This document shows, piece after piece, positions 1-49,267 of a stretch of 49,267 nucleotides of DNA (positions are counted from its first letter, which is position 1; each line of letters opens with the position of its first letter). Source of the DNA: Eubacteriales bacterium (lineage in GTDB: Bacteria; Bacillota; Clostridia; Oscillospirales; CAG-382); assembly GCA_045577475.1 (NCBI GenBank), contig JAZNIM010000249.1, forward strand, positions 1 through 49,267, in the 5' to 3' direction. The translations under genes and the position numbers were made by a program. Under the pieces are notes generated by a model that ran no database searches, had not been told where the DNA came from, and was given only the letters and a program-made list of their open reading frames with translations.

Positions 1-488
1 GTAATTTCAAGGTCTGCACCGAGTTTCTTTACAGCCTGATGATGCATACTGTTTGTACAAAAGCTATTCCCGTAAATAGAAGTCATAATGTTTTCACCTG
101 CGGTAAAAGCCTTATGAACGGCATCAGCACCGTTTTCACCTCTATGGATATGTGAGTTATCAATATGCTGATATAGCGTTCCGCCGAAAAGAACATTTAT
201 GAGCTGATGACCTCGGCAGATACCGAGTATCGGCTTACCGAGGCGGATAAACTCTTTAGCTACGGCAATTTCAGCTTTATCCCTTTCATAATCAATACCT
301 ACCGAGCCGTCAATGACTTCCCCGTAATATTCGGGACTTATATCGCTTCCTCCGCAAAGGATAAGACCGTCATAATCGGTGCAAAGCTTCGGACAATACT
401 CAGCAAAAGCCAAGCCGCCGCAATTAATTACAGCGTTAATGTAATTATCCTTATTGGCATTGACTGCAAGAAGAATTCTTGGTTTCAT
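1..488 (-). CDS. Class I glutamine amidotransferase / peptidase C26 (gamma-glutamyl-GABA hydrolase-like). The 3' end is cut by the window edge.
   Basis: My own minus-strand translation from ATG 488 gives MKPRILLAVNANKDNY..GLILCGGSDISPEYYG..GKPILGICRGHQLINVLFGG..SMHHQAV. The GICRGxQ nucleophile elbow and the HHQ His motif are typical of GATase1/C26. A GGTGAG SD lies upstream. The track ORF 207..512(+) is its antisense shadow. Confidence 0.8.
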   Translation of the reverse strand, partial: MKPRILLAVNANKDNYINAVINCGGLAFAEYCPKLCTDYDGLILCGGSDISPEYYGEVIDGSVGIDYERDKAEIAVAKEFIRLGKPILGICRGHQLINVLFGGTLYQHIDNSHIHRGENGADAVHKAFTAGENIMTSIYGNSFCTNSMHHQAVKKLGADLEI

Positions 489-544
489 ATTCTCACCCGT
501 TTCATAAAATGACGGTAAAATTATAATCTCACTTTACGAAAAAG

Positions 545-1516
545 TCAATAGCAAAAGGAATAATCCTCATATGCTTTTTGGCATCCGTAAAGTTCATTTC
601 CGCCGCAAGTATACTCCTTCATTTTCAAAAGACACATGGCAATTGCCGTTTCCTCCTCGCTGAGTCTTGCTTCCCTGAAGGGATACTCGTACAGCACCTT
701 ATCCTCAAATGTAATTCTGTCGTTGAAAAAGCCGTCAAGATGTCCTGAAGATATATGCTTGATTTCGCTTTCCACGTACTTATTTTCTTTATTGAAATAC
801 CTCACAGTATTATTATCAATCTCGCCGCGGCTTCCTCTGATGAGTAGCCTGTTTTTACGGATTGGTGAAAAATACTGCTCTTTGCTGTGGTCATACACAA
901 CCGAGACGTTTTTGAATTTAAACATTCTAAATGTTTGCTGTGCAATAATCTCAGATTTATCGGATATTTCTCCCTGTCTGCCGTTTGTTTTAAGAACCGT
1001 ATCATCAAAGACGTACTCATTAAGCAAAATCGGCTTTTCGTAATCGTCAAGGAAAAATCTTACTAAGCCCATAGCGTGGTAATCGTGACAGCAGGAAATA
1101 TTTATATGACACACTTTTCCTATAACCCCTGAGTCGATTATGCTTTTTATTGCCTGATACGTTCCTTTCAGGTGGAACTGCTCGGCTACCTGAATACGCT
1201 CAAACGCTTTATCATTTTTAACAGGCTTCATAACAGGTGTTTCCGCAAGCACATACACACCCTTATTTGCAAGTGCAACCGACATATCAAAAATATCAGG
1301 CTTATTGATACAGTTAACAATGAAATCGCATTTTTCCGACAGCATCTCGTCGACGTTTCTGAAAATCTTAATACCATATTTTTCGCTGAAATATTTTGCT
1401 TTTTCATCATTTCTGACGCATATGCCAACGGCTTTAAAGGTGTCGGGTACAAGCCTTGCTATTCTTGCATAAAATTCAGCTCTCCAGCCTGAACCGACTA
1501 TTCCGTAAGAAATCAT
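545..1516 (-). CDS. Gfo/Idh/MocA family NAD(P)-dependent oxidoreductase
   Basis: Track ORF 545..1558. The N-terminal Rossmann segment ISYGIVGSGWRAEFYARI fits the family. I moved the start to ATG 1516, which is preceded by a GGGGAG SD. Confidence 0.75.
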   Translation of the reverse strand: MISYGIVGSGWRAEFYARIARLVPDTFKAVGICVRNDEKAKYFSEKYGIKIFRNVDEMLSEKCDFIVNCINKPDIFDMSVALANKGVYVLAETPVMKPVKNDKAFERIQVAEQFHLKGTYQAIKSIIDSGVIGKVCHINISCCHDYHAMGLVRFFLDDYEKPILLNEYVFDDTVLKTNGRQGEISDKSEIIAQQTFRMFKFKNVSVVYDHSKEQYFSPIRKNRLLIRGSRGEIDNNTVRYFNKENKYVESEIKHISSGHLDGFFNDRITFEDKVLYEYPFREARLSEEETAIAMCLLKMKEYTCGGNELYGCQKAYEDYSFCY

Positions 1517-1547
1517 AATTCTCCCCGCTTTCATATAAAGCACAATT

Positions 1548-1575
1548 CTCCACAGCACATTTTTCGGCTGTGGAG
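1548..1575 (-). terminator. 9-bp stem-loop between the DUF5107 gene and the oxidoreductase gene. It may be a partial terminator or an mRNA-stabilising hairpin.
   Basis: CTCCACAGC (1548-1556) pairs with GCTGTGGAG (1567-1575) across a 10-nt loop. On the minus strand only a weak U tract (aauugugcuuua) follows. Confidence 0.35.
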
Positions 1576-1582
1576 ATGCTTT

Positions 1583-4500
1583 TTAATTAAGAAAACCAAG
1601 CTTATTATAGAATAAGCCAAACAGGTTTTCATTATTCAGGCAAACACTTTCTTCAACTCTTGACTTTGACTCTTTTTCATTTTCCATAAAATCGTGACAA
1701 AGAGAAGTAAGGTAAAGGTGCTGTGCACGTCTGAGTCTTTCGGGTTTATCCACAAATGAGATAAAGAAGGGTGTTGTACCAAAGAAGCCGTTATCATAGC
1801 CATCCTTAATTTTATCCCATTCACGGATGTACTTAGTAATAAGGTGCTGTGCCTTTGTAGGCTGTGACAAATGCAGGAATGACTTTGCCTGCCAGTAAGG
1901 AAGCTCTTTGAGGTGCATATTGCTGAAGTATTCAATCTGAACTGTTGAAATATATTCAAATATTTCGTCAGCCTTTTCCTTTTCGCCCATTTTTTCAAGA
2001 CAAAGTGCCTCGTGGTATTTAAGAGGAATACGCTTACAATGGTTCCAGATACCTGCACCCAAAGACTGAGGAAGCACCTGTCCCTTACGGAACAGTTCAA
2101 TTGCTTCATTTACGTTTCCGTCATCAAGCTGTTTTTTACCCATTACAAGGTATGCAAACATATACTGGTCAGCTATGGCATGCTCTCCGCCTTCGCAGGG
2201 AACAAAATCATGGCTCATAAGTGTTTCAACAGCCTTTTCGGGCATGAATGCCTGATTATATGCCTTTGCAAGCTCGGTATAAACATCGTCACGAGTATAG
2301 CTATGGGAGGTAATAAGCTTAATCTTTTCTTCGGGTGAAACAGTCATCTTATCCATAAGAACCACAGTTTCATAAAGAAGCTGTTCATCACAAGGTCTGT
2401 CACTGAGAACCTCCTTCATGAGTCTGAGTGCATCTTCCTGTCTTTCAAGATGGCTAAAGTATGCAACTGCAAGATTACGCTTTGCAATATAATTGTCCTG
2501 ACATTCTTCCCAAAGCTTTGCTGCCTCGTCATAGTGACGCTTATTATAAAGCAGGCATCCGAGAAGCATTTTAGCTTCGCTGTCACCCGTTTTTTCTATG
2601 ACATCAACAAGCACATGCTTTTCTTCAAGTCTTGAAGGATAGCATTTACCAAGCTCCGCTTCTTTCGCCTTTGCATAACATGCCATGCCGTCATCGCCTA
2701 CAAGGGTCTTGAAGTATCCCATTGCATAGTAAAGAGGTTTTCTTCTGCAATCGGGACGTTTTACCTCAAGTCCGGTGAGGAGCTTCAGCGCATCCGCATA
2801 TCGTCCCATTGCATTAAGGTCAAAGGCAATATCAAGACAGGTCTGAACAGCATCGCTGTCCATTCTGTCGTACAGCTTTTCATCGCCGCAAAGGAATCTC
2901 ATCATATGGTCAAGGCTATCCTTACACAGCTGTGATGCAACAATTGCATCGGTGCCGTGTCCAAGCTCTCGGCTTGCTATAACAAGACAAGCCTTTGCAA
3001 GGTTATTGTTTCTGCCGTAGTCAAGTGCGTTTTCGGCATGTCTTACAGCCTGTGCATAGTCCCTTCTCCTGATATCAATAACGGCAATTCTTGTCATTGC
3101 CTTAGAAACGCAGTCGGCGGCAACATAGGCTTTATAATAAGCATCGTATGCCTTATCGGTTTCTCCCTTTGCTTCAAGAATCTGACCGAGAGTATAGTAA
3201 GCCTCACCGCTTTGAGGCCTTTCGTTATACTCACAAACAAGGCTAACTGCTTTATTAGCATATTTTTCGGCACTGTCAAGATTGTAATAATTAAGCTCAA
3301 ACTTTGCCATAGCCACAAGGGACGGAATATGCCCCGGGTCACGGTTTAATGCTTCCTTCCAATATGCATCGGGAAGAACTGCAGGGTCACGGTACTGGTC
3401 AACATGCACGCCTGCAAGATAAAGCTCACGAACAGTTTCAACAGACTTTGCACTCGGCATATCAGTAATAACATCGGGCATTACAAATTTATCGAAGTTT
3501 TCCTCGGTATATTCTGCAACGGTTCTTCCGTTACACATAATTTTTACGGTAACATACTTCGGAAGACCTGCCAAATTCCCCTCATAAACATCATCGGGAG
3601 AAAGAGTGCGAGCAGTATCAAGATATGTACCGTTTTCGTCATACACAAGTACCGATGCATTTTCAAAGGTCTTTGTGGACTGGAGATAAAGCTTATTTTC
3701 CTGTCTGTCAAGTCTGAAAGCACAGTTAAGATTTGCAAAGGTAGGACAGCCGATTTTGGTAATAGGATACCAATGCTGTGAAAACTCCTTGGTTTCATAG
3801 GGTGCAAGCCATGAGAAGTTAGGCTGGTTATCGGAATAAGAGCCTGCCATAAGCTCGGCATATTGACCGTCGGTATCGGTAAGGGCGTTTTCCCAGGAGG
3901 TCGCAAGCTGGTCATATGCCCAGGTGAACATCTTCTTACCGGGAGAAATGTGGTGGTCGCCTATATGCACTACGCCCCCGTCTTTTCCGTAGTCATAACC
4001 GCCGAAAAAGTCAAACTTTGAAGCACATGCAAAATAGCTTGTCGCCTGTCTTGTATTCTTATGCCATGAAATATCTCTGTCGGTATCCATGGGAATACCG
4101 TTGAACACGCCGTTTCCGGCAACGGGATATGTGATTCTTGACTTGAGGTAATGGAAGTTTACATAGGAAACATCCTGAGGGAAGAATATGCGGTAATTCT
4201 CATTAACGGGAACTGCGGCATTCTCCCACCAAAGGAAGGATTTTTCCATAGATGTTCTGTTATAAAGGCACATTTTTGTTTCAAAGCTTGTTTCGCCGGG
4301 CTTTAAAATAATACTGAACATGCCCTTCATTCTGTCAATGGGGTCATGCTCTGACAGGTGGCATACAGCCGTTCCGTCAGCAAGAACCTCTGTATGAAAG
4401 TCGCAAGGCATAAAGCCTGAAGCTCTGTGGTGAAAAGGCCAGTTAAATTCAACACCGCCTGAAATCCATGAGCCGAGAACACCTATAAGTGCAGGCTTAA

Positions 4501-4798
4501 TTACGTGCTGTTTATAAAAGAAATCATAGCCTGTTCTCTTATCCAGTGCACTGTATATTCTACCGCCTATTTCGGGAAGAATTTCAATTTTTACGTATTC
4601 GTTTTCCAAGGTAACAACAGTATATTCCTTATCTTCCTTACGGCTTCTGTCAACCTCGAGAACAACCTTGTTTGGGTACGGTCTGCCGCTGGTTCTCTGA
4701 TGAACTCTGTTTTCGGCAAACATGGGCATATCCTCAGCACAAGGCTCCGGATACGTGGGTATTACCATCTTTTCCACTTTCAATTTTACATTTTCCAT
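1583..4798 (-). CDS. DUF5107 domain + TPR-repeat protein (paralogue A), function unknown
   Basis: Track ORF 1583..4804 (1073 aa). The N-terminal ~350 aa contain GGVEFNWPFHHRA, HHISPGKKMF and DNQPNFSWLAPYETKEF. The C-terminal ~600 aa is helical and TPR-like. There is no signal peptide. I prefer ATG 4798, which has a GAGGAA SD 6 nt upstream. Confidence 0.75.
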   Translation of the reverse strand: MENVKLKVEKMVIPTYPEPCAEDMPMFAENRVHQRTSGRPYPNKVVLEVDRSRKEDKEYTVVTLENEYVKIEILPEIGGRIYSALDKRTGYDFFYKQHVIKPALIGVLGSWISGGVEFNWPFHHRASGFMPCDFHTEVLADGTAVCHLSEHDPIDRMKGMFSIILKPGETSFETKMCLYNRTSMEKSFLWWENAAVPVNENYRIFFPQDVSYVNFHYLKSRITYPVAGNGVFNGIPMDTDRDISWHKNTRQATSYFACASKFDFFGGYDYGKDGGVVHIGDHHISPGKKMFTWAYDQLATSWENALTDTDGQYAELMAGSYSDNQPNFSWLAPYETKEFSQHWYPITKIGCPTFANLNCAFRLDRQENKLYLQSTKTFENASVLVYDENGTYLDTARTLSPDDVYEGNLAGLPKYVTVKIMCNGRTVAEYTEENFDKFVMPDVITDMPSAKSVETVRELYLAGVHVDQYRDPAVLPDAYWKEALNRDPGHIPSLVAMAKFELNYYNLDSAEKYANKAVSLVCEYNERPQSGEAYYTLGQILEAKGETDKAYDAYYKAYVAADCVSKAMTRIAVIDIRRRDYAQAVRHAENALDYGRNNNLAKACLVIASRELGHGTDAIVASQLCKDSLDHMMRFLCGDEKLYDRMDSDAVQTCLDIAFDLNAMGRYADALKLLTGLEVKRPDCRRKPLYYAMGYFKTLVGDDGMACYAKAKEAELGKCYPSRLEEKHVLVDVIEKTGDSEAKMLLGCLLYNKRHYDEAAKLWEECQDNYIAKRNLAVAYFSHLERQEDALRLMKEVLSDRPCDEQLLYETVVLMDKMTVSPEEKIKLITSHSYTRDDVYTELAKAYNQAFMPEKAVETLMSHDFVPCEGGEHAIADQYMFAYLVMGKKQLDDGNVNEAIELFRKGQVLPQSLGAGIWNHCKRIPLKYHEALCLEKMGEKEKADEIFEYISTVQIEYFSNMHLKELPYWQAKSFLHLSQPTKAQHLITKYIREWDKIKDGYDNGFFGTTPFFISFVDKPERLRRAQHLYLTSLCHDFMENEKESKSRVEESVCLNNENLFGLFYNKLGFLN

Positions 4799-4814
4799 TT
4801 TCAATTCCTCATTT

Positions 4815-7800
4815 TCATATTTCTTTTACCGTTTCCTTTATTCTGTCAAAGGCAACAATGGGAAAGTCGTATTTATGTATCTGCTTTGCAACAAGTGCAT
4901 TCTTTTCAGCCCCGTTGAAATCACCAAGTCCAAGATATGCATAGGCTTTAAGTGTGTAACCCAAAAGCAAATTGTTCTTTACAATATCATCCTCAAAGGG
5001 CATTGGCGACGGTGAACCTACGCCGTAATATGTGCGTCTGTCACAGTTTTGGATAAAGCCTTCTGCCGCCGTCATCATTTCCTCAAGAACTTCTCTTGCT
5101 TGGTCGTATTTTCCAAGTTTTCTCAAAGCAAGTGCACGGAAAAGTGACAGCTCGGATACTGCCGCCTTGTACTCGGAAGCCTTTTCAAACAGCTCAGTTG
5201 CATCATTTCCTTTTCTTTCTTCAAGAAGTCCGAGATAGTAGAAAATGTGTGCCTCCTGATTAAAGAATGTCTTTGCCTCGCCGTAAGACTTAGGTACAGT
5301 TACTGCATTTTCATACATTAACTTAGCCTTTTCGTATTCGCCTTTATCCGCAAGCTCATTGGCATAAAGCACATGCATCCAGGCGTGGAGCTTTGTGAGC
5401 TTTCCCTCTCCTCCCTCATATATGTGAAAACGTCTTTGCTTTGCCATGTCTATGGCACACTTATAATCACCTATAAGGCATTTGAGGGTAATCTTATCAA
5501 GGTAACAGTCGTCACGCTTTAACATAAGCTCATTATACTTATCATAAACTTCAAGCCTATGTTCGGGACTGAAATCCATATTTTTAAGTAATTGCTGATA
5601 TTCCATAATAAGTCTTGGCTGGGTATCAAGATATCTGAGTGCATTTTCCATACTGTTCTTAGCACCGAGATAATCCTTCTTCTTGTCGAAGTAATACAGT
5701 GCAAGATTGCGGTACGCTTTAGCATAAGTTTTGTCAAGCTCTACAGCCTTTGTCCAAAGAACAGCAGCCTTATCATAGCTGAATCTGTCGTAATACAAAC
5801 AGCCGAGATAATAATATGCCTTTGCACCGTCGGGATTATTTTTTATTGCTTCTTCAAGCACTGCTATATCGTCAAGTCTTGACGGGAAGCAATAGCCTTC
5901 ATCCATGCTTTCGGCTTTTTTTAGATATTCCTTGCACTTTTCAAACATGGACAGCTTACCGTAGCAGTATGCCTTACAGTAGTCATACATGGGATACTCA
6001 TTGTCCGATATTTCAAGAGCATAAAGTGCATCCTCATACAAGCCTGCACTAATGTAAGAATATGCCGCATCCATGAAGTTTTCGCTTTTAGCATCAAACA
6101 TGCTTCTGATTTCATCGGCATTATCCTCAAAGTGACTAAGCTCTATTCTTGACATAATATCAAGTCTGTCAAGTGCCGTAATCTTTTCTGCAATCTCTTT
6201 TGCCTTTTCGTTTTCACCGAGCTTTCTTAGAACGGCACATTTAAGGTTCAAGGCTCTGAGATGTCCGTTATTAAGTGAAATTGACTCATCAAGGTTCTTT
6301 AATGCCTGTGAAAATCTTCCTTCAATGCAGTCTATCTCGGCAAGTGCAAACAACGCCGCACTTCTGTAGCTGTAATCCCACACCACTCTGTAAAGCGTGT
6401 CATATGCTTTATTATACTCGCCAAGGTACTTTTGCGCAAGTCCTTTGAGGTAAAATGCTTCAACATCGCTTGGATGCTGATTTCTCATTGTAAGCCTTTT
6501 AATGGCGGTATCAGCATATGTGATACACTGCTCAAAGCATCCGTTTTTAAGACTTATACGTGCCATTGAGGTATTGCATCTTATATCCCCCGCATCACGC
6601 TTTATGCCTTCAAGATAGTAGTCACGTGCATCGTAGTTATGCTGTTTATACTGTTCAAGGTGAAGTCCGTTGATGTACAGTTCTTCTACAGTTTCAATTT
6701 CACAGGGTCTTAAAACAGGCTGTCTTGGTTCAATAGGCTCTTTCTGACCTCTGACATAGGTCTTATAATCTACAAGCACCTTACCGTCTTCGGACGTAAG
6801 TGATACTGTCACGTTTTCAATGCTCATGCCGTTCATGAGTATTTCTTTGAGATAGGACTTGTCGGGTGACATATTACAGCTTTCTTCGTAAACCGTCACT
6901 CCTCCATGACAAACAGCCACCTTGCAGTTATCAAATTTTCCTGTCACATTAAAGCCGAAGAAAAGTACATTTTCCCGTTCTTCAACATTTACCGCCGCAT
7001 CTATGGTTGCGTTTTTAACGCCCCCTATATCACGTATGGGATACCAATACTGCTCAAACTCCTTGGTTTCGTAAGGAGCAATCCATGTGAAGTCAGGCTG
7101 GTTGTCGGTAAACACGCCTGTCATAAGCTCTATATACGGGCCGTTTTCATCAGTAAGATTTGAGCACCACATATCACCGAAATCGCCTTTGCCCCAGTGC
7201 CACATTTTTTTACCCGGCGAAATATGGTGGTTTGCAACCGTTGCAATTCCCAGGTTTTTACCTTCATCATAGCCTGCAACAAAATCCATGTCACTCTGTC
7301 CCTGTGAAACAAGGAAGGAGGACGGAACTTTAACGGCAGAATACTTTGAAATATCCGTTCCTTCACCGTAATCGAATGGACGTGCAGTTCTGTAAACACC
7401 CTTAGCTATAGGCCAGCTCATAACACAGCGTCTGTCATGGTCATTTACCCACTCAACGTCAGGCGGAAAAATTGTGCGATAGCTGTCATTAACGGGAACT
7501 GCAAGATTTGCCCACCACATGAAAATCTGCTTACTGTCGGTTCTGTTATAAACCTTGATTTTTGCTTTGATGTAAGACCTGCCTTCATCAACGGTAATTC
7601 CAGCCATGCCCTTCATTCGGTAAAAGGGGTCAACCTCTCCTGTCCACACCGTCTTTGAGCCGTCGGGATTTTCTTCAACGAATGCTTCAAGGCTCATAAA
7701 GGTTGTGGGACGGTGATGCTGCGGCCAGTTAAATTCAATACCGCCGGAAATCCAAGGGCCTGCAAGACCAACAAGTGCAGGCTTTACAACCTCATTATAA

Positions 7801-8078
7801 TATATAAAATCATAATTTCTTGTTTTATCAAGTCCTCTTAAAATCTTACCGCCAAGCTCGGGAGCTACGGCTGTTTTTACATACTCGTTTTCAAGGGTTA
7901 TGATATCATAATCCACATCTTTTTTGTCATCGCTTATACTGTCGGAAAACGGCAGAGGATACAATCTACCGCTTGCACCCTGATAAGGCTTATGTTCAAA
8001 AAACATGGGAAGCTTTATAGGCTCAGCAGGTACATATGTAGGAATACTTTGCTTTCTTCTTGTAACCTTAACGCTCAC
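4815..8078 (-). CDS. DUF5107 domain + TPR-repeat protein (paralogue B), function unknown
   Basis: Track ORF 4815..8087 (1090 aa). It shares blocks with paralogue A: GGIEFNWPQHHRP, HHISPGKKMW and DNQPDFTWIAPYETKEF. I prefer GTG 8078, where GGAG (8090-8087) lies 8 nt upstream. That start gives MSVKVTRRKQSIPTY, which parallels MENVKLKVEKMVIPTY in paralogue A. Confidence 0.75.
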   Translation of the reverse strand: MSVKVTRRKQSIPTYVPAEPIKLPMFFEHKPYQGASGRLYPLPFSDSISDDKKDVDYDIITLENEYVKTAVAPELGGKILRGLDKTRNYDFIYYNEVVKPALVGLAGPWISGGIEFNWPQHHRPTTFMSLEAFVEENPDGSKTVWTGEVDPFYRMKGMAGITVDEGRSYIKAKIKVYNRTDSKQIFMWWANLAVPVNDSYRTIFPPDVEWVNDHDRRCVMSWPIAKGVYRTARPFDYGEGTDISKYSAVKVPSSFLVSQGQSDMDFVAGYDEGKNLGIATVANHHISPGKKMWHWGKGDFGDMWCSNLTDENGPYIELMTGVFTDNQPDFTWIAPYETKEFEQYWYPIRDIGGVKNATIDAAVNVEERENVLFFGFNVTGKFDNCKVAVCHGGVTVYEESCNMSPDKSYLKEILMNGMSIENVTVSLTSEDGKVLVDYKTYVRGQKEPIEPRQPVLRPCEIETVEELYINGLHLEQYKQHNYDARDYYLEGIKRDAGDIRCNTSMARISLKNGCFEQCITYADTAIKRLTMRNQHPSDVEAFYLKGLAQKYLGEYNKAYDTLYRVVWDYSYRSAALFALAEIDCIEGRFSQALKNLDESISLNNGHLRALNLKCAVLRKLGENEKAKEIAEKITALDRLDIMSRIELSHFEDNADEIRSMFDAKSENFMDAAYSYISAGLYEDALYALEISDNEYPMYDYCKAYCYGKLSMFEKCKEYLKKAESMDEGYCFPSRLDDIAVLEEAIKNNPDGAKAYYYLGCLYYDRFSYDKAAVLWTKAVELDKTYAKAYRNLALYYFDKKKDYLGAKNSMENALRYLDTQPRLIMEYQQLLKNMDFSPEHRLEVYDKYNELMLKRDDCYLDKITLKCLIGDYKCAIDMAKQRRFHIYEGGEGKLTKLHAWMHVLYANELADKGEYEKAKLMYENAVTVPKSYGEAKTFFNQEAHIFYYLGLLEERKGNDATELFEKASEYKAAVSELSLFRALALRKLGKYDQAREVLEEMMTAAEGFIQNCDRRTYYGVGSPSPMPFEDDIVKNNLLLGYTLKAYAYLGLGDFNGAEKNALVAKQIHKYDFPIVAFDRIKETVKEI

Positions 8079-8108
8079 AAAAATCACTCCATTAAATTTT
8101 CTAACTTA

Positions 8109-8137
8109 ATTGTACCTCAAAACCTTTTCGTTTTCAA
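8109..8137 (-). promoter_or_regulatory. Sigma-70-type promoter for the DUF5107 pair
   Basis: On the minus strand: TTGAAA (8137-8132), a 17-nt spacer, then TACAAT (8114-8109). It lies about 30 nt upstream of GTG 8078 and just downstream of the GH92 terminator. Confidence 0.6.
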
Positions 8138-8152
8138 TGCTAAAATTGGGGC

Positions 8153-8183
8153 AAAAAAGCACGGGATTTTTATACCGTGCTTT
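8153..8183 (-). terminator. Rho-independent terminator after the GH92 gene
   Basis: The minus-strand RNA reads AAAGCACGG-uauaaaaauc-CCGUGCUUU followed by a U run. It lies 11 nt downstream of the GH92 stop (8194-8196). Confidence 0.75.
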
Positions 8184-8193
8184 AATAATTCAT

Positions 8194-10407
8194 TCATATA
8201 CAGGGTTCTTTGGACAGCTTCATTTTTAGAACTCCGCCGCAAGTAATCTGAGAATAAGTCAGATAGTATCTATCAAGCTTTTCGCCATTAAGGTACATTT
8301 CCTTAATATAACAGTACTCATTGGGATCTTTGTCACATTCTACGGTAAAGGTATCGGATATAGTTCTTGAATGATACTTTTTATCAAGCCTTACAGTTGA
8401 CTTTTTGAACAATGGAGTATTGATATAATATTCCTCATTGCCTATACAAACCTGTGCAAAGCCAAGTGCCGAGAGTACATACCACGCCGAAAGCTGTCCC
8501 ACATCCTCGTTACCGCAAAAGCCGAAGGCACCTTCATTATACGCCTCCTTTTGCACACGACGTGTCCAATACTGCGTTCTATCGGGTTTTCCAAGAATGT
8601 CAAAATAGTGAGTTAAATTATGACAAGGCTCGTTGGAATGATTATAATTTATATTCCAAAGCTTTGAAAAATCCGCCTCCGAAAACAGCTTTTCCAAAAG
8701 TGTAAAGGTTCTTTCTTCACCCATAAGCCTGCTAAGTCCCTTTACATCATAAGGAACAAACCAGGTCTGCTGGAAAATATTGCTCTCAACACAATATTTT
8801 TCGTCATACTCATCCTTAACCTGAATAAAGTTTCCGTCCTCATCTCTGGGGATCATAAAGCCCTGCTTTGAATCATAGTTTTCAGGATAACTGTCTGCTC
8901 TTTTCTTGAAATGAACAGCATCCTCTTCTCTGCCCAGCTTTTTTGCAAGCTTTGCCATAACATAGTCAAAGAGAAGATATTCAAGAGTTATGCTTATGTT
9001 TTCGTGTCTGTAAGCTCGTTCAACCATCGTTTTATAGGGTGGAATTGTTGAATGAAACGGTCTTCCGTAAAGCTCTTTTTCATACATTGACGATGCACGG
9101 CTTATTTCAAAGACTTTTTGGATATCAAAATCAGCAATGCCCTTAAAGTATGCATCAGCAGAAACAAGTAGTCCCGGGTCACCCACCATACAGCCTGCAT
9201 CAATTGCAGCAAGCTCCCATCTTGGAAGAGTGGAGTTTTTATTAAGTGCAATTTTTAACAGTGAATTAACCTCATCGTTTACAACATCGGGACGTATCAC
9301 CGTGAGCAGCGGAAATTCGCTTCTGTAAACATCCCATCCACTGAACATTGTTCTGAACCTAAAATCGGCTTTTTCAACGCTTTCGTCCTGAAGAACAAAT
9401 CTGCCGTCTGCATCGGCGGCTGTTCTGGGATCAAGGAGCACGTGATAAAGACAAGTATAGAACAGCTTCAAATCCTTTTCGTTACTTCCCTCAACGCTTA
9501 CGCCTTCAAAGGCCTCCTCCCACATCGCAGACGCATCTTTTCTCACCTTATCAAAATCAAAAGTGTTCATTTCACATGCAAGATTATTTCTTGCTCCGTC
9601 AAGGTCAACGTAAGACACTCCGCATCTCAGCACAACAGGCATATTCACAGAACTGTCAAACAAAGCAATCATTCCGATGTCTGCACCCTCGCATTTATCA
9701 GCAACGCCGTCAAGATATTCTTCATTTTCAAAGAATTTCACTGCTTTCGGCTTTTCACTCAGCTCCAACGAAAAATAGTAATTATACTTTATTCCGCCTC
9801 GTCCTCTGCCAAAGCCGCCTCCTTCAGGCGAGCATTTAATAACTCCTTCAACAAGCTTACCGTTAACCGTTACACTTTCAAAATCAGCATGTCCTGCAAT
9901 ACGTCTGGAAAAATTAAAAATGATTCTTCTGTCACTGTTTTCAGGGTAAGCAAACCTTAGCATACCGCAATGAACTGTTACTGTAGCCTCAGCAAAAATG
10001 CCGTATTTATCAAGCTTTACGGAATAGTAGCCTGCCTCAGCTTTTTCATTGTCGTGAGAAAAGCGGGATTTCCAACCTTCACGTCCCTTGACAAATGGCA
10101 CTTCGGCATTACTTCCGCTTCTCAAATCTGTTTCTCCCACTACAGGCATTATCTGAAGGTTACCCAAATCTCCATACCAGCCGATACCGCTCATGTGGTT
10201 AAAGCTGAAGCCCTCAATTGTATCATTGCAATAGTTATATCCGGTACCGTTATCGCCTGCTGTTATTGTATCAGGTGAAAGCTGTACCATTCCGAAGGGC
10301 ACACAAGCACCGGGATGTGTTTTCCCTCCGCCATGTACACATCCGGCAGCTTTCTTTTCATCACCTACAGAACCGATAATCGGGTCCACATATTTTGCTT
10401 TATTCAA
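8194..10407 (-). CDS. Glycoside hydrolase family 92 (alpha-mannosidase), apparently cytoplasmic
   Basis: Track ORF 8194..10479. Motifs are YVDPIIGS, GGGKTHPGACVPFGMVQLSPDT and GNEDVGQLSAWYVLSALGF. I prefer TTG 10407, with AGGAGA (10422-10417) 9 nt upstream. There is no signal peptide. Confidence 0.85.
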   Translation of the reverse strand: MNKAKYVDPIIGSVGDEKKAAGCVHGGGKTHPGACVPFGMVQLSPDTITAGDNGTGYNYCNDTIEGFSFNHMSGIGWYGDLGNLQIMPVVGETDLRSGSNAEVPFVKGREGWKSRFSHDNEKAEAGYYSVKLDKYGIFAEATVTVHCGMLRFAYPENSDRRIIFNFSRRIAGHADFESVTVNGKLVEGVIKCSPEGGGFGRGRGGIKYNYYFSLELSEKPKAVKFFENEEYLDGVADKCEGADIGMIALFDSSVNMPVVLRCGVSYVDLDGARNNLACEMNTFDFDKVRKDASAMWEEAFEGVSVEGSNEKDLKLFYTCLYHVLLDPRTAADADGRFVLQDESVEKADFRFRTMFSGWDVYRSEFPLLTVIRPDVVNDEVNSLLKIALNKNSTLPRWELAAIDAGCMVGDPGLLVSADAYFKGIADFDIQKVFEISRASSMYEKELYGRPFHSTIPPYKTMVERAYRHENISITLEYLLFDYVMAKLAKKLGREEDAVHFKKRADSYPENYDSKQGFMIPRDEDGNFIQVKDEYDEKYCVESNIFQQTWFVPYDVKGLSRLMGEERTFTLLEKLFSEADFSKLWNINYNHSNEPCHNLTHYFDILGKPDRTQYWTRRVQKEAYNEGAFGFCGNEDVGQLSAWYVLSALGFAQVCIGNEEYYINTPLFKKSTVRLDKKYHSRTISDTFTVECDKDPNEYCYIKEMYLNGEKLDRYYLTYSQITCGGVLKMKLSKEPCI

Positions 10408-10448
10408 AATAACAATTCTCCTTTTTTTATCATCAACTGCTTGCTTTA

Positions 10449-10495
10449 AAATGATAAGCACAAGCATATTATGAAGCACACTCGGCTTATCATTT
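10449..10495. repeat. 11-bp perfect inverted repeat in the GH92 upstream / Dabb downstream region
   Basis: AAATGATAAGC (10449-10459) pairs with GCTTATCATTT (10485-10495) across a 25-nt spacer. Confidence 0.6.
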
Positions 10496-10543
10496 GTGTA
10501 TTACACGCTTTGTCACTTATTCAACAATTATAGCTCTGATTAT

Positions 10544-10837
10544 TTACTCATCAAAATCCATACACAGGCGTGTTTCCACAAATGGTCTTACCTTATTATC
10601 GGCAACATCAACATGTGCGGGATGTGTGGCATAATTCTTCAGCGATGCTTCGTCCTCAAAAACGGAATAAAGCATTACATCCGCATTTGAAGAAGGCAGC
10701 TTATCAAGCTGTACACGTATTTCCACAAGTCCGTCAATTACTCCTTTAAGAGCTTCAAGACCCGACTTTATGCCGTTTTTTACTTCATCGTTATTACATT
10801 CTTCTTTAAGTTTCCAAAGTATAATGTGCTTTACCAT
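10544..10837 (-). CDS. Dabb (stress-responsive alpha/beta barrel) family protein
   Basis: 97 aa. The sequence MVKHIILWKLKE...YATHPAHVDV fits the Dabb pattern. It begins 11 nt after the FAD-oxidase gene. Confidence 0.75.
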   Translation of the reverse strand: MVKHIILWKLKEECNNDEVKNGIKSGLEALKGVIDGLVEIRVQLDKLPSSNADVMLYSVFEDEASLKNYATHPAHVDVADNKVRPFVETRLCMDFDE

Positions 10838-10848
10838 TTTAATTCCTC

Positions 10849-12243
10849 TTACTTCATAATTTTTCCTGGATTGAGAATATTCTTTGAGTCAAATACGTTC
10901 TTAATTCCCTTCATTATTTCAATAGGTGTTTCGCCGTACAATTCTCTCAGGTAGCCTTTCTTTGCAAAGCCGATACCGTGCTCACCCGAAACAAGTCCGC
11001 CAAGCTCTTTAGCTTTGGTATACATGCGGTCAAAGCACTTTTCAAGAACATCTTCCCAAGCCTTTTCATCAAGTGCATCACGGCAGATGTAAACATGAAG
11101 GTTTCCGTCGCCTGCATGACCGAATGAGGGAATTCTTACCTTCATTTCATCGGCAAGTGTATGGGTAAACTTAATGAATTCGTCAACCTTATTTACGGGA
11201 ACAACAACGTCACATTCATCCATTTCGGTGGTTGAAGCCTTGATTGCTTCAAGGAATGCTCCTCTTGCTGACCAAACAGACTTTTTTCTCTCCTCGGTAT
11301 CAACGATATACACGTCAAGTGCACCAATATCAAGACAAAGGTCGGCAACAGCCTTCATGTCAGCATCAACCTGAGAATCGGTAGTGCCGTCAAAGGTAAG
11401 AAGAATGTAAGCATCATTCTTTGTATCGGGGAACTTTTTACCCAGATAGTCCTCAGAAAACAGGATTGTATCACGGGACATATATTCGATTGCTGTGGGT
11501 GTTACCTTTGATGAGAAAATCTTGGGAACAGCTTCAATTGCCGTTTTCATATCGGGAAACGGTACAAGAAGGCTGACAGAAATCTTAGGCAGAGGTACAA
11601 GTTTTAGAACAGCTTCGGTGATAATACAAAGCGTTCCTTCAGAACCTACAACCAAGTCTTTAAGGCTGTAGCCTGAGCTGTTCTTTGCAACCTTTCCGCC
11701 AAGCTTCAGAATTTCTCCGTTCGGCATAACAACCGTAAGTGCTCTTACATAGTCACGTGTAACACCGTATTTTACGGCTCTCATACCGCCTGCGTTGGTG
11801 GAAATATTACCGCCGATTGTTGCGGACTTTTCACCGGGATCCGGAGGATAGAGAAAATCGTTTTCTTCGGCAAAAGCCGCAAGCTCCATGAGAAGTACGC
11901 CCGGCTGTACCGTAACAGTCAAGGTGTTCTTATCAAGCTCCAGAATTTTATTCATTCCCGTTGTTTCAAGAAGTATTCCTCCCTCAACGGGAACAGCCGC
12001 ACCTACAAGTCCCGTTCCGCTGCCTCTGACAGTAACAGGAATGGTTCTATCCCATGCAAGCTTCATAATTTCGGATACTTCCTCGGTTGTATGCACACGC
12101 ACAAGAACCTCAGGCATTTTTTCAATGCCGCCAAGCTCATCGTGACCGTAGTCGGGATTAATGTCATCCCCTGAAATTACGTTATCAACTCCTGCAATTG
12201 CCTGCAGTTTTTTTATATCCTCGGCAGAAACTTTATTATACAT
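10849..12243 (-). CDS. FAD-linked oxidase (GlcD / D-lactate dehydrogenase family), LctD-like
   Basis: 464 aa. The FAD-binding PCMH segment reads [16 protein letters not shown]. The C-terminal part has [10 protein letters not shown]. The start overlaps the etfA stop by 8 nt. Confidence 0.8.
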
Positions 12244-13432
12244 CAGCTCTTACCTCCTTGATTTTTTCAATAAGCTTTGGCACAATCTCGTTTACATCTC
12301 CCACAACCGCATAATGTGCCACGTCAAAAATAGGAGCCGATTTATCGGTATTCACCGCCACAATGCAGTCACTTGACTTCATACCTGCGGCAAACTGAAC
12401 AGCACCCGAAATACCAAGGCAAATAATGAACTTAGGCTTTACTGTTCTTCCCGAAAGACCTATCTGGTGCTTTGCATCATAGATGTTTCCTTCAACAAGA
12501 GGACGGGAACATGCAACAACACCGCCGAGCAAATCAGCAAGTTCTTTTGCATAACCTCTCATGGTTTCACTCATTGCACCTCTGCCTACAGCAACAATAA
12601 CATCCGATTCGGATATATCAATGTCCTTTGGCTTATTAACAGAGCTGATTATGTCAATTGCGGATGTAAGGCTTGCACAATCAATATCCATTTTTACAAT
12701 TTCGCCGCTTTCCGTATCTGAAGGCACAGGTTCATTGAACACCTTATATCTTGCTGTACAGAACTGCGGACGGGTATCGGGAGAAATAATCTGTGCCATA
12801 ATATTGCCGCCGAAGGCAGGACGAATCTGCACAAGGTCGGTGTTTTCCTTCATTTCAAGAACCGTACAGTCGGCTGTAAGTCCTGCACGTCTGCGTGCTG
12901 CAACTCTCGGTGCAAGCTGACGGCCGAGATTGGTTGCACCCACAAGAATTGATGAAGGCTTAACCTTTTCAATGAAGTCACAAAATGCCGTTGTATAAGG
13001 CTCAATTCTGAAATCTTCAAAGGCTTCGTTATCATACACGAAAACCTTATCCACACCGTATCTCAGCAGCTTTTTTACGCTGTCGCCGAGATTATTTCCG
13101 ATGACAAGTGCATAAACGGGGTGTCCCGTCACGCTTGCAAGTTCTTTTGCTTTTCCCAAAAGCTCGTATGTAACTCTGTGGATTTTTTCATCGCAGTGGT
13201 CTACATACACGCACACACCGTTCCACAGCGATTTGTCGATGCTTGCCTTGACTTCTTCTCTGTATTCAATGACTCCCTCGCCCTTTTTAACGCACATCTT
13301 ACACATTTTGCAGGCAGAGGAAATATCTATCTTTCCGTTTTCATAGCTGATGGCACCGAAAGGACAGATGTCAACGAGCTTTTTTGCATTTTCTTCGTTT
13401 ACTTTGTTCTGATTAACAAACAAGCTTCCCAT
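12236..13432 (-). CDS. etfA: Electron transfer flavoprotein alpha subunit with an N-terminal ferredoxin-like 4-Cys domain
   Basis: 398 aa. The N-terminus has ICPFGAI...CKMCKMC (CP plus CxxCxxC). The remainder is EtfA-like ([12 protein letters not shown]). Confidence 0.85.
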
Positions 13433-13444
13433 TTCGGCACCTCC

Positions 13445-14233
13445 TTATATAATCTTTCTTTTCTTTATTAGCTCAAAAAGTCCCTGTGACTGTTGTTCGC
13501 TGTCACCCTCAATTGAGCTTTTCTCGGTATTCTTCTCAGGCGGGAAAATTCTTTCAACCTGAGTTGCCGAGCCGTTAAGACCATAGTTATTAACATTCTT
13601 ATCGTCAAAGTCGTCAAAGCTGAGGAACTTAACCATATCATCGGTAACGCTCTGCTTCACCTTGTACGAAGGAAGTCTTGGTGAATTTATGTCGCCGTCA
13701 ACACTTATAAGGCAAGGAAGCTTTACGGACATCTTTACAATCTTTTCGTCAAGAGTTGCCGTAACATATGCCTTACCGTCCTTAACATCATCCACGGACA
13801 AAACATTCGACACATTGGGAAGTCCCAGAAATTCCGCAACCTCCGCACCTACCTGAGCTGTATCGCCGTCGGTAGTCTGCTTACCGCAAACAATAAGGTC
13901 AAAGTCCCCTGCCTTTTTTATACCCTGTGAAAGAGTATAGGCAGTTGCAAGAACATCCGCACCTGCAAATTTTCTGTCTGACAGCACGCTTCCGCACTCT
14001 GCACCCATGCAGATAGACTCAACTATCACACCTTTAGCCTGAGGCGGTCCCATTGTTATTGTCTGAACCCTTCCGCCGAATTTTTCACACAATGAAAGAG
14101 CCAGCTCAATTCCGTACAAGTCATATGGATTCATTTTGCTCTGAATACCGTCACGTTTAAGTACGCCTGTTACAGGATCGACCTCTACATTTGACGACCC
14201 GGGAACCTGTTTTATACAAACAAGAATATTCAT
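13445..14233 (-). CDS. etfB: Electron transfer flavoprotein beta subunit
   Basis: Track ORF runs to 14257. MNILVCIKQVPG is the canonical EtfB N-terminus. ATG 14233 is preceded by GGAGAGTGGAG. Confidence 0.85.
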   Translation of the reverse strand: MNILVCIKQVPGSSNVEVDPVTGVLKRDGIQSKMNPYDLYGIELALSLCEKFGGRVQTITMGPPQAKGVIVESICMGAECGSVLSDRKFAGADVLATAYTLSQGIKKAGDFDLIVCGKQTTDGDTAQVGAEVAEFLGLPNVSNVLSVDDVKDGKAYVTATLDEKIVKMSVKLPCLISVDGDINSPRLPSYKVKQSVTDDMVKFLSFDDFDDKNVNNYGLNGSATQVERIFPPEKNTEKSSIEGDSEQQSQGLFELIKKRKII

Positions 14234-14269
14234 TTTCTCCACTCTCCTGAATATCATTTTTTCTGCATA

Positions 14270-14298
14270 ATTTTACCACAAATCAGCATTAATAACAA
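14270..14298 (-). promoter_or_regulatory. Sigma-70-type promoter (extended -10) for etfB-etfA-oxidase-Dabb
   Basis: On the minus strand: TTGTTA (14298-14293), a 17-nt spacer, then TGgTAAAAT (-10 at 14275-14270). It lies about 37 nt upstream of ATG 14233. Confidence 0.55.
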
Positions 14299-14338
14299 GT
14301 ACTTTTTCAACATTTTGTTCAATTTTGGTATAATATAC

Positions 14339-14368
14339 AAAAACGGCAGTGAATGTTTGTCACTGCCG
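14339..14368 (-). terminator. Rho-independent terminator after the HTH-serine dehydratase gene
   Basis: The minus-strand RNA reads CGGCAGUGA-caaacau-UCACUGCCG followed by UUUUUG. A second small hairpin, ATGCGG-taat-CCGCAT, sits at 14379-14394. Confidence 0.8.
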
Positions 14369-14397
14369 ATAATGTTGTATGCGGATTACCGCATCTT

Positions 14398-15840
14398 TCA
14401 TTTATTCTGTTTCAGCAAGATTTTTGCAAGTCCCGCCTCCGAGGTTTCTTTATAAGCCCTGTGCATATCCATTCCCGTTTCCTTCATTGTTCGGATTACC
14501 TTGTCAAGGGATATTTTTCTTGTATCCCAAAGGAAGCTTGCAAGGCTCACCGCGTTTATTGCACGCATTGCGGCAACTGCATTACGTTCAATACACGGTA
14601 TCTGCACAAGACCGCAAATCGGGTCGCAGGTCAGTCCAAGGTGATGTTCTATTGCAATTTCCGCCGCATATTCAATTTTTTCAATTGAAAGCTCAAAAAG
14701 CTCACCCAGTGCTGCCGCCGCCATTGCACAAGCACTGCCAACTTCCGCCTGACAACCGCATTCCGCACCCGAAATTGATGCGTTAGTCTTAATTAGATTT
14801 CCGATTATACCTGCAGTCATAAGAGCTTGTACAATTTTTTCATCACTAAAGCCTTGTTTCTGCTGCTGATAATACAGCACAGCCGGCAGAATTCCCGCAG
14901 CACCGCAGGTTGGAGCTGTTACAATTCTCTCACCCATGGCATTCTGCTCACCTATTGCAAAGGCATAAGAGCAAACCATACGCTGCTCCCTTGTTTGTGC
15001 GGATTCATCAATATGCACGCTGTTGAACAGGGATTTTGCCTTTTTTTGAACTCCAAGTCCGCCGGGAAGCGTGCCTGTATCACGAAGACCGTTTTCAATT
15101 GACTGCTTCATTGCATTCCAGATTTCATTCATATACGCTGAAAAGCCATCTGTTTCACATTCAAGTGCATATTGCCACAGCCTTATGGATTTTTCATTGC
15201 AATATCGGGCGATGTCTTCAAAATTACAAAGACTGTACACCTTTTCAGGAATTTTTACGTCATCGTTTTCAAAGACAATACTGCCTCCCCCGACGCTGAA
15301 AACTCTTGCTCTGTCAAGCTCTTTTCCGTCTTTGAAGCTCACAAGCTCCATGGTATTGGGATGTGGAATATCATCTTTAACGCAATCAAAGGTGATATTA
15401 CATTCACAGGGAGATAAAGTCTTTTTAATCACGGTGTCTGTTCCATGACCCTTACCTGTCTTTGCAAGAGAACCGAAAAGCGTTACACTAAAAAAGTCTG
15501 CATTAGGATTTCTTTCCTTAAAAGCCATACAGGCTCTTTCGGGTCCGATGGTATGTGAGCTTGAAGGACCTCGTCCGATTTTATAAAGCTCGGTCAAGGA
15601 CTCCATGCCGCAACCGCTTTTTTCGTTTGATGGTACAGCATCATCTTTAAAAAAAGATTCTACCGAAACCTTGAACAGCTTTGAAAGCATAATTAGATTT
15701 TGCCCTGACGGTTTTGAAAGACCCGACTCCCACTTTGAAACAGCTCTGTCACTTATTCCAAGGTATTCCCCCAGTTTCTTTTGAGTCAGCCCGTTATTCT
15801 CTCTCAGTTCCTTAATTCTTTTCTGCAAAAAGTTATTCAC
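14398..15840 (-). CDS. HTH_XRE DNA-binding domain fused to a single-chain iron-sulfur L-serine dehydratase (beta + alpha domains)
   Basis: Track ORF 14398..15864 (488 aa). The N-terminus is NNFLQKRIKELRENNGLTQKKLGEYLGISDRAVSKWESG (XRE HTH). Next comes YKIGRGPSSSHTIGP (SDH beta). The alpha domain follows with SGAECGCQAEVGSAC and GLTCDPICGLVQIPCIERN (Cys ligands). I prefer GTG 15840, with GAGGAG 9 nt upstream. ATG 15864 has no SD. Confidence 0.8.
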   Translation of the reverse strand: MNNFLQKRIKELRENNGLTQKKLGEYLGISDRAVSKWESGLSKPSGQNLIMLSKLFKVSVESFFKDDAVPSNEKSGCGMESLTELYKIGRGPSSSHTIGPERACMAFKERNPNADFFSVTLFGSLAKTGKGHGTDTVIKKTLSPCECNITFDCVKDDIPHPNTMELVSFKDGKELDRARVFSVGGGSIVFENDDVKIPEKVYSLCNFEDIARYCNEKSIRLWQYALECETDGFSAYMNEIWNAMKQSIENGLRDTGTLPGGLGVQKKAKSLFNSVHIDESAQTREQRMVCSYAFAIGEQNAMGERIVTAPTCGAAGILPAVLYYQQQKQGFSDEKIVQALMTAGIIGNLIKTNASISGAECGCQAEVGSACAMAAAALGELFELSIEKIEYAAEIAIEHHLGLTCDPICGLVQIPCIERNAVAAMRAINAVSLASFLWDTRKISLDKVIRTMKETGMDMHRAYKETSEAGLAKILLKQNK

Positions 15841-15874
15841 CGTTTTGTTCTCCTCTTTAAACATGGCTTAACTT

Positions 15875-15903
15875 ATTATAGACAATATCACTCCAACTAT
15901 AAA
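15875..15903 (-). promoter_or_regulatory. Candidate promoter of the HTH-serine dehydratase gene
   Basis: On the minus strand: TTTATA (15903-15898), a 17-nt spacer, then TATAAT (15880-15875). A TCAACC-N3-GGTTGA palindrome lies at 15935-15949, just upstream. Confidence 0.4.
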
Positions 15904-15983
15904 GGCTTTAAGGAAAAAATTTTCTTTTGTAAACTCAACCTCAGGTTGATATATTTGATGCCATAATAAATAAGATTAAGGAG

Positions 15984-16979
15984 CTATATTTTGAGGATTT
16001 CCCTCATTGTGGGCAAAATTGCCTTTGCCATCCTGTAGAACCCAAGGTCATTGGGGTGAGTCATATCAATTGTGCAAAGCTGTCTGTCTTCGCTTCCAAA
16101 GAAGGTTTCGCCGTCAACGAAATACACGTTTTTATCGCCGCCACTCTTGGCATTGAGATATGTCTGCATTACTACATCACGGCGTTCACTTCCGTCGCAA
16201 GTATGGTCAAAATTCGGTCTTGTAAGAAACAGTACGGGAACATTCGGATGCTTTTCACGTATTCTCTTGAAGAACGGCTCATGAGTTGCCGCAAGATGCT
16301 CAACCGTAGGTGCGTTATGGTCATAGTCCATAACAAACAGGCTCATATCAAAGGTATTGATATAATCTGCCATTTCAAGCTCACCTCTTGCACTTCCCGA
16401 AAAGCCCATGTTATAAAAATCCATATCAAGCCATCTTGACAGCAGTGCAACATAGTTATTAGTAACATTACAGCTACAGCCGCCCTCTGTTATTGATGAG
16501 CCGTAAAACACAGCTTTGCCGTACTTATAAGGTGTCGGTTCTGTTACAACGGCTTCTTTGGGAATATCTATTTCAACCGCTTCTATCACCTCGTTACGCA
16601 AAAGCCACAACGTTACATCCTGCATTTCGGGAGATTTAAAGAACTTCTTTTCAAACTGCTTGGTTTCATAATTTGGTGGACACAAAATCCCCTTAAATTC
16701 GCTGTTTTGTCTGTCCCCCACATACACATTTACCGACTGGCACGAATACAAACTCATGCCAATATCAACGCCGAGAGTTTTAAGCTTTACACGTACGGTA
16801 AATTCAGACGCATTCGTTCTGAAGCCTATTCTTGCCCCGGGTGTGCGTCTGCCTAAAAATTCAAGGCTTTTTAATTTTTCGCGAAGCTCTGAGGGCACTC
16901 TTTCAAATATCTTCTTTTCTTCAAAAAAAGGTACGCCGAATACAGTTATCGGTTTTTCAAAGCAGCTATATGTTTTCAT
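15984..16979 (-). CDS. SGNH/GDSL-family hydrolase with an N-terminal beta-sandwich domain
   Basis: Track ORF runs to 17009. Block I is FYGSSITEGG, and DYDHN comes late in the sequence. ATG 16979 is preceded by AAGGAG. Confidence 0.7.
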   Translation of the reverse strand: MKTYSCFEKPITVFGVPFFEEKKIFERVPSELREKLKSLEFLGRRTPGARIGFRTNASEFTVRVKLKTLGVDIGMSLYSCQSVNVYVGDRQNSEFKGILCPPNYETKQFEKKFFKSPEMQDVTLWLLRNEVIEAVEIDIPKEAVVTEPTPYKYGKAVFYGSSITEGGCSCNVTNNYVALLSRWLDMDFYNMGFSGSARGELEMADYINTFDMSLFVMDYDHNAPTVEHLAATHEPFFKRIREKHPNVPVLFLTRPNFDHTCDGSERRDVVMQTYLNAKSGGDKNVYFVDGETFFGSEDRQLCTIDMTHPNDLGFYRMAKAILPTMREILKI

Positions 16980-17029
16980 AATTATCTCCTTACTTTTCAC
17001 GGTATTCAAAAAAACTTATGTACTCCCTT

Positions 17030-18001
17030 TTACATAGCAAACTGAAATACGCAGTAGCATGCATAAATTACAAGCAGCAGTATTCCTTGCATTCTTGAGA
17101 GCTTTCCTCTGATGAGCGAGGGAATTATCAACAAAGACATAACCAGGAACATCACGGGTATATCAACCGCAAGAGAAACATTCATACCGTTTGACAGGGT
17201 ATTGTCGGGTATTGAAAAAGGTGCAAGAACGTTTGACACGCCGCTCACAAGCACAATATTAAAAAGGTTTGCACCGATTATATTACCGAGTGACAGCGAG
17301 CCATGTCCCTTTACAAGTGAGGTTATTGCGGTAACAAGCTCAGGAAGTGAAGTTCCAAGAGCCACAAAAGTAAGTGCAATAACAGATTCCGGTACTCCCA
17401 GCTTTTGTGCAATTATTGTTCCGTTGTCAACAAGTAATCTTGCTCCAACAGCTATTATGGCAGCTCCCACAACAAGAAGAATAATATCCTTTGCCGCAGA
17501 GCCTTTCGGTATATCTTGTGTATCTTCTGTGTTTTTTGCCATCTGAAGTTCTTTTTTTGCCTGAAAAACATTCAGCGTCATATACACAAGGAACATGCCT
17601 ACAAGTATAAAACCTACTGTTCTGGAAAAGAATCCGCTTGTATATGCAACTGAGGAATACAATACAGCCGCAACAAAGAAAAATGTAACAGGAAGTATCA
17701 TAGGCTTACGCTTAGTTTCCGAAGGATGAATTGCAATAGTAATTGCGGCAATCAGCGAGGTATTACATATAATCGAGCCAATTGCATTACCATAGGCAAT
17801 TTCTCCCTGTCCGCCAAGAGCACTTGTTGCCGAAACCATTACCTCGGGAAGCGTTGTGCCGATGGAAACAACAGTTGCACCTATAAGTATTTCAGGAAGG
17901 TGAAATCTGTGTGCAATATTACATGCACTGTCTACAAACACATCTCCGCCTTTTATCAAAAGCACAAGTCCTACAACAAAAAGCAATATCGGTATAAACA
18001 T
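17030..18001 (-). CDS. Ca2+/Na+ antiporter (CaCA, YrbG-like)
   Basis: 323 aa and polytopic. It has two alpha-repeats, SIGTTLPEV and LGTSLPELV. Confidence 0.8.
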   Translation of the reverse strand: MFIPILLFVVGLVLLIKGGDVFVDSACNIAHRFHLPEILIGATVVSIGTTLPEVMVSATSALGGQGEIAYGNAIGSIICNTSLIAAITIAIHPSETKRKPMILPVTFFFVAAVLYSSVAYTSGFFSRTVGFILVGMFLVYMTLNVFQAKKELQMAKNTEDTQDIPKGSAAKDIILLVVGAAIIAVGARLLVDNGTIIAQKLGVPESVIALTFVALGTSLPELVTAITSLVKGHGSLSLGNIIGANLFNIVLVSGVSNVLAPFSIPDNTLSNGMNVSLAVDIPVMFLVMSLLIIPSLIRGKLSRMQGILLLVIYACYCVFQFAM

Positions 18002-18025
18002 ACACAGTCATCCTTTCAAAAACAA

Positions 18026-19477
18026 TCAAACAAAGTATTTTCTTATAAAGTACGTTGGTGTACAACTCCATGCGTGGCACCCACTGTTTATCATTCTGTC
18101 ACCGTAGGGTGAAAAGTCGTTGTCCTCGGGTACAAACACCTCATAGAAGGTATCTGCACCCTTTTCAACCATAATGCCCCAGTAATTCTTGATGTATTCC
18201 TTAGCTTTATCAAGCATTTCAAGCTTTATAAGTGCCTCAACAACGTAGTGATGCATATACGGCGTGAAGGGTTTAATGATATCCTTATTACTGAGCACAC
18301 GTGTCAGCATATTCTTCGCTTCTTCTCCCGATATAACACCGCCCAAAATCATCCACACAACCGAATGTACGCTGTACTGATAGTTATCCTTGCCTGCCTT
18401 GAAAAGTCCCTTCTCGCAGTCAAAAAGCTGTTTCCTGGATTTAATCCTAAGTTCTTCAAGAACAGCCGAATACTTTTCAAGGTCATCATGTGAAAGCTTT
18501 TCAAGAACGCTGCAAAGATTATCCAGCACGTACAGCAGCACGCCCTGCAAACTAGTCTGCTTTACAAGATTGGGGCACCAATCTATAAAACCTCCCAATT
18601 CCCACGACTTTATAATTCCGTCCTCATCAAGAGCATTTACACATGCATCAATCTGGCTTTTTGCAACCTCGTACAACTCAAGGAAGGTTTCTTTGTCGCC
18701 GGTATGATGATACAAGTCACATAAGCTGCAACAGAACAACAATGCATAGTCGCCGCACATCCAATCTCCGTTGTAAAATTCGGGATAGTCATAAACGTGG
18801 GTAGGCAGCAAGCCGTAGGAGTTTTTATCGCAGGCTGCAAAAAGATACAGGCATCTTTTTACGAGGTCAATATTGCCGAAGGTATAATAATTTGCCAAAG
18901 CTTCAAGCCGCAAATCCCCTAACCAAAGGCGTCTGTCACGCTTAGGACCGTCCTCGAAAACCCTCTGCATGCAGTTTTTAAGAGTATTAACACCTATTCT
19001 GTCAATTTCTCTCAGCTTTTCATCAGAGATTTCAACCTTCTTCAAAGTGTTTTCGTCCGCACTTGTAACGGATGTGAAACAAATGTTTTTAAGCACAAAT
19101 TCCTGAGGAGTGGCAAGTACCGTGATTTTCACAAATCCTGCGGCGTATCTTCTCGGAAGCTTATATTCACCTGCGTAATCAAATGTAACTATTTCCTCTT
19201 GAAGCCAGGATGAGCAAAGACCGCCGTTATACTTTGAAAAATCGTCGTCAAGCTCTCTTTTGGTTTCACAGAATTTTATACTGAGCCTCACGGGTGCATC
19301 AAGGTAAACCTTATGACGCTTAATATCAAAAGACAAATATCCTGCACCGTACGTACCAAAATCAAACACTTTGCTTTCGCCGCTTTTGAGTATGTATTCC
19401 GAGGCTTCAGAAAAAACTGCCTTTTCATACAATTCGGGAATTATTTCATATGCTTTTTGAAGATATTTATTATTCAT
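18026..19477 (-). CDS. (alpha/alpha)6 six-hairpin glycoside hydrolase-like protein, GH78 (rhamnosidase)-related
   Basis: 483 aa. DGPKRDRRLWLGD and the C-terminal SGCHAWSCTPTYF resemble the rhamnosidase six-hairpin domain. There is no signal peptide. The family call comes from memory of motifs only. Confidence 0.5.
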   Translation of the reverse strand: MNNKYLQKAYEIIPELYEKAVFSEASEYILKSGESKVFDFGTYGAGYLSFDIKRHKVYLDAPVRLSIKFCETKRELDDDFSKYNGGLCSSWLQEEIVTFDYAGEYKLPRRYAAGFVKITVLATPQEFVLKNICFTSVTSADENTLKKVEISDEKLREIDRIGVNTLKNCMQRVFEDGPKRDRRLWLGDLRLEALANYYTFGNIDLVKRCLYLFAACDKNSYGLLPTHVYDYPEFYNGDWMCGDYALLFCCSLCDLYHHTGDKETFLELYEVAKSQIDACVNALDEDGIIKSWELGGFIDWCPNLVKQTSLQGVLLYVLDNLCSVLEKLSHDDLEKYSAVLEELRIKSRKQLFDCEKGLFKAGKDNYQYSVHSVVWMILGGVISGEEAKNMLTRVLSNKDIIKPFTPYMHHYVVEALIKLEMLDKAKEYIKNYWGIMVEKGADTFYEVFVPEDNDFSPYGDRMINSGCHAWSCTPTYFIRKYFV

Positions 19478-19513
19478 TTTTTCTCTCCTAAATTCTCACT
19501 CTTAAAGTAACCC

Positions 19514-20188
19514 TTAAAACAATTCCTCACAAAACTCTTTTACATAGCTAAAGTCCGTTCTTCTCTGAGCCATCAGCCAATCCATCAGCTTTGTGTTTCT
19601 GTAGGCATAATCAATTGCATCATTATGACCGTAGCCGTCCAAAAGAATCAGCTCTGCTTTTCCGCCGCTGCTGTTAACTGCATTTACCATAAGCTCTGAG
19701 TATACCGCAGGTACTGCACCGTCGACACTTCCATGAACCGCAAGAACAGGCGTTGTGCGAAGCTTAGGTGCACGCCAGCTCATTCCGCCTCCCGAAACGG
19801 GAGCAATTGCCGCAAAGAATGATGGATATGTCTTTCCCATCATCCATGTACCAAAACCGCCCATGCTTGAACCTGTAAGGCAAATACGATCTCTTTTAAT
19901 GCCGTACTCAATGACAACAGAATCAATTATTCCTTTAAGCTTATCCACAACATTGTCCCATACATACTGTGCAGGACACTGGGGGCAGAGAATTACCGCA
20001 GGATATTCCCTGCCTTCTTCCACAAGCTTAGGCAAACCGTGGCGGTAAAGATGGCTCTCGTCCGTTCCTCTTTCTCCCGCTCCGTGAAGGTACACAACAA
20101 GGGGCAGATTTTCATAGTTATCGGGATAAAATACTATATAATTCATTGCAAAGGTGTTATTCTTATATGAGTAATTCTTTGTATTCAT
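19514..20188 (-). CDS. Alpha/beta-hydrolase fold esterase (carboxylesterase / CE1-like)
   Basis: 224 aa. It has LHGAGERG, a GxSxG nucleophile elbow (TGSSMGG) and a late GHND His. A GGGGAG SD precedes the start. Confidence 0.7.
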   Translation of the reverse strand: MNTKNYSYKNNTFAMNYIVFYPDNYENLPLVVYLHGAGERGTDESHLYRHGLPKLVEEGREYPAVILCPQCPAQYVWDNVVDKLKGIIDSVVIEYGIKRDRICLTGSSMGGFGTWMMGKTYPSFFAAIAPVSGGGMSWRAPKLRTTPVLAVHGSVDGAVPAVYSELMVNAVNSSGGKAELILLDGYGHNDAIDYAYRNTKLMDWLMAQRRTDFSYVKEFCEELF

Positions 20189-20222
20189 GTTGCTATCTCC
20201 CCAAAAATTATCTTTTTGTAAA

Positions 20223-20251
20223 ATTATACCATACGTGAAATCAAATTACAA
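20223..20251 (-). promoter_or_regulatory. Promoter (extended -10) for the esterase / GH78-like / CaCA / SGNH operon
   Basis: On the minus strand: TTGTAA (20251-20246), a 17-nt spacer, then TGgTATAAT (-10 at 20228-20223). Confidence 0.55.
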
Positions 20252-20333
20252 CACATTTACAAATTATCATAATAAAAATTCCCCACTCAAAACTTCACCC
20301 AAAAGAGTCAATAACAATTTCTTAAAAAAAACC

Positions 20334-20362
20334 TTGCATTTTGTCGAAATTTGTGTTACAAT
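20334..20362 (+). promoter_or_regulatory. Promoter (extended -10) for the acyltransferase-like gene
   Basis: TTGCAT (20334-20339), a 17-nt spacer, then TGtTACAAT (-10 at 20357-20362). A GAGG SD precedes ATG 20394. Confidence 0.6.
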
Positions 20363-20393
20363 TTATTCAACAAAGCTACGATGAGGTATTTTT

Positions 20394-21248
20394 ATGGGAT
20401 TTAAAGAAGGAAGACGCATTAAAAGCGGACACCCCATGGATGCAATTTCCCCGTTTATTATGCCTACCCGCTCAGGTGCATCAAACATGTTTATCTACAG
20501 CGTTGACATTACCAAGTGCGAACAGCTCATAAAAGATAAAAAAGCCGAAGGTCTTAAAAATATCGGCATGATACATCTTTTCATGGCAGCATACACAAGG
20601 GTGGTGGCAACACTTCCCGGAGTCAACAGATTTATCCGCGGACAACGTTTATATGCAAGAAACAACATTGAAATCTGCATGGTTATTAAAAAGGAGCTTT
20701 CCCTTAATGCTCCCGAAACAGTTGTCAAGATTTTTCCTTCTCCTTCCGATACTTTAGACAGTATTTACAAGCAGCTTGATGACACAATTGCCGAGAATTC
20801 AGGCGAGGGTGATACAAACAGCATGGACACGGTTGCAAGGATACTTACAAAGCTCCCACGCATTTTTCTGCGTTCCTCAATCGGAATAATCAATTTTTTA
20901 GATTATTTCGGTTTGCTTCCGAGGTTTATAACAAATCTCAGTCCCTTCCACGGTTCGATTTTTATGACAAATCTTGGTTCACTTGGTATTCCTCCCGTTT
21001 ATCACCACTTATACGATTTCGGCAATCTTCCGGTTTTCCTTGCAATGGGTGCTAAAAGGACTGAATATGTTTTGAACAAGGACGGCGAAGCGGAAAAACA
21101 CAGGCTTATAGACTTTACGGTTGTATGCGACGAGAGAATATGCGACGGTCATTATTATGCAACTGCTTTCAAGAAGTTCAAGCGTATTCTTGAGCACCCC
21201 GAGCAGTTAAATGAAGCTCCCGCAGAAATTGTTGATGACATAAAGTGA
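20394..21248 (+). CDS. Stand-alone 2-oxoacid dehydrogenase E2 / CAT-like acyltransferase-fold protein
   Basis: 284 aa. The C-terminal VVCDERICDGHYYATAF aligns by eye with the E2 DHRxxDG motif and the CAT HHAVCDG motif. Confidence 0.55.
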   Translation: MGFKEGRRIKSGHPMDAISPFIMPTRSGASNMFIYSVDITKCEQLIKDKKAEGLKNIGMIHLFMAAYTRVVATLPGVNRFIRGQRLYARNNIEICMVIKKELSLNAPETVVKIFPSPSDTLDSIYKQLDDTIAENSGEGDTNSMDTVARILTKLPRIFLRSSIGIINFLDYFGLLPRFITNLSPFHGSIFMTNLGSLGIPPVYHHLYDFGNLPVFLAMGAKRTEYVLNKDGEAEKHRLIDFTVVCDERICDGHYYATAFKKFKRILEHPEQLNEAPAEIVDDIK

Positions 21249-21255
21249 ATTTTAA

Positions 21256-21292
21256 GGTTGTTGCAATTTGCAGCAGCCTTTTAGTTTTGTTT
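21256..21292 (+). terminator. Rho-independent terminator of the acyltransferase-like gene
   Basis: GGUUGUUGCA-auu-UGCAGCAGCC forms a 10-bp stem with 2 G-U pairs. UUUUAGUUUUGUUU follows. Confidence 0.7.
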
Positions 21293-21303
21293 CAAATAAA
21301 TTC

Positions 21304-21333
21304 TTGACACATACACCTTCTAAGTGATATACT
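21304..21333 (+). promoter_or_regulatory. Strong sigma-70-like promoter facing manA
   Basis: TTGACA (21304-21309), an 18-nt spacer, then TGaTATACT (-10 at 21328-21333). It lies about 300 nt upstream of the manA ATG. I saw no better promoter closer to manA. Confidence 0.55.
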
Positions 21334-21343
21334 GTTAAAAAGT

Positions 21344-21372
21344 AAAAAAAGCCTCCCGATTATCTCGGGAAG
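21344..21372 (-). terminator. Rho-independent terminator of the small minus-strand ORF
   Basis: The minus-strand RNA reads CUUCCCGA-gauaa-UCGGGAGG (8 bp including one G-U), then C and UUUUUUU. On the plus strand the same stem has a C-A mismatch and no good U tract. Confidence 0.8.
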
Positions 21373-21390
21373 CTCATTTCGGAGAATGCA

Positions 21391-21504
21391 GTGCTGATTT
21401 TACTTACAGCTCTTGGAATTCTTGTTGTCGGCGGAATTATTGTTGCTCTTGTTATCTGCCTTGTTGTCCGCCTTGTTATCAGCCTTATTTACGTAAAGCT
21501 GTGA
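21391..21504 (+). CDS. Candidate 37-aa hydrophobic (single-TM-like) peptide antisense to the KADN ORF
   Basis: Not in the track. The start is GTG 21391, with GGAGA 5-6 nt upstream. My translation is MLILLTALGILVVGGIIVALVICLVVRLVISLIYVKL, ending at TGA 21502-21504. It may simply be the complementary-strand shadow of the K/N/D-rich ORF. Confidence 0.25.
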   Translation: MLILLTALGILVVGGIIVALVICLVVRLVISLIYVKL

Positions 21505-21552
21505 ATCCTGCGTCTTATTGTCTGCCTTATTTTTTGCGTTTTTGTTAGACAT
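21400..21552 (-). CDS. Small hydrophilic KADN-repeat protein (50 aa), unknown function
   Basis: Not in the track (under 60 aa). My translation is MSNKNAKNKADNKTQDSQLYVNKADNKADNKADNKSNNNSADNKNSKSCK. AAGGAG lies 8 nt upstream of ATG 21552. The stop is TAA, and terminator 21344-21372 follows. Confidence 0.5.
   Translation of the reverse strand: MSNKNAKNKADNKTQDSQLYVNKADNKADNKADNKSNNNSADNKNSKSCK
21448..21483. repeat. Three tandem 12-nt units (CTTGTTRTCNGC)
   Basis: cttgttatctgc / cttgttgtccgc / cttgttatcagc. They encode KADN x3 on the minus strand and LV(I/V)x on the plus strand. A related copy lies at 21421-21432. Confidence 0.8.
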
Positions 21553-21605
21553 TGTTTTTACTCCTTTACTGTTTGGTAATCATAGTATTTTCCCATTTTG
21601 AAAAA

Positions 21606-21633
21606 ATAATACACTTTGAAAGGAATTTGTAAA
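21606..21633 (-). promoter_or_regulatory. Weak candidate promoter for the small minus-strand ORF
   Basis: On the minus strand: TTTACA (21633-21628), a 16-nt spacer, then TATTAT (21611-21606). It overlaps the manA SD/start region. Confidence 0.3.
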
Positions 21634-22587
21634 ATGAATTTTTATCCACTAAAATTAAAGCCTGTTACAAAATACATCATCTGGGGCGGCAACTATCTCA
21701 AAGAAAATTTCGGTTACAAAAGTGACGACGAGAACATTGCAGAAGCATGGATTACAACCTGTAGACCCGATGGTGTAAACATAATCGAAAACGGCGAATA
21801 TGAGGGTTTGACTCTTGACAAATACATTGAAGATGCAGGAAAAGAGAATGTATACGGCTCTTTTGAGGATTTTCCCCTTCTCATAAAATTCATTGATGCC
21901 AACGACAAGTTATCCGTTCAGGTTCATCCCGATGATGAGTATGCAAAGGCTAACGGTCTTGATGCAGGTAAAACGGAAATGTGGTACATAGTGGATTCAA
22001 AAGAAGGTGCAAGTCTTGTTTACGGACTTCGTGATAAGGTAAAGCCTACGGCAAAGGAGCTTTTGGAATACAACGAACAAGGCAAGCTTGCTGAAAAGCT
22101 CAACTTCGTTCCCGTAAAGAAAGGTGACTGCTTCTTTATCCCCGCAGGTCTTGTTCACGCTATCGGCGAAGGCATTGTTATTGCAGAAATTCAGCAGAAT
22201 TCCAACACCACCTACCGCATGTACGATTATGACAGAATTGGCAAGGACGGCAAAAAGAGAGAGCTTCACATAGAAAAGGCTGCTGAGGTTATCAAGACTG
22301 ATTTTGAAGGCGATTTTATATCAGGCAAGGTTATTGACGAAACAAAAACAATTCTTTGCGACTGTAACCTTTTCTCTGTTGAAAAGTTTATTGTTGACGG
22401 CTGTGATTTAGCAGTTGACGGCGGCACTATGACAAGCATCATCTGTCTTGACGGTAACGGTACTATTATGTGTGACGGAAAAGAGTATGCGGTTTCAAAG
22501 GGTGACTCTTATCTTCTTCCAAAAGCTTTAAGCGGTGTTACGGTTAAGGGCGGCAAGTGTGAGATTATTGTATCAAAAGCAAAATAA
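21634..22587 (+). CDS. manA: Mannose-6-phosphate isomerase, class I
   Basis: The track ORF begins at TTG 21616. I prefer ATG 21634 (MNFYPLKLKPV...). Motifs are LSVQVHPDD, KTEMWYIV and IPAGLVHAIGEG. Confidence 0.85.
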   Translation: MNFYPLKLKPVTKYIIWGGNYLKENFGYKSDDENIAEAWITTCRPDGVNIIENGEYEGLTLDKYIEDAGKENVYGSFEDFPLLIKFIDANDKLSVQVHPDDEYAKANGLDAGKTEMWYIVDSKEGASLVYGLRDKVKPTAKELLEYNEQGKLAEKLNFVPVKKGDCFFIPAGLVHAIGEGIVIAEIQQNSNTTYRMYDYDRIGKDGKKRELHIEKAAEVIKTDFEGDFISGKVIDETKTILCDCNLFSVEKFIVDGCDLAVDGGTMTSIICLDGNGTIMCDGKEYAVSKGDSYLLPKALSGVTVKGGKCEIIVSKAK

Positions 22588-22606
22588 AATCTACTCAAAA
22601 AAGATT

Positions 22607-22632
22607 GGACGCAGACATAAAAATCTGCGTCC
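22607..22632. terminator. Bidirectional terminator between the convergent manA and EEP genes
   Basis: GGACGCAGA-cataaaaa-TCTGCGTCC forms a 9-bp stem. It is flanked by an A6 run upstream and a T-rich stretch downstream. Confidence 0.75.
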
Positions 22633-22645
22633 TTCATTATTTAAA

Positions 22646-23413
22646 TTAAAATTCAAAGTCAACATACACGGGTGAATGGTCGGAGGAGTCAAGAACACAT
22701 CCATCTTCAACAACAACCTGTTTATCAAAGGAAAAATCCTTGTATGTTACAATATGATCTATGGTTTTCATAAAATCAAGCTCTGTCTTTTTACCGTGGA
22801 ACAGCTTATCCTCTCCTCTTTCGGGATTTCCATGGATGGTACAGATTTTATGAGGCTCTTTTGAAAGGTCATAGGAAGATTGCACGCCCTGTTCGTACAG
22901 ATACTTTATTGCGGGACTGTCAGGTCTGCTGTTTAAGTCACCGAATGCAATTACGGGGCAGTTATATCTGTCTTTAAGCAGATTCATTCTGTTAAGAAGC
23001 TGAACGGCATTGAGTCTACGCAACTCATAGTCTTCTTCATTTCTTTCCATCCACCAAAAATGGGTGTTGAGTACGCACAAAAGCTTTTTAGTCACTTTAT
23101 CCGCAAGAACCGCCCATGTTATGCTTTTACTTTGGTCGGGGGTTTTATCAAGATGCTCCCAACCGCATTCAACCATATTAAAGGCTGCTTTTCTGAACAT
23201 TAGCGGGGTATAATTTCCTACCCATCCTTCAACCAATGTGTATTCGTCAGATAGTCTGCCGAAGATTCCCTCATTATACCAGCCTTCAGTTATTTCCTGA
23301 ACACCGATTATATCGGGAAGATATTTTCTATACGTATCTTCAAGCCCCTTGCTTCTTGTGTTACACTCATTTCCGAAGTAGTCACCCCAGATATTGCTTG
23401 TCATTATACGCAT
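22646..23413 (-). CDS. Endonuclease/exonuclease/phosphatase (EEP) family protein
   Basis: 255 aa. It has MTSNIWGDY, IIGVQE and a C-terminal SSDHSPVYVDF. A GAGGTG SD precedes the start. Confidence 0.75.
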   Translation of the reverse strand: MRIMTSNIWGDYFGNECNTRSKGLEDTYRKYLPDIIGVQEITEGWYNEGIFGRLSDEYTLVEGWVGNYTPLMFRKAAFNMVECGWEHLDKTPDQSKSITWAVLADKVTKKLLCVLNTHFWWMERNEEDYELRRLNAVQLLNRMNLLKDRYNCPVIAFGDLNSRPDSPAIKYLYEQGVQSSYDLSKEPHKICTIHGNPERGEDKLFHGKKTELDFMKTIDHIVTYKDFSFDKQVVVEDGCVLDSSDHSPVYVDFEF

Positions 23414-23425
23414 AAAAACACCTCA

Positions 23426-24229
23426 CTATTTTCTTTCAACGGGATTTCCCTTGATGATTTCCCCTACATTTTCATAGATATACTTAGGTCTGTAAGGGAA
23501 CGCTCTGAGGTCTTCAAGCTTTGTAACGCCCGAAAGCACAAGTACAGTATCAATTTCAGATTCAATACCTGCAACAATATCGGTGTCCATTCTGTCGCCA
23601 AGGATTACCGCTTCCTCAGGTGCTACGCCCAAGAGTTTAATACCCGACTTCATCATGAGAGGATTGGGCTTACCCACGTAGTATGGAACACAGCCTGTGG
23701 AAAGCTCAATCGGAGCAACCAGTGCCTTTGTGGCAGGAACAATACCCTGCTCTGAAGGGCCTGTCATATCGGGGTTTGTACCGATAAGCTTTGCACCGTT
23801 ATTTACCATCCTTACGGCTCTTATAATATTTTCATAGTTATAGTTTCTTGTTTCACCCATGACAACGTAATCAGGGTTAACGTCATTCATGGAAATACCT
23901 TTATCGTAGAGTGCATTTATAAGACCGGGTTCACCGATAACATATGCAGAACAGCCCGGCTTCTGGCTTGCAAGAAAATCAGCAGTTGCAAGTGCCGATG
24001 TATAAAAATGTGACGGTTCAACATCAAGACCCATTCTTTTAAGCTTCTGAGCAAGCTCAATAGGTGAACGCTCGGAAGAGTTTGTAAAGAAAAGAAAATG
24101 CTTACCGTTTTCCTTTAACCACTGAATGAACTCGGGAACACCCTCAAGAATTTTGTTACCGTGATAGATAACACCGTCCATATCGCTAATAAAGCCTTTT
24201 TTGGAATTAATATCAAGTACTTTTTTCAT
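23426..24229 (-). CDS. HAD-IIA family sugar-phosphate phosphatase (NagD-like)
   Basis: 267 aa. It has the DMDGVIYHG (DxDG) motif, FFTNSS and GDRMDTDI. Confidence 0.8.
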   Translation of the reverse strand: MKKVLDINSKKGFISDMDGVIYHGNKILEGVPEFIQWLKENGKHFLFFTNSSERSPIELAQKLKRMGLDVEPSHFYTSALATADFLASQKPGCSAYVIGEPGLINALYDKGISMNDVNPDYVVMGETRNYNYENIIRAVRMVNNGAKLIGTNPDMTGPSEQGIVPATKALVAPIELSTGCVPYYVGKPNPLMMKSGIKLLGVAPEEAVILGDRMDTDIVAGIESEIDTVLVLSGVTKLEDLRAFPYRPKYIYENVGEIIKGNPVERK

Positions 24230-24232
24230 TTT

Positions 24233-24829
24233 TTACTCCTTGTTTTCAATTAAATATGTTGCTTCTATATCCGCTATGTGCAGTTTAACCGCAAGAGGAT
24301 ATTTTTCGAATGCTCCGTTAATGGCAAACCTGCCGCCCCTTGCCGCATCGTCAAAGCCGCCCATGTGCCATCTGATTGCGATTGCCTCCTCAACCTTAAG
24401 GCGCATAAAGCGTTCAATGAGAAACACGCTTTTTTCTCCGTGTCCAAAAGGAAATTTATCTTCAATCACGTAGTAATTGACTCTTTCCCACTGTCCCGTT
24501 GCTTCATTCTTGACGTTTCTTTGGCTTACCTTATAAAACTCCGCCTTACACAAATCGTGCAACAGTGCTGCAATTGCCATAGATTCATCAGGCTTTCCGC
24601 CGTTATATCTGTCAATCATTGCATTATACACATTAAGAGAGTGCTCTGCAAGTCCACCCTCAAAGGCATTATGAAACTTTGAGCTTGCGGGTGCTGTAAA
24701 AAAGTCCGTTTTTTCAATCCAATTGAGAAGCTCCTCGCTGCCCTGTCTTGTAATTGCATCCTTATACGCCTTGACAAATTTGTCCTTGACGGATTCAAAT
24801 TTAATGGCTCTGAGCTGTTCTTCGTTCAT
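24233..24829 (-). CDS. HD-domain phosphohydrolase (YhaM-like HD module without an OB fold)
   Basis: 198 aa. It has APASSKFHNAFEGGLAEHSL and ALLHDLCK (the H...HD signature). Confidence 0.65.
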   Translation of the reverse strand: MNEEQLRAIKFESVKDKFVKAYKDAITRQGSEELLNWIEKTDFFTAPASSKFHNAFEGGLAEHSLNVYNAMIDRYNGGKPDESMAIAALLHDLCKAEFYKVSQRNVKNEATGQWERVNYYVIEDKFPFGHGEKSVFLIERFMRLKVEEAIAIRWHMGGFDDAARGGRFAINGAFEKYPLAVKLHIADIEATYLIENKE

Positions 24830-24851
24830 TATATTCTCCTTATATGAATAT

Positions 24852-25997
24852 TTATATTATCAAGCTGTTATACACGTCTTTTTCAAACTGAACCGCGGTT
24901 TTATTTCCTGCACCGCCGTCATATCTTGAGTTTTTCATGTAAACTGCCGCAATTTTATTTTCGGGGTCTATCCAAAAATGAGAGCCGTATGCACCGCTCC
25001 AGCCGTAGCTTCCCACAGGTCGTATATTTTGTCCCGTTATTACTCTCACACCAAATCCCCAACGCCAAAAACCACCCTGAATACTTTCGGGAACATGAGC
25101 TTTTCCTATAAGCCTGACACTGTTTTGTGAAAGAATTCTCGTTCCGTCAAACACACCTTCGTCAAGAAGCATCCGAGCAAAATTGACATAATCGTCAAGT
25201 GTTGAAGCAAGACCCGCTCCGCCGTTAAAGTGAGTGCATGGGTAATCCTCAAATATATTTCCCTGCTTTACCGAGCTTACGACGCCTTTTCCGTCAACTC
25301 TGTTGGACATTGATATAAACCGTGTCCACTGTTCCGTTGTGGGAACAAAGCAGGTATCGGGCATATTGCATTTATCAAAGATATTCTGCTTCAAGTACGT
25401 GCTGTAATCTGTATCGGAAACAAGCTCAACTATTCGTGCCAGCACATTAAAGCCTGCTACTGCGCTGTATTCCTGTTTTGTAAAAGGCTCAAAGGACAGT
25501 GCTGTCTTACTTACCGCCTCAACATAAGAGCAAAGTGTTGCCTTTTCTTGCTTTGACATAACGGAAACCTGAAGCCGTCCCACATCACCGCTGCAAAGTC
25601 CCGATGTATGGGTGAGCAAATGTATAAGCTTTATATCATTTTTTGCCAATGTGCCGTAACAAAGCTTACCCTTTGCATCAATAAATGCAGTTTTCATCCG
25701 TGAAAACTCAGGAAGATACTTTTTTACATCATCATAAATATCCAGTTTTCCTTTTTCAACAAGGCTCATAACCGCACAGGCAGTAATGGGCTTTGTCATG
25801 GAAGCAAGGCGGAAAAGAGTGTTTTCACGAACTTTTTCTTGTGAATCATAGGAAATTGTGCCAAAGCAGTTTTTATAAGCTACCTTCCCGTTTTGAATAA
25901 CGCAAACATTATATCCGGGAATTATCCGCTGTTCAATATCACGCTCTGCCGTCATTTCTAAATTCTTTTTCAAGGCATCTGCATTAATGAGCTTCAT
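24852..25997 (-). CDS. Serine hydrolase of the beta-lactamase / class C PBP-like family
   Basis: 381 aa. It has FRLASMTKPITA (SxxK). There is no signal peptide. Confidence 0.75.
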   Translation of the reverse strand: MKLINADALKKNLEMTAERDIEQRIIPGYNVCVIQNGKVAYKNCFGTISYDSQEKVRENTLFRLASMTKPITACAVMSLVEKGKLDIYDDVKKYLPEFSRMKTAFIDAKGKLCYGTLAKNDIKLIHLLTHTSGLCSGDVGRLQVSVMSKQEKATLCSYVEAVSKTALSFEPFTKQEYSAVAGFNVLARIVELVSDTDYSTYLKQNIFDKCNMPDTCFVPTTEQWTRFISMSNRVDGKGVVSSVKQGNIFEDYPCTHFNGGAGLASTLDDYVNFARMLLDEGVFDGTRILSQNSVRLIGKAHVPESIQGGFWRWGFGVRVITGQNIRPVGSYGWSGAYGSHFWIDPENKIAAVYMKNSRYDGGAGNKTAVQFEKDVYNSLII

Positions 25998-26025
25998 ATA
26001 ACAATCACCATACTTTTACCGATAC

Positions 26026-26054
26026 ATTATAACACAACAAATCCAACATTTCAA
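26026..26054 (-). promoter_or_regulatory. Near-consensus promoter of the four-hydrolase operon
   Basis: On the minus strand: TTGAAA (26054-26049), a 17-nt spacer, then TGtTATAAT (-10 at 26031-26026). Confidence 0.6.
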
Positions 26055-26205
26055 GATTTTAAGCACACTTTTTTTCAAGAAATAATACAACCGATAAATA
26101 TTTAATAATTATTACGCAGTTGTTTACCTTTAATCAACAGTTTATATCAAATAAACAGTAATTTTTCTTGTATAATTATAAAAAATAAATTTAGGATGGT
26201 TTTTT

Positions 26206-27219
26206 ATGAGTAAAAATAAAAAGGATACCTCCTGCAGACTGGGAACGGTTGGCGGTCAGGCGGTTCTTGAGGGTGTTATGATGAAGTCGGGTGACAGAGT
26301 TGCCCTTTCCGTCAGAGGCATGGACGGCAACATTACCACCGAAACAAGCACCTTTGTTTCAAAGAGAAAAAAGCACAAAATTCTTGATTTACCAATCATC
26401 AGAGGCGTTGTGAACTTTGTGGAGTCCATGGTTCTCAGCATGAAAATTCTCAACCGCTCGGCTGATTTACTTGGTATTGAGGAGGAAGAATCCAAATTTG
26501 AAAAATGGCTGAGTAAGACTCTCGGCAAAAGTGCAGCTGCAATTGCTTCGGTTATCGGAACGGTTCTCGGTCTTGCACTTTCGGTTTTTCTTTTCATGTA
26601 TCTTCCCTCACTTATTTCGGATTTTACCGACAGATTTTACGATGCACAGCTTTTCAAGAGTGTGGTTGAAGGCGTAACAAAAATTCTTATTTTCATACTT
26701 TACATCGTACTTTGCGGACTTATTCCCGACATGAAGCGTGTTTTCCAGTATCACGGTGCAGAGCACAAATCCATCTTTTGCTTTGAATCAGGAGATGAGC
26801 TTACCCCCGAAAACGTAAAAAAGCACTCTCGCTTTCATCCGAGATGCGGTACGAGCTTCCTTTTTGTAATGATGTTTATCAGCATATTCATTTCTGTTCT
26901 GTATATCGACCTGCCAAGAGCTATCAGAGTTTGTGTAAAGCTTGCAATTCTTCCCCTTATTGTGGGTATCGGCTATGAGTTTATCAAATTTGCAGGCACT
27001 CACAACAACATTGTTATAAGAGCTCTTTCAGCACCCGGTCTATGGGTACAGCGTCTTACAACAAAGGAGCCCGACTTAAAACAGATTGAAGTGGCAATTG
27101 CTTCTCTCAAGGCCTCCCTTCCCGACATTTATCCCGAGGCTGAAAAAGTGGTTTTATCCGAAGAAAGCCGCTCTGAGGAAAAAGCAGAACAAGAAACTAC
27201 AGGCACTGAAAACAATTGA
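26206..27219 (+). CDS. DUF1385 family membrane protein (prmC-associated)
   Basis: 337 aa. It has GGQAVLEGVMMK and HGAEHK motifs plus several TM segments. It sits directly upstream of prmC. Confidence 0.75.
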   Translation: MSKNKKDTSCRLGTVGGQAVLEGVMMKSGDRVALSVRGMDGNITTETSTFVSKRKKHKILDLPIIRGVVNFVESMVLSMKILNRSADLLGIEEEESKFEKWLSKTLGKSAAAIASVIGTVLGLALSVFLFMYLPSLISDFTDRFYDAQLFKSVVEGVTKILIFILYIVLCGLIPDMKRVFQYHGAEHKSIFCFESGDELTPENVKKHSRFHPRCGTSFLFVMMFISIFISVLYIDLPRAIRVCVKLAILPLIVGIGYEFIKFAGTHNNIVIRALSAPGLWVQRLTTKEPDLKQIEVAIASLKASLPDIYPEAEKVVLSEESRSEEKAEQETTGTENN

Positions 27220-27233
27220 ACATATAACGGAAA

Positions 27234-28070
27234 ATGACATACAACGAATTTAAATCCATTTATTTACCAAAACTAAAAGACATTACAGACAATGCAGCCT
27301 TTGAGCTTGAATCCCTTATCCTTGCGGCATCCGGCATGAAAAAAGCAGAACTGCTTTTAAAGCGTTCAAACCACATGAGTGATGAGATTTTTTCTACTCT
27401 TGACGGGTTTGTTCAAAGACGCATTAACCGTGAGCCGCTTCAATATATTCTCGGGGAATGGGAATTCTTCGGTCTGAGAATGTTTTGCGGCGACGGGTGT
27501 CTTATTCCCCGCCCCGAAACTGAATTGTTGGCTGACATTGCCATCAAGACCATTCCTCGCAACGGCAAAATTCTTGACCTTTGTACGGGCAGCGGCTGCA
27601 TTTGCGTTGCAATTTTAAACAACCGTCCCGATGTTACGGCAGTAGCTGTTGACATTTCGGACAAGGCACTTGGTTACGCAAAGAAAAATGCCGCCTATCA
27701 CAACATTTCCGCCGAAAGACTTCAGTTTGTGCAGGCGGACATTTACGACTATGTTCCAAATGATTTCTTTGATTTTATTGTTTCAAATCCTCCCTACATC
27801 AAGTCGGCAGATATTGAAACGCTTCAGCCTGAGGTAAGACACGAGCCTTTGATTGCCCTTGACGGCGGTTATGACGGACTTGATTTTTACAAGCTTATTG
27901 CTAAGTACTATGCAAAAAAGTATCTCAACCGTGGCGGCTGCTGTGCAGTTGAAGTAGGCTACGACATCTCAGAGGAGGTTGCGGCAATATTCCGCTCACA
28001 GAAGTTTGACTCCTCAATAATACGTGACAGCTTTGAGGTTGACAGAGTTTGTGTTTCAAAAAAGCAATAA
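27234..28070 (+). CDS. prmC: Peptide chain release factor N5-glutamine methyltransferase
   Basis: 278 aa. It has EPLQYILGEWEFFG, the SAM motif LDLCTGSGCI and the catalytic VSNPPYI. Confidence 0.9.
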   Translation: MTYNEFKSIYLPKLKDITDNAAFELESLILAASGMKKAELLLKRSNHMSDEIFSTLDGFVQRRINREPLQYILGEWEFFGLRMFCGDGCLIPRPETELLADIAIKTIPRNGKILDLCTGSGCICVAILNNRPDVTAVAVDISDKALGYAKKNAAYHNISAERLQFVQADIYDYVPNDFFDFIVSNPPYIKSADIETLQPEVRHEPLIALDGGYDGLDFYKLIAKYYAKKYLNRGGCCAVEVGYDISEEVAAIFRSQKFDSSIIRDSFEVDRVCVSKKQ

Positions 28071-28077
28071 AAAATAC

Positions 28078-28113
28078 AGGGTTACGGTTATTCTAAGCCG
28101 CAGCCCTTTTTTT
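28078..28113. terminator. Bidirectional terminator between the convergent prmC and DUF3810 genes
   Basis: AGGGTTACGG...CCGCAGCCCT forms a 10-bp stem with one mismatch and one G-U pair. A T7 run follows on the plus strand and a T-rich tract follows on the minus strand. Confidence 0.7.
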
Positions 28114-28123
28114 CATCGTCAAA

Positions 28124-29242
28124 TTACTCCGATTTTTCCTTTTGAATATATGCATGATACAGCTCAATTACAAGACCGTAGCTTTTCACCCCGTCCTCTT
28201 TACCCATGGTTTTAAGATAGGTATCATTTACACTTTCCGCAACCACAGATACCGCTGAATTCGTGTACTTTTCAAAAAACTTATAATATGCATACATTTC
28301 CTTTAATATAACTTCAGGAGTCTTGTCAACAAGCTCATTATACATTTCTTCATCCTGCTTAAAAGTGGCATCCAGAAAATAGTCATACATGTTCATAAGT
28401 GCCGCATATTCAAGATATTCGTCACCGCTTGCCATACAGGCAAGAAATGCCATAAAGTTCGCCTCATCCTCGCTTGCAATTCCCCTCTGATGTGCCTTTT
28501 CATGGGCAATTGTAAAGGCAACAACATAATCGGGATAGTTGGTATTAACATTTGCCTCACCCGTAAAAGGCATATACATTCCCGAAATATGGGTATATGT
28601 CATAAGTTTTGACAGGAGTATCGGCTTTGACTTACCAATCATAACGGATTTATAAACACCGCTTTGTGACAATGCATCATAGCCTTTATCAATAAGGCTG
28701 TCCGTTTCAGAAAAGGTGTGCGGATTTACGGATGCACCGCTTTTGTCAAATTTCACATTATTTGACGCTGACTCCAAAAGTGCTCTTGTATACAAAGCAT
28801 CCTCATAAAGCTGCTGTCTTGAAAGCTCTTTTCGTTCAAGCTCCAATCTGCTTGCCAAAGGTGAGGCAAAATAGCATACGCCGAAAACGTTGATAAAAAT
28901 GAACGTAGAAGCAAATATTACAATTAAAAGCCTTTTAAAAAAAGCTCGGATATTGAAATTCTTTTTTATTATGCAAACTATGGAGTATGAAACTGCAACA
29001 ATTATCAACAATGGGACAATAATTACGCACAGCTCTGCCAGAGAAAACGGCAAAAAGCCGGTAATTGCCGAAAACGCAAGCCGCAAAAAAGCACCGACGG
29101 AGGAATTATACCAATCTGCAAAACCGCTTTTTATTATGCTCAATATCAATATAAGTGCAGTAAATATAAACAAAGACAGGGTGATATAAAGCACCCTGTT
29201 GATTGTTTTACCCTCTGAATTTTTATCAGTCATTATTTTCAA
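28124..29242 (-). CDS. DUF3810 family membrane protein with an HExxH motif (putative Zn-metallopeptidase)
   Basis: 372 aa. It has N-terminal TM segments and TIAHEKAHQRGIASEDEANF. The start overlaps the PBP2 stop; the alternative ATG 29233 overlaps it too. Confidence 0.7.
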   Translation of the reverse strand: MKIMTDKNSEGKTINRVLYITLSLFIFTALILILSIIKSGFADWYNSSVGAFLRLAFSAITGFLPFSLAELCVIIVPLLIIVAVSYSIVCIIKKNFNIRAFFKRLLIVIFASTFIFINVFGVCYFASPLASRLELERKELSRQQLYEDALYTRALLESASNNVKFDKSGASVNPHTFSETDSLIDKGYDALSQSGVYKSVMIGKSKPILLSKLMTYTHISGMYMPFTGEANVNTNYPDYVVAFTIAHEKAHQRGIASEDEANFMAFLACMASGDEYLEYAALMNMYDYFLDATFKQDEEMYNELVDKTPEVILKEMYAYYKFFEKYTNSAVSVVAESVNDTYLKTMGKEDGVKSYGLVIELYHAYIQKEKSE

Positions 29243-31367
29243 GATCCTGAACTACCTCATCGTTTTCATCATCATTTTCTTGTGTTTCATCCGTTTTCTG
29301 AGCTTCAAAATAGTGATCAAACACAGCTTTTGCAACGTCTGCCGCTCTGTTACTCTGGTAGCCGTTTTCAATTACAACGGAAACAACTATTTCGGGATTA
29401 TCATAGGGAGCAAAGCCGACGAAAAGTGCAGTATCGCTTCCCTTTCCCATCTGAGCCGTACCCGTTTTACCTCCAACCTCGTATTCGTAATCATCGAATA
29501 CCGTCTTTGCCGTACCGTCAACCACAACGGACTTCATGGCACTTTTAAGAATATTGATATATCTTTGCGGTATATCAAGCTCCTCAAGGACAACAGGCTC
29601 ATTTTCAAACACCGTTTCGCCTGTATAATAATCCACAACACTGTCAAGCAGTGTTGCTTTATATCTTGTACCGCCGTTTACAACCGTACACATATACGCA
29701 CAAAGCTGCAGTGGTGTAAATGCATTATCCGACTGCCCGATTGCAGCCTGAAGCGTGTCACCCGGATTCCACAACAGACCTATACTGTCACGGTATTCCG
29801 GTCCTGCAAGTATACCCGTATATTCGGGTATCTCTATCCCTGTTTCTTTTCCAAGTCCCAGCATCGAAGCATATTCCACAAGAGTTTCAATTCCCATGTC
29901 ATCACCAAGCTTATAGAAGAAGTAGTTACAGGAGTTTTCAATAGCTCCTCTTACATCCAAAAAGCCGTGGGTAGTTCCTCTGCTGCCATATATCCAGCAT
30001 TCGGGAGAATAGCCGTGATATTTTTCATATGCACCTGCATCATAAATAAGTGTGTTTTCATTTATTGCTCCCGAACACAAGCCCGCAATTGCTGAAGCTA
30101 TTTTAAAGGTTGAACCGGGAGGATAAAGTCCCTGTGTTGAGCGGTTGAGAAAAGGTCTTGCATCATCTGCGTTAAGCTCGGCAAAGTCCTTAGAAAAGGT
30201 ATTGAGGTCATAGCTCGGATAGCTTGCCGAAGCAAGAACCTCGGCAGTATTTGCATTCATAACCACAACGCTTCCCGATTTACAGTCTTCCCCGTTATTC
30301 GGAATAATATCCGAAAGACCTGCAGAACGTGCTCCCGTTATCTGTTCCTTCAATGCTTGCTCGGCAACCATCTGCATATCTGCGTCAAGGGTCAGATTTA
30401 CAGAATAACCGTTTTCCGTTCCCTTAACAACGTTTTTACCAATGATATTATTATTTTCATCAAGCTCTATCTGCATCAGACCGTCAAAGCCGTGCAAATA
30501 GCTTTCAAATGCCTTTTCAGCCCCGTCTTTACCGATTACAGCATCATAATCATAGCCTTTATTTACAACATATTCTTCTGTTTCATCGCTTGAAAGCTTT
30601 CCCGTTGTTCCGAGAATATGGCAAGCAAGGCTGCCGTAGTTATAGAATCTTGAATCGGTAGTAGTTATTTCAATACCATGCATTGTATGCAGACTCTCGG
30701 CAAAAACGTTTCTTGTAACCTCATCGATATCCTTTATGAGCGTATAGGTATGAAGGAACTCGAAGTCATTGACATCCATATCATATCTCAGTCCCACAAG
30801 TTTTCTGTACATTGAGTCTTTGCGGACTTCCTCATCAATACCGTATTTTTCGCAAAGATATTCGTAAAGGCTGTTCTCATCTCCGATAACATCGCCTGGT
30901 TCAAGATTATTATTTTTAATGAATTTATTCAGCTTTTTTTCTTTATCCGCATCAAAAATATATTCATTATCCAGCACATACGGATACACCGCCGATACAG
31001 GAAGGCTGTCAGAAACAGAAACATTATGTCTTATGCAAAATTTTATAAATTCAAGCAGTGTAGTATTATAATCATTTGAATCAAGAGTTGCTTTATTGAT
31101 ACTTATGTTATACTGCTTTTTATTTGACACAAGAAGCTTTCCGTTACGGTCATATATCTGACCGCGGCTCATCTCTATTCTTTGTTCCTTAAAGGTCTTG
31201 GGAACAGCGATGGATGCATAATAATCACGTTTCACAACTTGCAGGTGAAAAAGACGAACAAAAAACAGAAGGATAACTACACCGAACAATACAGCTACAA
31301 CCGTTATTCTCAGCATATCTATACTTTTGTTCAGTGTTCTTTTATCCTTCTGCTTAAACATTATCAT
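29226..31367 (-). CDS. Class B penicillin-binding protein (PBP2-type peptidoglycan D,D-transpeptidase)
   Basis: 713 aa. It has an N-terminal TM anchor, then GSTFK (SxxK), NSCN (SxN) and KTGTA (KTG). The C-terminal tail is acidic (ETQENDDENDEVVQDLENND). Confidence 0.85.
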   Translation of the reverse strand: MIMFKQKDKRTLNKSIDMLRITVVAVLFGVVILLFFVRLFHLQVVKRDYYASIAVPKTFKEQRIEMSRGQIYDRNGKLLVSNKKQYNISINKATLDSNDYNTTLLEFIKFCIRHNVSVSDSLPVSAVYPYVLDNEYIFDADKEKKLNKFIKNNNLEPGDVIGDENSLYEYLCEKYGIDEEVRKDSMYRKLVGLRYDMDVNDFEFLHTYTLIKDIDEVTRNVFAESLHTMHGIEITTTDSRFYNYGSLACHILGTTGKLSSDETEEYVVNKGYDYDAVIGKDGAEKAFESYLHGFDGLMQIELDENNNIIGKNVVKGTENGYSVNLTLDADMQMVAEQALKEQITGARSAGLSDIIPNNGEDCKSGSVVVMNANTAEVLASASYPSYDLNTFSKDFAELNADDARPFLNRSTQGLYPPGSTFKIASAIAGLCSGAINENTLIYDAGAYEKYHGYSPECWIYGSRGTTHGFLDVRGAIENSCNYFFYKLGDDMGIETLVEYASMLGLGKETGIEIPEYTGILAGPEYRDSIGLLWNPGDTLQAAIGQSDNAFTPLQLCAYMCTVVNGGTRYKATLLDSVVDYYTGETVFENEPVVLEELDIPQRYINILKSAMKSVVVDGTAKTVFDDYEYEVGGKTGTAQMGKGSDTALFVGFAPYDNPEIVVSVVIENGYQSNRAADVAKAVFDHYFEAQKTDETQENDDENDEVVQDLENND

Positions 31368-31382
31368 TTCTCCAAAATAAAG

Positions 31383-32066
31383 TTAAAGATTTCCAATCAT
31401 ATCCTTTGCAACAAAGCAGGCACGTTTTGCCGCAATAGCTGCCATTTCATTAAAGGACATGTCTGCCTTTTCATCGGCATTATCGCTCATTGCACGTATT
31501 ACCACAAAGGGAATCGAGTTAAGAACGCACACATGAGCAACAGCCGCACCCTCCATTTCTGTGCAAAGGCTGTTATAGGTTTCACCCAGTCTTTTAACAA
31601 CTGCACTATCCTCAACGAATTGGTCGCCTGTTACAATCATACCAATGCCGTATCTGAAGCCGCTTTCGGCATCTTTAAGCTTTTTACATGCATCCTCACA
31701 AAGCTTAACCAGCTTTTCATCAGCCTTAAACACCGAGGTATAAGGACTGTACTTATCAAGCACATCTATGGGTGTAAAATCATGATATGTAAGGGCACTT
31801 GAAATAGCAACGTCACAAATTCCAAGCTCTTTTGTGGTACAGCCTGCAACGCCCGAATTTATCACACATTCAACACCGAACAAATCTATAAGACGCTGGG
31901 TATTTGCTGCCGCATTTACCTTTCCCACGCCCACAAGGCTTATGTAAACCGAGTGTCCGTTATACTTACCCTCGTAAATTCCCTTGATTTTGGTTTCTAC
32001 CGCCTCAAAGTCATGACAAAACTGCTCCACTTCACAGTCAAGAGCACCAATTATTCCAATTTTCAT
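31383..32066 (-). CDS. mtnN: 5'-methylthioadenosine/S-adenosylhomocysteine nucleosidase
   Basis: 227 aa. It has MKIGIIGALDCEVE, TEMEGAAVAHVC and RAMSD. Confidence 0.85.
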   Translation of the reverse strand: MKIGIIGALDCEVEQFCHDFEAVETKIKGIYEGKYNGHSVYISLVGVGKVNAAANTQRLIDLFGVECVINSGVAGCTTKELGICDVAISSALTYHDFTPIDVLDKYSPYTSVFKADEKLVKLCEDACKKLKDAESGFRYGIGMIVTGDQFVEDSAVVKRLGETYNSLCTEMEGAAVAHVCVLNSIPFVVIRAMSDNADEKADMSFNEMAAIAAKRACFVAKDMIGNL

Positions 32067-32085
32067 AAAATTCTCCGTATTTCAA

Positions 32086-33360
32086 TTAATCAAGGTAATC
32101 GCGAAGTCTTTTTGAGCGGCTGGGATGACGAAGCTTACGCAGAGCCTTTGCTTCAATCTGTCTGATACGCTCACGGGTGATATTGAACACCTTGCCTACT
32201 TCCTCAAGTGTACGTGTTCTTCCGTCTTCAAGACCGAATCTGAGCTTGAGAACGTGTTCTTCTCTCGGTGTAAGGGTATGAAGAACCTCACAAAGCTGTT
32301 CTCTGAGAAGTGTATAGGATGCCGCTTCCGCAGGTGCAGGGGCGTCATCATCGGGAATGAAGTCACCGAGGTGGCTGTCCTCCTCCTCACCGATAGGTGT
32401 TTCAAGGCTGACAGGCTCCTGAGCAAGCTTCATAATATCTCTTACCTTTTCAACGCTCATATTCATTTTTGCAGCAATTTCCTCAGTGGAGGCTTCGTGA
32501 CCAAGCTCCTGAAGAAGCTGTCTTGAAACTCTCAGCACCTTATTGATGGTTTCAACCATGTGAACGGGAATTCTGATGGTTCTTGCCTGATCGGCAATTG
32601 CACGGGTGATTGCCTGACGAATCCACCAGGTTGCGTAGGTAGAGAACTTATAGCCCTTGGTATAGTCAAACTTTTCAACAGCCTTCATAAGACCAAGGTT
32701 ACCCTCCTGAATAAGGTCAAGGAAGAACATACCTCTGCCCACGTATCTTTTTGCAATACTTACAACAAGTCTGAGGTTACTCTCAACCAGCTTCTGCTTT
32801 GCACTTTCATCGCCGTTCGCCATTTTTTCCGCAAGAGAAAGCTCCTGTTCTGTGCTGAGAAGGTCAACCTTACCGATTTCTTTAAGATACATCTTAACGG
32901 GGTCATCGATAATCAAGCCGTCCTGAGCAAGAAGGGAATCGTTTTCGTCGTCGCCATCATAGCCGTCGATATTATCAACATTTGCAAGACCTGCTTCAAG
33001 GTCGCTGAAGGAATCATCAGTATAACCCGTTACTTCAATACCCAGGTTTTCAATGGTTTCCATGAGCTTTTCCATATTCTCTACGTCAAGCTCTTCTTCA
33101 TCCAGCACCTCAAGGATTTCTTCATTGGTAAGAGAACCCTTTGCCTTACCCTTTTCCAAAAGCTCCTGAATGTCATTTTTCTTTTTAGTCTGCTCAGGTG
33201 CTGCGCCACCCTCGGCAGCCGCTTCCTTTTTGGCAGTACGTGTTCTCTTTTTCTTTTCGGTTTTTTCTTCCTGTGCAGAGTCCTGTTCTGTGGCTGCTTG
33301 TTCATTCTGCTCAACAACGTTTTCTTCAAGAATTTCTGCAGCTTCCTTCTTTTTAGCCAT
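32086..33360 (-). CDS. rpoD: Primary RNA polymerase sigma factor
   Basis: Track ORF runs to 33384. I prefer ATG 33360, preceded by GAAAGGAAG. It has an acidic N-terminus, region 2 ([14 protein letters not shown]) and region 4.2 ([28 protein letters not shown]). Confidence 0.95.
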
Positions 33361-33404
33361 ATATAACTTCCTTTCTGCCGGCACATGCCGTAATGAATAT
33401 TTAA

Positions 33405-35210
33405 CTATTTATTTCCGACGCCCTTATCCGCCTTTGCTTTTGCGATTATATCCATAAGGTCATCATTGGAATCAATATTTTTCTTCACGGTATTAAGACG
33501 CATTTTTTCTTTTTTCAGAGCGGCAATCTGCTCATTAAGAGCCTTTGTTCCGTTTGACGAAAGCTCCTGACGGCGGAATTTCATATCAAAAATCCTTGAT
33601 ATTTCCTCGGGAGTAAAACTTTCATTAAGACTTGACAGCTCTGTTTCGTTTGCTTTATAAAGCTCACTAATTGCAGTAAACACACGCTTACTGAAGCCTG
33701 TTACAAAGTCATCCTCCGTAATGGAGTCGCATTTTGCATATTCTTCGGGAAACAGCAAAATTATTCCGAGAATTCTCTCCTCTATTTCAACTGCCACGGG
33801 ACATGAAACAGCCTCGGGATTTATTCTGTCATCAAAATGGAGAGTCTTTTTCTGGATGCTTTCACGTTTTGCTATACTTTCCTGCTTTTCCGCTTTTCTG
33901 CGGCCTTTGGAAATTCTTGCATTTATACTGTCAACCTTAACCTCTGTAAGCTGGGAAAGTCTTTGAACGTATATATCCCGCTTAACCTCGGAATATATGC
34001 CTGCAATTACATTACAACACTCGTCAACGGCTCTCAGCTTTTCATCCGGGTTTGCAAGGTTATACTTTGTGAGTATGCCGTTAAGCTTAAAGTCAATCTG
34101 TCCCACCGAGCCTGACAAAAGCTGTTTGAAGGCTTCGGCACCGAACTTTTTAATATACTCATCAGGGTCCTTTGCCCCGTCCATCTTAATGATTTTGGTT
34201 TCAACGCCAACCTCATTAAGCATTGTCATTGCCTTATCTGCCGCTTTCTTACCCGCCTCATCGCTGTCATAGGCAAGATACGCTTTTTTTGCATATCTCG
34301 ACACTACTCTTGCATGCTCGCTTGTAATAGCCGTACCGAGAGTTGCAACCGCATTTGTAAAGCCTGCCTGATGCATTGCAATTACATCCATATAACCCTC
34401 GCACAGGATTATTTCTCCCCGGGAAACAAGATTGCTTTCAACGTTTCCGAGAAGAACATTCTTGGCGTAATTGAGGGCAAACAGATTCTTGCCTTTTCTG
34501 AAAACAACCGTATCCGAGGAGTTGAGGTACTTTGGCTTTGAGTCATCCATAACTCTGCCGCCGAAAGCAATTACATTTCCCGATGTATCAATAATGGGAA
34601 AAATCACTCGGTTTCGGAACATATCAAAGGGTTTTCCCGATTTCTGGGAAATACCGCACAGGAAGTTTTCTTTTATTTCATCCTGAGTATAACCAAGCTT
34701 TGTCAGCTTATTATACAAATCGTAAAAATCATTTTTTGCAAATCCAAGACCAAAGCGTTTTACCGTTGCACTCGAAAGCTGTCTTGAATTAAGATACTCA
34801 CGAGCCTGTGCACCGTCTTCCGACAAAAGATTTTCATAGAAAATTCTTGCCGCCGCTTTATTCATTGAAAAAGCTCTGTCACGGGTCAGCTTTGGCTTTT
34901 CGGCGTTTGAGTATTTTCTATCCTCCTGAGGCACCGTCATTCCGCACCTGTCGGCAAGGAAATTAACGGCATCCCTGTAATCAAGGTTTTCAATCTGCAT
35001 TATAAAGGTAATCACATCACCGCCGGCAGAGCAGCCGAAGCAATGGTAATTATCCTCGAAAACAGTAAATGACGGAGTTTTTTCGCTATGGAAGGGACAT
35101 CTGCCCACAAGGTTACGCCCTGCTCTTTTAAGCTCAACGTACCTTCCGATTACGTCCTGAATGGGAGAACGCATCTTTAATTCCTGTATAAACCCTTGCG
35201 GATATGCCAT
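33405..35210 (-). CDS. dnaG: DNA primase
   Basis: 601 aa. It has the CHC2 zinc finger [13 protein letters not shown]...CFGC and the TOPRIM segment [10 protein letters not shown]. Confidence 0.95.
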
Positions 35211-35246
35211 GCGTTCACCTCCACTCTAAAACTTAAAGCTATCGCA

Positions 35247-36278
35247 TCAGATTATTGCCCATTTTTTTGGAACGAACAGGTTTTCAAAGGTCTGCACCGC
35301 AAATCTGTCGGTCATACAACCGAGATAATCACACACCGTCCGTTCAAGGCTGGTATTATAATTAAGATTTTTTCTGTATTCAAACGGTATTTTTTCAGAA
35401 TTTTTGCAGAAGTAATCATACATTCTGTTAATCATATCGCATGCCTTCGTTTCCTCGCTTTTTGCCACGGGATTAAAGTACACGTTATCAAACAGGAATT
35501 TTCTGAGTGCCATGGTGCTTTCATATATATCGGCTTCCATTTCCACCTTACATTCCCCTGCATCAAATCTTCTTTTTGTTGCTCGTATTACGCTTTTGAC
35601 CATGGTATCAATACGTGCCGAATGGCTTTCGCCAAGCACCGCACAAAGACCGAAGGGTATATCGCTTGAGCTTAGAACTCCTGCACGGATTGCATCGTCT
35701 ATATCGTGATTTATGTAAGCAATTCTATCAGCAATTTTTATAATGTTTCCCTCAGGAGTGATGGCATTTGTATCACCCGTATGGCAAACGATACCGTCAC
35801 GAACCTCTTTTGTAAGATTAAGTCCCTTGCCGTCACGTTCAATTACTTCAACAACACGAAGACTCTGCTCATTATGCTTAAAGCCTTCGGGGCACAGCTT
35901 ATCAAGCTCTCGCTCTCCTGCATGACCGAAGGGTGTGTGTCCAAGGTCATGACCAAGTGCTATTGCTTCCGTCAAATCTTCATTGAGTCTTAGTGCTCTT
36001 GCAATGGTTCTTCCGATTTGCGACACCTCAAGGGTATGGGTAAGCCTTGTTCTGTAATGGTCACCTTCGGGACTGAGAAAGCACTGGGTTTTATGCATGA
36101 GTCTGCGGAAGGATTTTGAGTGAATAATCCTATCTCTGTCACGCATAAACGGAGTTCTTATATCCGTATCTTCATCGGTTTCGGCACGTTCTCTGCCAAG
36201 AGAATTCTTGGAAAGTGTGGCAAATTCACACAGCCCCGACTCTGCAATTTCCGCAATACCATGCGTCAATTCGGACAT
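35247..36278 (-). CDS. dgt: dGTP triphosphohydrolase-like HD-domain protein
   Basis: 343 aa. It has RTRLTHTLEVSQIGR and LGHDLGHTPFGH. It occupies the classical position upstream of dnaG-rpoD. Confidence 0.85.
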   Translation of the reverse strand: MSELTHGIAEIAESGLCEFATLSKNSLGRERAETDEDTDIRTPFMRDRDRIIHSKSFRRLMHKTQCFLSPEGDHYRTRLTHTLEVSQIGRTIARALRLNEDLTEAIALGHDLGHTPFGHAGERELDKLCPEGFKHNEQSLRVVEVIERDGKGLNLTKEVRDGIVCHTGDTNAITPEGNIIKIADRIAYINHDIDDAIRAGVLSSSDIPFGLCAVLGESHSARIDTMVKSVIRATKRRFDAGECKVEMEADIYESTMALRKFLFDNVYFNPVAKSEETKACDMINRMYDYFCKNSEKIPFEYRKNLNYNTSLERTVCDYLGCMTDRFAVQTFENLFVPKKWAII

Positions 36279-36367
36279 AATATCAACTCCTTATATTCTC
36301 ATATACAAAAACTATTGAAAAAACACTTTTTTTATTTTTGCTTTTTCGACTAATTTACAATTTATTT

Positions 36368-37717
36368 TTATTCTTCCGCAAGGTAATCTCTGTAACGTCC
36401 GAGATTTTTCCCGTCAACGATTGCTTCAACACTTACGCCATCATTTGTATACTCCACATTCAGAACATTAGCATCTGTATAAAGGGAATTAACCGCTCCC
36501 TGCTTATCAAAGGGAAACAGGAATTTCACCTGCCGTTTTGATTTTGCAAGCTCTTCATCAATAAGGGTGAGAAGATTATCAACGCCGCTGCCGTCCTTTG
36601 CGGAAATGCACACAGTTCCCCTGCTTTTAAGTTCTTCAAATGACGGCACAATATCAAGTCTGTCGCACTTATTGAAAACATAAATTGTCGGCTTATCCGC
36701 AGCAGAAAGCTGGCAAAGAATATCCTCTGTCACCTTGGTTTTCTCCGAGGCATTTTCATCCGAGGCATCCACAACAATCAGCACTATATCCGCATACTTT
36801 ACTTCGTCAAGAGTAGACTTAAACGCCTCAACAAGACCGTGAGGAAGTCTGCTTATAAAGCCTACTGTATCCGACAACAGCAGTGTTCTTCCCGACGGAA
36901 GCGTCATTTTTCTCACTGTTGGGTCAAGGGTTGCAAACAGCTTATCCTCAGCAAGAATATCCGCATCAGTAAGATAATTGAGAAGCGTGGATTTTCCTGC
37001 ATTTGTATATCCAGAAATTACTGCAAGGGGCACATTGCTTTTCATTCTCTTACTGCGTTTTGTGCTTCTGTCCTTTTCCATTTCTTCAAGGGACTTTTTA
37101 AGAGCAAGAATTCGTCTTTGAATATGACGTCTGTCGGTTTCAAGCTTTGTTTCACCCGGGCCTCTTGCACCGATTGAGCCGCTTGTACCGCCCTGTCTTG
37201 ACATGTTTATACCGTTACCCGTAAGACGCGGTGCTGTATATTTAAGCTGTGCAATTTCAACCTGTAATTTACCTTCACCCGTTACCGCATGCTTTGCAAA
37301 AATATCAAGAATGAGCATGGTTCTGTCAATAACCTTGATATTTCCCCGCTTGTTTTCCTCAAAGCAGTTATTGATTTCCTTTTCAAGGTTCCTTATCTGG
37401 CTTGGGGACAGCTCGCTGTCAACCACAACAAGTGACACGTCATTATCTGCACAGAGCTTTCCTGCTTCAACCGCCTTACCGTAGCCAATAAAGGTAGCAG
37501 GATCGGGCGACGGACGGCACTGCATCATTTTGAAGAATTTTGAATTTTCCGAATCCTCACCTATTGAGGTTTCAGCAAGCTGCTGCAATTCATCAAGTGA
37601 CTGCTCACTTACCGCCGTTAAGTCATTATCGTGGTACAGCGATATAAGAAGCACGTTTACATGCTGTTTATTCTCGGTTTCATGTATTTTATCATTAGAT
37701 TGATTTTCCGAAATCAT
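36368..37717 (-). CDS. hflX: GTPase HflX
   Basis: 449 aa. The HflX N-domain has RTMLILDIFAKHA. The G1 motif is GYTNAGKSTLLN and the G3 motif is DTVGF. Confidence 0.9.
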   Translation of the reverse strand: MISENQSNDKIHETENKQHVNVLLISLYHDNDLTAVSEQSLDELQQLAETSIGEDSENSKFFKMMQCRPSPDPATFIGYGKAVEAGKLCADNDVSLVVVDSELSPSQIRNLEKEINNCFEENKRGNIKVIDRTMLILDIFAKHAVTGEGKLQVEIAQLKYTAPRLTGNGINMSRQGGTSGSIGARGPGETKLETDRRHIQRRILALKKSLEEMEKDRSTKRSKRMKSNVPLAVISGYTNAGKSTLLNYLTDADILAEDKLFATLDPTVRKMTLPSGRTLLLSDTVGFISRLPHGLVEAFKSTLDEVKYADIVLIVVDASDENASEKTKVTEDILCQLSAADKPTIYVFNKCDRLDIVPSFEELKSRGTVCISAKDGSGVDNLLTLIDEELAKSKRQVKFLFPFDKQGAVNSLYTDANVLNVEYTNDGVSVEAIVDGKNLGRYRDYLAEE

Positions 37718-37782
37718 ACATACGCCTCCTTCGGTACAACAATTGTCAGGTAATGCATATAATTAAATAAAGGGGTGTTATT

Positions 37783-38076
37783 ATGAAAAATGTTTTATTC
37801 AGCGAGCTTAGCTGCAAAGAGGTTATAAGCTGCTGCGACTGCACAAGGCTGGGTTTTATTGTGGATGCCTGCATTGACATTGACAACGCAAGAATCATAT
37901 CTGTTAACATTGAGCTGCCCGGCAGTTTTTTCAGCTTTTTCAAGAGAAGAATTATAACCCTTCCATGGGAATGCATCAAAAAAATCGGTGACGATTTAAT
38001 AATAACCGAATACGTTCTTCCCCCGGAGCCGCCACAGGAAAAGAAGTCATTTTTTAAATCCATATTCGGCAAATAA
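37783..38076 (+). CDS. ylmC: YlmC/YmxH family PRC-barrel sporulation protein
   Basis: 97 aa. The pattern is FSELSCKEVISCCDCTRLGFIVDACIDIDNARIISV. An AAAGGGGTG SD precedes the start. Confidence 0.7.
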   Translation: MKNVLFSELSCKEVISCCDCTRLGFIVDACIDIDNARIISVNIELPGSFFSFFKRRIITLPWECIKKIGDDLIITEYVLPPEPPQEKKSFFKSIFGK

Positions 38077-38115
38077 GGCTGTAATCGAAAAAACGTGTCG
38101 TCATCAATCACAGCC
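38077..38115. terminator. Imperfect hairpin between the convergent ylmC and 5S-like carboxyltransferase genes
   Basis: GGCTGTAATCGA...TCAATCACAGCC. The outer 6 bp pair perfectly and the inner arm has 2 mismatches. Both sides are T-rich. Confidence 0.4.
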
Positions 38116-38128
38116 TTAATTATTTACT

Positions 38129-39520
38129 TTAGACGGTAGTTACCTTATTTTCGGTATCTGTATTTGCATCAAGTCCGTTTACAGCAAGCTTTCTGTTCTC
38201 GAAGAACTTTACTGCAACCTGATCAAAGAGTGCATAGGAAAGAACGTCTTCATCCTGCATCATATACTGTGCACATTCGCCCTTAAGCTTTTCAAGCTCA
38301 GGCTTAATGTTATCAGCAGGTCTGCATGTAATCTGCTTTTCGTCGCCGATTACCTTCTTCTTTACTTCTTCATTGATAGGCATAGGTGTCTTACCGTATT
38401 CGCCTCTTACAAGACCCTTAAATTCCTTAGTAACCATCTTATAGCGTTCACCTGAAATCACATTCATAACTGCCTGTGTACCTACAATCTGGCTGGAGGG
38501 TGTTACAAGAGGAGGATAACCGACATCTGCTCTTACTCTCGGAACTTCTTCAAGAACCTCTAAGAGCTTATCGCTCTTACCTGCGTTCTTAAGCTGAGAA
38601 ACGAGGTTACTGAGCATACCGCCGGGAACCTGATAAAGAAGTGCGTTAACGTCAACCTTAAGAACCTTGGGGTCAAGAAGACCGCTTGCAAGGTACTTTT
38701 CACGAAGTGCGTCAAACTGCTTGGAAGCCTTATCAAGCTTTGCAAGGTCAAGACCTGTATCATACTGAGTGCCTGCAAGAGTAGCAACGATAGGCTCTGT
38801 CGGAGGCTGGGATGTACCCATAGCAAGAGGAGATATAGCTGTGTCGATAATATCTACGCCTGCTTCAACCGCCTTGAGAACTGTCATGGATGCAAGACCT
38901 GCGGTATAGTGAGTATGAAGCTGAAGAGGAATCTTTACGTTTTCCTTAAGAGCCTTAACAAGCTCGTAGGAATCGTAAGGTTTTAACAGACCTGCCATAT
39001 CCTTGATACAGATTGAGTCTGCGCCCATTTCTTCAAGCTGCTTTGCGTACTTTACATAGTACTCTGTTGTATAGGAAGGGCCTGTTGTATAGCTGAATGC
39101 AGCCTGAACATGACCGCCTTCCTTCTTTGTTGCATTAATTGCTGTCTTGAGGTTACGGGTATCGTTAAGAGCATCGAAAATTCTGATGATATCAATACCG
39201 TTTGCGATTGACTTCTGAACAAAGTATTCAACAACGTCATCCGCATAGTGTCTGTAACCGAGAATATTCTGACCTCTGAAAAGCATCTGAAGCTTTGAGT
39301 TCTTTATATGGCTTCTGATGGTTCTGAGTCTTTTCCAAGGGTCTTCATTAAGGAATCTGAGACAAGCATCAAATGTTGCTCCGCCCCATACTTCCATGGC
39401 ATAATAGCCTATATCGTCAAGGGAATCAAGAATCGGAAGCATTTCTTCCGTTGTCATACGTGTTGCAACAAGGGACTGATGCGAATCACGCAGAGCTGTT
39501 TCCATAATTTTTACTGCCAT
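38129..39520 (-). CDS. Oxaloacetate decarboxylase alpha / transcarboxylase 5S-type carboxyltransferase, lacking a biotinyl domain
   Basis: 463 aa. It has IMETALRDSHQSLVATRMTTEEMLPI, EVWGGATFDACLRFLNEDPWKRL and QMLFRGQNILGY. No AMKM motif is present at the C-terminus. Confidence 0.85.
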   Translation of the reverse strand: MAVKIMETALRDSHQSLVATRMTTEEMLPILDSLDDIGYYAMEVWGGATFDACLRFLNEDPWKRLRTIRSHIKNSKLQMLFRGQNILGYRHYADDVVEYFVQKSIANGIDIIRIFDALNDTRNLKTAINATKKEGGHVQAAFSYTTGPSYTTEYYVKYAKQLEEMGADSICIKDMAGLLKPYDSYELVKALKENVKIPLQLHTHYTAGLASMTVLKAVEAGVDIIDTAISPLAMGTSQPPTEPIVATLAGTQYDTGLDLAKLDKASKQFDALREKYLASGLLDPKVLKVDVNALLYQVPGGMLSNLVSQLKNAGKSDKLLEVLEEVPRVRADVGYPPLVTPSSQIVGTQAVMNVISGERYKMVTKEFKGLVRGEYGKTPMPINEEVKKKVIGDEKQITCRPADNIKPELEKLKGECAQYMMQDEDVLSYALFDQVAVKFFENRKLAVNGLDANTDTENKVTTV

Positions 39521-39540
39521 CGTAATTTTCCTTTCTTAAA

Positions 39541-40755
39541 TTAGTGAGGAATTGATGCAAGGAATACACCTGCGGCAACCGCAGAACCGATTACACCTGC
39601 AACATTGGGGCCCATTGCGTGCATGAGAAGGAAGTTGGAGGGATTCTCCTTCTGTCCAACTGTCTGAGCAACTCTTGCTGCCATAGGTACGGCAGAAACG
39701 CCTGCAGAACCGATAAGAGGGTTAATCCTACCGCCTGAAATCAAACACATAACCTTACCAAGCATAAGTCCGCCGAGAGTCGCAAATGCGAACGCACAAA
39801 GTCCAAGGACGATAATAAGAATCGTGTCAAGCTTTAAGAAGCTTTCTGCATCTGCTGTAATACCAACAGAAACACCGAGGAATATTGTTACAATATTACA
39901 AAGCTCATTCTGTGCTGTCTTTGAAAGTCTGTCCGTAACTCCGCACACATTAAAGAGGTTACCAAGCATGAGGAAGCCTACAAGTGGTGCGGCATCGGGA
40001 AGAATAAGAGCTACAACCGCTGCTACAAGTATGGGGAATATAATCTTCTCTGTCTTTGAAACGGGACGCAGAGTTGACATATCCATCTTAATCTGTCTTT
40101 CCTTCTTAGTTGTAACAAGCTTCATCAGCGGAGGCTGAATAATGGGAATCAGCGCCATATACGAGTACGCCGCAACCGCAATTGCACCCAACAGATGAGG
40201 AGCAAGTGTCTTTGTTACAAGAATTGCCGTAGGACCGTCTGCACCGCCGATGATACCGATGGAAGCCGCTTCCTGAGGTGAAAAGCCAAGAGCAATTGCA
40301 CCTGTGAAGGCTACATAGATACCAAACTGTGCACCGGCACCGAGAAGAAGGCTTGAGGGCTTTGCTATAAGAGGAGTAAAGTCGGTCATAGCACCGATTG
40401 CAAGGAAGATAAGCGAAGGATAAATACCAAGCTTAACACCAAGATACAAATAGTCCATAAGACCGCCGTGCTGTCCTATCTCAGCCCAGTTAATGATACT
40501 CTGCTCGTTAATAAACCATTCCTTATGGAAAAGTCCCGTTCCCGGCAGATTTGCGAGCAGCATACCGAAGGCAATGGGCAAAAGCAAGAGAGGCTCAAAG
40601 CCTTTACCTATTGCAAGGTATATCAGCACGCCTGAAATCACGAACATTATGAGAGTTTTTATAAACGCAGTATTCAAATCACCGTTTTCATTGAAAAACA
40701 TCTGATAGATACCCGTCGTTTCCCACAAGTTCAACAAGCTATCTAAAAAATTCAT
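39541..40755 (-). CDS. Sodium ion-translocating decarboxylase beta subunit (OadB/MmdB/GcdB family)
   Basis: 404 aa and polytopic. It has IGIIGGADGPTAI and GSAGVSAVPMAARV. Confidence 0.9.
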   Translation of the reverse strand: MNFLDSLLNLWETTGIYQMFFNENGDLNTAFIKTLIMFVISGVLIYLAIGKGFEPLLLLPIAFGMLLANLPGTGLFHKEWFINEQSIINWAEIGQHGGLMDYLYLGVKLGIYPSLIFLAIGAMTDFTPLIAKPSSLLLGAGAQFGIYVAFTGAIALGFSPQEAASIGIIGGADGPTAILVTKTLAPHLLGAIAVAAYSYMALIPIIQPPLMKLVTTKKERQIKMDMSTLRPVSKTEKIIFPILVAAVVALILPDAAPLVGFLMLGNLFNVCGVTDRLSKTAQNELCNIVTIFLGVSVGITADAESFLKLDTILIIVLGLCAFAFATLGGLMLGKVMCLISGGRINPLIGSAGVSAVPMAARVAQTVGQKENPSNFLLMHAMGPNVAGVIGSAVAAGVFLASIPH

Positions 40756-40783
40756 TAGAATGCACCTCGTGTTTCGTTAAAAC

Positions 40784-41188
40784 TTATGCGAGTGTAAAGA
40801 GTACATCACCGGAGTTAACCGATGCACCCTTCTGTGCAACAACGGATGTAATCTTACCGTCACGGGGAGCAACAATATCGTTTTCCATCTTCATAGCTTC
40901 AAGTACGCAAAGAACGACGCCGCTCTTTACTGTTGCACCGTTTTCAACGTTAATCTTGAGAACAGTACCGTTAAGAGGTGCATTTACGGGTTCGCCTGCT
41001 CCGGGAGCTGCTGCAGGTGCAGGAGCTGCTGCGGGTGCGGGTGCTGCTGCGGGTGCAGGTGTTGCTGCAGGTGCTGCTACGGGAGCTGCCACGGGTGCTG
41101 CTACAGGTGCAGATGCAACTGCGCCGACTTCTTCAACTACAACGTCATATACAACGCCGTTTACTGTAACACTATATTGCTTAGCCAT
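40784..41188 (-). CDS. Biotin carboxyl carrier subunit with a long Ala/Pro linker
   Basis: 134 aa. The C-terminal biotinyl domain has LEAMKMEN (biotinyl-Lys). The linker reads APVAAPVAAPVAAPAATPAPAAAPAPAAAPAPAAAP. Confidence 0.9.
   Translation of the reverse strand: MAKQYSVTVNGVVYDVVVEEVGAVASAPVAAPVAAPVAAPAATPAPAAAPAPAAAPAPAAAPGAGEPVNAPLNGTVLKINVENGATVKSGVVLCVLEAMKMENDIVAPRDGKITSVVAQKGASVNSGDVLFTLA
40994..41122. repeat. GC-rich degenerate tandem repeats encoding the Ala/Pro linker
   Basis: Reiterated GGTGCTGCTRCRGG-like units. The region is locally far more GC-rich than its surroundings and lies wholly inside the carrier CDS. Confidence 0.8.
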
Positions 41189-41220
41189 AATAATAATCTC
41201 CTTTAATACGTAAAGATTTT

Positions 41221-41634
41221 TTACTTTCTCTTTTTGAATGATACTACTCTGAAGCCGCCTGCTTCACCGTTTGCTGCTCTGAATGAGGTGATTGCCGCAA
41301 TAATTGCCGCAACAATGTCATTACCGCTTGCAACAGGTGCAGGTGCTGCTTCAACTACTGCAGGCTGTTCTGCCTTTGCTTCATGCTTTTTGGGTTCTTC
41401 CTTTACGGCAGGCTTACTTGATGCCTTTGCCTCAGCCGCACCGAAAATTTTACCGAAGGCAATAATTATTACCATCAAAAGTGCAAGAACTCCGAAAACC
41501 ACTGCAAATCCGAAAAGAGAGAACGGAAGTCCAAAGGAAACCGCCTTACTCAAAGCTTCACTTGAGCCGGGAGCAAACTTTTCGGTATAGAACGCCATAT
41601 CGGCAGCCGTATTCAATAACTGTACACTATTCAT
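41221..41634 (-). CDS. OadG/MmdD-type small membrane anchor subunit of the decarboxylase
   Basis: 137 aa. It has one TM helix (FGFAVVFGVLALLMVIIIAF), an Ala/Pro/Lys linker and the C-terminal IVAAIIAAITSF. Confidence 0.7.
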   Translation of the reverse strand: MNSVQLLNTAADMAFYTEKFAPGSSEALSKAVSFGLPFSLFGFAVVFGVLALLMVIIIAFGKIFGAAEAKASSKPAVKEEPKKHEAKAEQPAVVEAAPAPVASGNDIVAAIIAAITSFRAANGEAGGFRVVSFKKRK

Positions 41635-41655
41635 AATTACACCACCAATTCTTTA

Positions 41656-43140
41656 TTAAAGGGATGCAAATTCGCTCTTCATGGAGAGCATTTCAAGTGC
41701 ACTTGCAATTTTAACTCTCAAATCCTCTGCGGGAATAATATCATCAACCTGACCGCTCTGTGCAGCAAGAAGAGGAGTTGACATGAGAAGTGCCCAGTCT
41801 TCCTCGAGAGCCTTTCTCTTTTCGATGGGTGCCTTTGCACCGAGCATCTTTTCTGTCCACATCAAAGCAACGGAAGCTGCAGGATTGAGAACACCGATTT
41901 TTGCACTGTCAAGAGCGAGAACCATATCAGCACCAAGCTCCTTTGAGCCAAGTACAGTGAATGCAGTACCGAATGCTTCGCCAACATTTACTGTTACAAC
42001 GGGAACGGATGCGGTGCAGTAAGCCTCTGCAAGAGAAGCAGCCTCAAAGCTCACTCTGCCGCCCTTTGCTTCACATTCTGCACTGAAGCCCTTTGTATCA
42101 ACAAGTGTAAGCACGGAAATACCAAAGGTATCACAAAGCTTAATGAAAGCAGTTGCCTTTCTCATACAGCCTGTGCAGAGCTTTCCGCCTTCCTTGGGGT
42201 TATTTGCAACAACACCGGTTACAATACCGTTTACTGTCATAAGTGCAGTTACTACAGACTTTGACTTATCGGCATTAAGCTCGGTAAACTTTCCTCCGTC
42301 TGCGATTTGTGCAACAACATCATGAACATCATAGCCTTCGGATGCAACAATGGATGCAACAGCGGGTGTTGCTCTGTTGGGGTCATCCTCAACGCCTGTA
42401 TACACATTCTTATCAAGCTTATTTGAAGGAAGATAAGAAAGAACCTCCTTAACGCCTTCAAATGCCTCTGCGGCAGTCTTTGCAGTAAGTGCAACATTTC
42501 CGTTTTTAGCTGAATATTCGCAAGAACCAATTTCTTTATCGGCACCGCCGTTAACAAGTACGGATGCGGGAGTCTGTGTGAAAGATGCACCTTCAACCAT
42601 AACCGCAACATCAGACATTGCAGCAATAGTAGCGGATGCGCCTGCTGTATTTCCTGCAACAACTGCAATCTGAGGCACCTTACCCTTGAGGCTTGCTGCC
42701 TTCTTCATAACTTTGCCGTAGCCTGCAAGAACGTCAATTCCTTCTTCAAGCTTTGCTCCGTTTGAGTCAAACACAGCAACTACGGGAGCACCGTTCTTTT
42801 TTGCCATATCATAAAGAGCTGCAATCTTATCGGCAGCCGCCTTTGAAAATGCGCCGTTAAGTCTTGCTGCGTTCTGTGCATAAACGAAGGTAAGTCTTCC
42901 GTCTACCGCACCGTAACCACAGACAACGCCCTCATATTCCTCGGTGTTTGCTGTGGCAAGTTCATTAGCATAAGCCTTGACATAAGCATTTGTTTCAACA
43001 AATGTTCCTTCATCAAGGAGCATTCCGATAAGCTCATATGCAGTAAATTTTCCTGCCTTATGGAGTTTATCGGCAGCAGTCTTGTCATTAAGTGCTTTTT
43101 TAGCTTTTACAAGGCTTTCGCTTCTTTTCTGTAAATCCAT
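41656..43140 (-). CDS. Acyl-CoA carboxyltransferase (12S / MmdA / PccB-like), divergent
   Basis: 494 aa. The architecture is a duplicated crotonase-like domain. Motifs are KLHKAGKFTAYELIGMLLDEGTFVE, VVCGYGAVDGRLTFVYAQ and DSNGAKLEEG. Confidence 0.7.
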   Translation of the reverse strand: MDLQKRSESLVKAKKALNDKTAADKLHKAGKFTAYELIGMLLDEGTFVETNAYVKAYANELATANTEEYEGVVCGYGAVDGRLTFVYAQNAARLNGAFSKAAADKIAALYDMAKKNGAPVVAVFDSNGAKLEEGIDVLAGYGKVMKKAASLKGKVPQIAVVAGNTAGASATIAAMSDVAVMVEGASFTQTPASVLVNGGADKEIGSCEYSAKNGNVALTAKTAAEAFEGVKEVLSYLPSNKLDKNVYTGVEDDPNRATPAVASIVASEGYDVHDVVAQIADGGKFTELNADKSKSVVTALMTVNGIVTGVVANNPKEGGKLCTGCMRKATAFIKLCDTFGISVLTLVDTKGFSAECEAKGGRVSFEAASLAEAYCTASVPVVTVNVGEAFGTAFTVLGSKELGADMVLALDSAKIGVLNPAASVALMWTEKMLGAKAPIEKRKALEEDWALLMSTPLLAAQSGQVDDIIPAEDLRVKIASALEMLSMKSEFASL

Positions 43141-43211
43141 ACGTCAACCTCCATATTGATTCTAAAACGGGTTTTGCCAAAGTTTCCCAACTTCCGCCCC
43201 ATTATGGGTTT

Positions 43212-43240
43212 ATTATACAACATTGTTAAATTATTTTCAA
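43212..43240 (-). promoter_or_regulatory. Consensus-like promoter of the decarboxylase operon
   Basis: On the minus strand: TTGAAA (43240-43235), a 17-nt spacer, then TATAAT (43217-43212). It lies about 70 nt upstream of ATG 43140. Confidence 0.6.
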
Positions 43241-43283
43241 TAGTATTATTCCAAATACTTACAATTTAATTGTTAATTTTTTG

Positions 43284-43610
43284 TTATTTCGGAATTGCTC
43301 CAAGCATAAATTCAAGGCACTGTCTTAAAAGATAGAACGAGTCCTTAAACATATAATAATTCAGCACCGCACTTACGGGTACAAGAAATCTAAAAAGAAA
43401 TTTACTTGTTTTATGATTGAAAATAATCATTCCGAACAATGCCCCTATTCCGCCGAAGAACAGTGAAAGCAAGAGCAGTACAAGCTCGGGTATTCTGAAT
43501 TTTTTCTTTTTTGCCATCAGTTTATCAAAGCCGAAAAGCAAAAAGGTTGCCGCATTGAGAAACACCATAAGCTCCCATGCGGTTATAACAATCTGACCGA
43601 TTTTTATCAT
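43284..43610 (-). CDS. DUF1294 family small membrane protein
   Basis: Track ORF runs to 43652. I prefer ATG 43610, preceded by AGGAGC. It has GFDKLMAKKKKFRIPE and FGGIGALFGMIIFNHKTSK. Confidence 0.7.
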   Translation of the reverse strand: MIKIGQIVITAWELMVFLNAATFLLFGFDKLMAKKKKFRIPELVLLLLSLFFGGIGALFGMIIFNHKTSKFLFRFLVPVSAVLNYYMFKDSFYLLRQCLEFMLGAIPK

Positions 43611-43623
43611 ATTAAGCTCCTGT

Positions 43624-43661
43624 AAAAAAGCACATGGAAAGCAAGAATACAATCCATGTGC
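43624..43661 (-). terminator. Rho-independent terminator after ackA
   Basis: The minus-strand RNA reads GCACAUGG-(16-nt loop)-CCAUGUGC followed by UUUUUU. Confidence 0.7.
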
Positions 43662-43680
43662 CTTGTGAATTATCTTTAAA

Positions 43681-44889
43681 TTACTTTACGAGTGCGTATG
43701 TATCTCTTGCAATCATAAGTTCTTCATTTGTGGGGATAACAAGCATCTTAACCTTGGCACCCTTTGCGGAAATGTCATTTTCATCACTTGTTCTCTTTGC
43801 CTTTGCATTGATTTCTTCATCAATTTCAACGCCCATAAACTTAAGATTTTCAGCAACTCTTGTTCTGTACTGGGGATTGTTTTCACCGATACCGCCTGTG
43901 AATACAACAGCATCAATACCGCCCATAGCCGCAGCAAAGCCGCCTACGTACTTTGTAATCTGGTGGCAGAGCATGCTTTCGATAAGCTGATATCTTTCGT
44001 TACCGTTCTTTGCGCCGTCTTCGATATCTCTGTTATCGCTTGTTACACCGCCTGTAACGCCGAGAATACCCGACTGCTTATTGAGCATCTTATCAACATC
44101 AGCAGCACTCATGCCTTCCTTTTCCATGAGGAAAGGAATAATTGCAGGGTCAATTGAGCCGCTTCTTGTACCCATCATAAGACCTTCAAGAGGAGTAACG
44201 CCCATTGTTGTATCAAAGCTCTTACCGCCCTTTACAGCTGTAATGGAAGAACCGTTACCGAGGTGGCATGTTACGATATTGATTTCTTCAGGCTTCTTAC
44301 CAAGCATTTCTGCTGCACGTGCAGTTACATATCTGTGAGATGTGCCGTGGAAGCCGTAACGGCGAAGCTTATACTTTTCATAATACTGATAAGGAATAGG
44401 ATACATATAAGCAAAATCAGGCATTGTCTGATGGAAGCTTGTATCAAATACACCAACCTGAGGTACATTCTTACCCATAATTTCTTCACAAGCCTTGATA
44501 CCTGTGATATTTGCAGGGTTATGGAGAGGGCTGAGAGATGAACATTCCTTGATAGCTTCTATTACTTCGTCGGTAATCATAACTGAGCCTGAGAACTTTT
44601 CACCGCCGTGAACAACTCTGTGACCGACAGCTGCGATTTCACTCATAGCGGAAATTACGCCGTGTTCTTTATCAGTAAGAGCATCAACAACAAACTTGAT
44701 ACCTGCTGCGTGGTCGGGAATATCAACCTCAACCTTATACTCTGTACCGTCTGCATTCTTCTGCTTGAAGTTACCGCCGTCAATGCCGATTCTGTCGCAC
44801 TGACCCTTAGCAAGAAGATTTTCGTTTGTCATGTCAATAAGCTGATACTTAATGGAGGATGAACCTGCATTTATTACCAAAACTTTCAT
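43681..44889 (-). CDS. ackA: Acetate kinase
   Basis: 402 aa. It has MKVLVINAGSSSIKYQL, HRVVHGG and FHGTSHRYV. Confidence 0.95.
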   Translation of the reverse strand: MKVLVINAGSSSIKYQLIDMTNENLLAKGQCDRIGIDGGNFKQKNADGTEYKVEVDIPDHAAGIKFVVDALTDKEHGVISAMSEIAAVGHRVVHGGEKFSGSVMITDEVIEAIKECSSLSPLHNPANITGIKACEEIMGKNVPQVGVFDTSFHQTMPDFAYMYPIPYQYYEKYKLRRYGFHGTSHRYVTARAAEMLGKKPEEINIVTCHLGNGSSITAVKGGKSFDTTMGVTPLEGLMMGTRSGSIDPAIIPFLMEKEGMSAADVDKMLNKQSGILGVTGGVTSDNRDIEDGAKNGNERYQLIESMLCHQITKYVGGFAAAMGGIDAVVFTGGIGENNPQYRTRVAENLKFMGVEIDEEINAKAKRTSDENDISAKGAKVKMLVIPTNEELMIARDTYALVK

Positions 44890-44930
44890 TGTCTATTCTT
44901 CCTTTCAAAATACGGGTTTTACCCCATTAA

Positions 44931-45875
44931 TTACTTCTTAATTTTAAGAGCTTCTTTAACCTTTGCAACAACACTCTGTGCATCAAGTCCGAATACGGGA
45001 ATAAGCTCTGTTGCCTTACCTGACTTGCCGTAGGTATCGTTTACACCAAGCTTAAGTACGGGAACAGGATTTGCACTTTCGCAAACAACCTCGCTTACCG
45101 CACTTCCGAGACCGCCGATGATATTATGCTCCTCGCATGTCACGATAACGCCTGTCTTTTCAGCACTTTCAAGAATAAGCTCCTTATCAATAGGCTTGAT
45201 ACAGGGCATATTTACAATTCTTGCACTGATGCCTTCAGCCTTAAGAATTTCGTTTGCTTCAAGAGCAATTGAAGTCATAAGACCTGTTGCAATAACGGTT
45301 ACATCGCTTCCTTCATGAAGCACGCCGCCCTTACCGATTTCAAACTTAAAGGTAGCCTTATCGAAAATCTGAGGAACTGCAAGTCTGCCGAATCACATAT
45401 AAACAGGACCTACATAATTGAGTGCCGCTTCAACGCAGGCTCTTGCCTCGGTAGCATCCGCAGGATTGAGAATCACCATACCGGGAATTGTTCTCATAAG
45501 TGCAATATCTTCATTACACTGATGTGTAGCACCGTCTTCACCAACCGTAATACCTGCATGAGTTGCACCGATTTTAACATTGAGGTGAGGATAGCCGATG
45601 ATATTTCTAACCTGCTCAAAAGCACGTCCTGCCGCAAACATTGCAAAGGAGCTTGCAAATACAGTCTTACCTGTTGCCGCAATACCTGCCGCGACACCCA
45701 TCATATTACCTTCTGCAATACCGCAATCGAAAAATCTGTCGGGGAATGCCTTTTTGAAGGTACCTGTTTTTGTTGCTGCTGCAAGGTCGGCATCAAGAAC
45801 AACAAAATCATACTTTTCGCCGAAATCCGCCAAAGCGTTACCGTAGGCTTCACGGGTAGCCATTTTTTCTGCCAT
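44931..45875 (-). pseudogene. Transketolase C-terminal (pyrimidine-binding + C-domain) subunit, interrupted by one in-frame TGA at 45393-45395
   Basis: Track ORFs 45393..45875 (160 aa) and 44931..45323 (130 aa) are in the same frame. Read through, the junction is ...NYVGPVYM*FGRLAVPQIFDKATFKFEIGKGGVLHEGSDVTVIATG.... The stop sits where homologues, as I recall them, have Arg (YxRxGR). Confidence 0.75.
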
Positions 45876-45889
45876 GTTCTTATCCTCCC

Positions 45890-46720
45890 TTACTTAGCAA
45901 GAGCAAGTTCAATGCTCTCAAGATCCTTCATGCCGATTTCGTACTGTTCCTTATTGGGAGCAGAGCCATGCCATGAGCACTGGTTTTCCATATAGGAAAC
46001 TCCCTTACCCTTAACAGTCTTACAGATAACCGCAAAAGGCTTATCGGATTTCTTTGCAGCCTTAACAGCTGCGTCTATTTCGTCAAAATTGTGACCGTCA
46101 ATTACCATCACATTCCAGCCGAATGCCTTGAACTTTTCATCAAGAGGGCTGGGATTCATTACTTCTGCAACAGGACCGTCAATCTGAAGTCCGTTGAAAT
46201 CAACGAATACGCAAAGATTATTAAGTCCGTAGTGAGCAGCAAACATTGCTGCCTCCCATACCTGTCCTTCTTCGGATTCACCGTCGCCGAGAATGGAATA
46301 TACTCTGTAGCTCTTTTCGGAAATCTTGCCGCTGAGAGCCATTCCGCAAGCTGCGGAAATACCGAGGCCGAGAGAGCCTGTGGACATATCAACACCGGGA
46401 ATATGCTTCATATCGGGATGTCCCTGAAGATAGCTGTCCTTATGTCTGAAGGTTTTAAGGTCTTCCTTGGGGAAAAATCCCTTTTCTGCAAGTGTTGCAT
46501 AAAGTGCGGGAGAGGTATGACCCTTGGAAAGAACAAATCTGTCCCTATCCTCCATTTTAGGATTCTTGGGATCAACATTCATTTCCTCAAAGTAAAGGTA
46601 AGCGAGAATATCCGCTATACCCAATGAACCGCCGGGATGACCGGATGCGGCAGAGTATACGGCAGTCAATGCACCCTTACGGATTTCATTGGCAGCCTTA
46701 GCAAGTTTAATTTTGTCCAT
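45890..46720 (-). CDS. Transketolase N-terminal (TPP-binding) subunit
   Basis: Track ORF runs to 46744. I prefer ATG 46720, preceded by AGGAGGAAG. It has SGHPGGSLG and ILGDGESEEGQVWEA. Confidence 0.9.
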   Translation of the reverse strand: MDKIKLAKAANEIRKGALTAVYSAASGHPGGSLGIADILAYLYFEEMNVDPKNPKMEDRDRFVLSKGHTSPALYATLAEKGFFPKEDLKTFRHKDSYLQGHPDMKHIPGVDMSTGSLGLGISAACGMALSGKISEKSYRVYSILGDGESEEGQVWEAAMFAAHYGLNNLCVFVDFNGLQIDGPVAEVMNPSPLDEKFKAFGWNVMVIDGHNFDEIDAAVKAAKKSDKPFAVICKTVKGKGVSYMENQCSWHGSAPNKEQYEIGMKDLESIELALAK

Positions 46721-46744
46721 CAGACTTCCTCCTATGGTTATCAA

Positions 46745-47704
46745 TTAATTATAATTATTTCTTAAAATTTCAAGAGTTCTTTCAAAATGCGGCGGCAACG
46801 GAGCTTCAAACTCCATATACTCTCCCGTCTTAGGATGGTTTATTCCGAGCACCCTTGCATGAAGGCACTGTCCCGTAAGATTAAAGGGATTTTTTCCTTC
46901 AAGAGGAGCATACAGCGGATCTGCCGTCACGGGATGACCGAGATGTGATGCATGAACTCTTATTTGGTGTGTTCTTCCTGTTTCAAGACGAAATTCACAC
47001 AGCGAATAGCCTCTGAAAACCTCAAGTGTTTTATAATTTGTAACAGCAGGCTTTGAATTACTCTGCGTTACCGCCATTTTTTTGCGGTTAACGGGATGCC
47101 TTCCTATCGGAAGGTCTATTCTTCCTTCGGGTTCCTTGAAAGAGCCGATTACAACCGCATTATAAACACGCTTGAAGGAATGCTCCTTTATCTGCAAAGC
47201 AAGGTTATTATGAGCCTCATCATTTTTTGCCACGACCAAAAGACCGCTTGTGTCCTTATCTATTCTGTGAACAATTCCCGGGCGTATTACGCCGTTAATG
47301 CCCGAAAGTCTTCCGTCACAGTAATACATAAGTGCATTTACAAGTGTCTTATCGGGATTTCCAGGTGCGGGATGCACCACCATCCCCTGCGGTTTATTGA
47401 CAATGAGAATATCATCATCCTCATAAACAACATCAATATCAATCTGTTGCGGCACAGCCTCGCATATTTCAACAGGCGGCAGCTGTACTTCAACCTTCAT
47501 GCCATTGCTTACAACAAAGCTTTTCTTGGATGCAGTTTTTCCGTTTACCGAAACAAGATTTTTTTCAATGAGCTTCTGTGCATTATTCCTTGTAATTTCA
47601 CACTGAGAAGCCACGCACATATCCAGTCTTACGCCGCCTTCGCTGACAACGAAAGACACATTTTCCCGCTCATTGAGCTGTTCGTTTTCACTCATTCTCT
47701 TCAC
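46745..47704 (-). CDS. rluD: RluA-family 23S rRNA pseudouridine synthase (RluD-type) with an S4 domain
   Basis: 319 aa. It has the catalytic HRIDKDTSGLLVVAK and RTHQIRVH. The start is ambiguous between GTG 47704 and ATG 47695; both overlap the lspA stop. Confidence 0.85.
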   Translation of the reverse strand: MKRMSENEQLNERENVSFVVSEGGVRLDMCVASQCEITRNNAQKLIEKNLVSVNGKTASKKSFVVSNGMKVEVQLPPVEICEAVPQQIDIDVVYEDDDILIVNKPQGMVVHPAPGNPDKTLVNALMYYCDGRLSGINGVIRPGIVHRIDKDTSGLLVVAKNDEAHNNLALQIKEHSFKRVYNAVVIGSFKEPEGRIDLPIGRHPVNRKKMAVTQSNSKPAVTNYKTLEVFRGYSLCEFRLETGRTHQIRVHASHLGHPVTADPLYAPLEGKNPFNLTGQCLHARVLGINHPKTGEYMEFEAPLPPHFERTLEILRNNYN

Positions 47705-48176
47705 CGCTTTTCGCTTTTTCTTCGGGAAAGAGATTTTTATCAGTTAGCAATGCAATAATAAACAAGCCTGCACCAACTACCACTGCGGAATCCGCAACAT
47801 TGAACACCCACTGCCAGAAATCAAAGGCACAAAAGTCAATCATATCAACCACATAGCCTCTTGACACTCTGTCAATCATGTTTCCGATGCCTCCGCCGAG
47901 TATAAGCCCCAATGCCGTATCCAGCAGCTTATTTCTGCGTCCGTACTTAACAATCGCCCACAGCACCGCCGCAATGAGTATTACGGACGGTACCATAAAC
48001 AACCATCTTTGTCCCGAAAACAGACCGAAAGCCATGCCTTCATTCCGCACATAGGTAATATGAAGCACATCTTTTATAAGGGGTATATGCCGGGAAACCT
48101 GCATATTGTTTGCAACAAGTATTTTGGTAAGCTGGTCAACTATTACAACCGCAACTGTTATTAAAAATGCAAGCAT
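47688..48176 (-). CDS. lspA: Lipoprotein signal peptidase II
   Basis: 162 aa with 4 TM segments. It has VDQLTK, GGGIGNMIDR and FNVADSAV. The start overlaps the ileS stop as TAATG. Confidence 0.9.
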   Translation of the reverse strand: MLAFLITVAVVIVDQLTKILVANNMQVSRHIPLIKDVLHITYVRNEGMAFGLFSGQRWLFMVPSVILIAAVLWAIVKYGRRNKLLDTALGLILGGGIGNMIDRVSRGYVVDMIDFCAFDFWQWVFNVADSAVVVGAGLFIIALLTDKNLFPEEKAKSGEENE

Positions 48177-49267
48177 TATGCAAGAATTTCGGGGAATGAT
48201 GCCTTAACTATGGAAGCACATCTTGCACAGAGGTGCTGCTCTTCCCCAAGGTCTGTGCAGTCATTCTTTACATACCAGCATCTATCGCACTTTGTGCCCT
48301 CTGCCGCTTCAACAAGAACTGCAATACCTGTTTCGGTTTCGCTGAACGCATTAGCATTTTCTTCCTTACTGAGCTTAACCTCTGAGCAAATGAAGATATC
48401 ATTAAGTTCATCCTTAAAGCCTTCAAAGAAGTTATAGGTTGCTTCATCCTTAATATAGATTGTAACGGAAGCATCAAGGCTCTTACCGATAAGCTTTTCA
48501 GCTCTCGCAAGTTCAAGTGCCTTCATTACGTCATCTCTGTATACAAACAGTTTATTATAAGCATCTGCAACATCTGCGAACGTGTTTTCTTCCTTATACA
48601 TGGGAAGGTCATTGAGGAACACGCTTTGTGCGTTATCGCTGTCAACGTGATTCATGAACTGCCACAGCTCTTCTGCCGTGAAGGAAAGAATGGGAGCAAG
48701 AAGTCTTGTAAGACCGTTAAGTACAAAGTACATTGCTGTCTGTGCACTTCTTCTGGCTTCGCTTTCCTTTGCCTCAACATAAACTCTATCCTTTGAAATA
48801 TCAACATAAAGCTTTGACAAATCAATAGCACAGAAGTTATGGATATCATGATAAATGAGATGGAATTCATAGCTGTCATATGCCTTCTTTACTCTGTCGC
48901 AAAGAGCATTGAACTGAGAAACAATCCACTTATCAATAGGCTTCAAGTCATTTAAGTTCATCATATCCTTATTGGGATCAAAGTCCTCCTCGGGAGTACC
49001 CAGATTTGCAAGAAGGATACGTGCTGTATTTCTGATTTTTCTATAGATTTCGGAAAGCTGCTTAAAGATAGCATCCGAAACTCTTACGTCAACTCTATAG
49101 TCGCTGGAAGCAACCCACAGTCTGAGAAGGTCACCGCCGTACACCTTGATAACATCTTCGGGATATACCGAGTTACCAAGTGACTTATGCATTGCCTTAC
49201 CTTCACCGTCAACAACCCAGCCATGTGTGAGAACCTGCTTATAAGGAGCACCCTCGCCCTTAGCTGC
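48176..49267 (-). CDS. ileS: Isoleucine--tRNA ligase, C-terminal part. The 5' end lies outside the window.
   Basis: The frame stays open to the window edge. My translation of 49267-49170 is AAKGEGAPYKQVLTHGWVVDGEGKAMHKSLGN (KMSKS-type loop). The C-terminal zinc finger reads CDRCW...CARC. Confidence 0.9.
   Translation of the reverse strand, partial: AAKGEGAPYKQVLTHGWVVDGEGKAMHKSLGNSVYPEDVIKVYGGDLLRLWVASSDYRVDVRVSDAIFKQLSEIYRKIRNTARILLANLGTPEEDFDPNKDMMNLNDLKPIDKWIVSQFNALCDRVKKAYDSYEFHLIYHDIHNFCAIDLSKLYVDISKDRVYVEAKESEARRSAQTAMYFVLNGLTRLLAPILSFTAEELWQFMNHVDSDNAQSVFLNDLPMYKEENTFADVADAYNKLFVYRDDVMKALELARAEKLIGKSLDASVTIYIKDEATYNFFEGFKDELNDIFICSEVKLSKEENANAFSETETGIAVLVEAAEGTKCDRCWYVKNDCTDLGEEQHLCARCASIVKASFPEILA

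Follow-up and report, generated by a model that had tools for sequence, protein, structure and literature searches.

The Eubacteriales contig JAZNIM010000249.1, whose 49,267 nucleotides are here called the window, carries on its minus strand a gene that joins an XRE-type helix-turn-helix (HTH) head to a complete single-chain L-serine dehydratase. Our analysis suggests that the product is an active enzyme that, as a dimer, probably binds a palindrome upstream of its own promoter and sets the transcription of its own gene, with negative autoregulation favoured. We regard such a self-regulating 'trigger enzyme' as the best reading because the palindrome is conserved and tracks the HTH domain. To our knowledge, few natural enzymes with a DNA-binding domain of their own have been studied (BirA, NadR and PutA), and our literature searches found no paper on an HTH-serine dehydratase fusion.

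The ORF list and translation place the fusion in a single ORF (14398..15864, minus strand, 488 aa). A sequence-only reading of this DNA had noted that ORF; it stands, but its start is most likely GTG 15840 rather than ATG 15864, because GAGGAG precedes that codon by 9 nt, the gene called in the database has 480 aa and translation in relatives begins 17-18 codons ahead of the HTH 'TQ'. The gene and its parts are as follows.

14398..15840, minus strand: CDS of the HTH-L-serine dehydratase fusion, 480 aa from the probable start GTG 15840, stop TGA at 14398-14400 (ORF list, translation, database gene call, start kept in relatives)
15658..15816, minus strand: XRE/Cro-C1 HTH domain, Pfam HTH_3, recognition helix SDRAVSKWE (Pfam, AF2 model, Foldseek, dN/dS)
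15607..15657, minus strand: linker from HTH to enzyme, variable and of low confidence (residue conservation, dN/dS, pLDDT)
15250..15606, minus strand: serine dehydratase beta domain with GPSSSHT and GKGHGTD motifs (Pfam SDH_beta, alignment to 4RQO, motifs invariant)
14425..15249, minus strand: serine dehydratase alpha (catalytic) domain with three [4Fe-4S] Cys ligands and a predicted two-fold dimer interface (Pfam SDH_alpha, Cys alignment, Foldseek, homodimer prediction)

A domain scan bore out the proposal that an HTH and a complete single-chain serine dehydratase share this ORF. On the 488-aa protein, Pfam found HTH_3 at residues 17-69 (E 7e-16; 58.4 bits against a gathering cut-off of 23), SDH_beta from residue 89 (E 3e-22) and SDH_alpha at 238-480 (E 8e-78), that is, in beta-alpha order, and the NCBIfam model for single-chain L-serine ammonia-lyase, TIGR00720, scored 401 bits against a cut-off of 345. 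A frameshift or assembly error joining two genes had been named as an alternative, but the same architecture recurs in at least 120 protein clusters at 70-84% identity; no assembly artefact is involved, and the fusion is real. The survey of its taxonomic spread that had been proposed, now run, placed the fused gene in about 42 of 401 genomes of an order sample (roughly 10%) and about 27 of 399 genomes of a class sample (roughly 7%). The architecture had been presented as unusual, which is overstated within this group: the HTH is present on about a third of all short single-chain serine dehydratases from the order sample. Nested lineages at 65-73% identity have lost it.

The enzyme part resembles the type 2 [4Fe-4S] L-serine dehydratase (LSD) of Legionella pneumophila (4RQO), with which it shares the beta-alpha single-chain fold, the three Cys ligands and the SSSHT and GKGHG motifs. 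The AF2 model of the whole protein (pLDDT 84, pTM 0.84) had 4RQO as its top Foldseek match (TM 0.70-0.75, 40% identity). GRGPSSSHTIGP and the Cys context were confirmed in the translation as first quoted, and the expectation that Fe-S ligands and catalytic residues are retained held up on alignment to 4RQO, with no ligand lost: the three cluster cysteines, Cys371, Cys413 and Cys424 in the 488-aa numbering, align with conserved Cys of the Legionella enzyme and, like the SSSHT motif and the GKGHG histidine, do not vary among 70 relatives, fused or unfused. From the alignment, the GKGHG histidine would correspond to His61 of Legionella LSD, the catalytic base (PMC12647591). Unlike the fusion protein, the Legionella enzyme is without a DNA-binding domain, has a beta domain about 33 residues longer and plugs its active site with a C-terminal Cys; this Cys tail is absent here, where the protein ends ...KILLKQNK, and it is a subtype trait that does not define the family.

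The shorter beta domain and missing tail could instead mean that the dehydratase part is catalytically dead and serves as the serine-sensing domain of an ordinary transcription factor. BzdR of Azoarcus shows that an XRE head can be followed by a sensor derived from an enzyme: it resembles the fusion protein in its N-terminal XRE head, its linker architecture and its action as a dimer, but its shikimate-kinase-like domain is catalytically dead and senses benzoyl-CoA (PMC3602430), whereas the fusion protein keeps every catalytic and cluster residue. We consider a dead enzyme quite improbable here. The shortening of the beta domain is common to the clostridial clade, fused or not; the invariance of the cluster and catalytic residues extends to unfused enzymes; dN/dS of the enzyme part is 0.05-0.08; the TIGR00720 score exceeds an equivalog cut-off; and this is the sole SDH_alpha gene, and hence Fe-S serine dehydratase gene, found in this 91%-complete genome. 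We infer that the C-terminal 400 residues form a working [4Fe-4S] L-serine dehydratase that would convert serine to pyruvate and ammonia.

In the AF2 model the HTH head has five helices (residues 6-15, 20-27, 31-39, 46-56 and 60-63), and Foldseek aligned it with the heads of P22 c2, SinR and ImmR at a TM of about 0.85 (3jxb, 3zkc and 7t8i). It thus shares the five-helix HTH_3 fold of phage-type Cro/C1 repressor heads (P22 c2, 434, SinR and ImmR), along with a two-fold palindromic site at the regulator's own promoter; those repressors dimerise through a small C-terminal oligomerisation domain, whereas the fusion protein is predicted to do so through its enzyme domain. The DNA-binding domain is kept by strong purifying selection, with dN/dS as low as that of the enzyme part (0.01-0.2 for the HTH, against 0.2-1.5 for the linker). 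Residue conservation follows the same division, the mean frequency of the commonest residue being 0.47 in the linker and 0.78-0.87 in the domains, and pLDDT drops at residues 62-80 of the model. The junction Gly-Met is kept in 44 of 45 fused genes. An internal start at this Met, giving a head-less enzyme, was dropped as a candidate because a Shine-Dalgarno-like 4-mer precedes it in just 4 of 44 fused genes. Separately, the first 140 residues, used as a query against protein representatives, returned mostly multi-HTH repeat proteins and fragments, with about 17 clusters at 50% identity spanning the junction.

The enzyme is predicted to pair as a two-fold dimer through its alpha domain. The homodimer prediction passed its mark with a score of 0.62 (best of three controls, 0.00). 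Among proteins of solved structure, 20 of 30 that pair with a copy of themselves also pass, as does 1 of 23 that stand as single chains; since Legionella LSD is dimeric (PMC12647591) and its dimer is already solved, this pass may echo that likeness. Runs agreed in at least 80% of contacts, with a partner pLDDT of at least 81, and in the model the cluster ligand loops sit in the dimer interface. A two-fold enzyme dimer would therefore carry two XRE heads on flexible linkers. XRE regulators commonly autoregulate as dimers through palindromes (PMC12565409), and the locus offers a candidate site among the following flanking features.

15850..15855, minus strand: Shine-Dalgarno sequence GAGGAG, 9 nt before GTG 15840 (read from the sequence; an equivalent site precedes the same start in relatives)
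15875..15903, minus strand: predicted sigma-70-type promoter TTTATA-17-TATAAT (consensus scan; same arrangement in 22 related loci)
15893..15898, minus strand: proximal half-site AGTTGG, part of a conserved CTTTATAGTTGR box directly after the -35 hexamer (TTTATAGTTGR count across loci)
15935..15949, no strand assigned: candidate operator, 6-3-6 palindrome TCAACC-N3-GGTTGA, centred at about -74 from the predicted start site (sole exact genome copy and core-motif counts)
14334..14368, minus strand: intrinsic terminator after the gene, 9-bp stem with 6 G-C pairs and a T-run (terminator scan)

The promoter and strong terminator of the sequence-only reading were both recovered, the former by a consensus scan at 15903-15875 and the latter by a terminator scan at 14368-14344, followed by a T-run. 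The palindrome that it had singled out proved to be a conserved element that tracks the HTH domain. TCAACC-tca-GGTTGA at 15935-15949 has no other exact copy in the 2.8-Mb assembly. Across relatives, 45 of 69 fused genes have the core motif TCAACY-N3-RGTTGA in the 260 nt before them, where shuffles average 0.5 and never exceed 2. It precedes none of 20 unfused relatives, including the nested lineages that have lost the HTH; the arms are conserved and the 3-nt centre varies freely. Exact sites number one per genome, at the fused gene, in G008, G009, G280 and G784. Presence of the motif also follows the recognition helix: with [DN]RA[VI]SKWE it is present in 39 cases and absent in 11, and with other helices present in 2 and absent in 9. 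The remaining 24 of the 69 fused genes are without the core motif, and one genus group among them with the same recognition helix has ATTCTA-N7-TAGAAT over the -10 instead. These comparisons suggest that the two heads of a dimer would bind the two-fold symmetric TCAACY-N3-RGTTGA site upstream of the enzyme's own promoter, and that the bound enzyme would thereby control transcription of its own gene.

A wider regulon was dropped because exact sites number just one or two per genome, an extra one in G511 lying inside a long ORF, and the one-mismatch sites TAAACC-N3-GGTTGA-TTGACA in G007 and G010 precede surface proteins and look like a different regulon.

The palindrome might be bound by some other XRE protein, or form the transcript-end hairpin of the upstream gene, with the fused HTH acting elsewhere or being a passenger. 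A similar palindrome precedes a gene for an HTH-BadF/BcrA-type ATPase fusion in this genome and another precedes the gene for a 276-aa HTH protein in G004, so a paralogous XRE protein could bind the site; in several loci, moreover, the site lies right after the upstream gene, sometimes within a longer GC-rich inverted repeat. Such readings are nevertheless improbable given that the site is missing even where the HTH was lost recently, that its presence goes with the recognition helix and that the HTH is under strong purifying selection. The arms are kept by sequence and not by compensating changes. As RNA the palindrome forms only a weak hairpin (-5.8 kcal/mol, z -0.78) without a T-run, on which grounds a role as an RNA terminator was rejected.

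For a self-regulating enzyme, the evidence on the sign of regulation is divided. Relative to predicted start sites, the operator centres fall into clusters near -73, -63, -52 and -40, in steps of about one helical turn (Rayleigh p 0.002-0.008 for periods of 10.5-11.5 bp across 15 lineages that are related to one another); because the promoters are consensus predictions, this phasing rests on them. These helically phased positions would suit an activator equally well, and a site centred at -74, as in the window, is unusual for a simple repressor. A dimer at the upstream palindrome might thus recruit RNA polymerase in a class I/II-like manner, giving serine-dependent induction of the enzyme; the weak -35 hexamers of the two largest classes (TTTATA and TTTACT) and the A/T-rich spacer between site and promoter are consistent with such positive autoregulation. 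XRE-type heads can activate, as lambda cI does at PRM and as PlcR and ComR do.

We consider positive autoregulation unlikely, if still a serious contender, and lean modestly towards negative autoregulation. The -52 class has consensus TTGACA-18-TATAAT promoters, which should not need activation, and in the main class a half-site falls within the promoter spacer, a position that suits occlusion. In the window's class this same-oriented half-site, AGTTGR, lies directly after the -35, about 42 bp (roughly four helical turns) from the promoter-side arm of the palindrome, and a second dimer bound there would block RNA polymerase. The box TTTATAGTTGR occurs at 24 of 69 fused loci and 0 of 8 unfused loci, always 46-48 nt from the palindrome centre (38 in one locus). 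Most autoregulating XRE proteins are repressors (PMC12565409), and a synthetic chimera of an XRE head and an active shikimate kinase acted as a substrate-responsive repressor (PMC3602430).

The trigger-enzyme reading had originally been tied to the neighbouring genes as well. That the fusion is genuine, that the enzyme looks intact and that the palindrome tracks the HTH all speak for the enzyme as its own regulator; the proposed link to the adjoining etfB-etfA-lactate dehydrogenase operon, by which the fusion protein would couple two pyruvate-forming routes, was not borne out. In its favour, the operon adjoins the fusion gene on the same strand, and both units lead to pyruvate. However, not one of the 18 loci from relatives has an Etf or lactate dehydrogenase gene within about 8 kb, the units are set apart by a strong terminator and a separate promoter, no copy of the motif with up to two mismatches occurs in 14234-14397, and the GlcD-type lactate dehydrogenase is without a match in five same-genus genomes. 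Regulation of this operon by the fusion protein is therefore very improbable.

As a self-regulating enzyme, the fusion protein would join BirA (a biotin ligase and repressor), NadR (an XRE-like HTH with NMN adenylyltransferase) and PutA (an RHH domain with proline dehydrogenase), trigger enzymes with a fused DNA-binding domain. In each of these an active metabolic enzyme acts on the genes of its pathway, in most cases including the one that encodes it. The fusion protein differs from them in that the enzyme is an oxygen-labile [4Fe-4S] serine dehydratase and the regulon is predicted to consist of one site per genome. An enzyme with its own DNA-binding domain is the simplest possible feedback loop, and because the operator is sharply defined and nearly unique, a single protein and a 120-bp piece of DNA suffice to test how this loop works. 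Orthologues with and without the head, and operators at one-helical-turn steps, offer natural variants for studying how catalytic state might be signalled to the head.

The fusion is widespread in uncultured gut and rumen Clostridia and involves an oxygen-sensitive Fe-S enzyme at the serine/pyruvate node. Speculatively, DNA binding may respond to serine turnover or to the state of the Fe-S cluster. A broader and more tentative possibility is that gut Clostridia use a portable cassette, an XRE head with a TCAAC-N5-GTTGA operator, grafted onto unrelated enzymes such as the Fe-S serine dehydratase and the BadF/BcrA-type ATPase, each of which would meter its own synthesis; in the dehydratase, either the [4Fe-4S] cluster or serine turnover might serve as the switch, through the dimer interface that keeps the two heads together. 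If so, the enzyme would report iron-sulfur or oxygen status, together with substrate load, directly to its own promoter.

The minus-strand ORF at 14398-15864 translates without interruption, and a Pfam scan finds HTH_3, SDH_beta and SDH_alpha within it, bearing out the sequence-only reading of an HTH domain and a serine dehydratase in a single ORF. The promoter and terminator proposed in that reading were both recovered by a consensus scan.

Features of the fused gene, its product and its flanks
15903-15875, minus strand: predicted promoter TTTATA-17-TATAAT (consensus scan)
15840, minus strand: start codon GTG, with GAGGAG 9 nt upstream; position matches relatives
Residues 17-69: HTH_3 (Pfam E 7e-16)
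From residue 89: SDH_beta (Pfam)
Residues 238-480: SDH_alpha (Pfam E 8e-78)
14368-14344 plus T-run, minus strand: terminator (consensus scan)

The fused protein, 480 aa in the public gene call, scores 401 bits against the NCBIfam single-chain L-serine ammonia-lyase model (cut-off 345). Because relatives start 17–18 codons ahead of the HTH 'TQ' with a good ribosome-binding site (n = 17), GTG 15840 is most likely the translation start. We rejected ATG 15864, a position only some 4 nt away from where transcription is predicted to begin.

All three domains are present in each of the best 120 database clusters (70–84% identity, 475–480 aa). Surveying the taxonomic spread of the architecture, as had been proposed, we found the fused form in around 42 of 401 sampled genomes of the same order, with the unfused short form in around 80, and in around 27 of 399 sampled genomes across the class; together the samples cover at least 15 families. 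In a tree of the enzyme part, one subclade holds 16 of 17 fused sequences and also contains two unfused sequences, most simply read as losses of the HTH. The HTH is under purifying selection equal in strength to that on the enzyme and the linker is relaxed, with dN/dS of 0.01–0.2, 0.05–0.08 and 0.2–1.5, respectively, and an agreeing pattern of residue conservation. Judged from these sequence comparisons, the fusion is genuine, old and maintained.

Despite the variable linker ahead of it, the junction Gly-Met (window 15604-15609), equivalent to the start of unfused enzymes, persists in 44 of 45 fused genes. A Shine-Dalgarno-like 4-mer precedes it in only 4 of 44, which makes internal initiation here, yielding an enzyme without its head, unlikely. 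Four short-dehydratase relatives (G081:C56:32869-34071, G225:C41:9291-10532, G120:C32:1974-3203 and G262:C19:10410-11621) sit in longer open frames of 783, 978, 758 and 1185 aa, two of which (G225, G120) contain a read-through TGA; these could represent further fusions or else artefacts. One genome (G551) has both forms side by side, one fused copy and one unfused (C8, C11).

The dehydratase part looks functional. The three conserved Cys of the Legionella enzyme (4RQO) align to the second Cys of GAECGCQ and to those of TCDP and IPC, and the cluster Cys, GPSSSHT and the GKGHGTD His are invariant among 70 fused and unfused relatives, in keeping with the earlier claim that Fe-S and catalytic residues are retained. 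We equate the GKGHGTD His with Legionella His61, the catalytic base (PMC12647591). In an AlphaFold model of the fused protein (pLDDT 84, pTM 0.84), confidence drops only at the linker, the C-terminal tail and the two loops that hold cluster ligands; the best structural match of the model is 4RQO (TM 0.70–0.75). Unlike the Legionella enzyme, the fused protein has a beta domain around 33 residues shorter and lacks the C-terminal Cys 'plug', features common to unfused clostridial relatives (around 400 aa). No SDH_alpha gene besides the fused gene was found in the 91%-complete assembly.

The palindrome noted ahead of the -35 (TCAACC-N3-GGTTGA, 15935-15949) proved to be a conserved element, TCAAC(Y)-N3-(R)GTTGA, that recurs ahead of fused genes. 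With no more than 1 mismatch over its 10 positions, the core motif was found in 45 of 69 fused loci, at most 260 nt from the start (mean of 0.5 and maximum of 2 loci after shuffling), versus none of the 20 unfused loci examined, including lineages 65–73% identical to the window's protein; in these comparisons the HTH head and the palindrome co-occur. Whether the motif occurs goes with the recognition helix: it was present with 39 and absent with 11 helices of the form [DN]RA[VI]SKWE, against 2 and 9 for other helices, a contrast inflated by relatedness. Exact copies number one per genome, at the fused gene, in G008, G009, G280 and G784, and two in the window's own genome. Its arms hardly vary, the three bases at its centre are random, it is not followed by a T-run, and the window's copy folds weakly as RNA (-5.8 kcal/mol, z -0.78); we therefore rejected a terminator and regard the palindrome as a candidate protein-binding site.

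Measured relative to consensus-predicted promoters, the operator centre lies at -72 to -74 in 22 loci as called (plus 2 called at -52 and reassigned here by eye), -62 to -65 in 12, -52 in 3 and -39 to -40 in 4. These positions follow a period of 10.5–11.5 bp (one value per lineage; Rayleigh p 0.002–0.008). Loci of the window's class share a conserved box, CTTTATAGTTGR, made up of the -35 hexamer and a half-site. The box is centred 46–48 bp from the palindrome centre, which puts the half-site, with matching orientation, around four helical turns away from the arm on the promoter side. Prediction gave a homodimer joined via the alpha domain, with a score of 0.62 (best of 3 controls, 0.00). Among reference proteins, 20 of the 30 solved as pairs of one chain reach the mark, compared with 1 of the 23 solved as single chains; different runs share at least 80% of their contacts, and partner pLDDT is at least 81. 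Since the structure of a Legionella LSD dimer is known (PMC12647591), this pass may stem from likeness. Loops around two of the cluster Cys belong to the predicted interface; the HTH heads lie outside it.

The simplest model has an active dehydratase dimer carrying two tethered XRE heads, which would bind the palindrome ahead of the fused gene itself. We infer that the palindrome is bound by the fused head rather than a paralogue; dimer state and promoter positions are likewise predictions. Phased upstream operators would equally well suit activation by the fused protein of its own gene; the half-site inside the promoter spacer favours repression, and for this reason we lean to repression. Serine turnover or the state of the cluster might be the signal. 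Enzymes carrying a DNA-binding domain have precedents in BirA, NadR and PutA. XRE regulators typically autoregulate as dimers via palindromes (PMC12565409), and in the case of BzdR, a chimera of an XRE head and a catalytically active shikimate kinase acted as a repressor that responds to substrate (PMC3602430).

The only other exact TCAACY-N3-RGTTGA in the window's genome (L053:1501-1515, equal to G000:C170:9977-9991) lies around 100 nt upstream of another XRE fusion gene (L053:1602-2432), which joins HTH_3 to a BadF/BadG/BcrA/BcrD-type ATPase domain and is truncated where the contig stops. The HTH of this second fusion shares 34% identity with that of the dehydratase, and the arrangement suggests either a head-plus-operator cassette common to both or cross-regulation. 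A related sequence, TAAACC-N3-GGTTGA, abuts a consensus -35 (TTGACA) in two same-genus genomes, G010 and G007 (L086:3001, L087:3001, L088:3001, L089:2203 and L090:3001), ahead of genes for predicted surface proteins (a serpin with SLH domains, Cu_amine_oxidN1-domain proteins), and is probably another regulator's site. The fused genes at L113-L119 and L121, from one genus of another family, keep the same type of recognition helix (SNRAVSKWE); in place of the TCAAC...GTTGA site they have in common a palindrome, ATTCTA-N7-TAGAAT, overlapping the -10 hexamer. In G528, which has two fused copies (C30:250916-252310 and C29:61263-62681), both operators are predicted at around -40, and their positions differ, 84 and 50 nt ahead of the starts. 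The fused gene of G020 (L034) has a divergent helix, DVHTVAGWE, and no palindrome; 60 nt upstream on the same strand is a sodium:alanine symporter family gene (L034:9474-11138), a possible amino-acid uptake partner.

The proposed tie to the neighbouring Etf/lactate-oxidising operon did not hold up. The etfB-etfA-GlcD-type LDH genes beside the fused gene are missing from all 18 loci of relatives compared, the two units are divided by a terminator and have separate promoters, and the etf promoter has no motif copy; a conserved partnership is thus not supported. Five same-genus genomes gave no match to this LDH. The window's fused gene is 72–74% identical to genes from other orders of the class and only 56–58% to same-genus genes, and its operator/promoter class is that of other orders (-73, CTTTATAGTTGG), not of its genus (-63, TTTACT). 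This affinity of window 10849-15949 would reflect either horizontal transfer of the region or mis-binning of the contig, the MAG having a contamination of 6.5%.

Our literature searches found no paper on an HTH–serine dehydratase fusion, and public annotation calls the fused proteins plain 'L-serine ammonia-lyase'. New here are the contrast between fused and unfused loci, the uniqueness of the site within each genome, the analysis of selection, the phasing along the helix and the second site in the window's genome. We class the fused protein as a candidate member of the trigger enzymes.

What the first reader, a model, noticed from the sequence alone, without database searches (positions are those of the whole stretch)
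21300..21640. Mirror-coding small-ORF module in the largest intergenic gap: hydrophilic KADN-repeat ORF on one strand, hydrophobic 37-aa ORF on the other, inside the putative manA leader
**Minus strand (a complete small unit)**
- A weak promoter candidate lies at 21633-21606.
- AAGGAG sits 8 nt before ATG 21552.
- The 50-aa ORF is MSNKNAKNKADNKTQDSQLYVNKADNKADNKADNKSNNNSADNKNSKSCK, with three 12-nt tandem repeats.
- A clean intrinsic terminator follows (21372-21344, U7).
- That stem pairs better in the minus-strand RNA (a G-U pair) than in the plus-strand RNA (a C-A mismatch).

**Plus strand**
- The best promoter of the region, TTGACA-N18-TGaTATACT (21304-21333), fires into the same DNA.
- GGAGA lies 5-6 nt before GTG 21391.
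- It opens a 37-aa ORF, MLILLTALGILVVGGIIVALVICLVVRLVISLIYVKL, which looks like one TM helix.
- The manA ATG (21634) follows 130 nt later. I found no convincing promoter nearer to manA.

**Inference, three possibilities**
- (a) manA has a ~300-nt leader that is fully antisense to a small-protein mRNA, giving transcriptional interference or RNA duplex control.
- (b) This is a type I toxin-antitoxin-like pair, with a hydrophobic peptide opposed by an overlapping antisense transcript.
- (c) Only the minus-strand ORF is real, and the hydrophobic frame is the automatic complement of K/N/D/A codons.

Neither ORF is visible in the supplied track.
Basis: partly seen in the sequence, partly recalled or inferred. 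Interest (0 to 1): 0.65.

Follow-up and report, generated by a model that had tools for sequence, protein, structure and literature searches.

The report
Small gene nested opposite manA leader
An unannotated but conserved gene for a 50-residue lysine/asparagine-rich protein sits back-to-back with the mannose-6-phosphate isomerase gene manA, whose likely promoter lies beyond it so the two transcripts should overlap; the hydrophobic peptide on the other strand is a mirror image of the small gene's codons and not a gene.

Summary

**Minus-strand 50-aa ORF (21552..21400): a real gene.**
- Nine further lineages from gut and rumen metagenomes carry it, always divergent from manA with a 79-90 nt spacer.
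- dN/dS is 0.08-0.3.
- Nine of 10 strain SNPs are synonymous third-position changes.
- It keeps its Shine-Dalgarno sequence and a one-directional terminator.
- It has no Pfam or NCBIfam family and is predicted to be disordered.

**Plus-strand 37-aa hydrophobic ORF: not a gene.**
- In-frame stops break it in 8 of 9 other lineages, including the closest one.
- Synonymous recodings of the small gene give an equally hydrophobic open frame 80% of the time.
- The type I toxin-antitoxin reading is rejected.

**Plus-strand sigma-A promoter (21304-21333): conserved.**
- TTGAC[AG]-N17/18-TATACT is present in 8 of 10 lineages.
- Hexamer identity is 84-95%; spacer and flank identity is about 32%.
- It always lies just beyond the small gene's terminator and points at manA.

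**Best reading.** This is a cotG/cotH-like, excludon-like nested antisense pair. manA has a roughly 294-nt leader fully complementary to the small mRNA. The small gene's own conserved promoter (GTATT-N17/18-AAnACTAT) resembles the SigB/F/G type, not sigma-A.

No RNA data could be obtained, so transcription and regulation remain inferred.

The parts
21400..21552 (-). Small protein gene: 50 aa, N13 K11 S6 A6 D6, pI 9.6, GRAVY -2.0. Invariant residues are M1 S2 K4, L-Y-V-N-K, D-N-K and the C-terminal C-K.
   Evidence: ORF. Homologues P0001-P0008 and L001. dN/dS 0.08-0.3. Nine of 10 strain SNPs are synonymous third-position changes. No Pfam or NCBIfam hit. Disordered model, pLDDT 60, pTM 0.12.
21448..21486 (-). 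12-nt tandem repeat (3.2 copies) encoding the (A/S)(D/E)NK units. Copy number differs between lineages.
   Evidence: TRF. Protein alignment: L001 has an extra NKSE unit.
21561..21566 (-). Shine-Dalgarno AAGGAG, 8 nt before the ATG. AAAGGAG is present in all nine distinct lineages.
21582..21612 (-). Conserved promoter-like pair for the small gene. The -35-like GTATT is at 21612..21608. The -10-like (G)AAAATACTAT is at 21592..21582. The GTATT to AAnACTA spacing is 17-18 nt in every lineage.
   Evidence: Alignment A2 shows invariant TGT.T and AA.ACTAT columns. Match to B. subtilis sigma-F GTATA/GGNAANAMTR is 4/5 + 7/8. Match to sigma-G GNATA/CAWAMTA is 3/4 + 6/7. Consensus taken from PMC3416734. 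Matches of this quality occur at the chance rate in the window, so only the conservation carries weight.
21339..21375 (-). Intrinsic terminator of the small gene (11-bp stem, U7). It is effective only in the small-gene direction.
   Evidence: Every lineage has a GC-rich hairpin of different sequence. Each is followed by a T run on the small-gene strand and none on the manA strand.
21381..21389 (.). Conserved motif between stop codon and terminator. It reads GCATT(T)TCTCC on the small-gene strand and GGAGAA(AA)TGC on the manA strand. Its function is unexplained.
   Evidence: The ATG inside it falls in different frames in different lineages. Pairing between the 5' translation-initiation region and the 3' UTR was tested and not supported.
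21304..21333 (+). Sigma-A-type promoter TTGACA-N18-TGaTATACT pointing through the small gene toward manA. The predicted transcription start is about 21340.
   Evidence: 11/12. Conserved at 50-66 nt from the small-ORF stop in 8 of 10 lineages. Mean pairwise identity is 0.84 for the -35 box and 0.95 for the -10 box. It is 0.33 for the spacer and 0.32 for the upstream flank. Strain SNPs fall in the spacer and downstream, never in the hexamers.
21340..21633 (+). Inferred manA leader of about 294 nt. It starts with the complement of the terminator hairpin. It is fully antisense to the small mRNA, which runs from about 21577 to about 21345.
   Evidence: Inference from the promoter position. No plus-strand terminator-like site lies between 21340 and 21634. 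No Rfam family matches. No RNA-seq run holds the region.
21634..22587 (+). manA, class I mannose-6-phosphate isomerase, 317 aa.
   Evidence: TIGR00218 E=4e-47. PF20511 and PF21621. Adjacent to the small gene in all lineages with readable flank.
21391..21504 (+). 37-aa hydrophobic ORF. It is not a gene; it is the codon-complement frame of the small gene.
   Evidence: Stops in this frame in L001, L002, L006, L007, L011, L013, L014 and L015. All 7 strain SNPs inside it change its amino acids. Eighty percent of synonymous recodings give an open stretch of at least 32 codons. Their mean hydropathy is 2.52 +/- 0.19, against 2.46 observed. No Pfam or NCBIfam hit.
21254..21280 (+). Terminator-like hairpin after the upstream acyltransferase-like gene (20394-21248). 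It separates that gene from the manA promoter.
   Evidence: gene identity.

Best explanation
The locus is a conserved three-part module: a sigma-A promoter, a small gene on the opposite strand, and manA.

**Shown**
- The minus strand encodes a real, lineage-restricted, intrinsically disordered 49-54-aa protein rich in K, N and D.
- That gene has its own Shine-Dalgarno sequence and a one-directional terminator.
- The plus-strand hydrophobic ORF is a compositional mirror image and is not a gene.

**Inferred from conservation**
- manA is transcribed from the sigma-A promoter at 21304-21333, which lies just beyond the small gene's terminator.
- The manA mRNA therefore carries a leader of about 294 nt. 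The leader begins with a 5' stem-loop and is complementary to the whole small mRNA.
- The small gene is read from its own non-sigma-A promoter, GTATT-N17/18-AAnACTAT. That promoter is best matched by the SigB/SigF/SigG subfamily, meaning stress or forespore sigma factors.

**Inferred mechanism**
- The two promoters face each other about 235 nt apart and are expected to antagonise each other.
- The expected routes are polymerase collision and RNase III-sensitive duplex formation. This is an excludon, or a cotG/cotH-type nested antisense arrangement.
- ManA would then be made during growth, and the small protein under the alternative sigma factor's condition.

The small protein's biochemical role is unknown. 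My guess is a dormancy or stress hydrophilic protein, held at low confidence.
For: **Small gene is real**
- Homologues occur in nine other lineages.
- dN/dS is 0.08 against the closest lineage. It is 0.1-0.5 elsewhere, with synonymous sites saturated.
- Nine of 10 population SNPs are synonymous third-position changes, P=3.6e-4.
- The Shine-Dalgarno sequence is conserved.
- Hairpins of different sequence are each followed by a T run on the small-gene strand only.

**Hydrophobic ORF is not a gene**
-.

**Distal manA promoter**
- It scores 10-11/12 in 8 of 10 lineages at a fixed position next to the terminator.
- Hexamer identity is 0.84 and 0.95, against 0.32-0.33 for the spacer and flank.
- The chance of a score of at least 10/12 in a given lineage is 1-6%.
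- Strain SNPs avoid the hexamers.
- The module keeps manA, the small gene and the promoter together while the outer neighbouring gene varies.
- No plus-strand terminator lies before manA, and no good proximal promoter exists.

**Small-gene promoter**
- Invariant blocks at constant spacing match the sigma-F and sigma-G consensus quoted in PMC3416734.
- The position corresponding to -12 of a hypothetical manA -10 (nATAGT) varies among C, T, G and A. This argues against the block being a sigma-A -10 for manA.

**Precedents**
- The excludon definition is given in PMC12288877.
Against: - No transcript evidence could be obtained. No RNA run holds the window or L001.
- Two lineages lack the distal promoter. 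In L007 a gene oriented like manA (convergent with the small gene) ends 34 nt beyond the small gene's stop codon. In L014 the best match is only 8/12.
- A weak proximal manA promoter cannot be excluded. Candidates are nATAGT 45-47 nt before the ATG, and TTGACA-N16-TACTnT at 9/12 in L002 and L014.
- Single-sequence matches to the sigma-F and sigma-G consensus occur at the chance rate: 9 found against 9.8 expected in the window.
- From memory, a sigma-B-like reading (GTATTA-N12-GGGAAA) also fits some lineages.
- No sporulation gene was seen in the 49-kb window. Its penicillin-binding protein scores as PBP2/MrdA and not as SpoVD.
- The hairpin at about +10 of the leader might attenuate plus-strand transcription.
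Confidence: 0.55

Rival explanations
1. Type I toxin-antitoxin-like pair. The plus-strand 37-aa hydrophobic peptide would be a membrane toxin, opposed by the overlapping minus-strand transcript.
For: In the window alone the ORF is open and strongly hydrophobic. It is preceded by GGAGA and lies downstream of a strong promoter.
Against: - The frame carries in-frame stops in 8 of 9 other lineages, including L014, whose small protein is 90% identical.
- The GTG start is not conserved.
- All 7 strain SNPs in it are non-synonymous in this frame and synonymous in the opposite one.
- Random synonymous recodings of the small gene reproduce the open hydrophobic frame.
- It has no Pfam or NCBIfam toxin family hit.
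Confidence: 0.02
2. Only the small gene matters. manA uses a weak proximal promoter in the 81-nt spacer, or read-through from the upstream gene. The distal sigma-A promoter is then either non-functional for manA or makes only a short or incidental antisense RNA. On this view the overlap is genome compaction without a regulatory role.
For: - L007 and L014 lack a good distal promoter, yet keep the small gene and manA together.
- The conserved nATAGT lies 45-47 nt before the manA ATG.
- L002 and L014 have TTGACA-N16-TACTnT (9/12), formed by the reverse complement of the small gene's start region.
- A hairpin of -12.9 kcal/mol sits at the start of the proposed leader.
Against: - Distal hexamers are 84-95% conserved within otherwise unalignable DNA. 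They travel with the module across different neighbouring genes.
- Proximal candidates score only 7-9/12, and their -35 and first -10 positions are not conserved.
- No plus-strand terminator lies between the distal promoter and manA.
Confidence: 0.25
3. The small gene is driven by an ordinary sigma-A promoter, namely the reader's TTTACA-N16-TATTAT at 21633..21606. It would be expressed constitutively alongside manA, with no condition-specific switch.
For: The match is 10/12 in the window. Similar matches exist in L001 (TTTGCA) and L014 (TTGCAA).
Against: - The -35 position overlaps the manA start codon. It degenerates to TTAAAA, TAAAAA or AAACAT in the other lineages, and the -10 becomes TATTTT.
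- This reading leaves the most conserved block of the spacer, AAnACTAT 17-18 nt downstream, unexplained.
Confidence: 0.15
4. The minus-strand element is a non-coding cis-antisense RNA that regulates manA, and its ORF is not translated.
For: The transcript would be fully complementary to the proposed manA leader. The protein is low-complexity and predicted to be disordered.
Against: - Substitutions show codon-position periodicity, and dN/dS is far below 1.
- The start codon, Shine-Dalgarno sequence at 7-9 nt, stop and length (49-54 aa) are conserved.
- The residues LYVNK..DNK...CK are invariant.
Confidence: 0.03

Closest known systems
Bacillus subtilis cotG/cotH locus (gene nested antisense in the long 5' UTR of its divergent neighbour)
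   Same: - A gene for a repeat-containing, lysine-rich, low-complexity protein lies entirely between the promoter and the coding region of the divergently oriented neighbour (PMC4130616).
- Here the small gene, with its 12-nt tandem repeats and K/N/D-rich product, lies between the conserved sigma-A promoter and manA.
   Different: - The partner is a sugar isomerase, not the CotH kinase.
- The leader is about 294 nt, not more than 800 nt.
- The nested protein is 50 aa. From my memory, CotG is about 195 aa.
- There is no sequence homology to any Pfam family, CotG included.
- From my memory, both cot genes are mother-cell sigma-K genes. Here the two promoters are of different types.
- The long leader here is inferred, not mapped.
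Divergent excludons (Listeria, E. coli, S. aureus)
   Same: Divergent neighbours in which one mRNA's long 5' UTR overlaps the other gene. The expected outcome is transcriptional interference and RNase III cleavage, giving mutually exclusive expression (PMC12288877 abstract).
   Different: Excludons are defined from RNA-seq overlap and opposing expression. Neither could be tested here. This case is supported only by promoter and terminator conservation.
Dual-function antisense RNAs encoding small proteins, e.g. B. subtilis SR7/SR7P
   Same: A short mRNA dependent on an alternative sigma factor encodes a small protein (39 aa for SR7P). The same RNA also acts as a cis-antisense RNA to a neighbouring gene's transcript (abstract of 10.1101/2020.05.15.097949).
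   Different: - No homology.
- The sigma factor here is not established.
- The target is the leader of a metabolic gene.
- No experimental evidence exists for either function.
Minor small acid-soluble spore proteins (SspK, SspN, SspO, SspP type) and other small hydrophilic dormancy proteins
   Same: - Similar size (about 50 aa).
- Strongly hydrophilic, basic and low-complexity.
- Monocistronic with its own terminator.
- The promoter resembles the forespore sigma-F/sigma-G consensus.
   Different: - No hit to any SASP Pfam or NCBIfam family at E<=1.
- Whether the organism sporulates is unknown.
- The resemblance is compositional and partly recalled from memory.
Type I toxin-antitoxin systems (e.g. 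txpA/RatA, bsrG/SR4, fst)
   Same: In this one sequence, a small hydrophobic ORF is overlapped by an antisense transcript.
   Different: The hydrophobic ORF is not conserved and is explained by codon complementarity.

Membership tests
Type I toxin-antitoxin system | Conserved small hydrophobic toxin ORF under purifying selection | tested here: not met
   Stops in the frame in 8 of 9 other lineages. All 7 SNPs in it are non-synonymous. The frame is reproduced by recoding simulations.
Type I toxin-antitoxin system | Match to a known toxin family | tested here: not met
   No Pfam or NCBIfam family at E<=1 for the 37-aa peptide.
Divergent excludon / nested antisense gene pair (cotG/cotH type) | Divergently oriented neighbouring genes | tested here: met
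   The small gene is on the minus strand and manA on the plus strand, with start codons 81 nt apart. The arrangement is the same in all lineages with readable flank.
Divergent excludon / nested antisense gene pair (cotG/cotH type) | Promoter of one gene located beyond the other gene, so that its 5' UTR covers that gene | tested here: inconclusive
   A conserved near-consensus sigma-A promoter lies beyond the small gene in 8 of 10 lineages, with no terminator in between. No transcript 5' end is mapped, and two lineages lack the promoter.
Divergent excludon / nested antisense gene pair (cotG/cotH type) | Overlapping transcripts detected and mutually exclusive expression | not testable with these tools
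   No RNA run holds the window or L001.
cotG/cotH module proper | Partner gene encodes a CotH-family kinase and the nested protein is CotG-like | tested here: not met
   The partner is manA (TIGR00218). The small protein has no Pfam hit.
Small acid-soluble spore proteins (alpha/beta-type or minor SASP families) | Sequence match to a SASP family model | tested here: not met
   Zero families at E<=1 in Pfam and NCBIfam.
Small acid-soluble spore proteins (alpha/beta-type or minor SASP families) | Forespore (sigma-F/sigma-G) promoter | tested here: inconclusive
   The conserved GTATT-N17/18-AAnACTA matches the consensus at 4/5 + 7/8 for sigma-F and 3/4 + 6/7 for sigma-G. Matches of this quality occur at the chance rate in the window.
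Small acid-soluble spore proteins (alpha/beta-type or minor SASP families) | Host is an endospore former | tested here: inconclusive
   No sporulation gene lies among the 43 window ORFs scanned. The penicillin-binding protein scores as PBP2/MrdA and not SpoVD. The rest of the genome is not available.
Protein-coding small ORF (real gene) | Purifying selection in frame, conserved start, Shine-Dalgarno sequence and stop, and its own terminator | tested here: met

The most novel reading that the evidence does not exclude
The small mRNA may be a dual-function RNA. It would encode a stress- or dormancy-specific disordered K/N-rich protein. Through complete complementarity to the manA leader, it would also form a conserved bistable switch. 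That switch would make ManA synthesis (the supply of mannose for envelope and glycan synthesis) and small-protein synthesis mutually exclusive. The setting would be an uncultured gut/rumen Eubacteriales lineage. This would link a central sugar-nucleotide enzyme to a developmental or stress sigma factor through an excludon that has been maintained across species.
Probability: 0.2. Interest if true: 0.6.

Novelty: new member of a known kind. Interest (0 to 1): 0.4.

Why it matters
- **Annotation.** This real small-protein gene has never been called in this genome. Its exact sequence is absent from a collection of about 15 billion proteins. The family has no name and comprises about ten lineages (eight protein clusters in the databases, plus the window and L001).
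- **A caution for small-ORF hunting.** A gene rich in K, N, D and A automatically produces an open, transmembrane-looking ORF on the opposite strand. That ORF should not be read as a type I toxin.
- **Evolution of antisense architecture.** Nested antisense (excludon or cotG/cotH-like) arrangements are usually found by RNA-seq in model organisms. They are rarely shown to be conserved. Here the promoter, nested gene and target gene travel together across species while the outer neighbourhood changes. That is comparative evidence that the architecture itself is selected.
- **If confirmed.** It would give a simple natural system for studying mutual exclusion between a housekeeping metabolic gene and a gene dependent on an alternative sigma factor.

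Tried and rejected
1. **Rfam.** No family reached the gathering score anywhere in the window. In E-value mode on 21200-21700 only sub-threshold chance hits appeared (RmaA, mir-722, rli26). There is no known riboswitch or leader.
2. **Pfam and NCBIfam on both peptides.** Nothing at E<=1.
3. **Metagenome collection scans.** The peptide-pattern scan and the DNA pattern CTTTAYGTAAATAARGCTGAYAAYAA both returned nothing. Loci came instead from the look-up of encoding contigs and one genome-collection hit.
4. **RNA evidence.** Three RNA-run searches (two on window stretches, one on L001) listed no run.
5. **Extending the contig to look for sporulation genes.** Exact look-ups of the window's lspA and rluD products were not on record.
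6. **Sigma-factor assignment by consensus scoring.** Sigma-F-like and sigma-G-like matches occur at shuffle frequency. The assignment therefore rests only on conservation.
7. **Pairing between the small mRNA's translation-initiation region and the conserved 3' motif.** It was no better than shuffles in 9 of 10 loci.
8. **Structure prediction.** The model has low confidence and almost no secondary structure (one 3-residue helical turn). No fold search was run.
9. **Other antisense frames.** No ORF is conserved in any of the three antisense frames.
10. **Paralogues in the window.** None were found (tblastn).
Full report
**1. Observation**

- A 50-aa ORF lies on the minus strand at 21552..21400 (MSNKNAKNKADNKTQDSQLYVNKADNKADNKADNKSNNNSADNKNSKSCK).
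- A 37-aa hydrophobic ORF lies on the plus strand at 21391..21504.
- The consensus scan finds the plus-strand promoter TTGACA-N18-TATACT at 21304-21333. It scores 11/12 and has an upstream TG.
- The same scan finds a minus-strand match at 21633..21606 (10/12) and a minus-strand terminator at 21375..21349.
- TRF finds the 12-nt repeat, 3.2 copies, at 21448-21486.
- The terminator folds at -20.6 kcal/mol as minus-strand RNA and -12.9 as plus-strand RNA.
- The downstream gene is manA (TIGR00218, E=4e-47).
- The upstream gene (20394-21248) is a 2-oxoacid-dehydrogenase-type acyltransferase domain protein.

**2. The minus-strand ORF is a real gene**

*Homologues.*
- A search of 5.8 billion proteins with the 50-aa peptide returned five proteins of 49-53 aa.
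- A profile search returned eight.
- An exhaustive HMMER scan of 1.8 billion cluster representatives found the same handful and nothing else credible.
- One further locus came from a Eubacteriales MAG.
- All share M-S-x-K at the N-terminus and an invariant L-Y-V-N-K-x-D-N-K core. All have (A/S)(D/E)NK repeats, and all but one end in C-K.
- No source gives any member a name. The window's own sequence is absent from the 15-billion-protein collection.

*Selection.*
- Against the closest lineage (L014, 90% amino-acid identity), dN/dS is 0.08.
- Most other pairs give 0.1-0.3 with saturated synonymous sites.
- Logan contigs from eight gut, sheep and bovine metagenome runs were laid on the window. 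They gave ten polymorphic sites inside the ORF.
- Nine of the ten are third-codon-position synonymous changes in the minus frame, P=3.6e-4.

*Signals.*
- AAAGGAG at 7-9 nt before the ATG is present in every lineage.
- Every lineage has a GC-rich hairpin of different sequence. Each is followed by a T run on the small-gene strand only.

*Protein properties.*
- Composition is N13, K11, S6, A6, D6. The pI is 9.6 and GRAVY is -2.0.
- AlphaFold2 gives pLDDT 60, pTM 0.12 and almost no secondary structure.
- It matches no Pfam or NCBIfam family.

**3. The plus-strand hydrophobic ORF is not a gene**

- It is the exact codon-complement frame of the small gene. On that frame K, N and D codons read as L/F, V/I and V/I.
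- In the homologous loci this frame is broken by stops in L001, L002, L006, L007, L011, L013, L014 and L015. Only L012 is open.
- The GTG start is not conserved.
- All seven strain SNPs inside it change its amino acids.
- In 5000 synonymous recodings of the small protein using the window's codon usage, 80% gave an open stretch of at least 32 codons in this frame. Mean hydropathy was 2.52 +/- 0.19, against 2.46 observed.

The type I toxin-antitoxin reading is rejected.

**4. Synteny**

- In every lineage with readable flank, the small gene is divergent from manA, with 79-90 nt between the start codons.
- The genes beyond manA also match the window: Exo_endo_phos, HAD hydrolase, a 198-aa protein and a beta-lactamase-fold protein.
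- The gene on the other side of the small gene varies. It is an acyltransferase, a 578-aa protein, an abhydrolase, a VWA protein or a 996-aa FG-GAP protein.

**5. The plus-strand promoter is conserved and belongs to the module**

- In manA orientation, the best sigma-A-like site in the 200 nt beyond the small ORF's stop was scored in each lineage.
  - win, L002, L011, L013 and L015 have TTGACA-N17/18-TATACT.
  - L001 and L012 have TTGACG-N17-TATACT.
  - L006 has TTTACT-N17-TATAAT.
- The site always lies 50-66 nt from the stop codon, directly abutting the terminator.
- Across seven distinct lineages, mean pairwise identity is 0.84 for the -35 box and 0.95 for the -10 box. It is 0.33 for the spacer and 0.32 for the 20 nt upstream.
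- A score of at least 10/12 arises in 1-6% of shuffles per lineage.
- Strain variants that differ at 12 of 120 positions leave both hexamers intact.
- There is no terminator-like site on the plus strand between 21340 and the manA ATG.
- The spacer has no good sigma-A promoter for manA. The best score is 7-8/12 in the window.

The most economical reading is that this is the manA promoter.
- The transcription start would be near 21340, giving a leader of about 294 nt.
- The first element of the leader is the complement of the terminator hairpin.
- The leader covers the whole small mRNA in antisense.

There are two exceptions.
- In L007, a gene oriented like manA (and so convergent with the small gene) ends 34 nt beyond the small gene's stop codon. 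Any transcription from it that reads on toward manA would still cross the small gene in antisense.
- In L014 the best match is only 8/12.

**6. The small gene's own promoter**

- An alignment of the spacer from nine lineages shows invariant blocks: TGT.T (within GTATT, 21612..21608) and AA.ACTAT (21589..21582). They are 17-18 nt apart in every lineage. The Shine-Dalgarno sequence is also invariant.
- The conserved pair matches the B. subtilis sigma-F consensus GTATA/GGNAANAMTR at 4/5 + 7/8. It matches the sigma-G consensus GNATA/CAWAMTA at 3/4 + 6/7. The consensus is quoted from PMC3416734, Table 4.
- Matches of this quality occur in the window at the shuffle rate, 9 found against 9.8 expected. 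Only the conservation is evidence.
- From memory, a sigma-B-type reading (GTTTAA-N12-15-GGGWAW) also partly fits some lineages.
- I therefore call it a SigB/F/G-subfamily-like, non-sigma-A promoter.
- Read on the manA strand, the block is nATAGT, and its first base varies among C, T, G and A. This argues against it being a sigma-A -10 for manA.
- No sporulation gene is present among the 43 ORFs of the window. The forespore idea is therefore unproven.

**7. Mechanism (inferred)**

- The two promoters face each other, roughly 235 nt apart between predicted starts.
- The small gene's terminator stops its transcript essentially at the manA transcription start.
- Expected consequences are polymerase collision and a perfect RNA duplex of about 230 bp that is open to RNase III.
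- This is the logic of a divergent excludon (PMC12288877).
- It is also the logic of the B. subtilis cotG/cotH locus. [quoted passage not shown]
- The SR7/SR7P dual-function antisense RNA is another analogue.
- No RNA-seq run holding the locus could be found. Transcription, antagonism and conditions of expression remain untested.

**8. Verdict**

- The finding is real, but its most exciting reading (type I toxin-antitoxin) is wrong.
- What remains is an unannotated, conserved orphan small-protein gene. It is nested antisense in the probable long leader of manA, and the architecture is conserved across about ten lineages of gut and rumen Eubacteriales.
- This is a new member of a known kind of arrangement. 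Interest is moderate (0.4).

Noticed in passing
window 21381-21389 (and the same position in L001, L006, L011, L012, L014, L015): A conserved 9-11-nt motif lies between the small gene's stop codon and its terminator. It reads GCATT(T)TCTCC on the small-gene strand and GGAGAA(AA)TGC on the manA strand. It looks like a Shine-Dalgarno sequence plus ATG, but the ATG falls in different frames in different lineages. Pairing with the small mRNA's translation-initiation region is no better than shuffles. Its function is unexplained.
   Followed up: partly
window 21545-21551; L002, L006, L011-L015 at the small gene's start codon: In most lineages codon 2 is TCA, so the reverse complement of ATG-TCA-AA reads TTGACA on the manA strand. 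With TACTnT 16 nt downstream this gives a 9/12 sigma-A-like site about 60 nt before manA in L002 and L014. The window has TCT (TAGACA, spacer 15), but strain variants carry 21547 A>T, which restores TTGACA. This may be a secondary manA promoter built from the small gene's own translation signals.
   Followed up: partly
window 21464-21511: Logan contigs of runs X1 and X2 break inside the 12-nt repeat region, where depth is 0. Lineages also differ in the number of (A/S)(D/E)NK units; L001 has one more. This suggests repeat-number polymorphism or assembly collapse in the repeat.
   Followed up: no
window 21290-21345: Several metagenome contigs match the window up to the terminator and then continue with unrelated sequence (loose ends at 21345, 21339 and 21293 in X1, X5, X7 and X19). 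One of them still carries a TATACT box. The DNA just outside the manA promoter seems to be a breakpoint where the gene neighbourhood differs between strains.
   Followed up: no
window 1583-10479: Two large paralogous DUF5107 + TPR proteins (1073 and 1090 aa) lie next to a GH92 alpha-mannosidase-family gene. A GH78 rhamnosidase-like gene lies at 18026-19477. These glycan and mannose-utilisation genes are about 11-20 kb from manA.
   Followed up: no
window 38129-43140: There is a gene cluster for a biotin-dependent, Na+-translocating decarboxylase. It includes a carboxyltransferase, OAD gamma-like and biotin carrier proteins, OAD beta, and a PYC_OADA/HMGL subunit. The dnaG-rpoD operon (32086-35210) lies next to it. 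This context is typical of a Firmicutes chromosome, with GC 42%.
   Followed up: no
window 44931-46744: Transketolase is encoded as separate N-terminal (284 aa), pyrimidine-binding (160 aa) and C-terminal (130 aa) ORFs. The split between the last two may be a frameshift or a real split gene.
   Followed up: no
L007-L010 (protein P0008): In this most divergent lineage the small protein has lost the C-terminal C-K (it ends KERK). The distal sigma-A promoter is also absent, because a 996-aa FG-GAP gene ends 34 nt after the small gene. The GTATT-N17-AATACTAT promoter block and the manA linkage are retained.
   Followed up: partly
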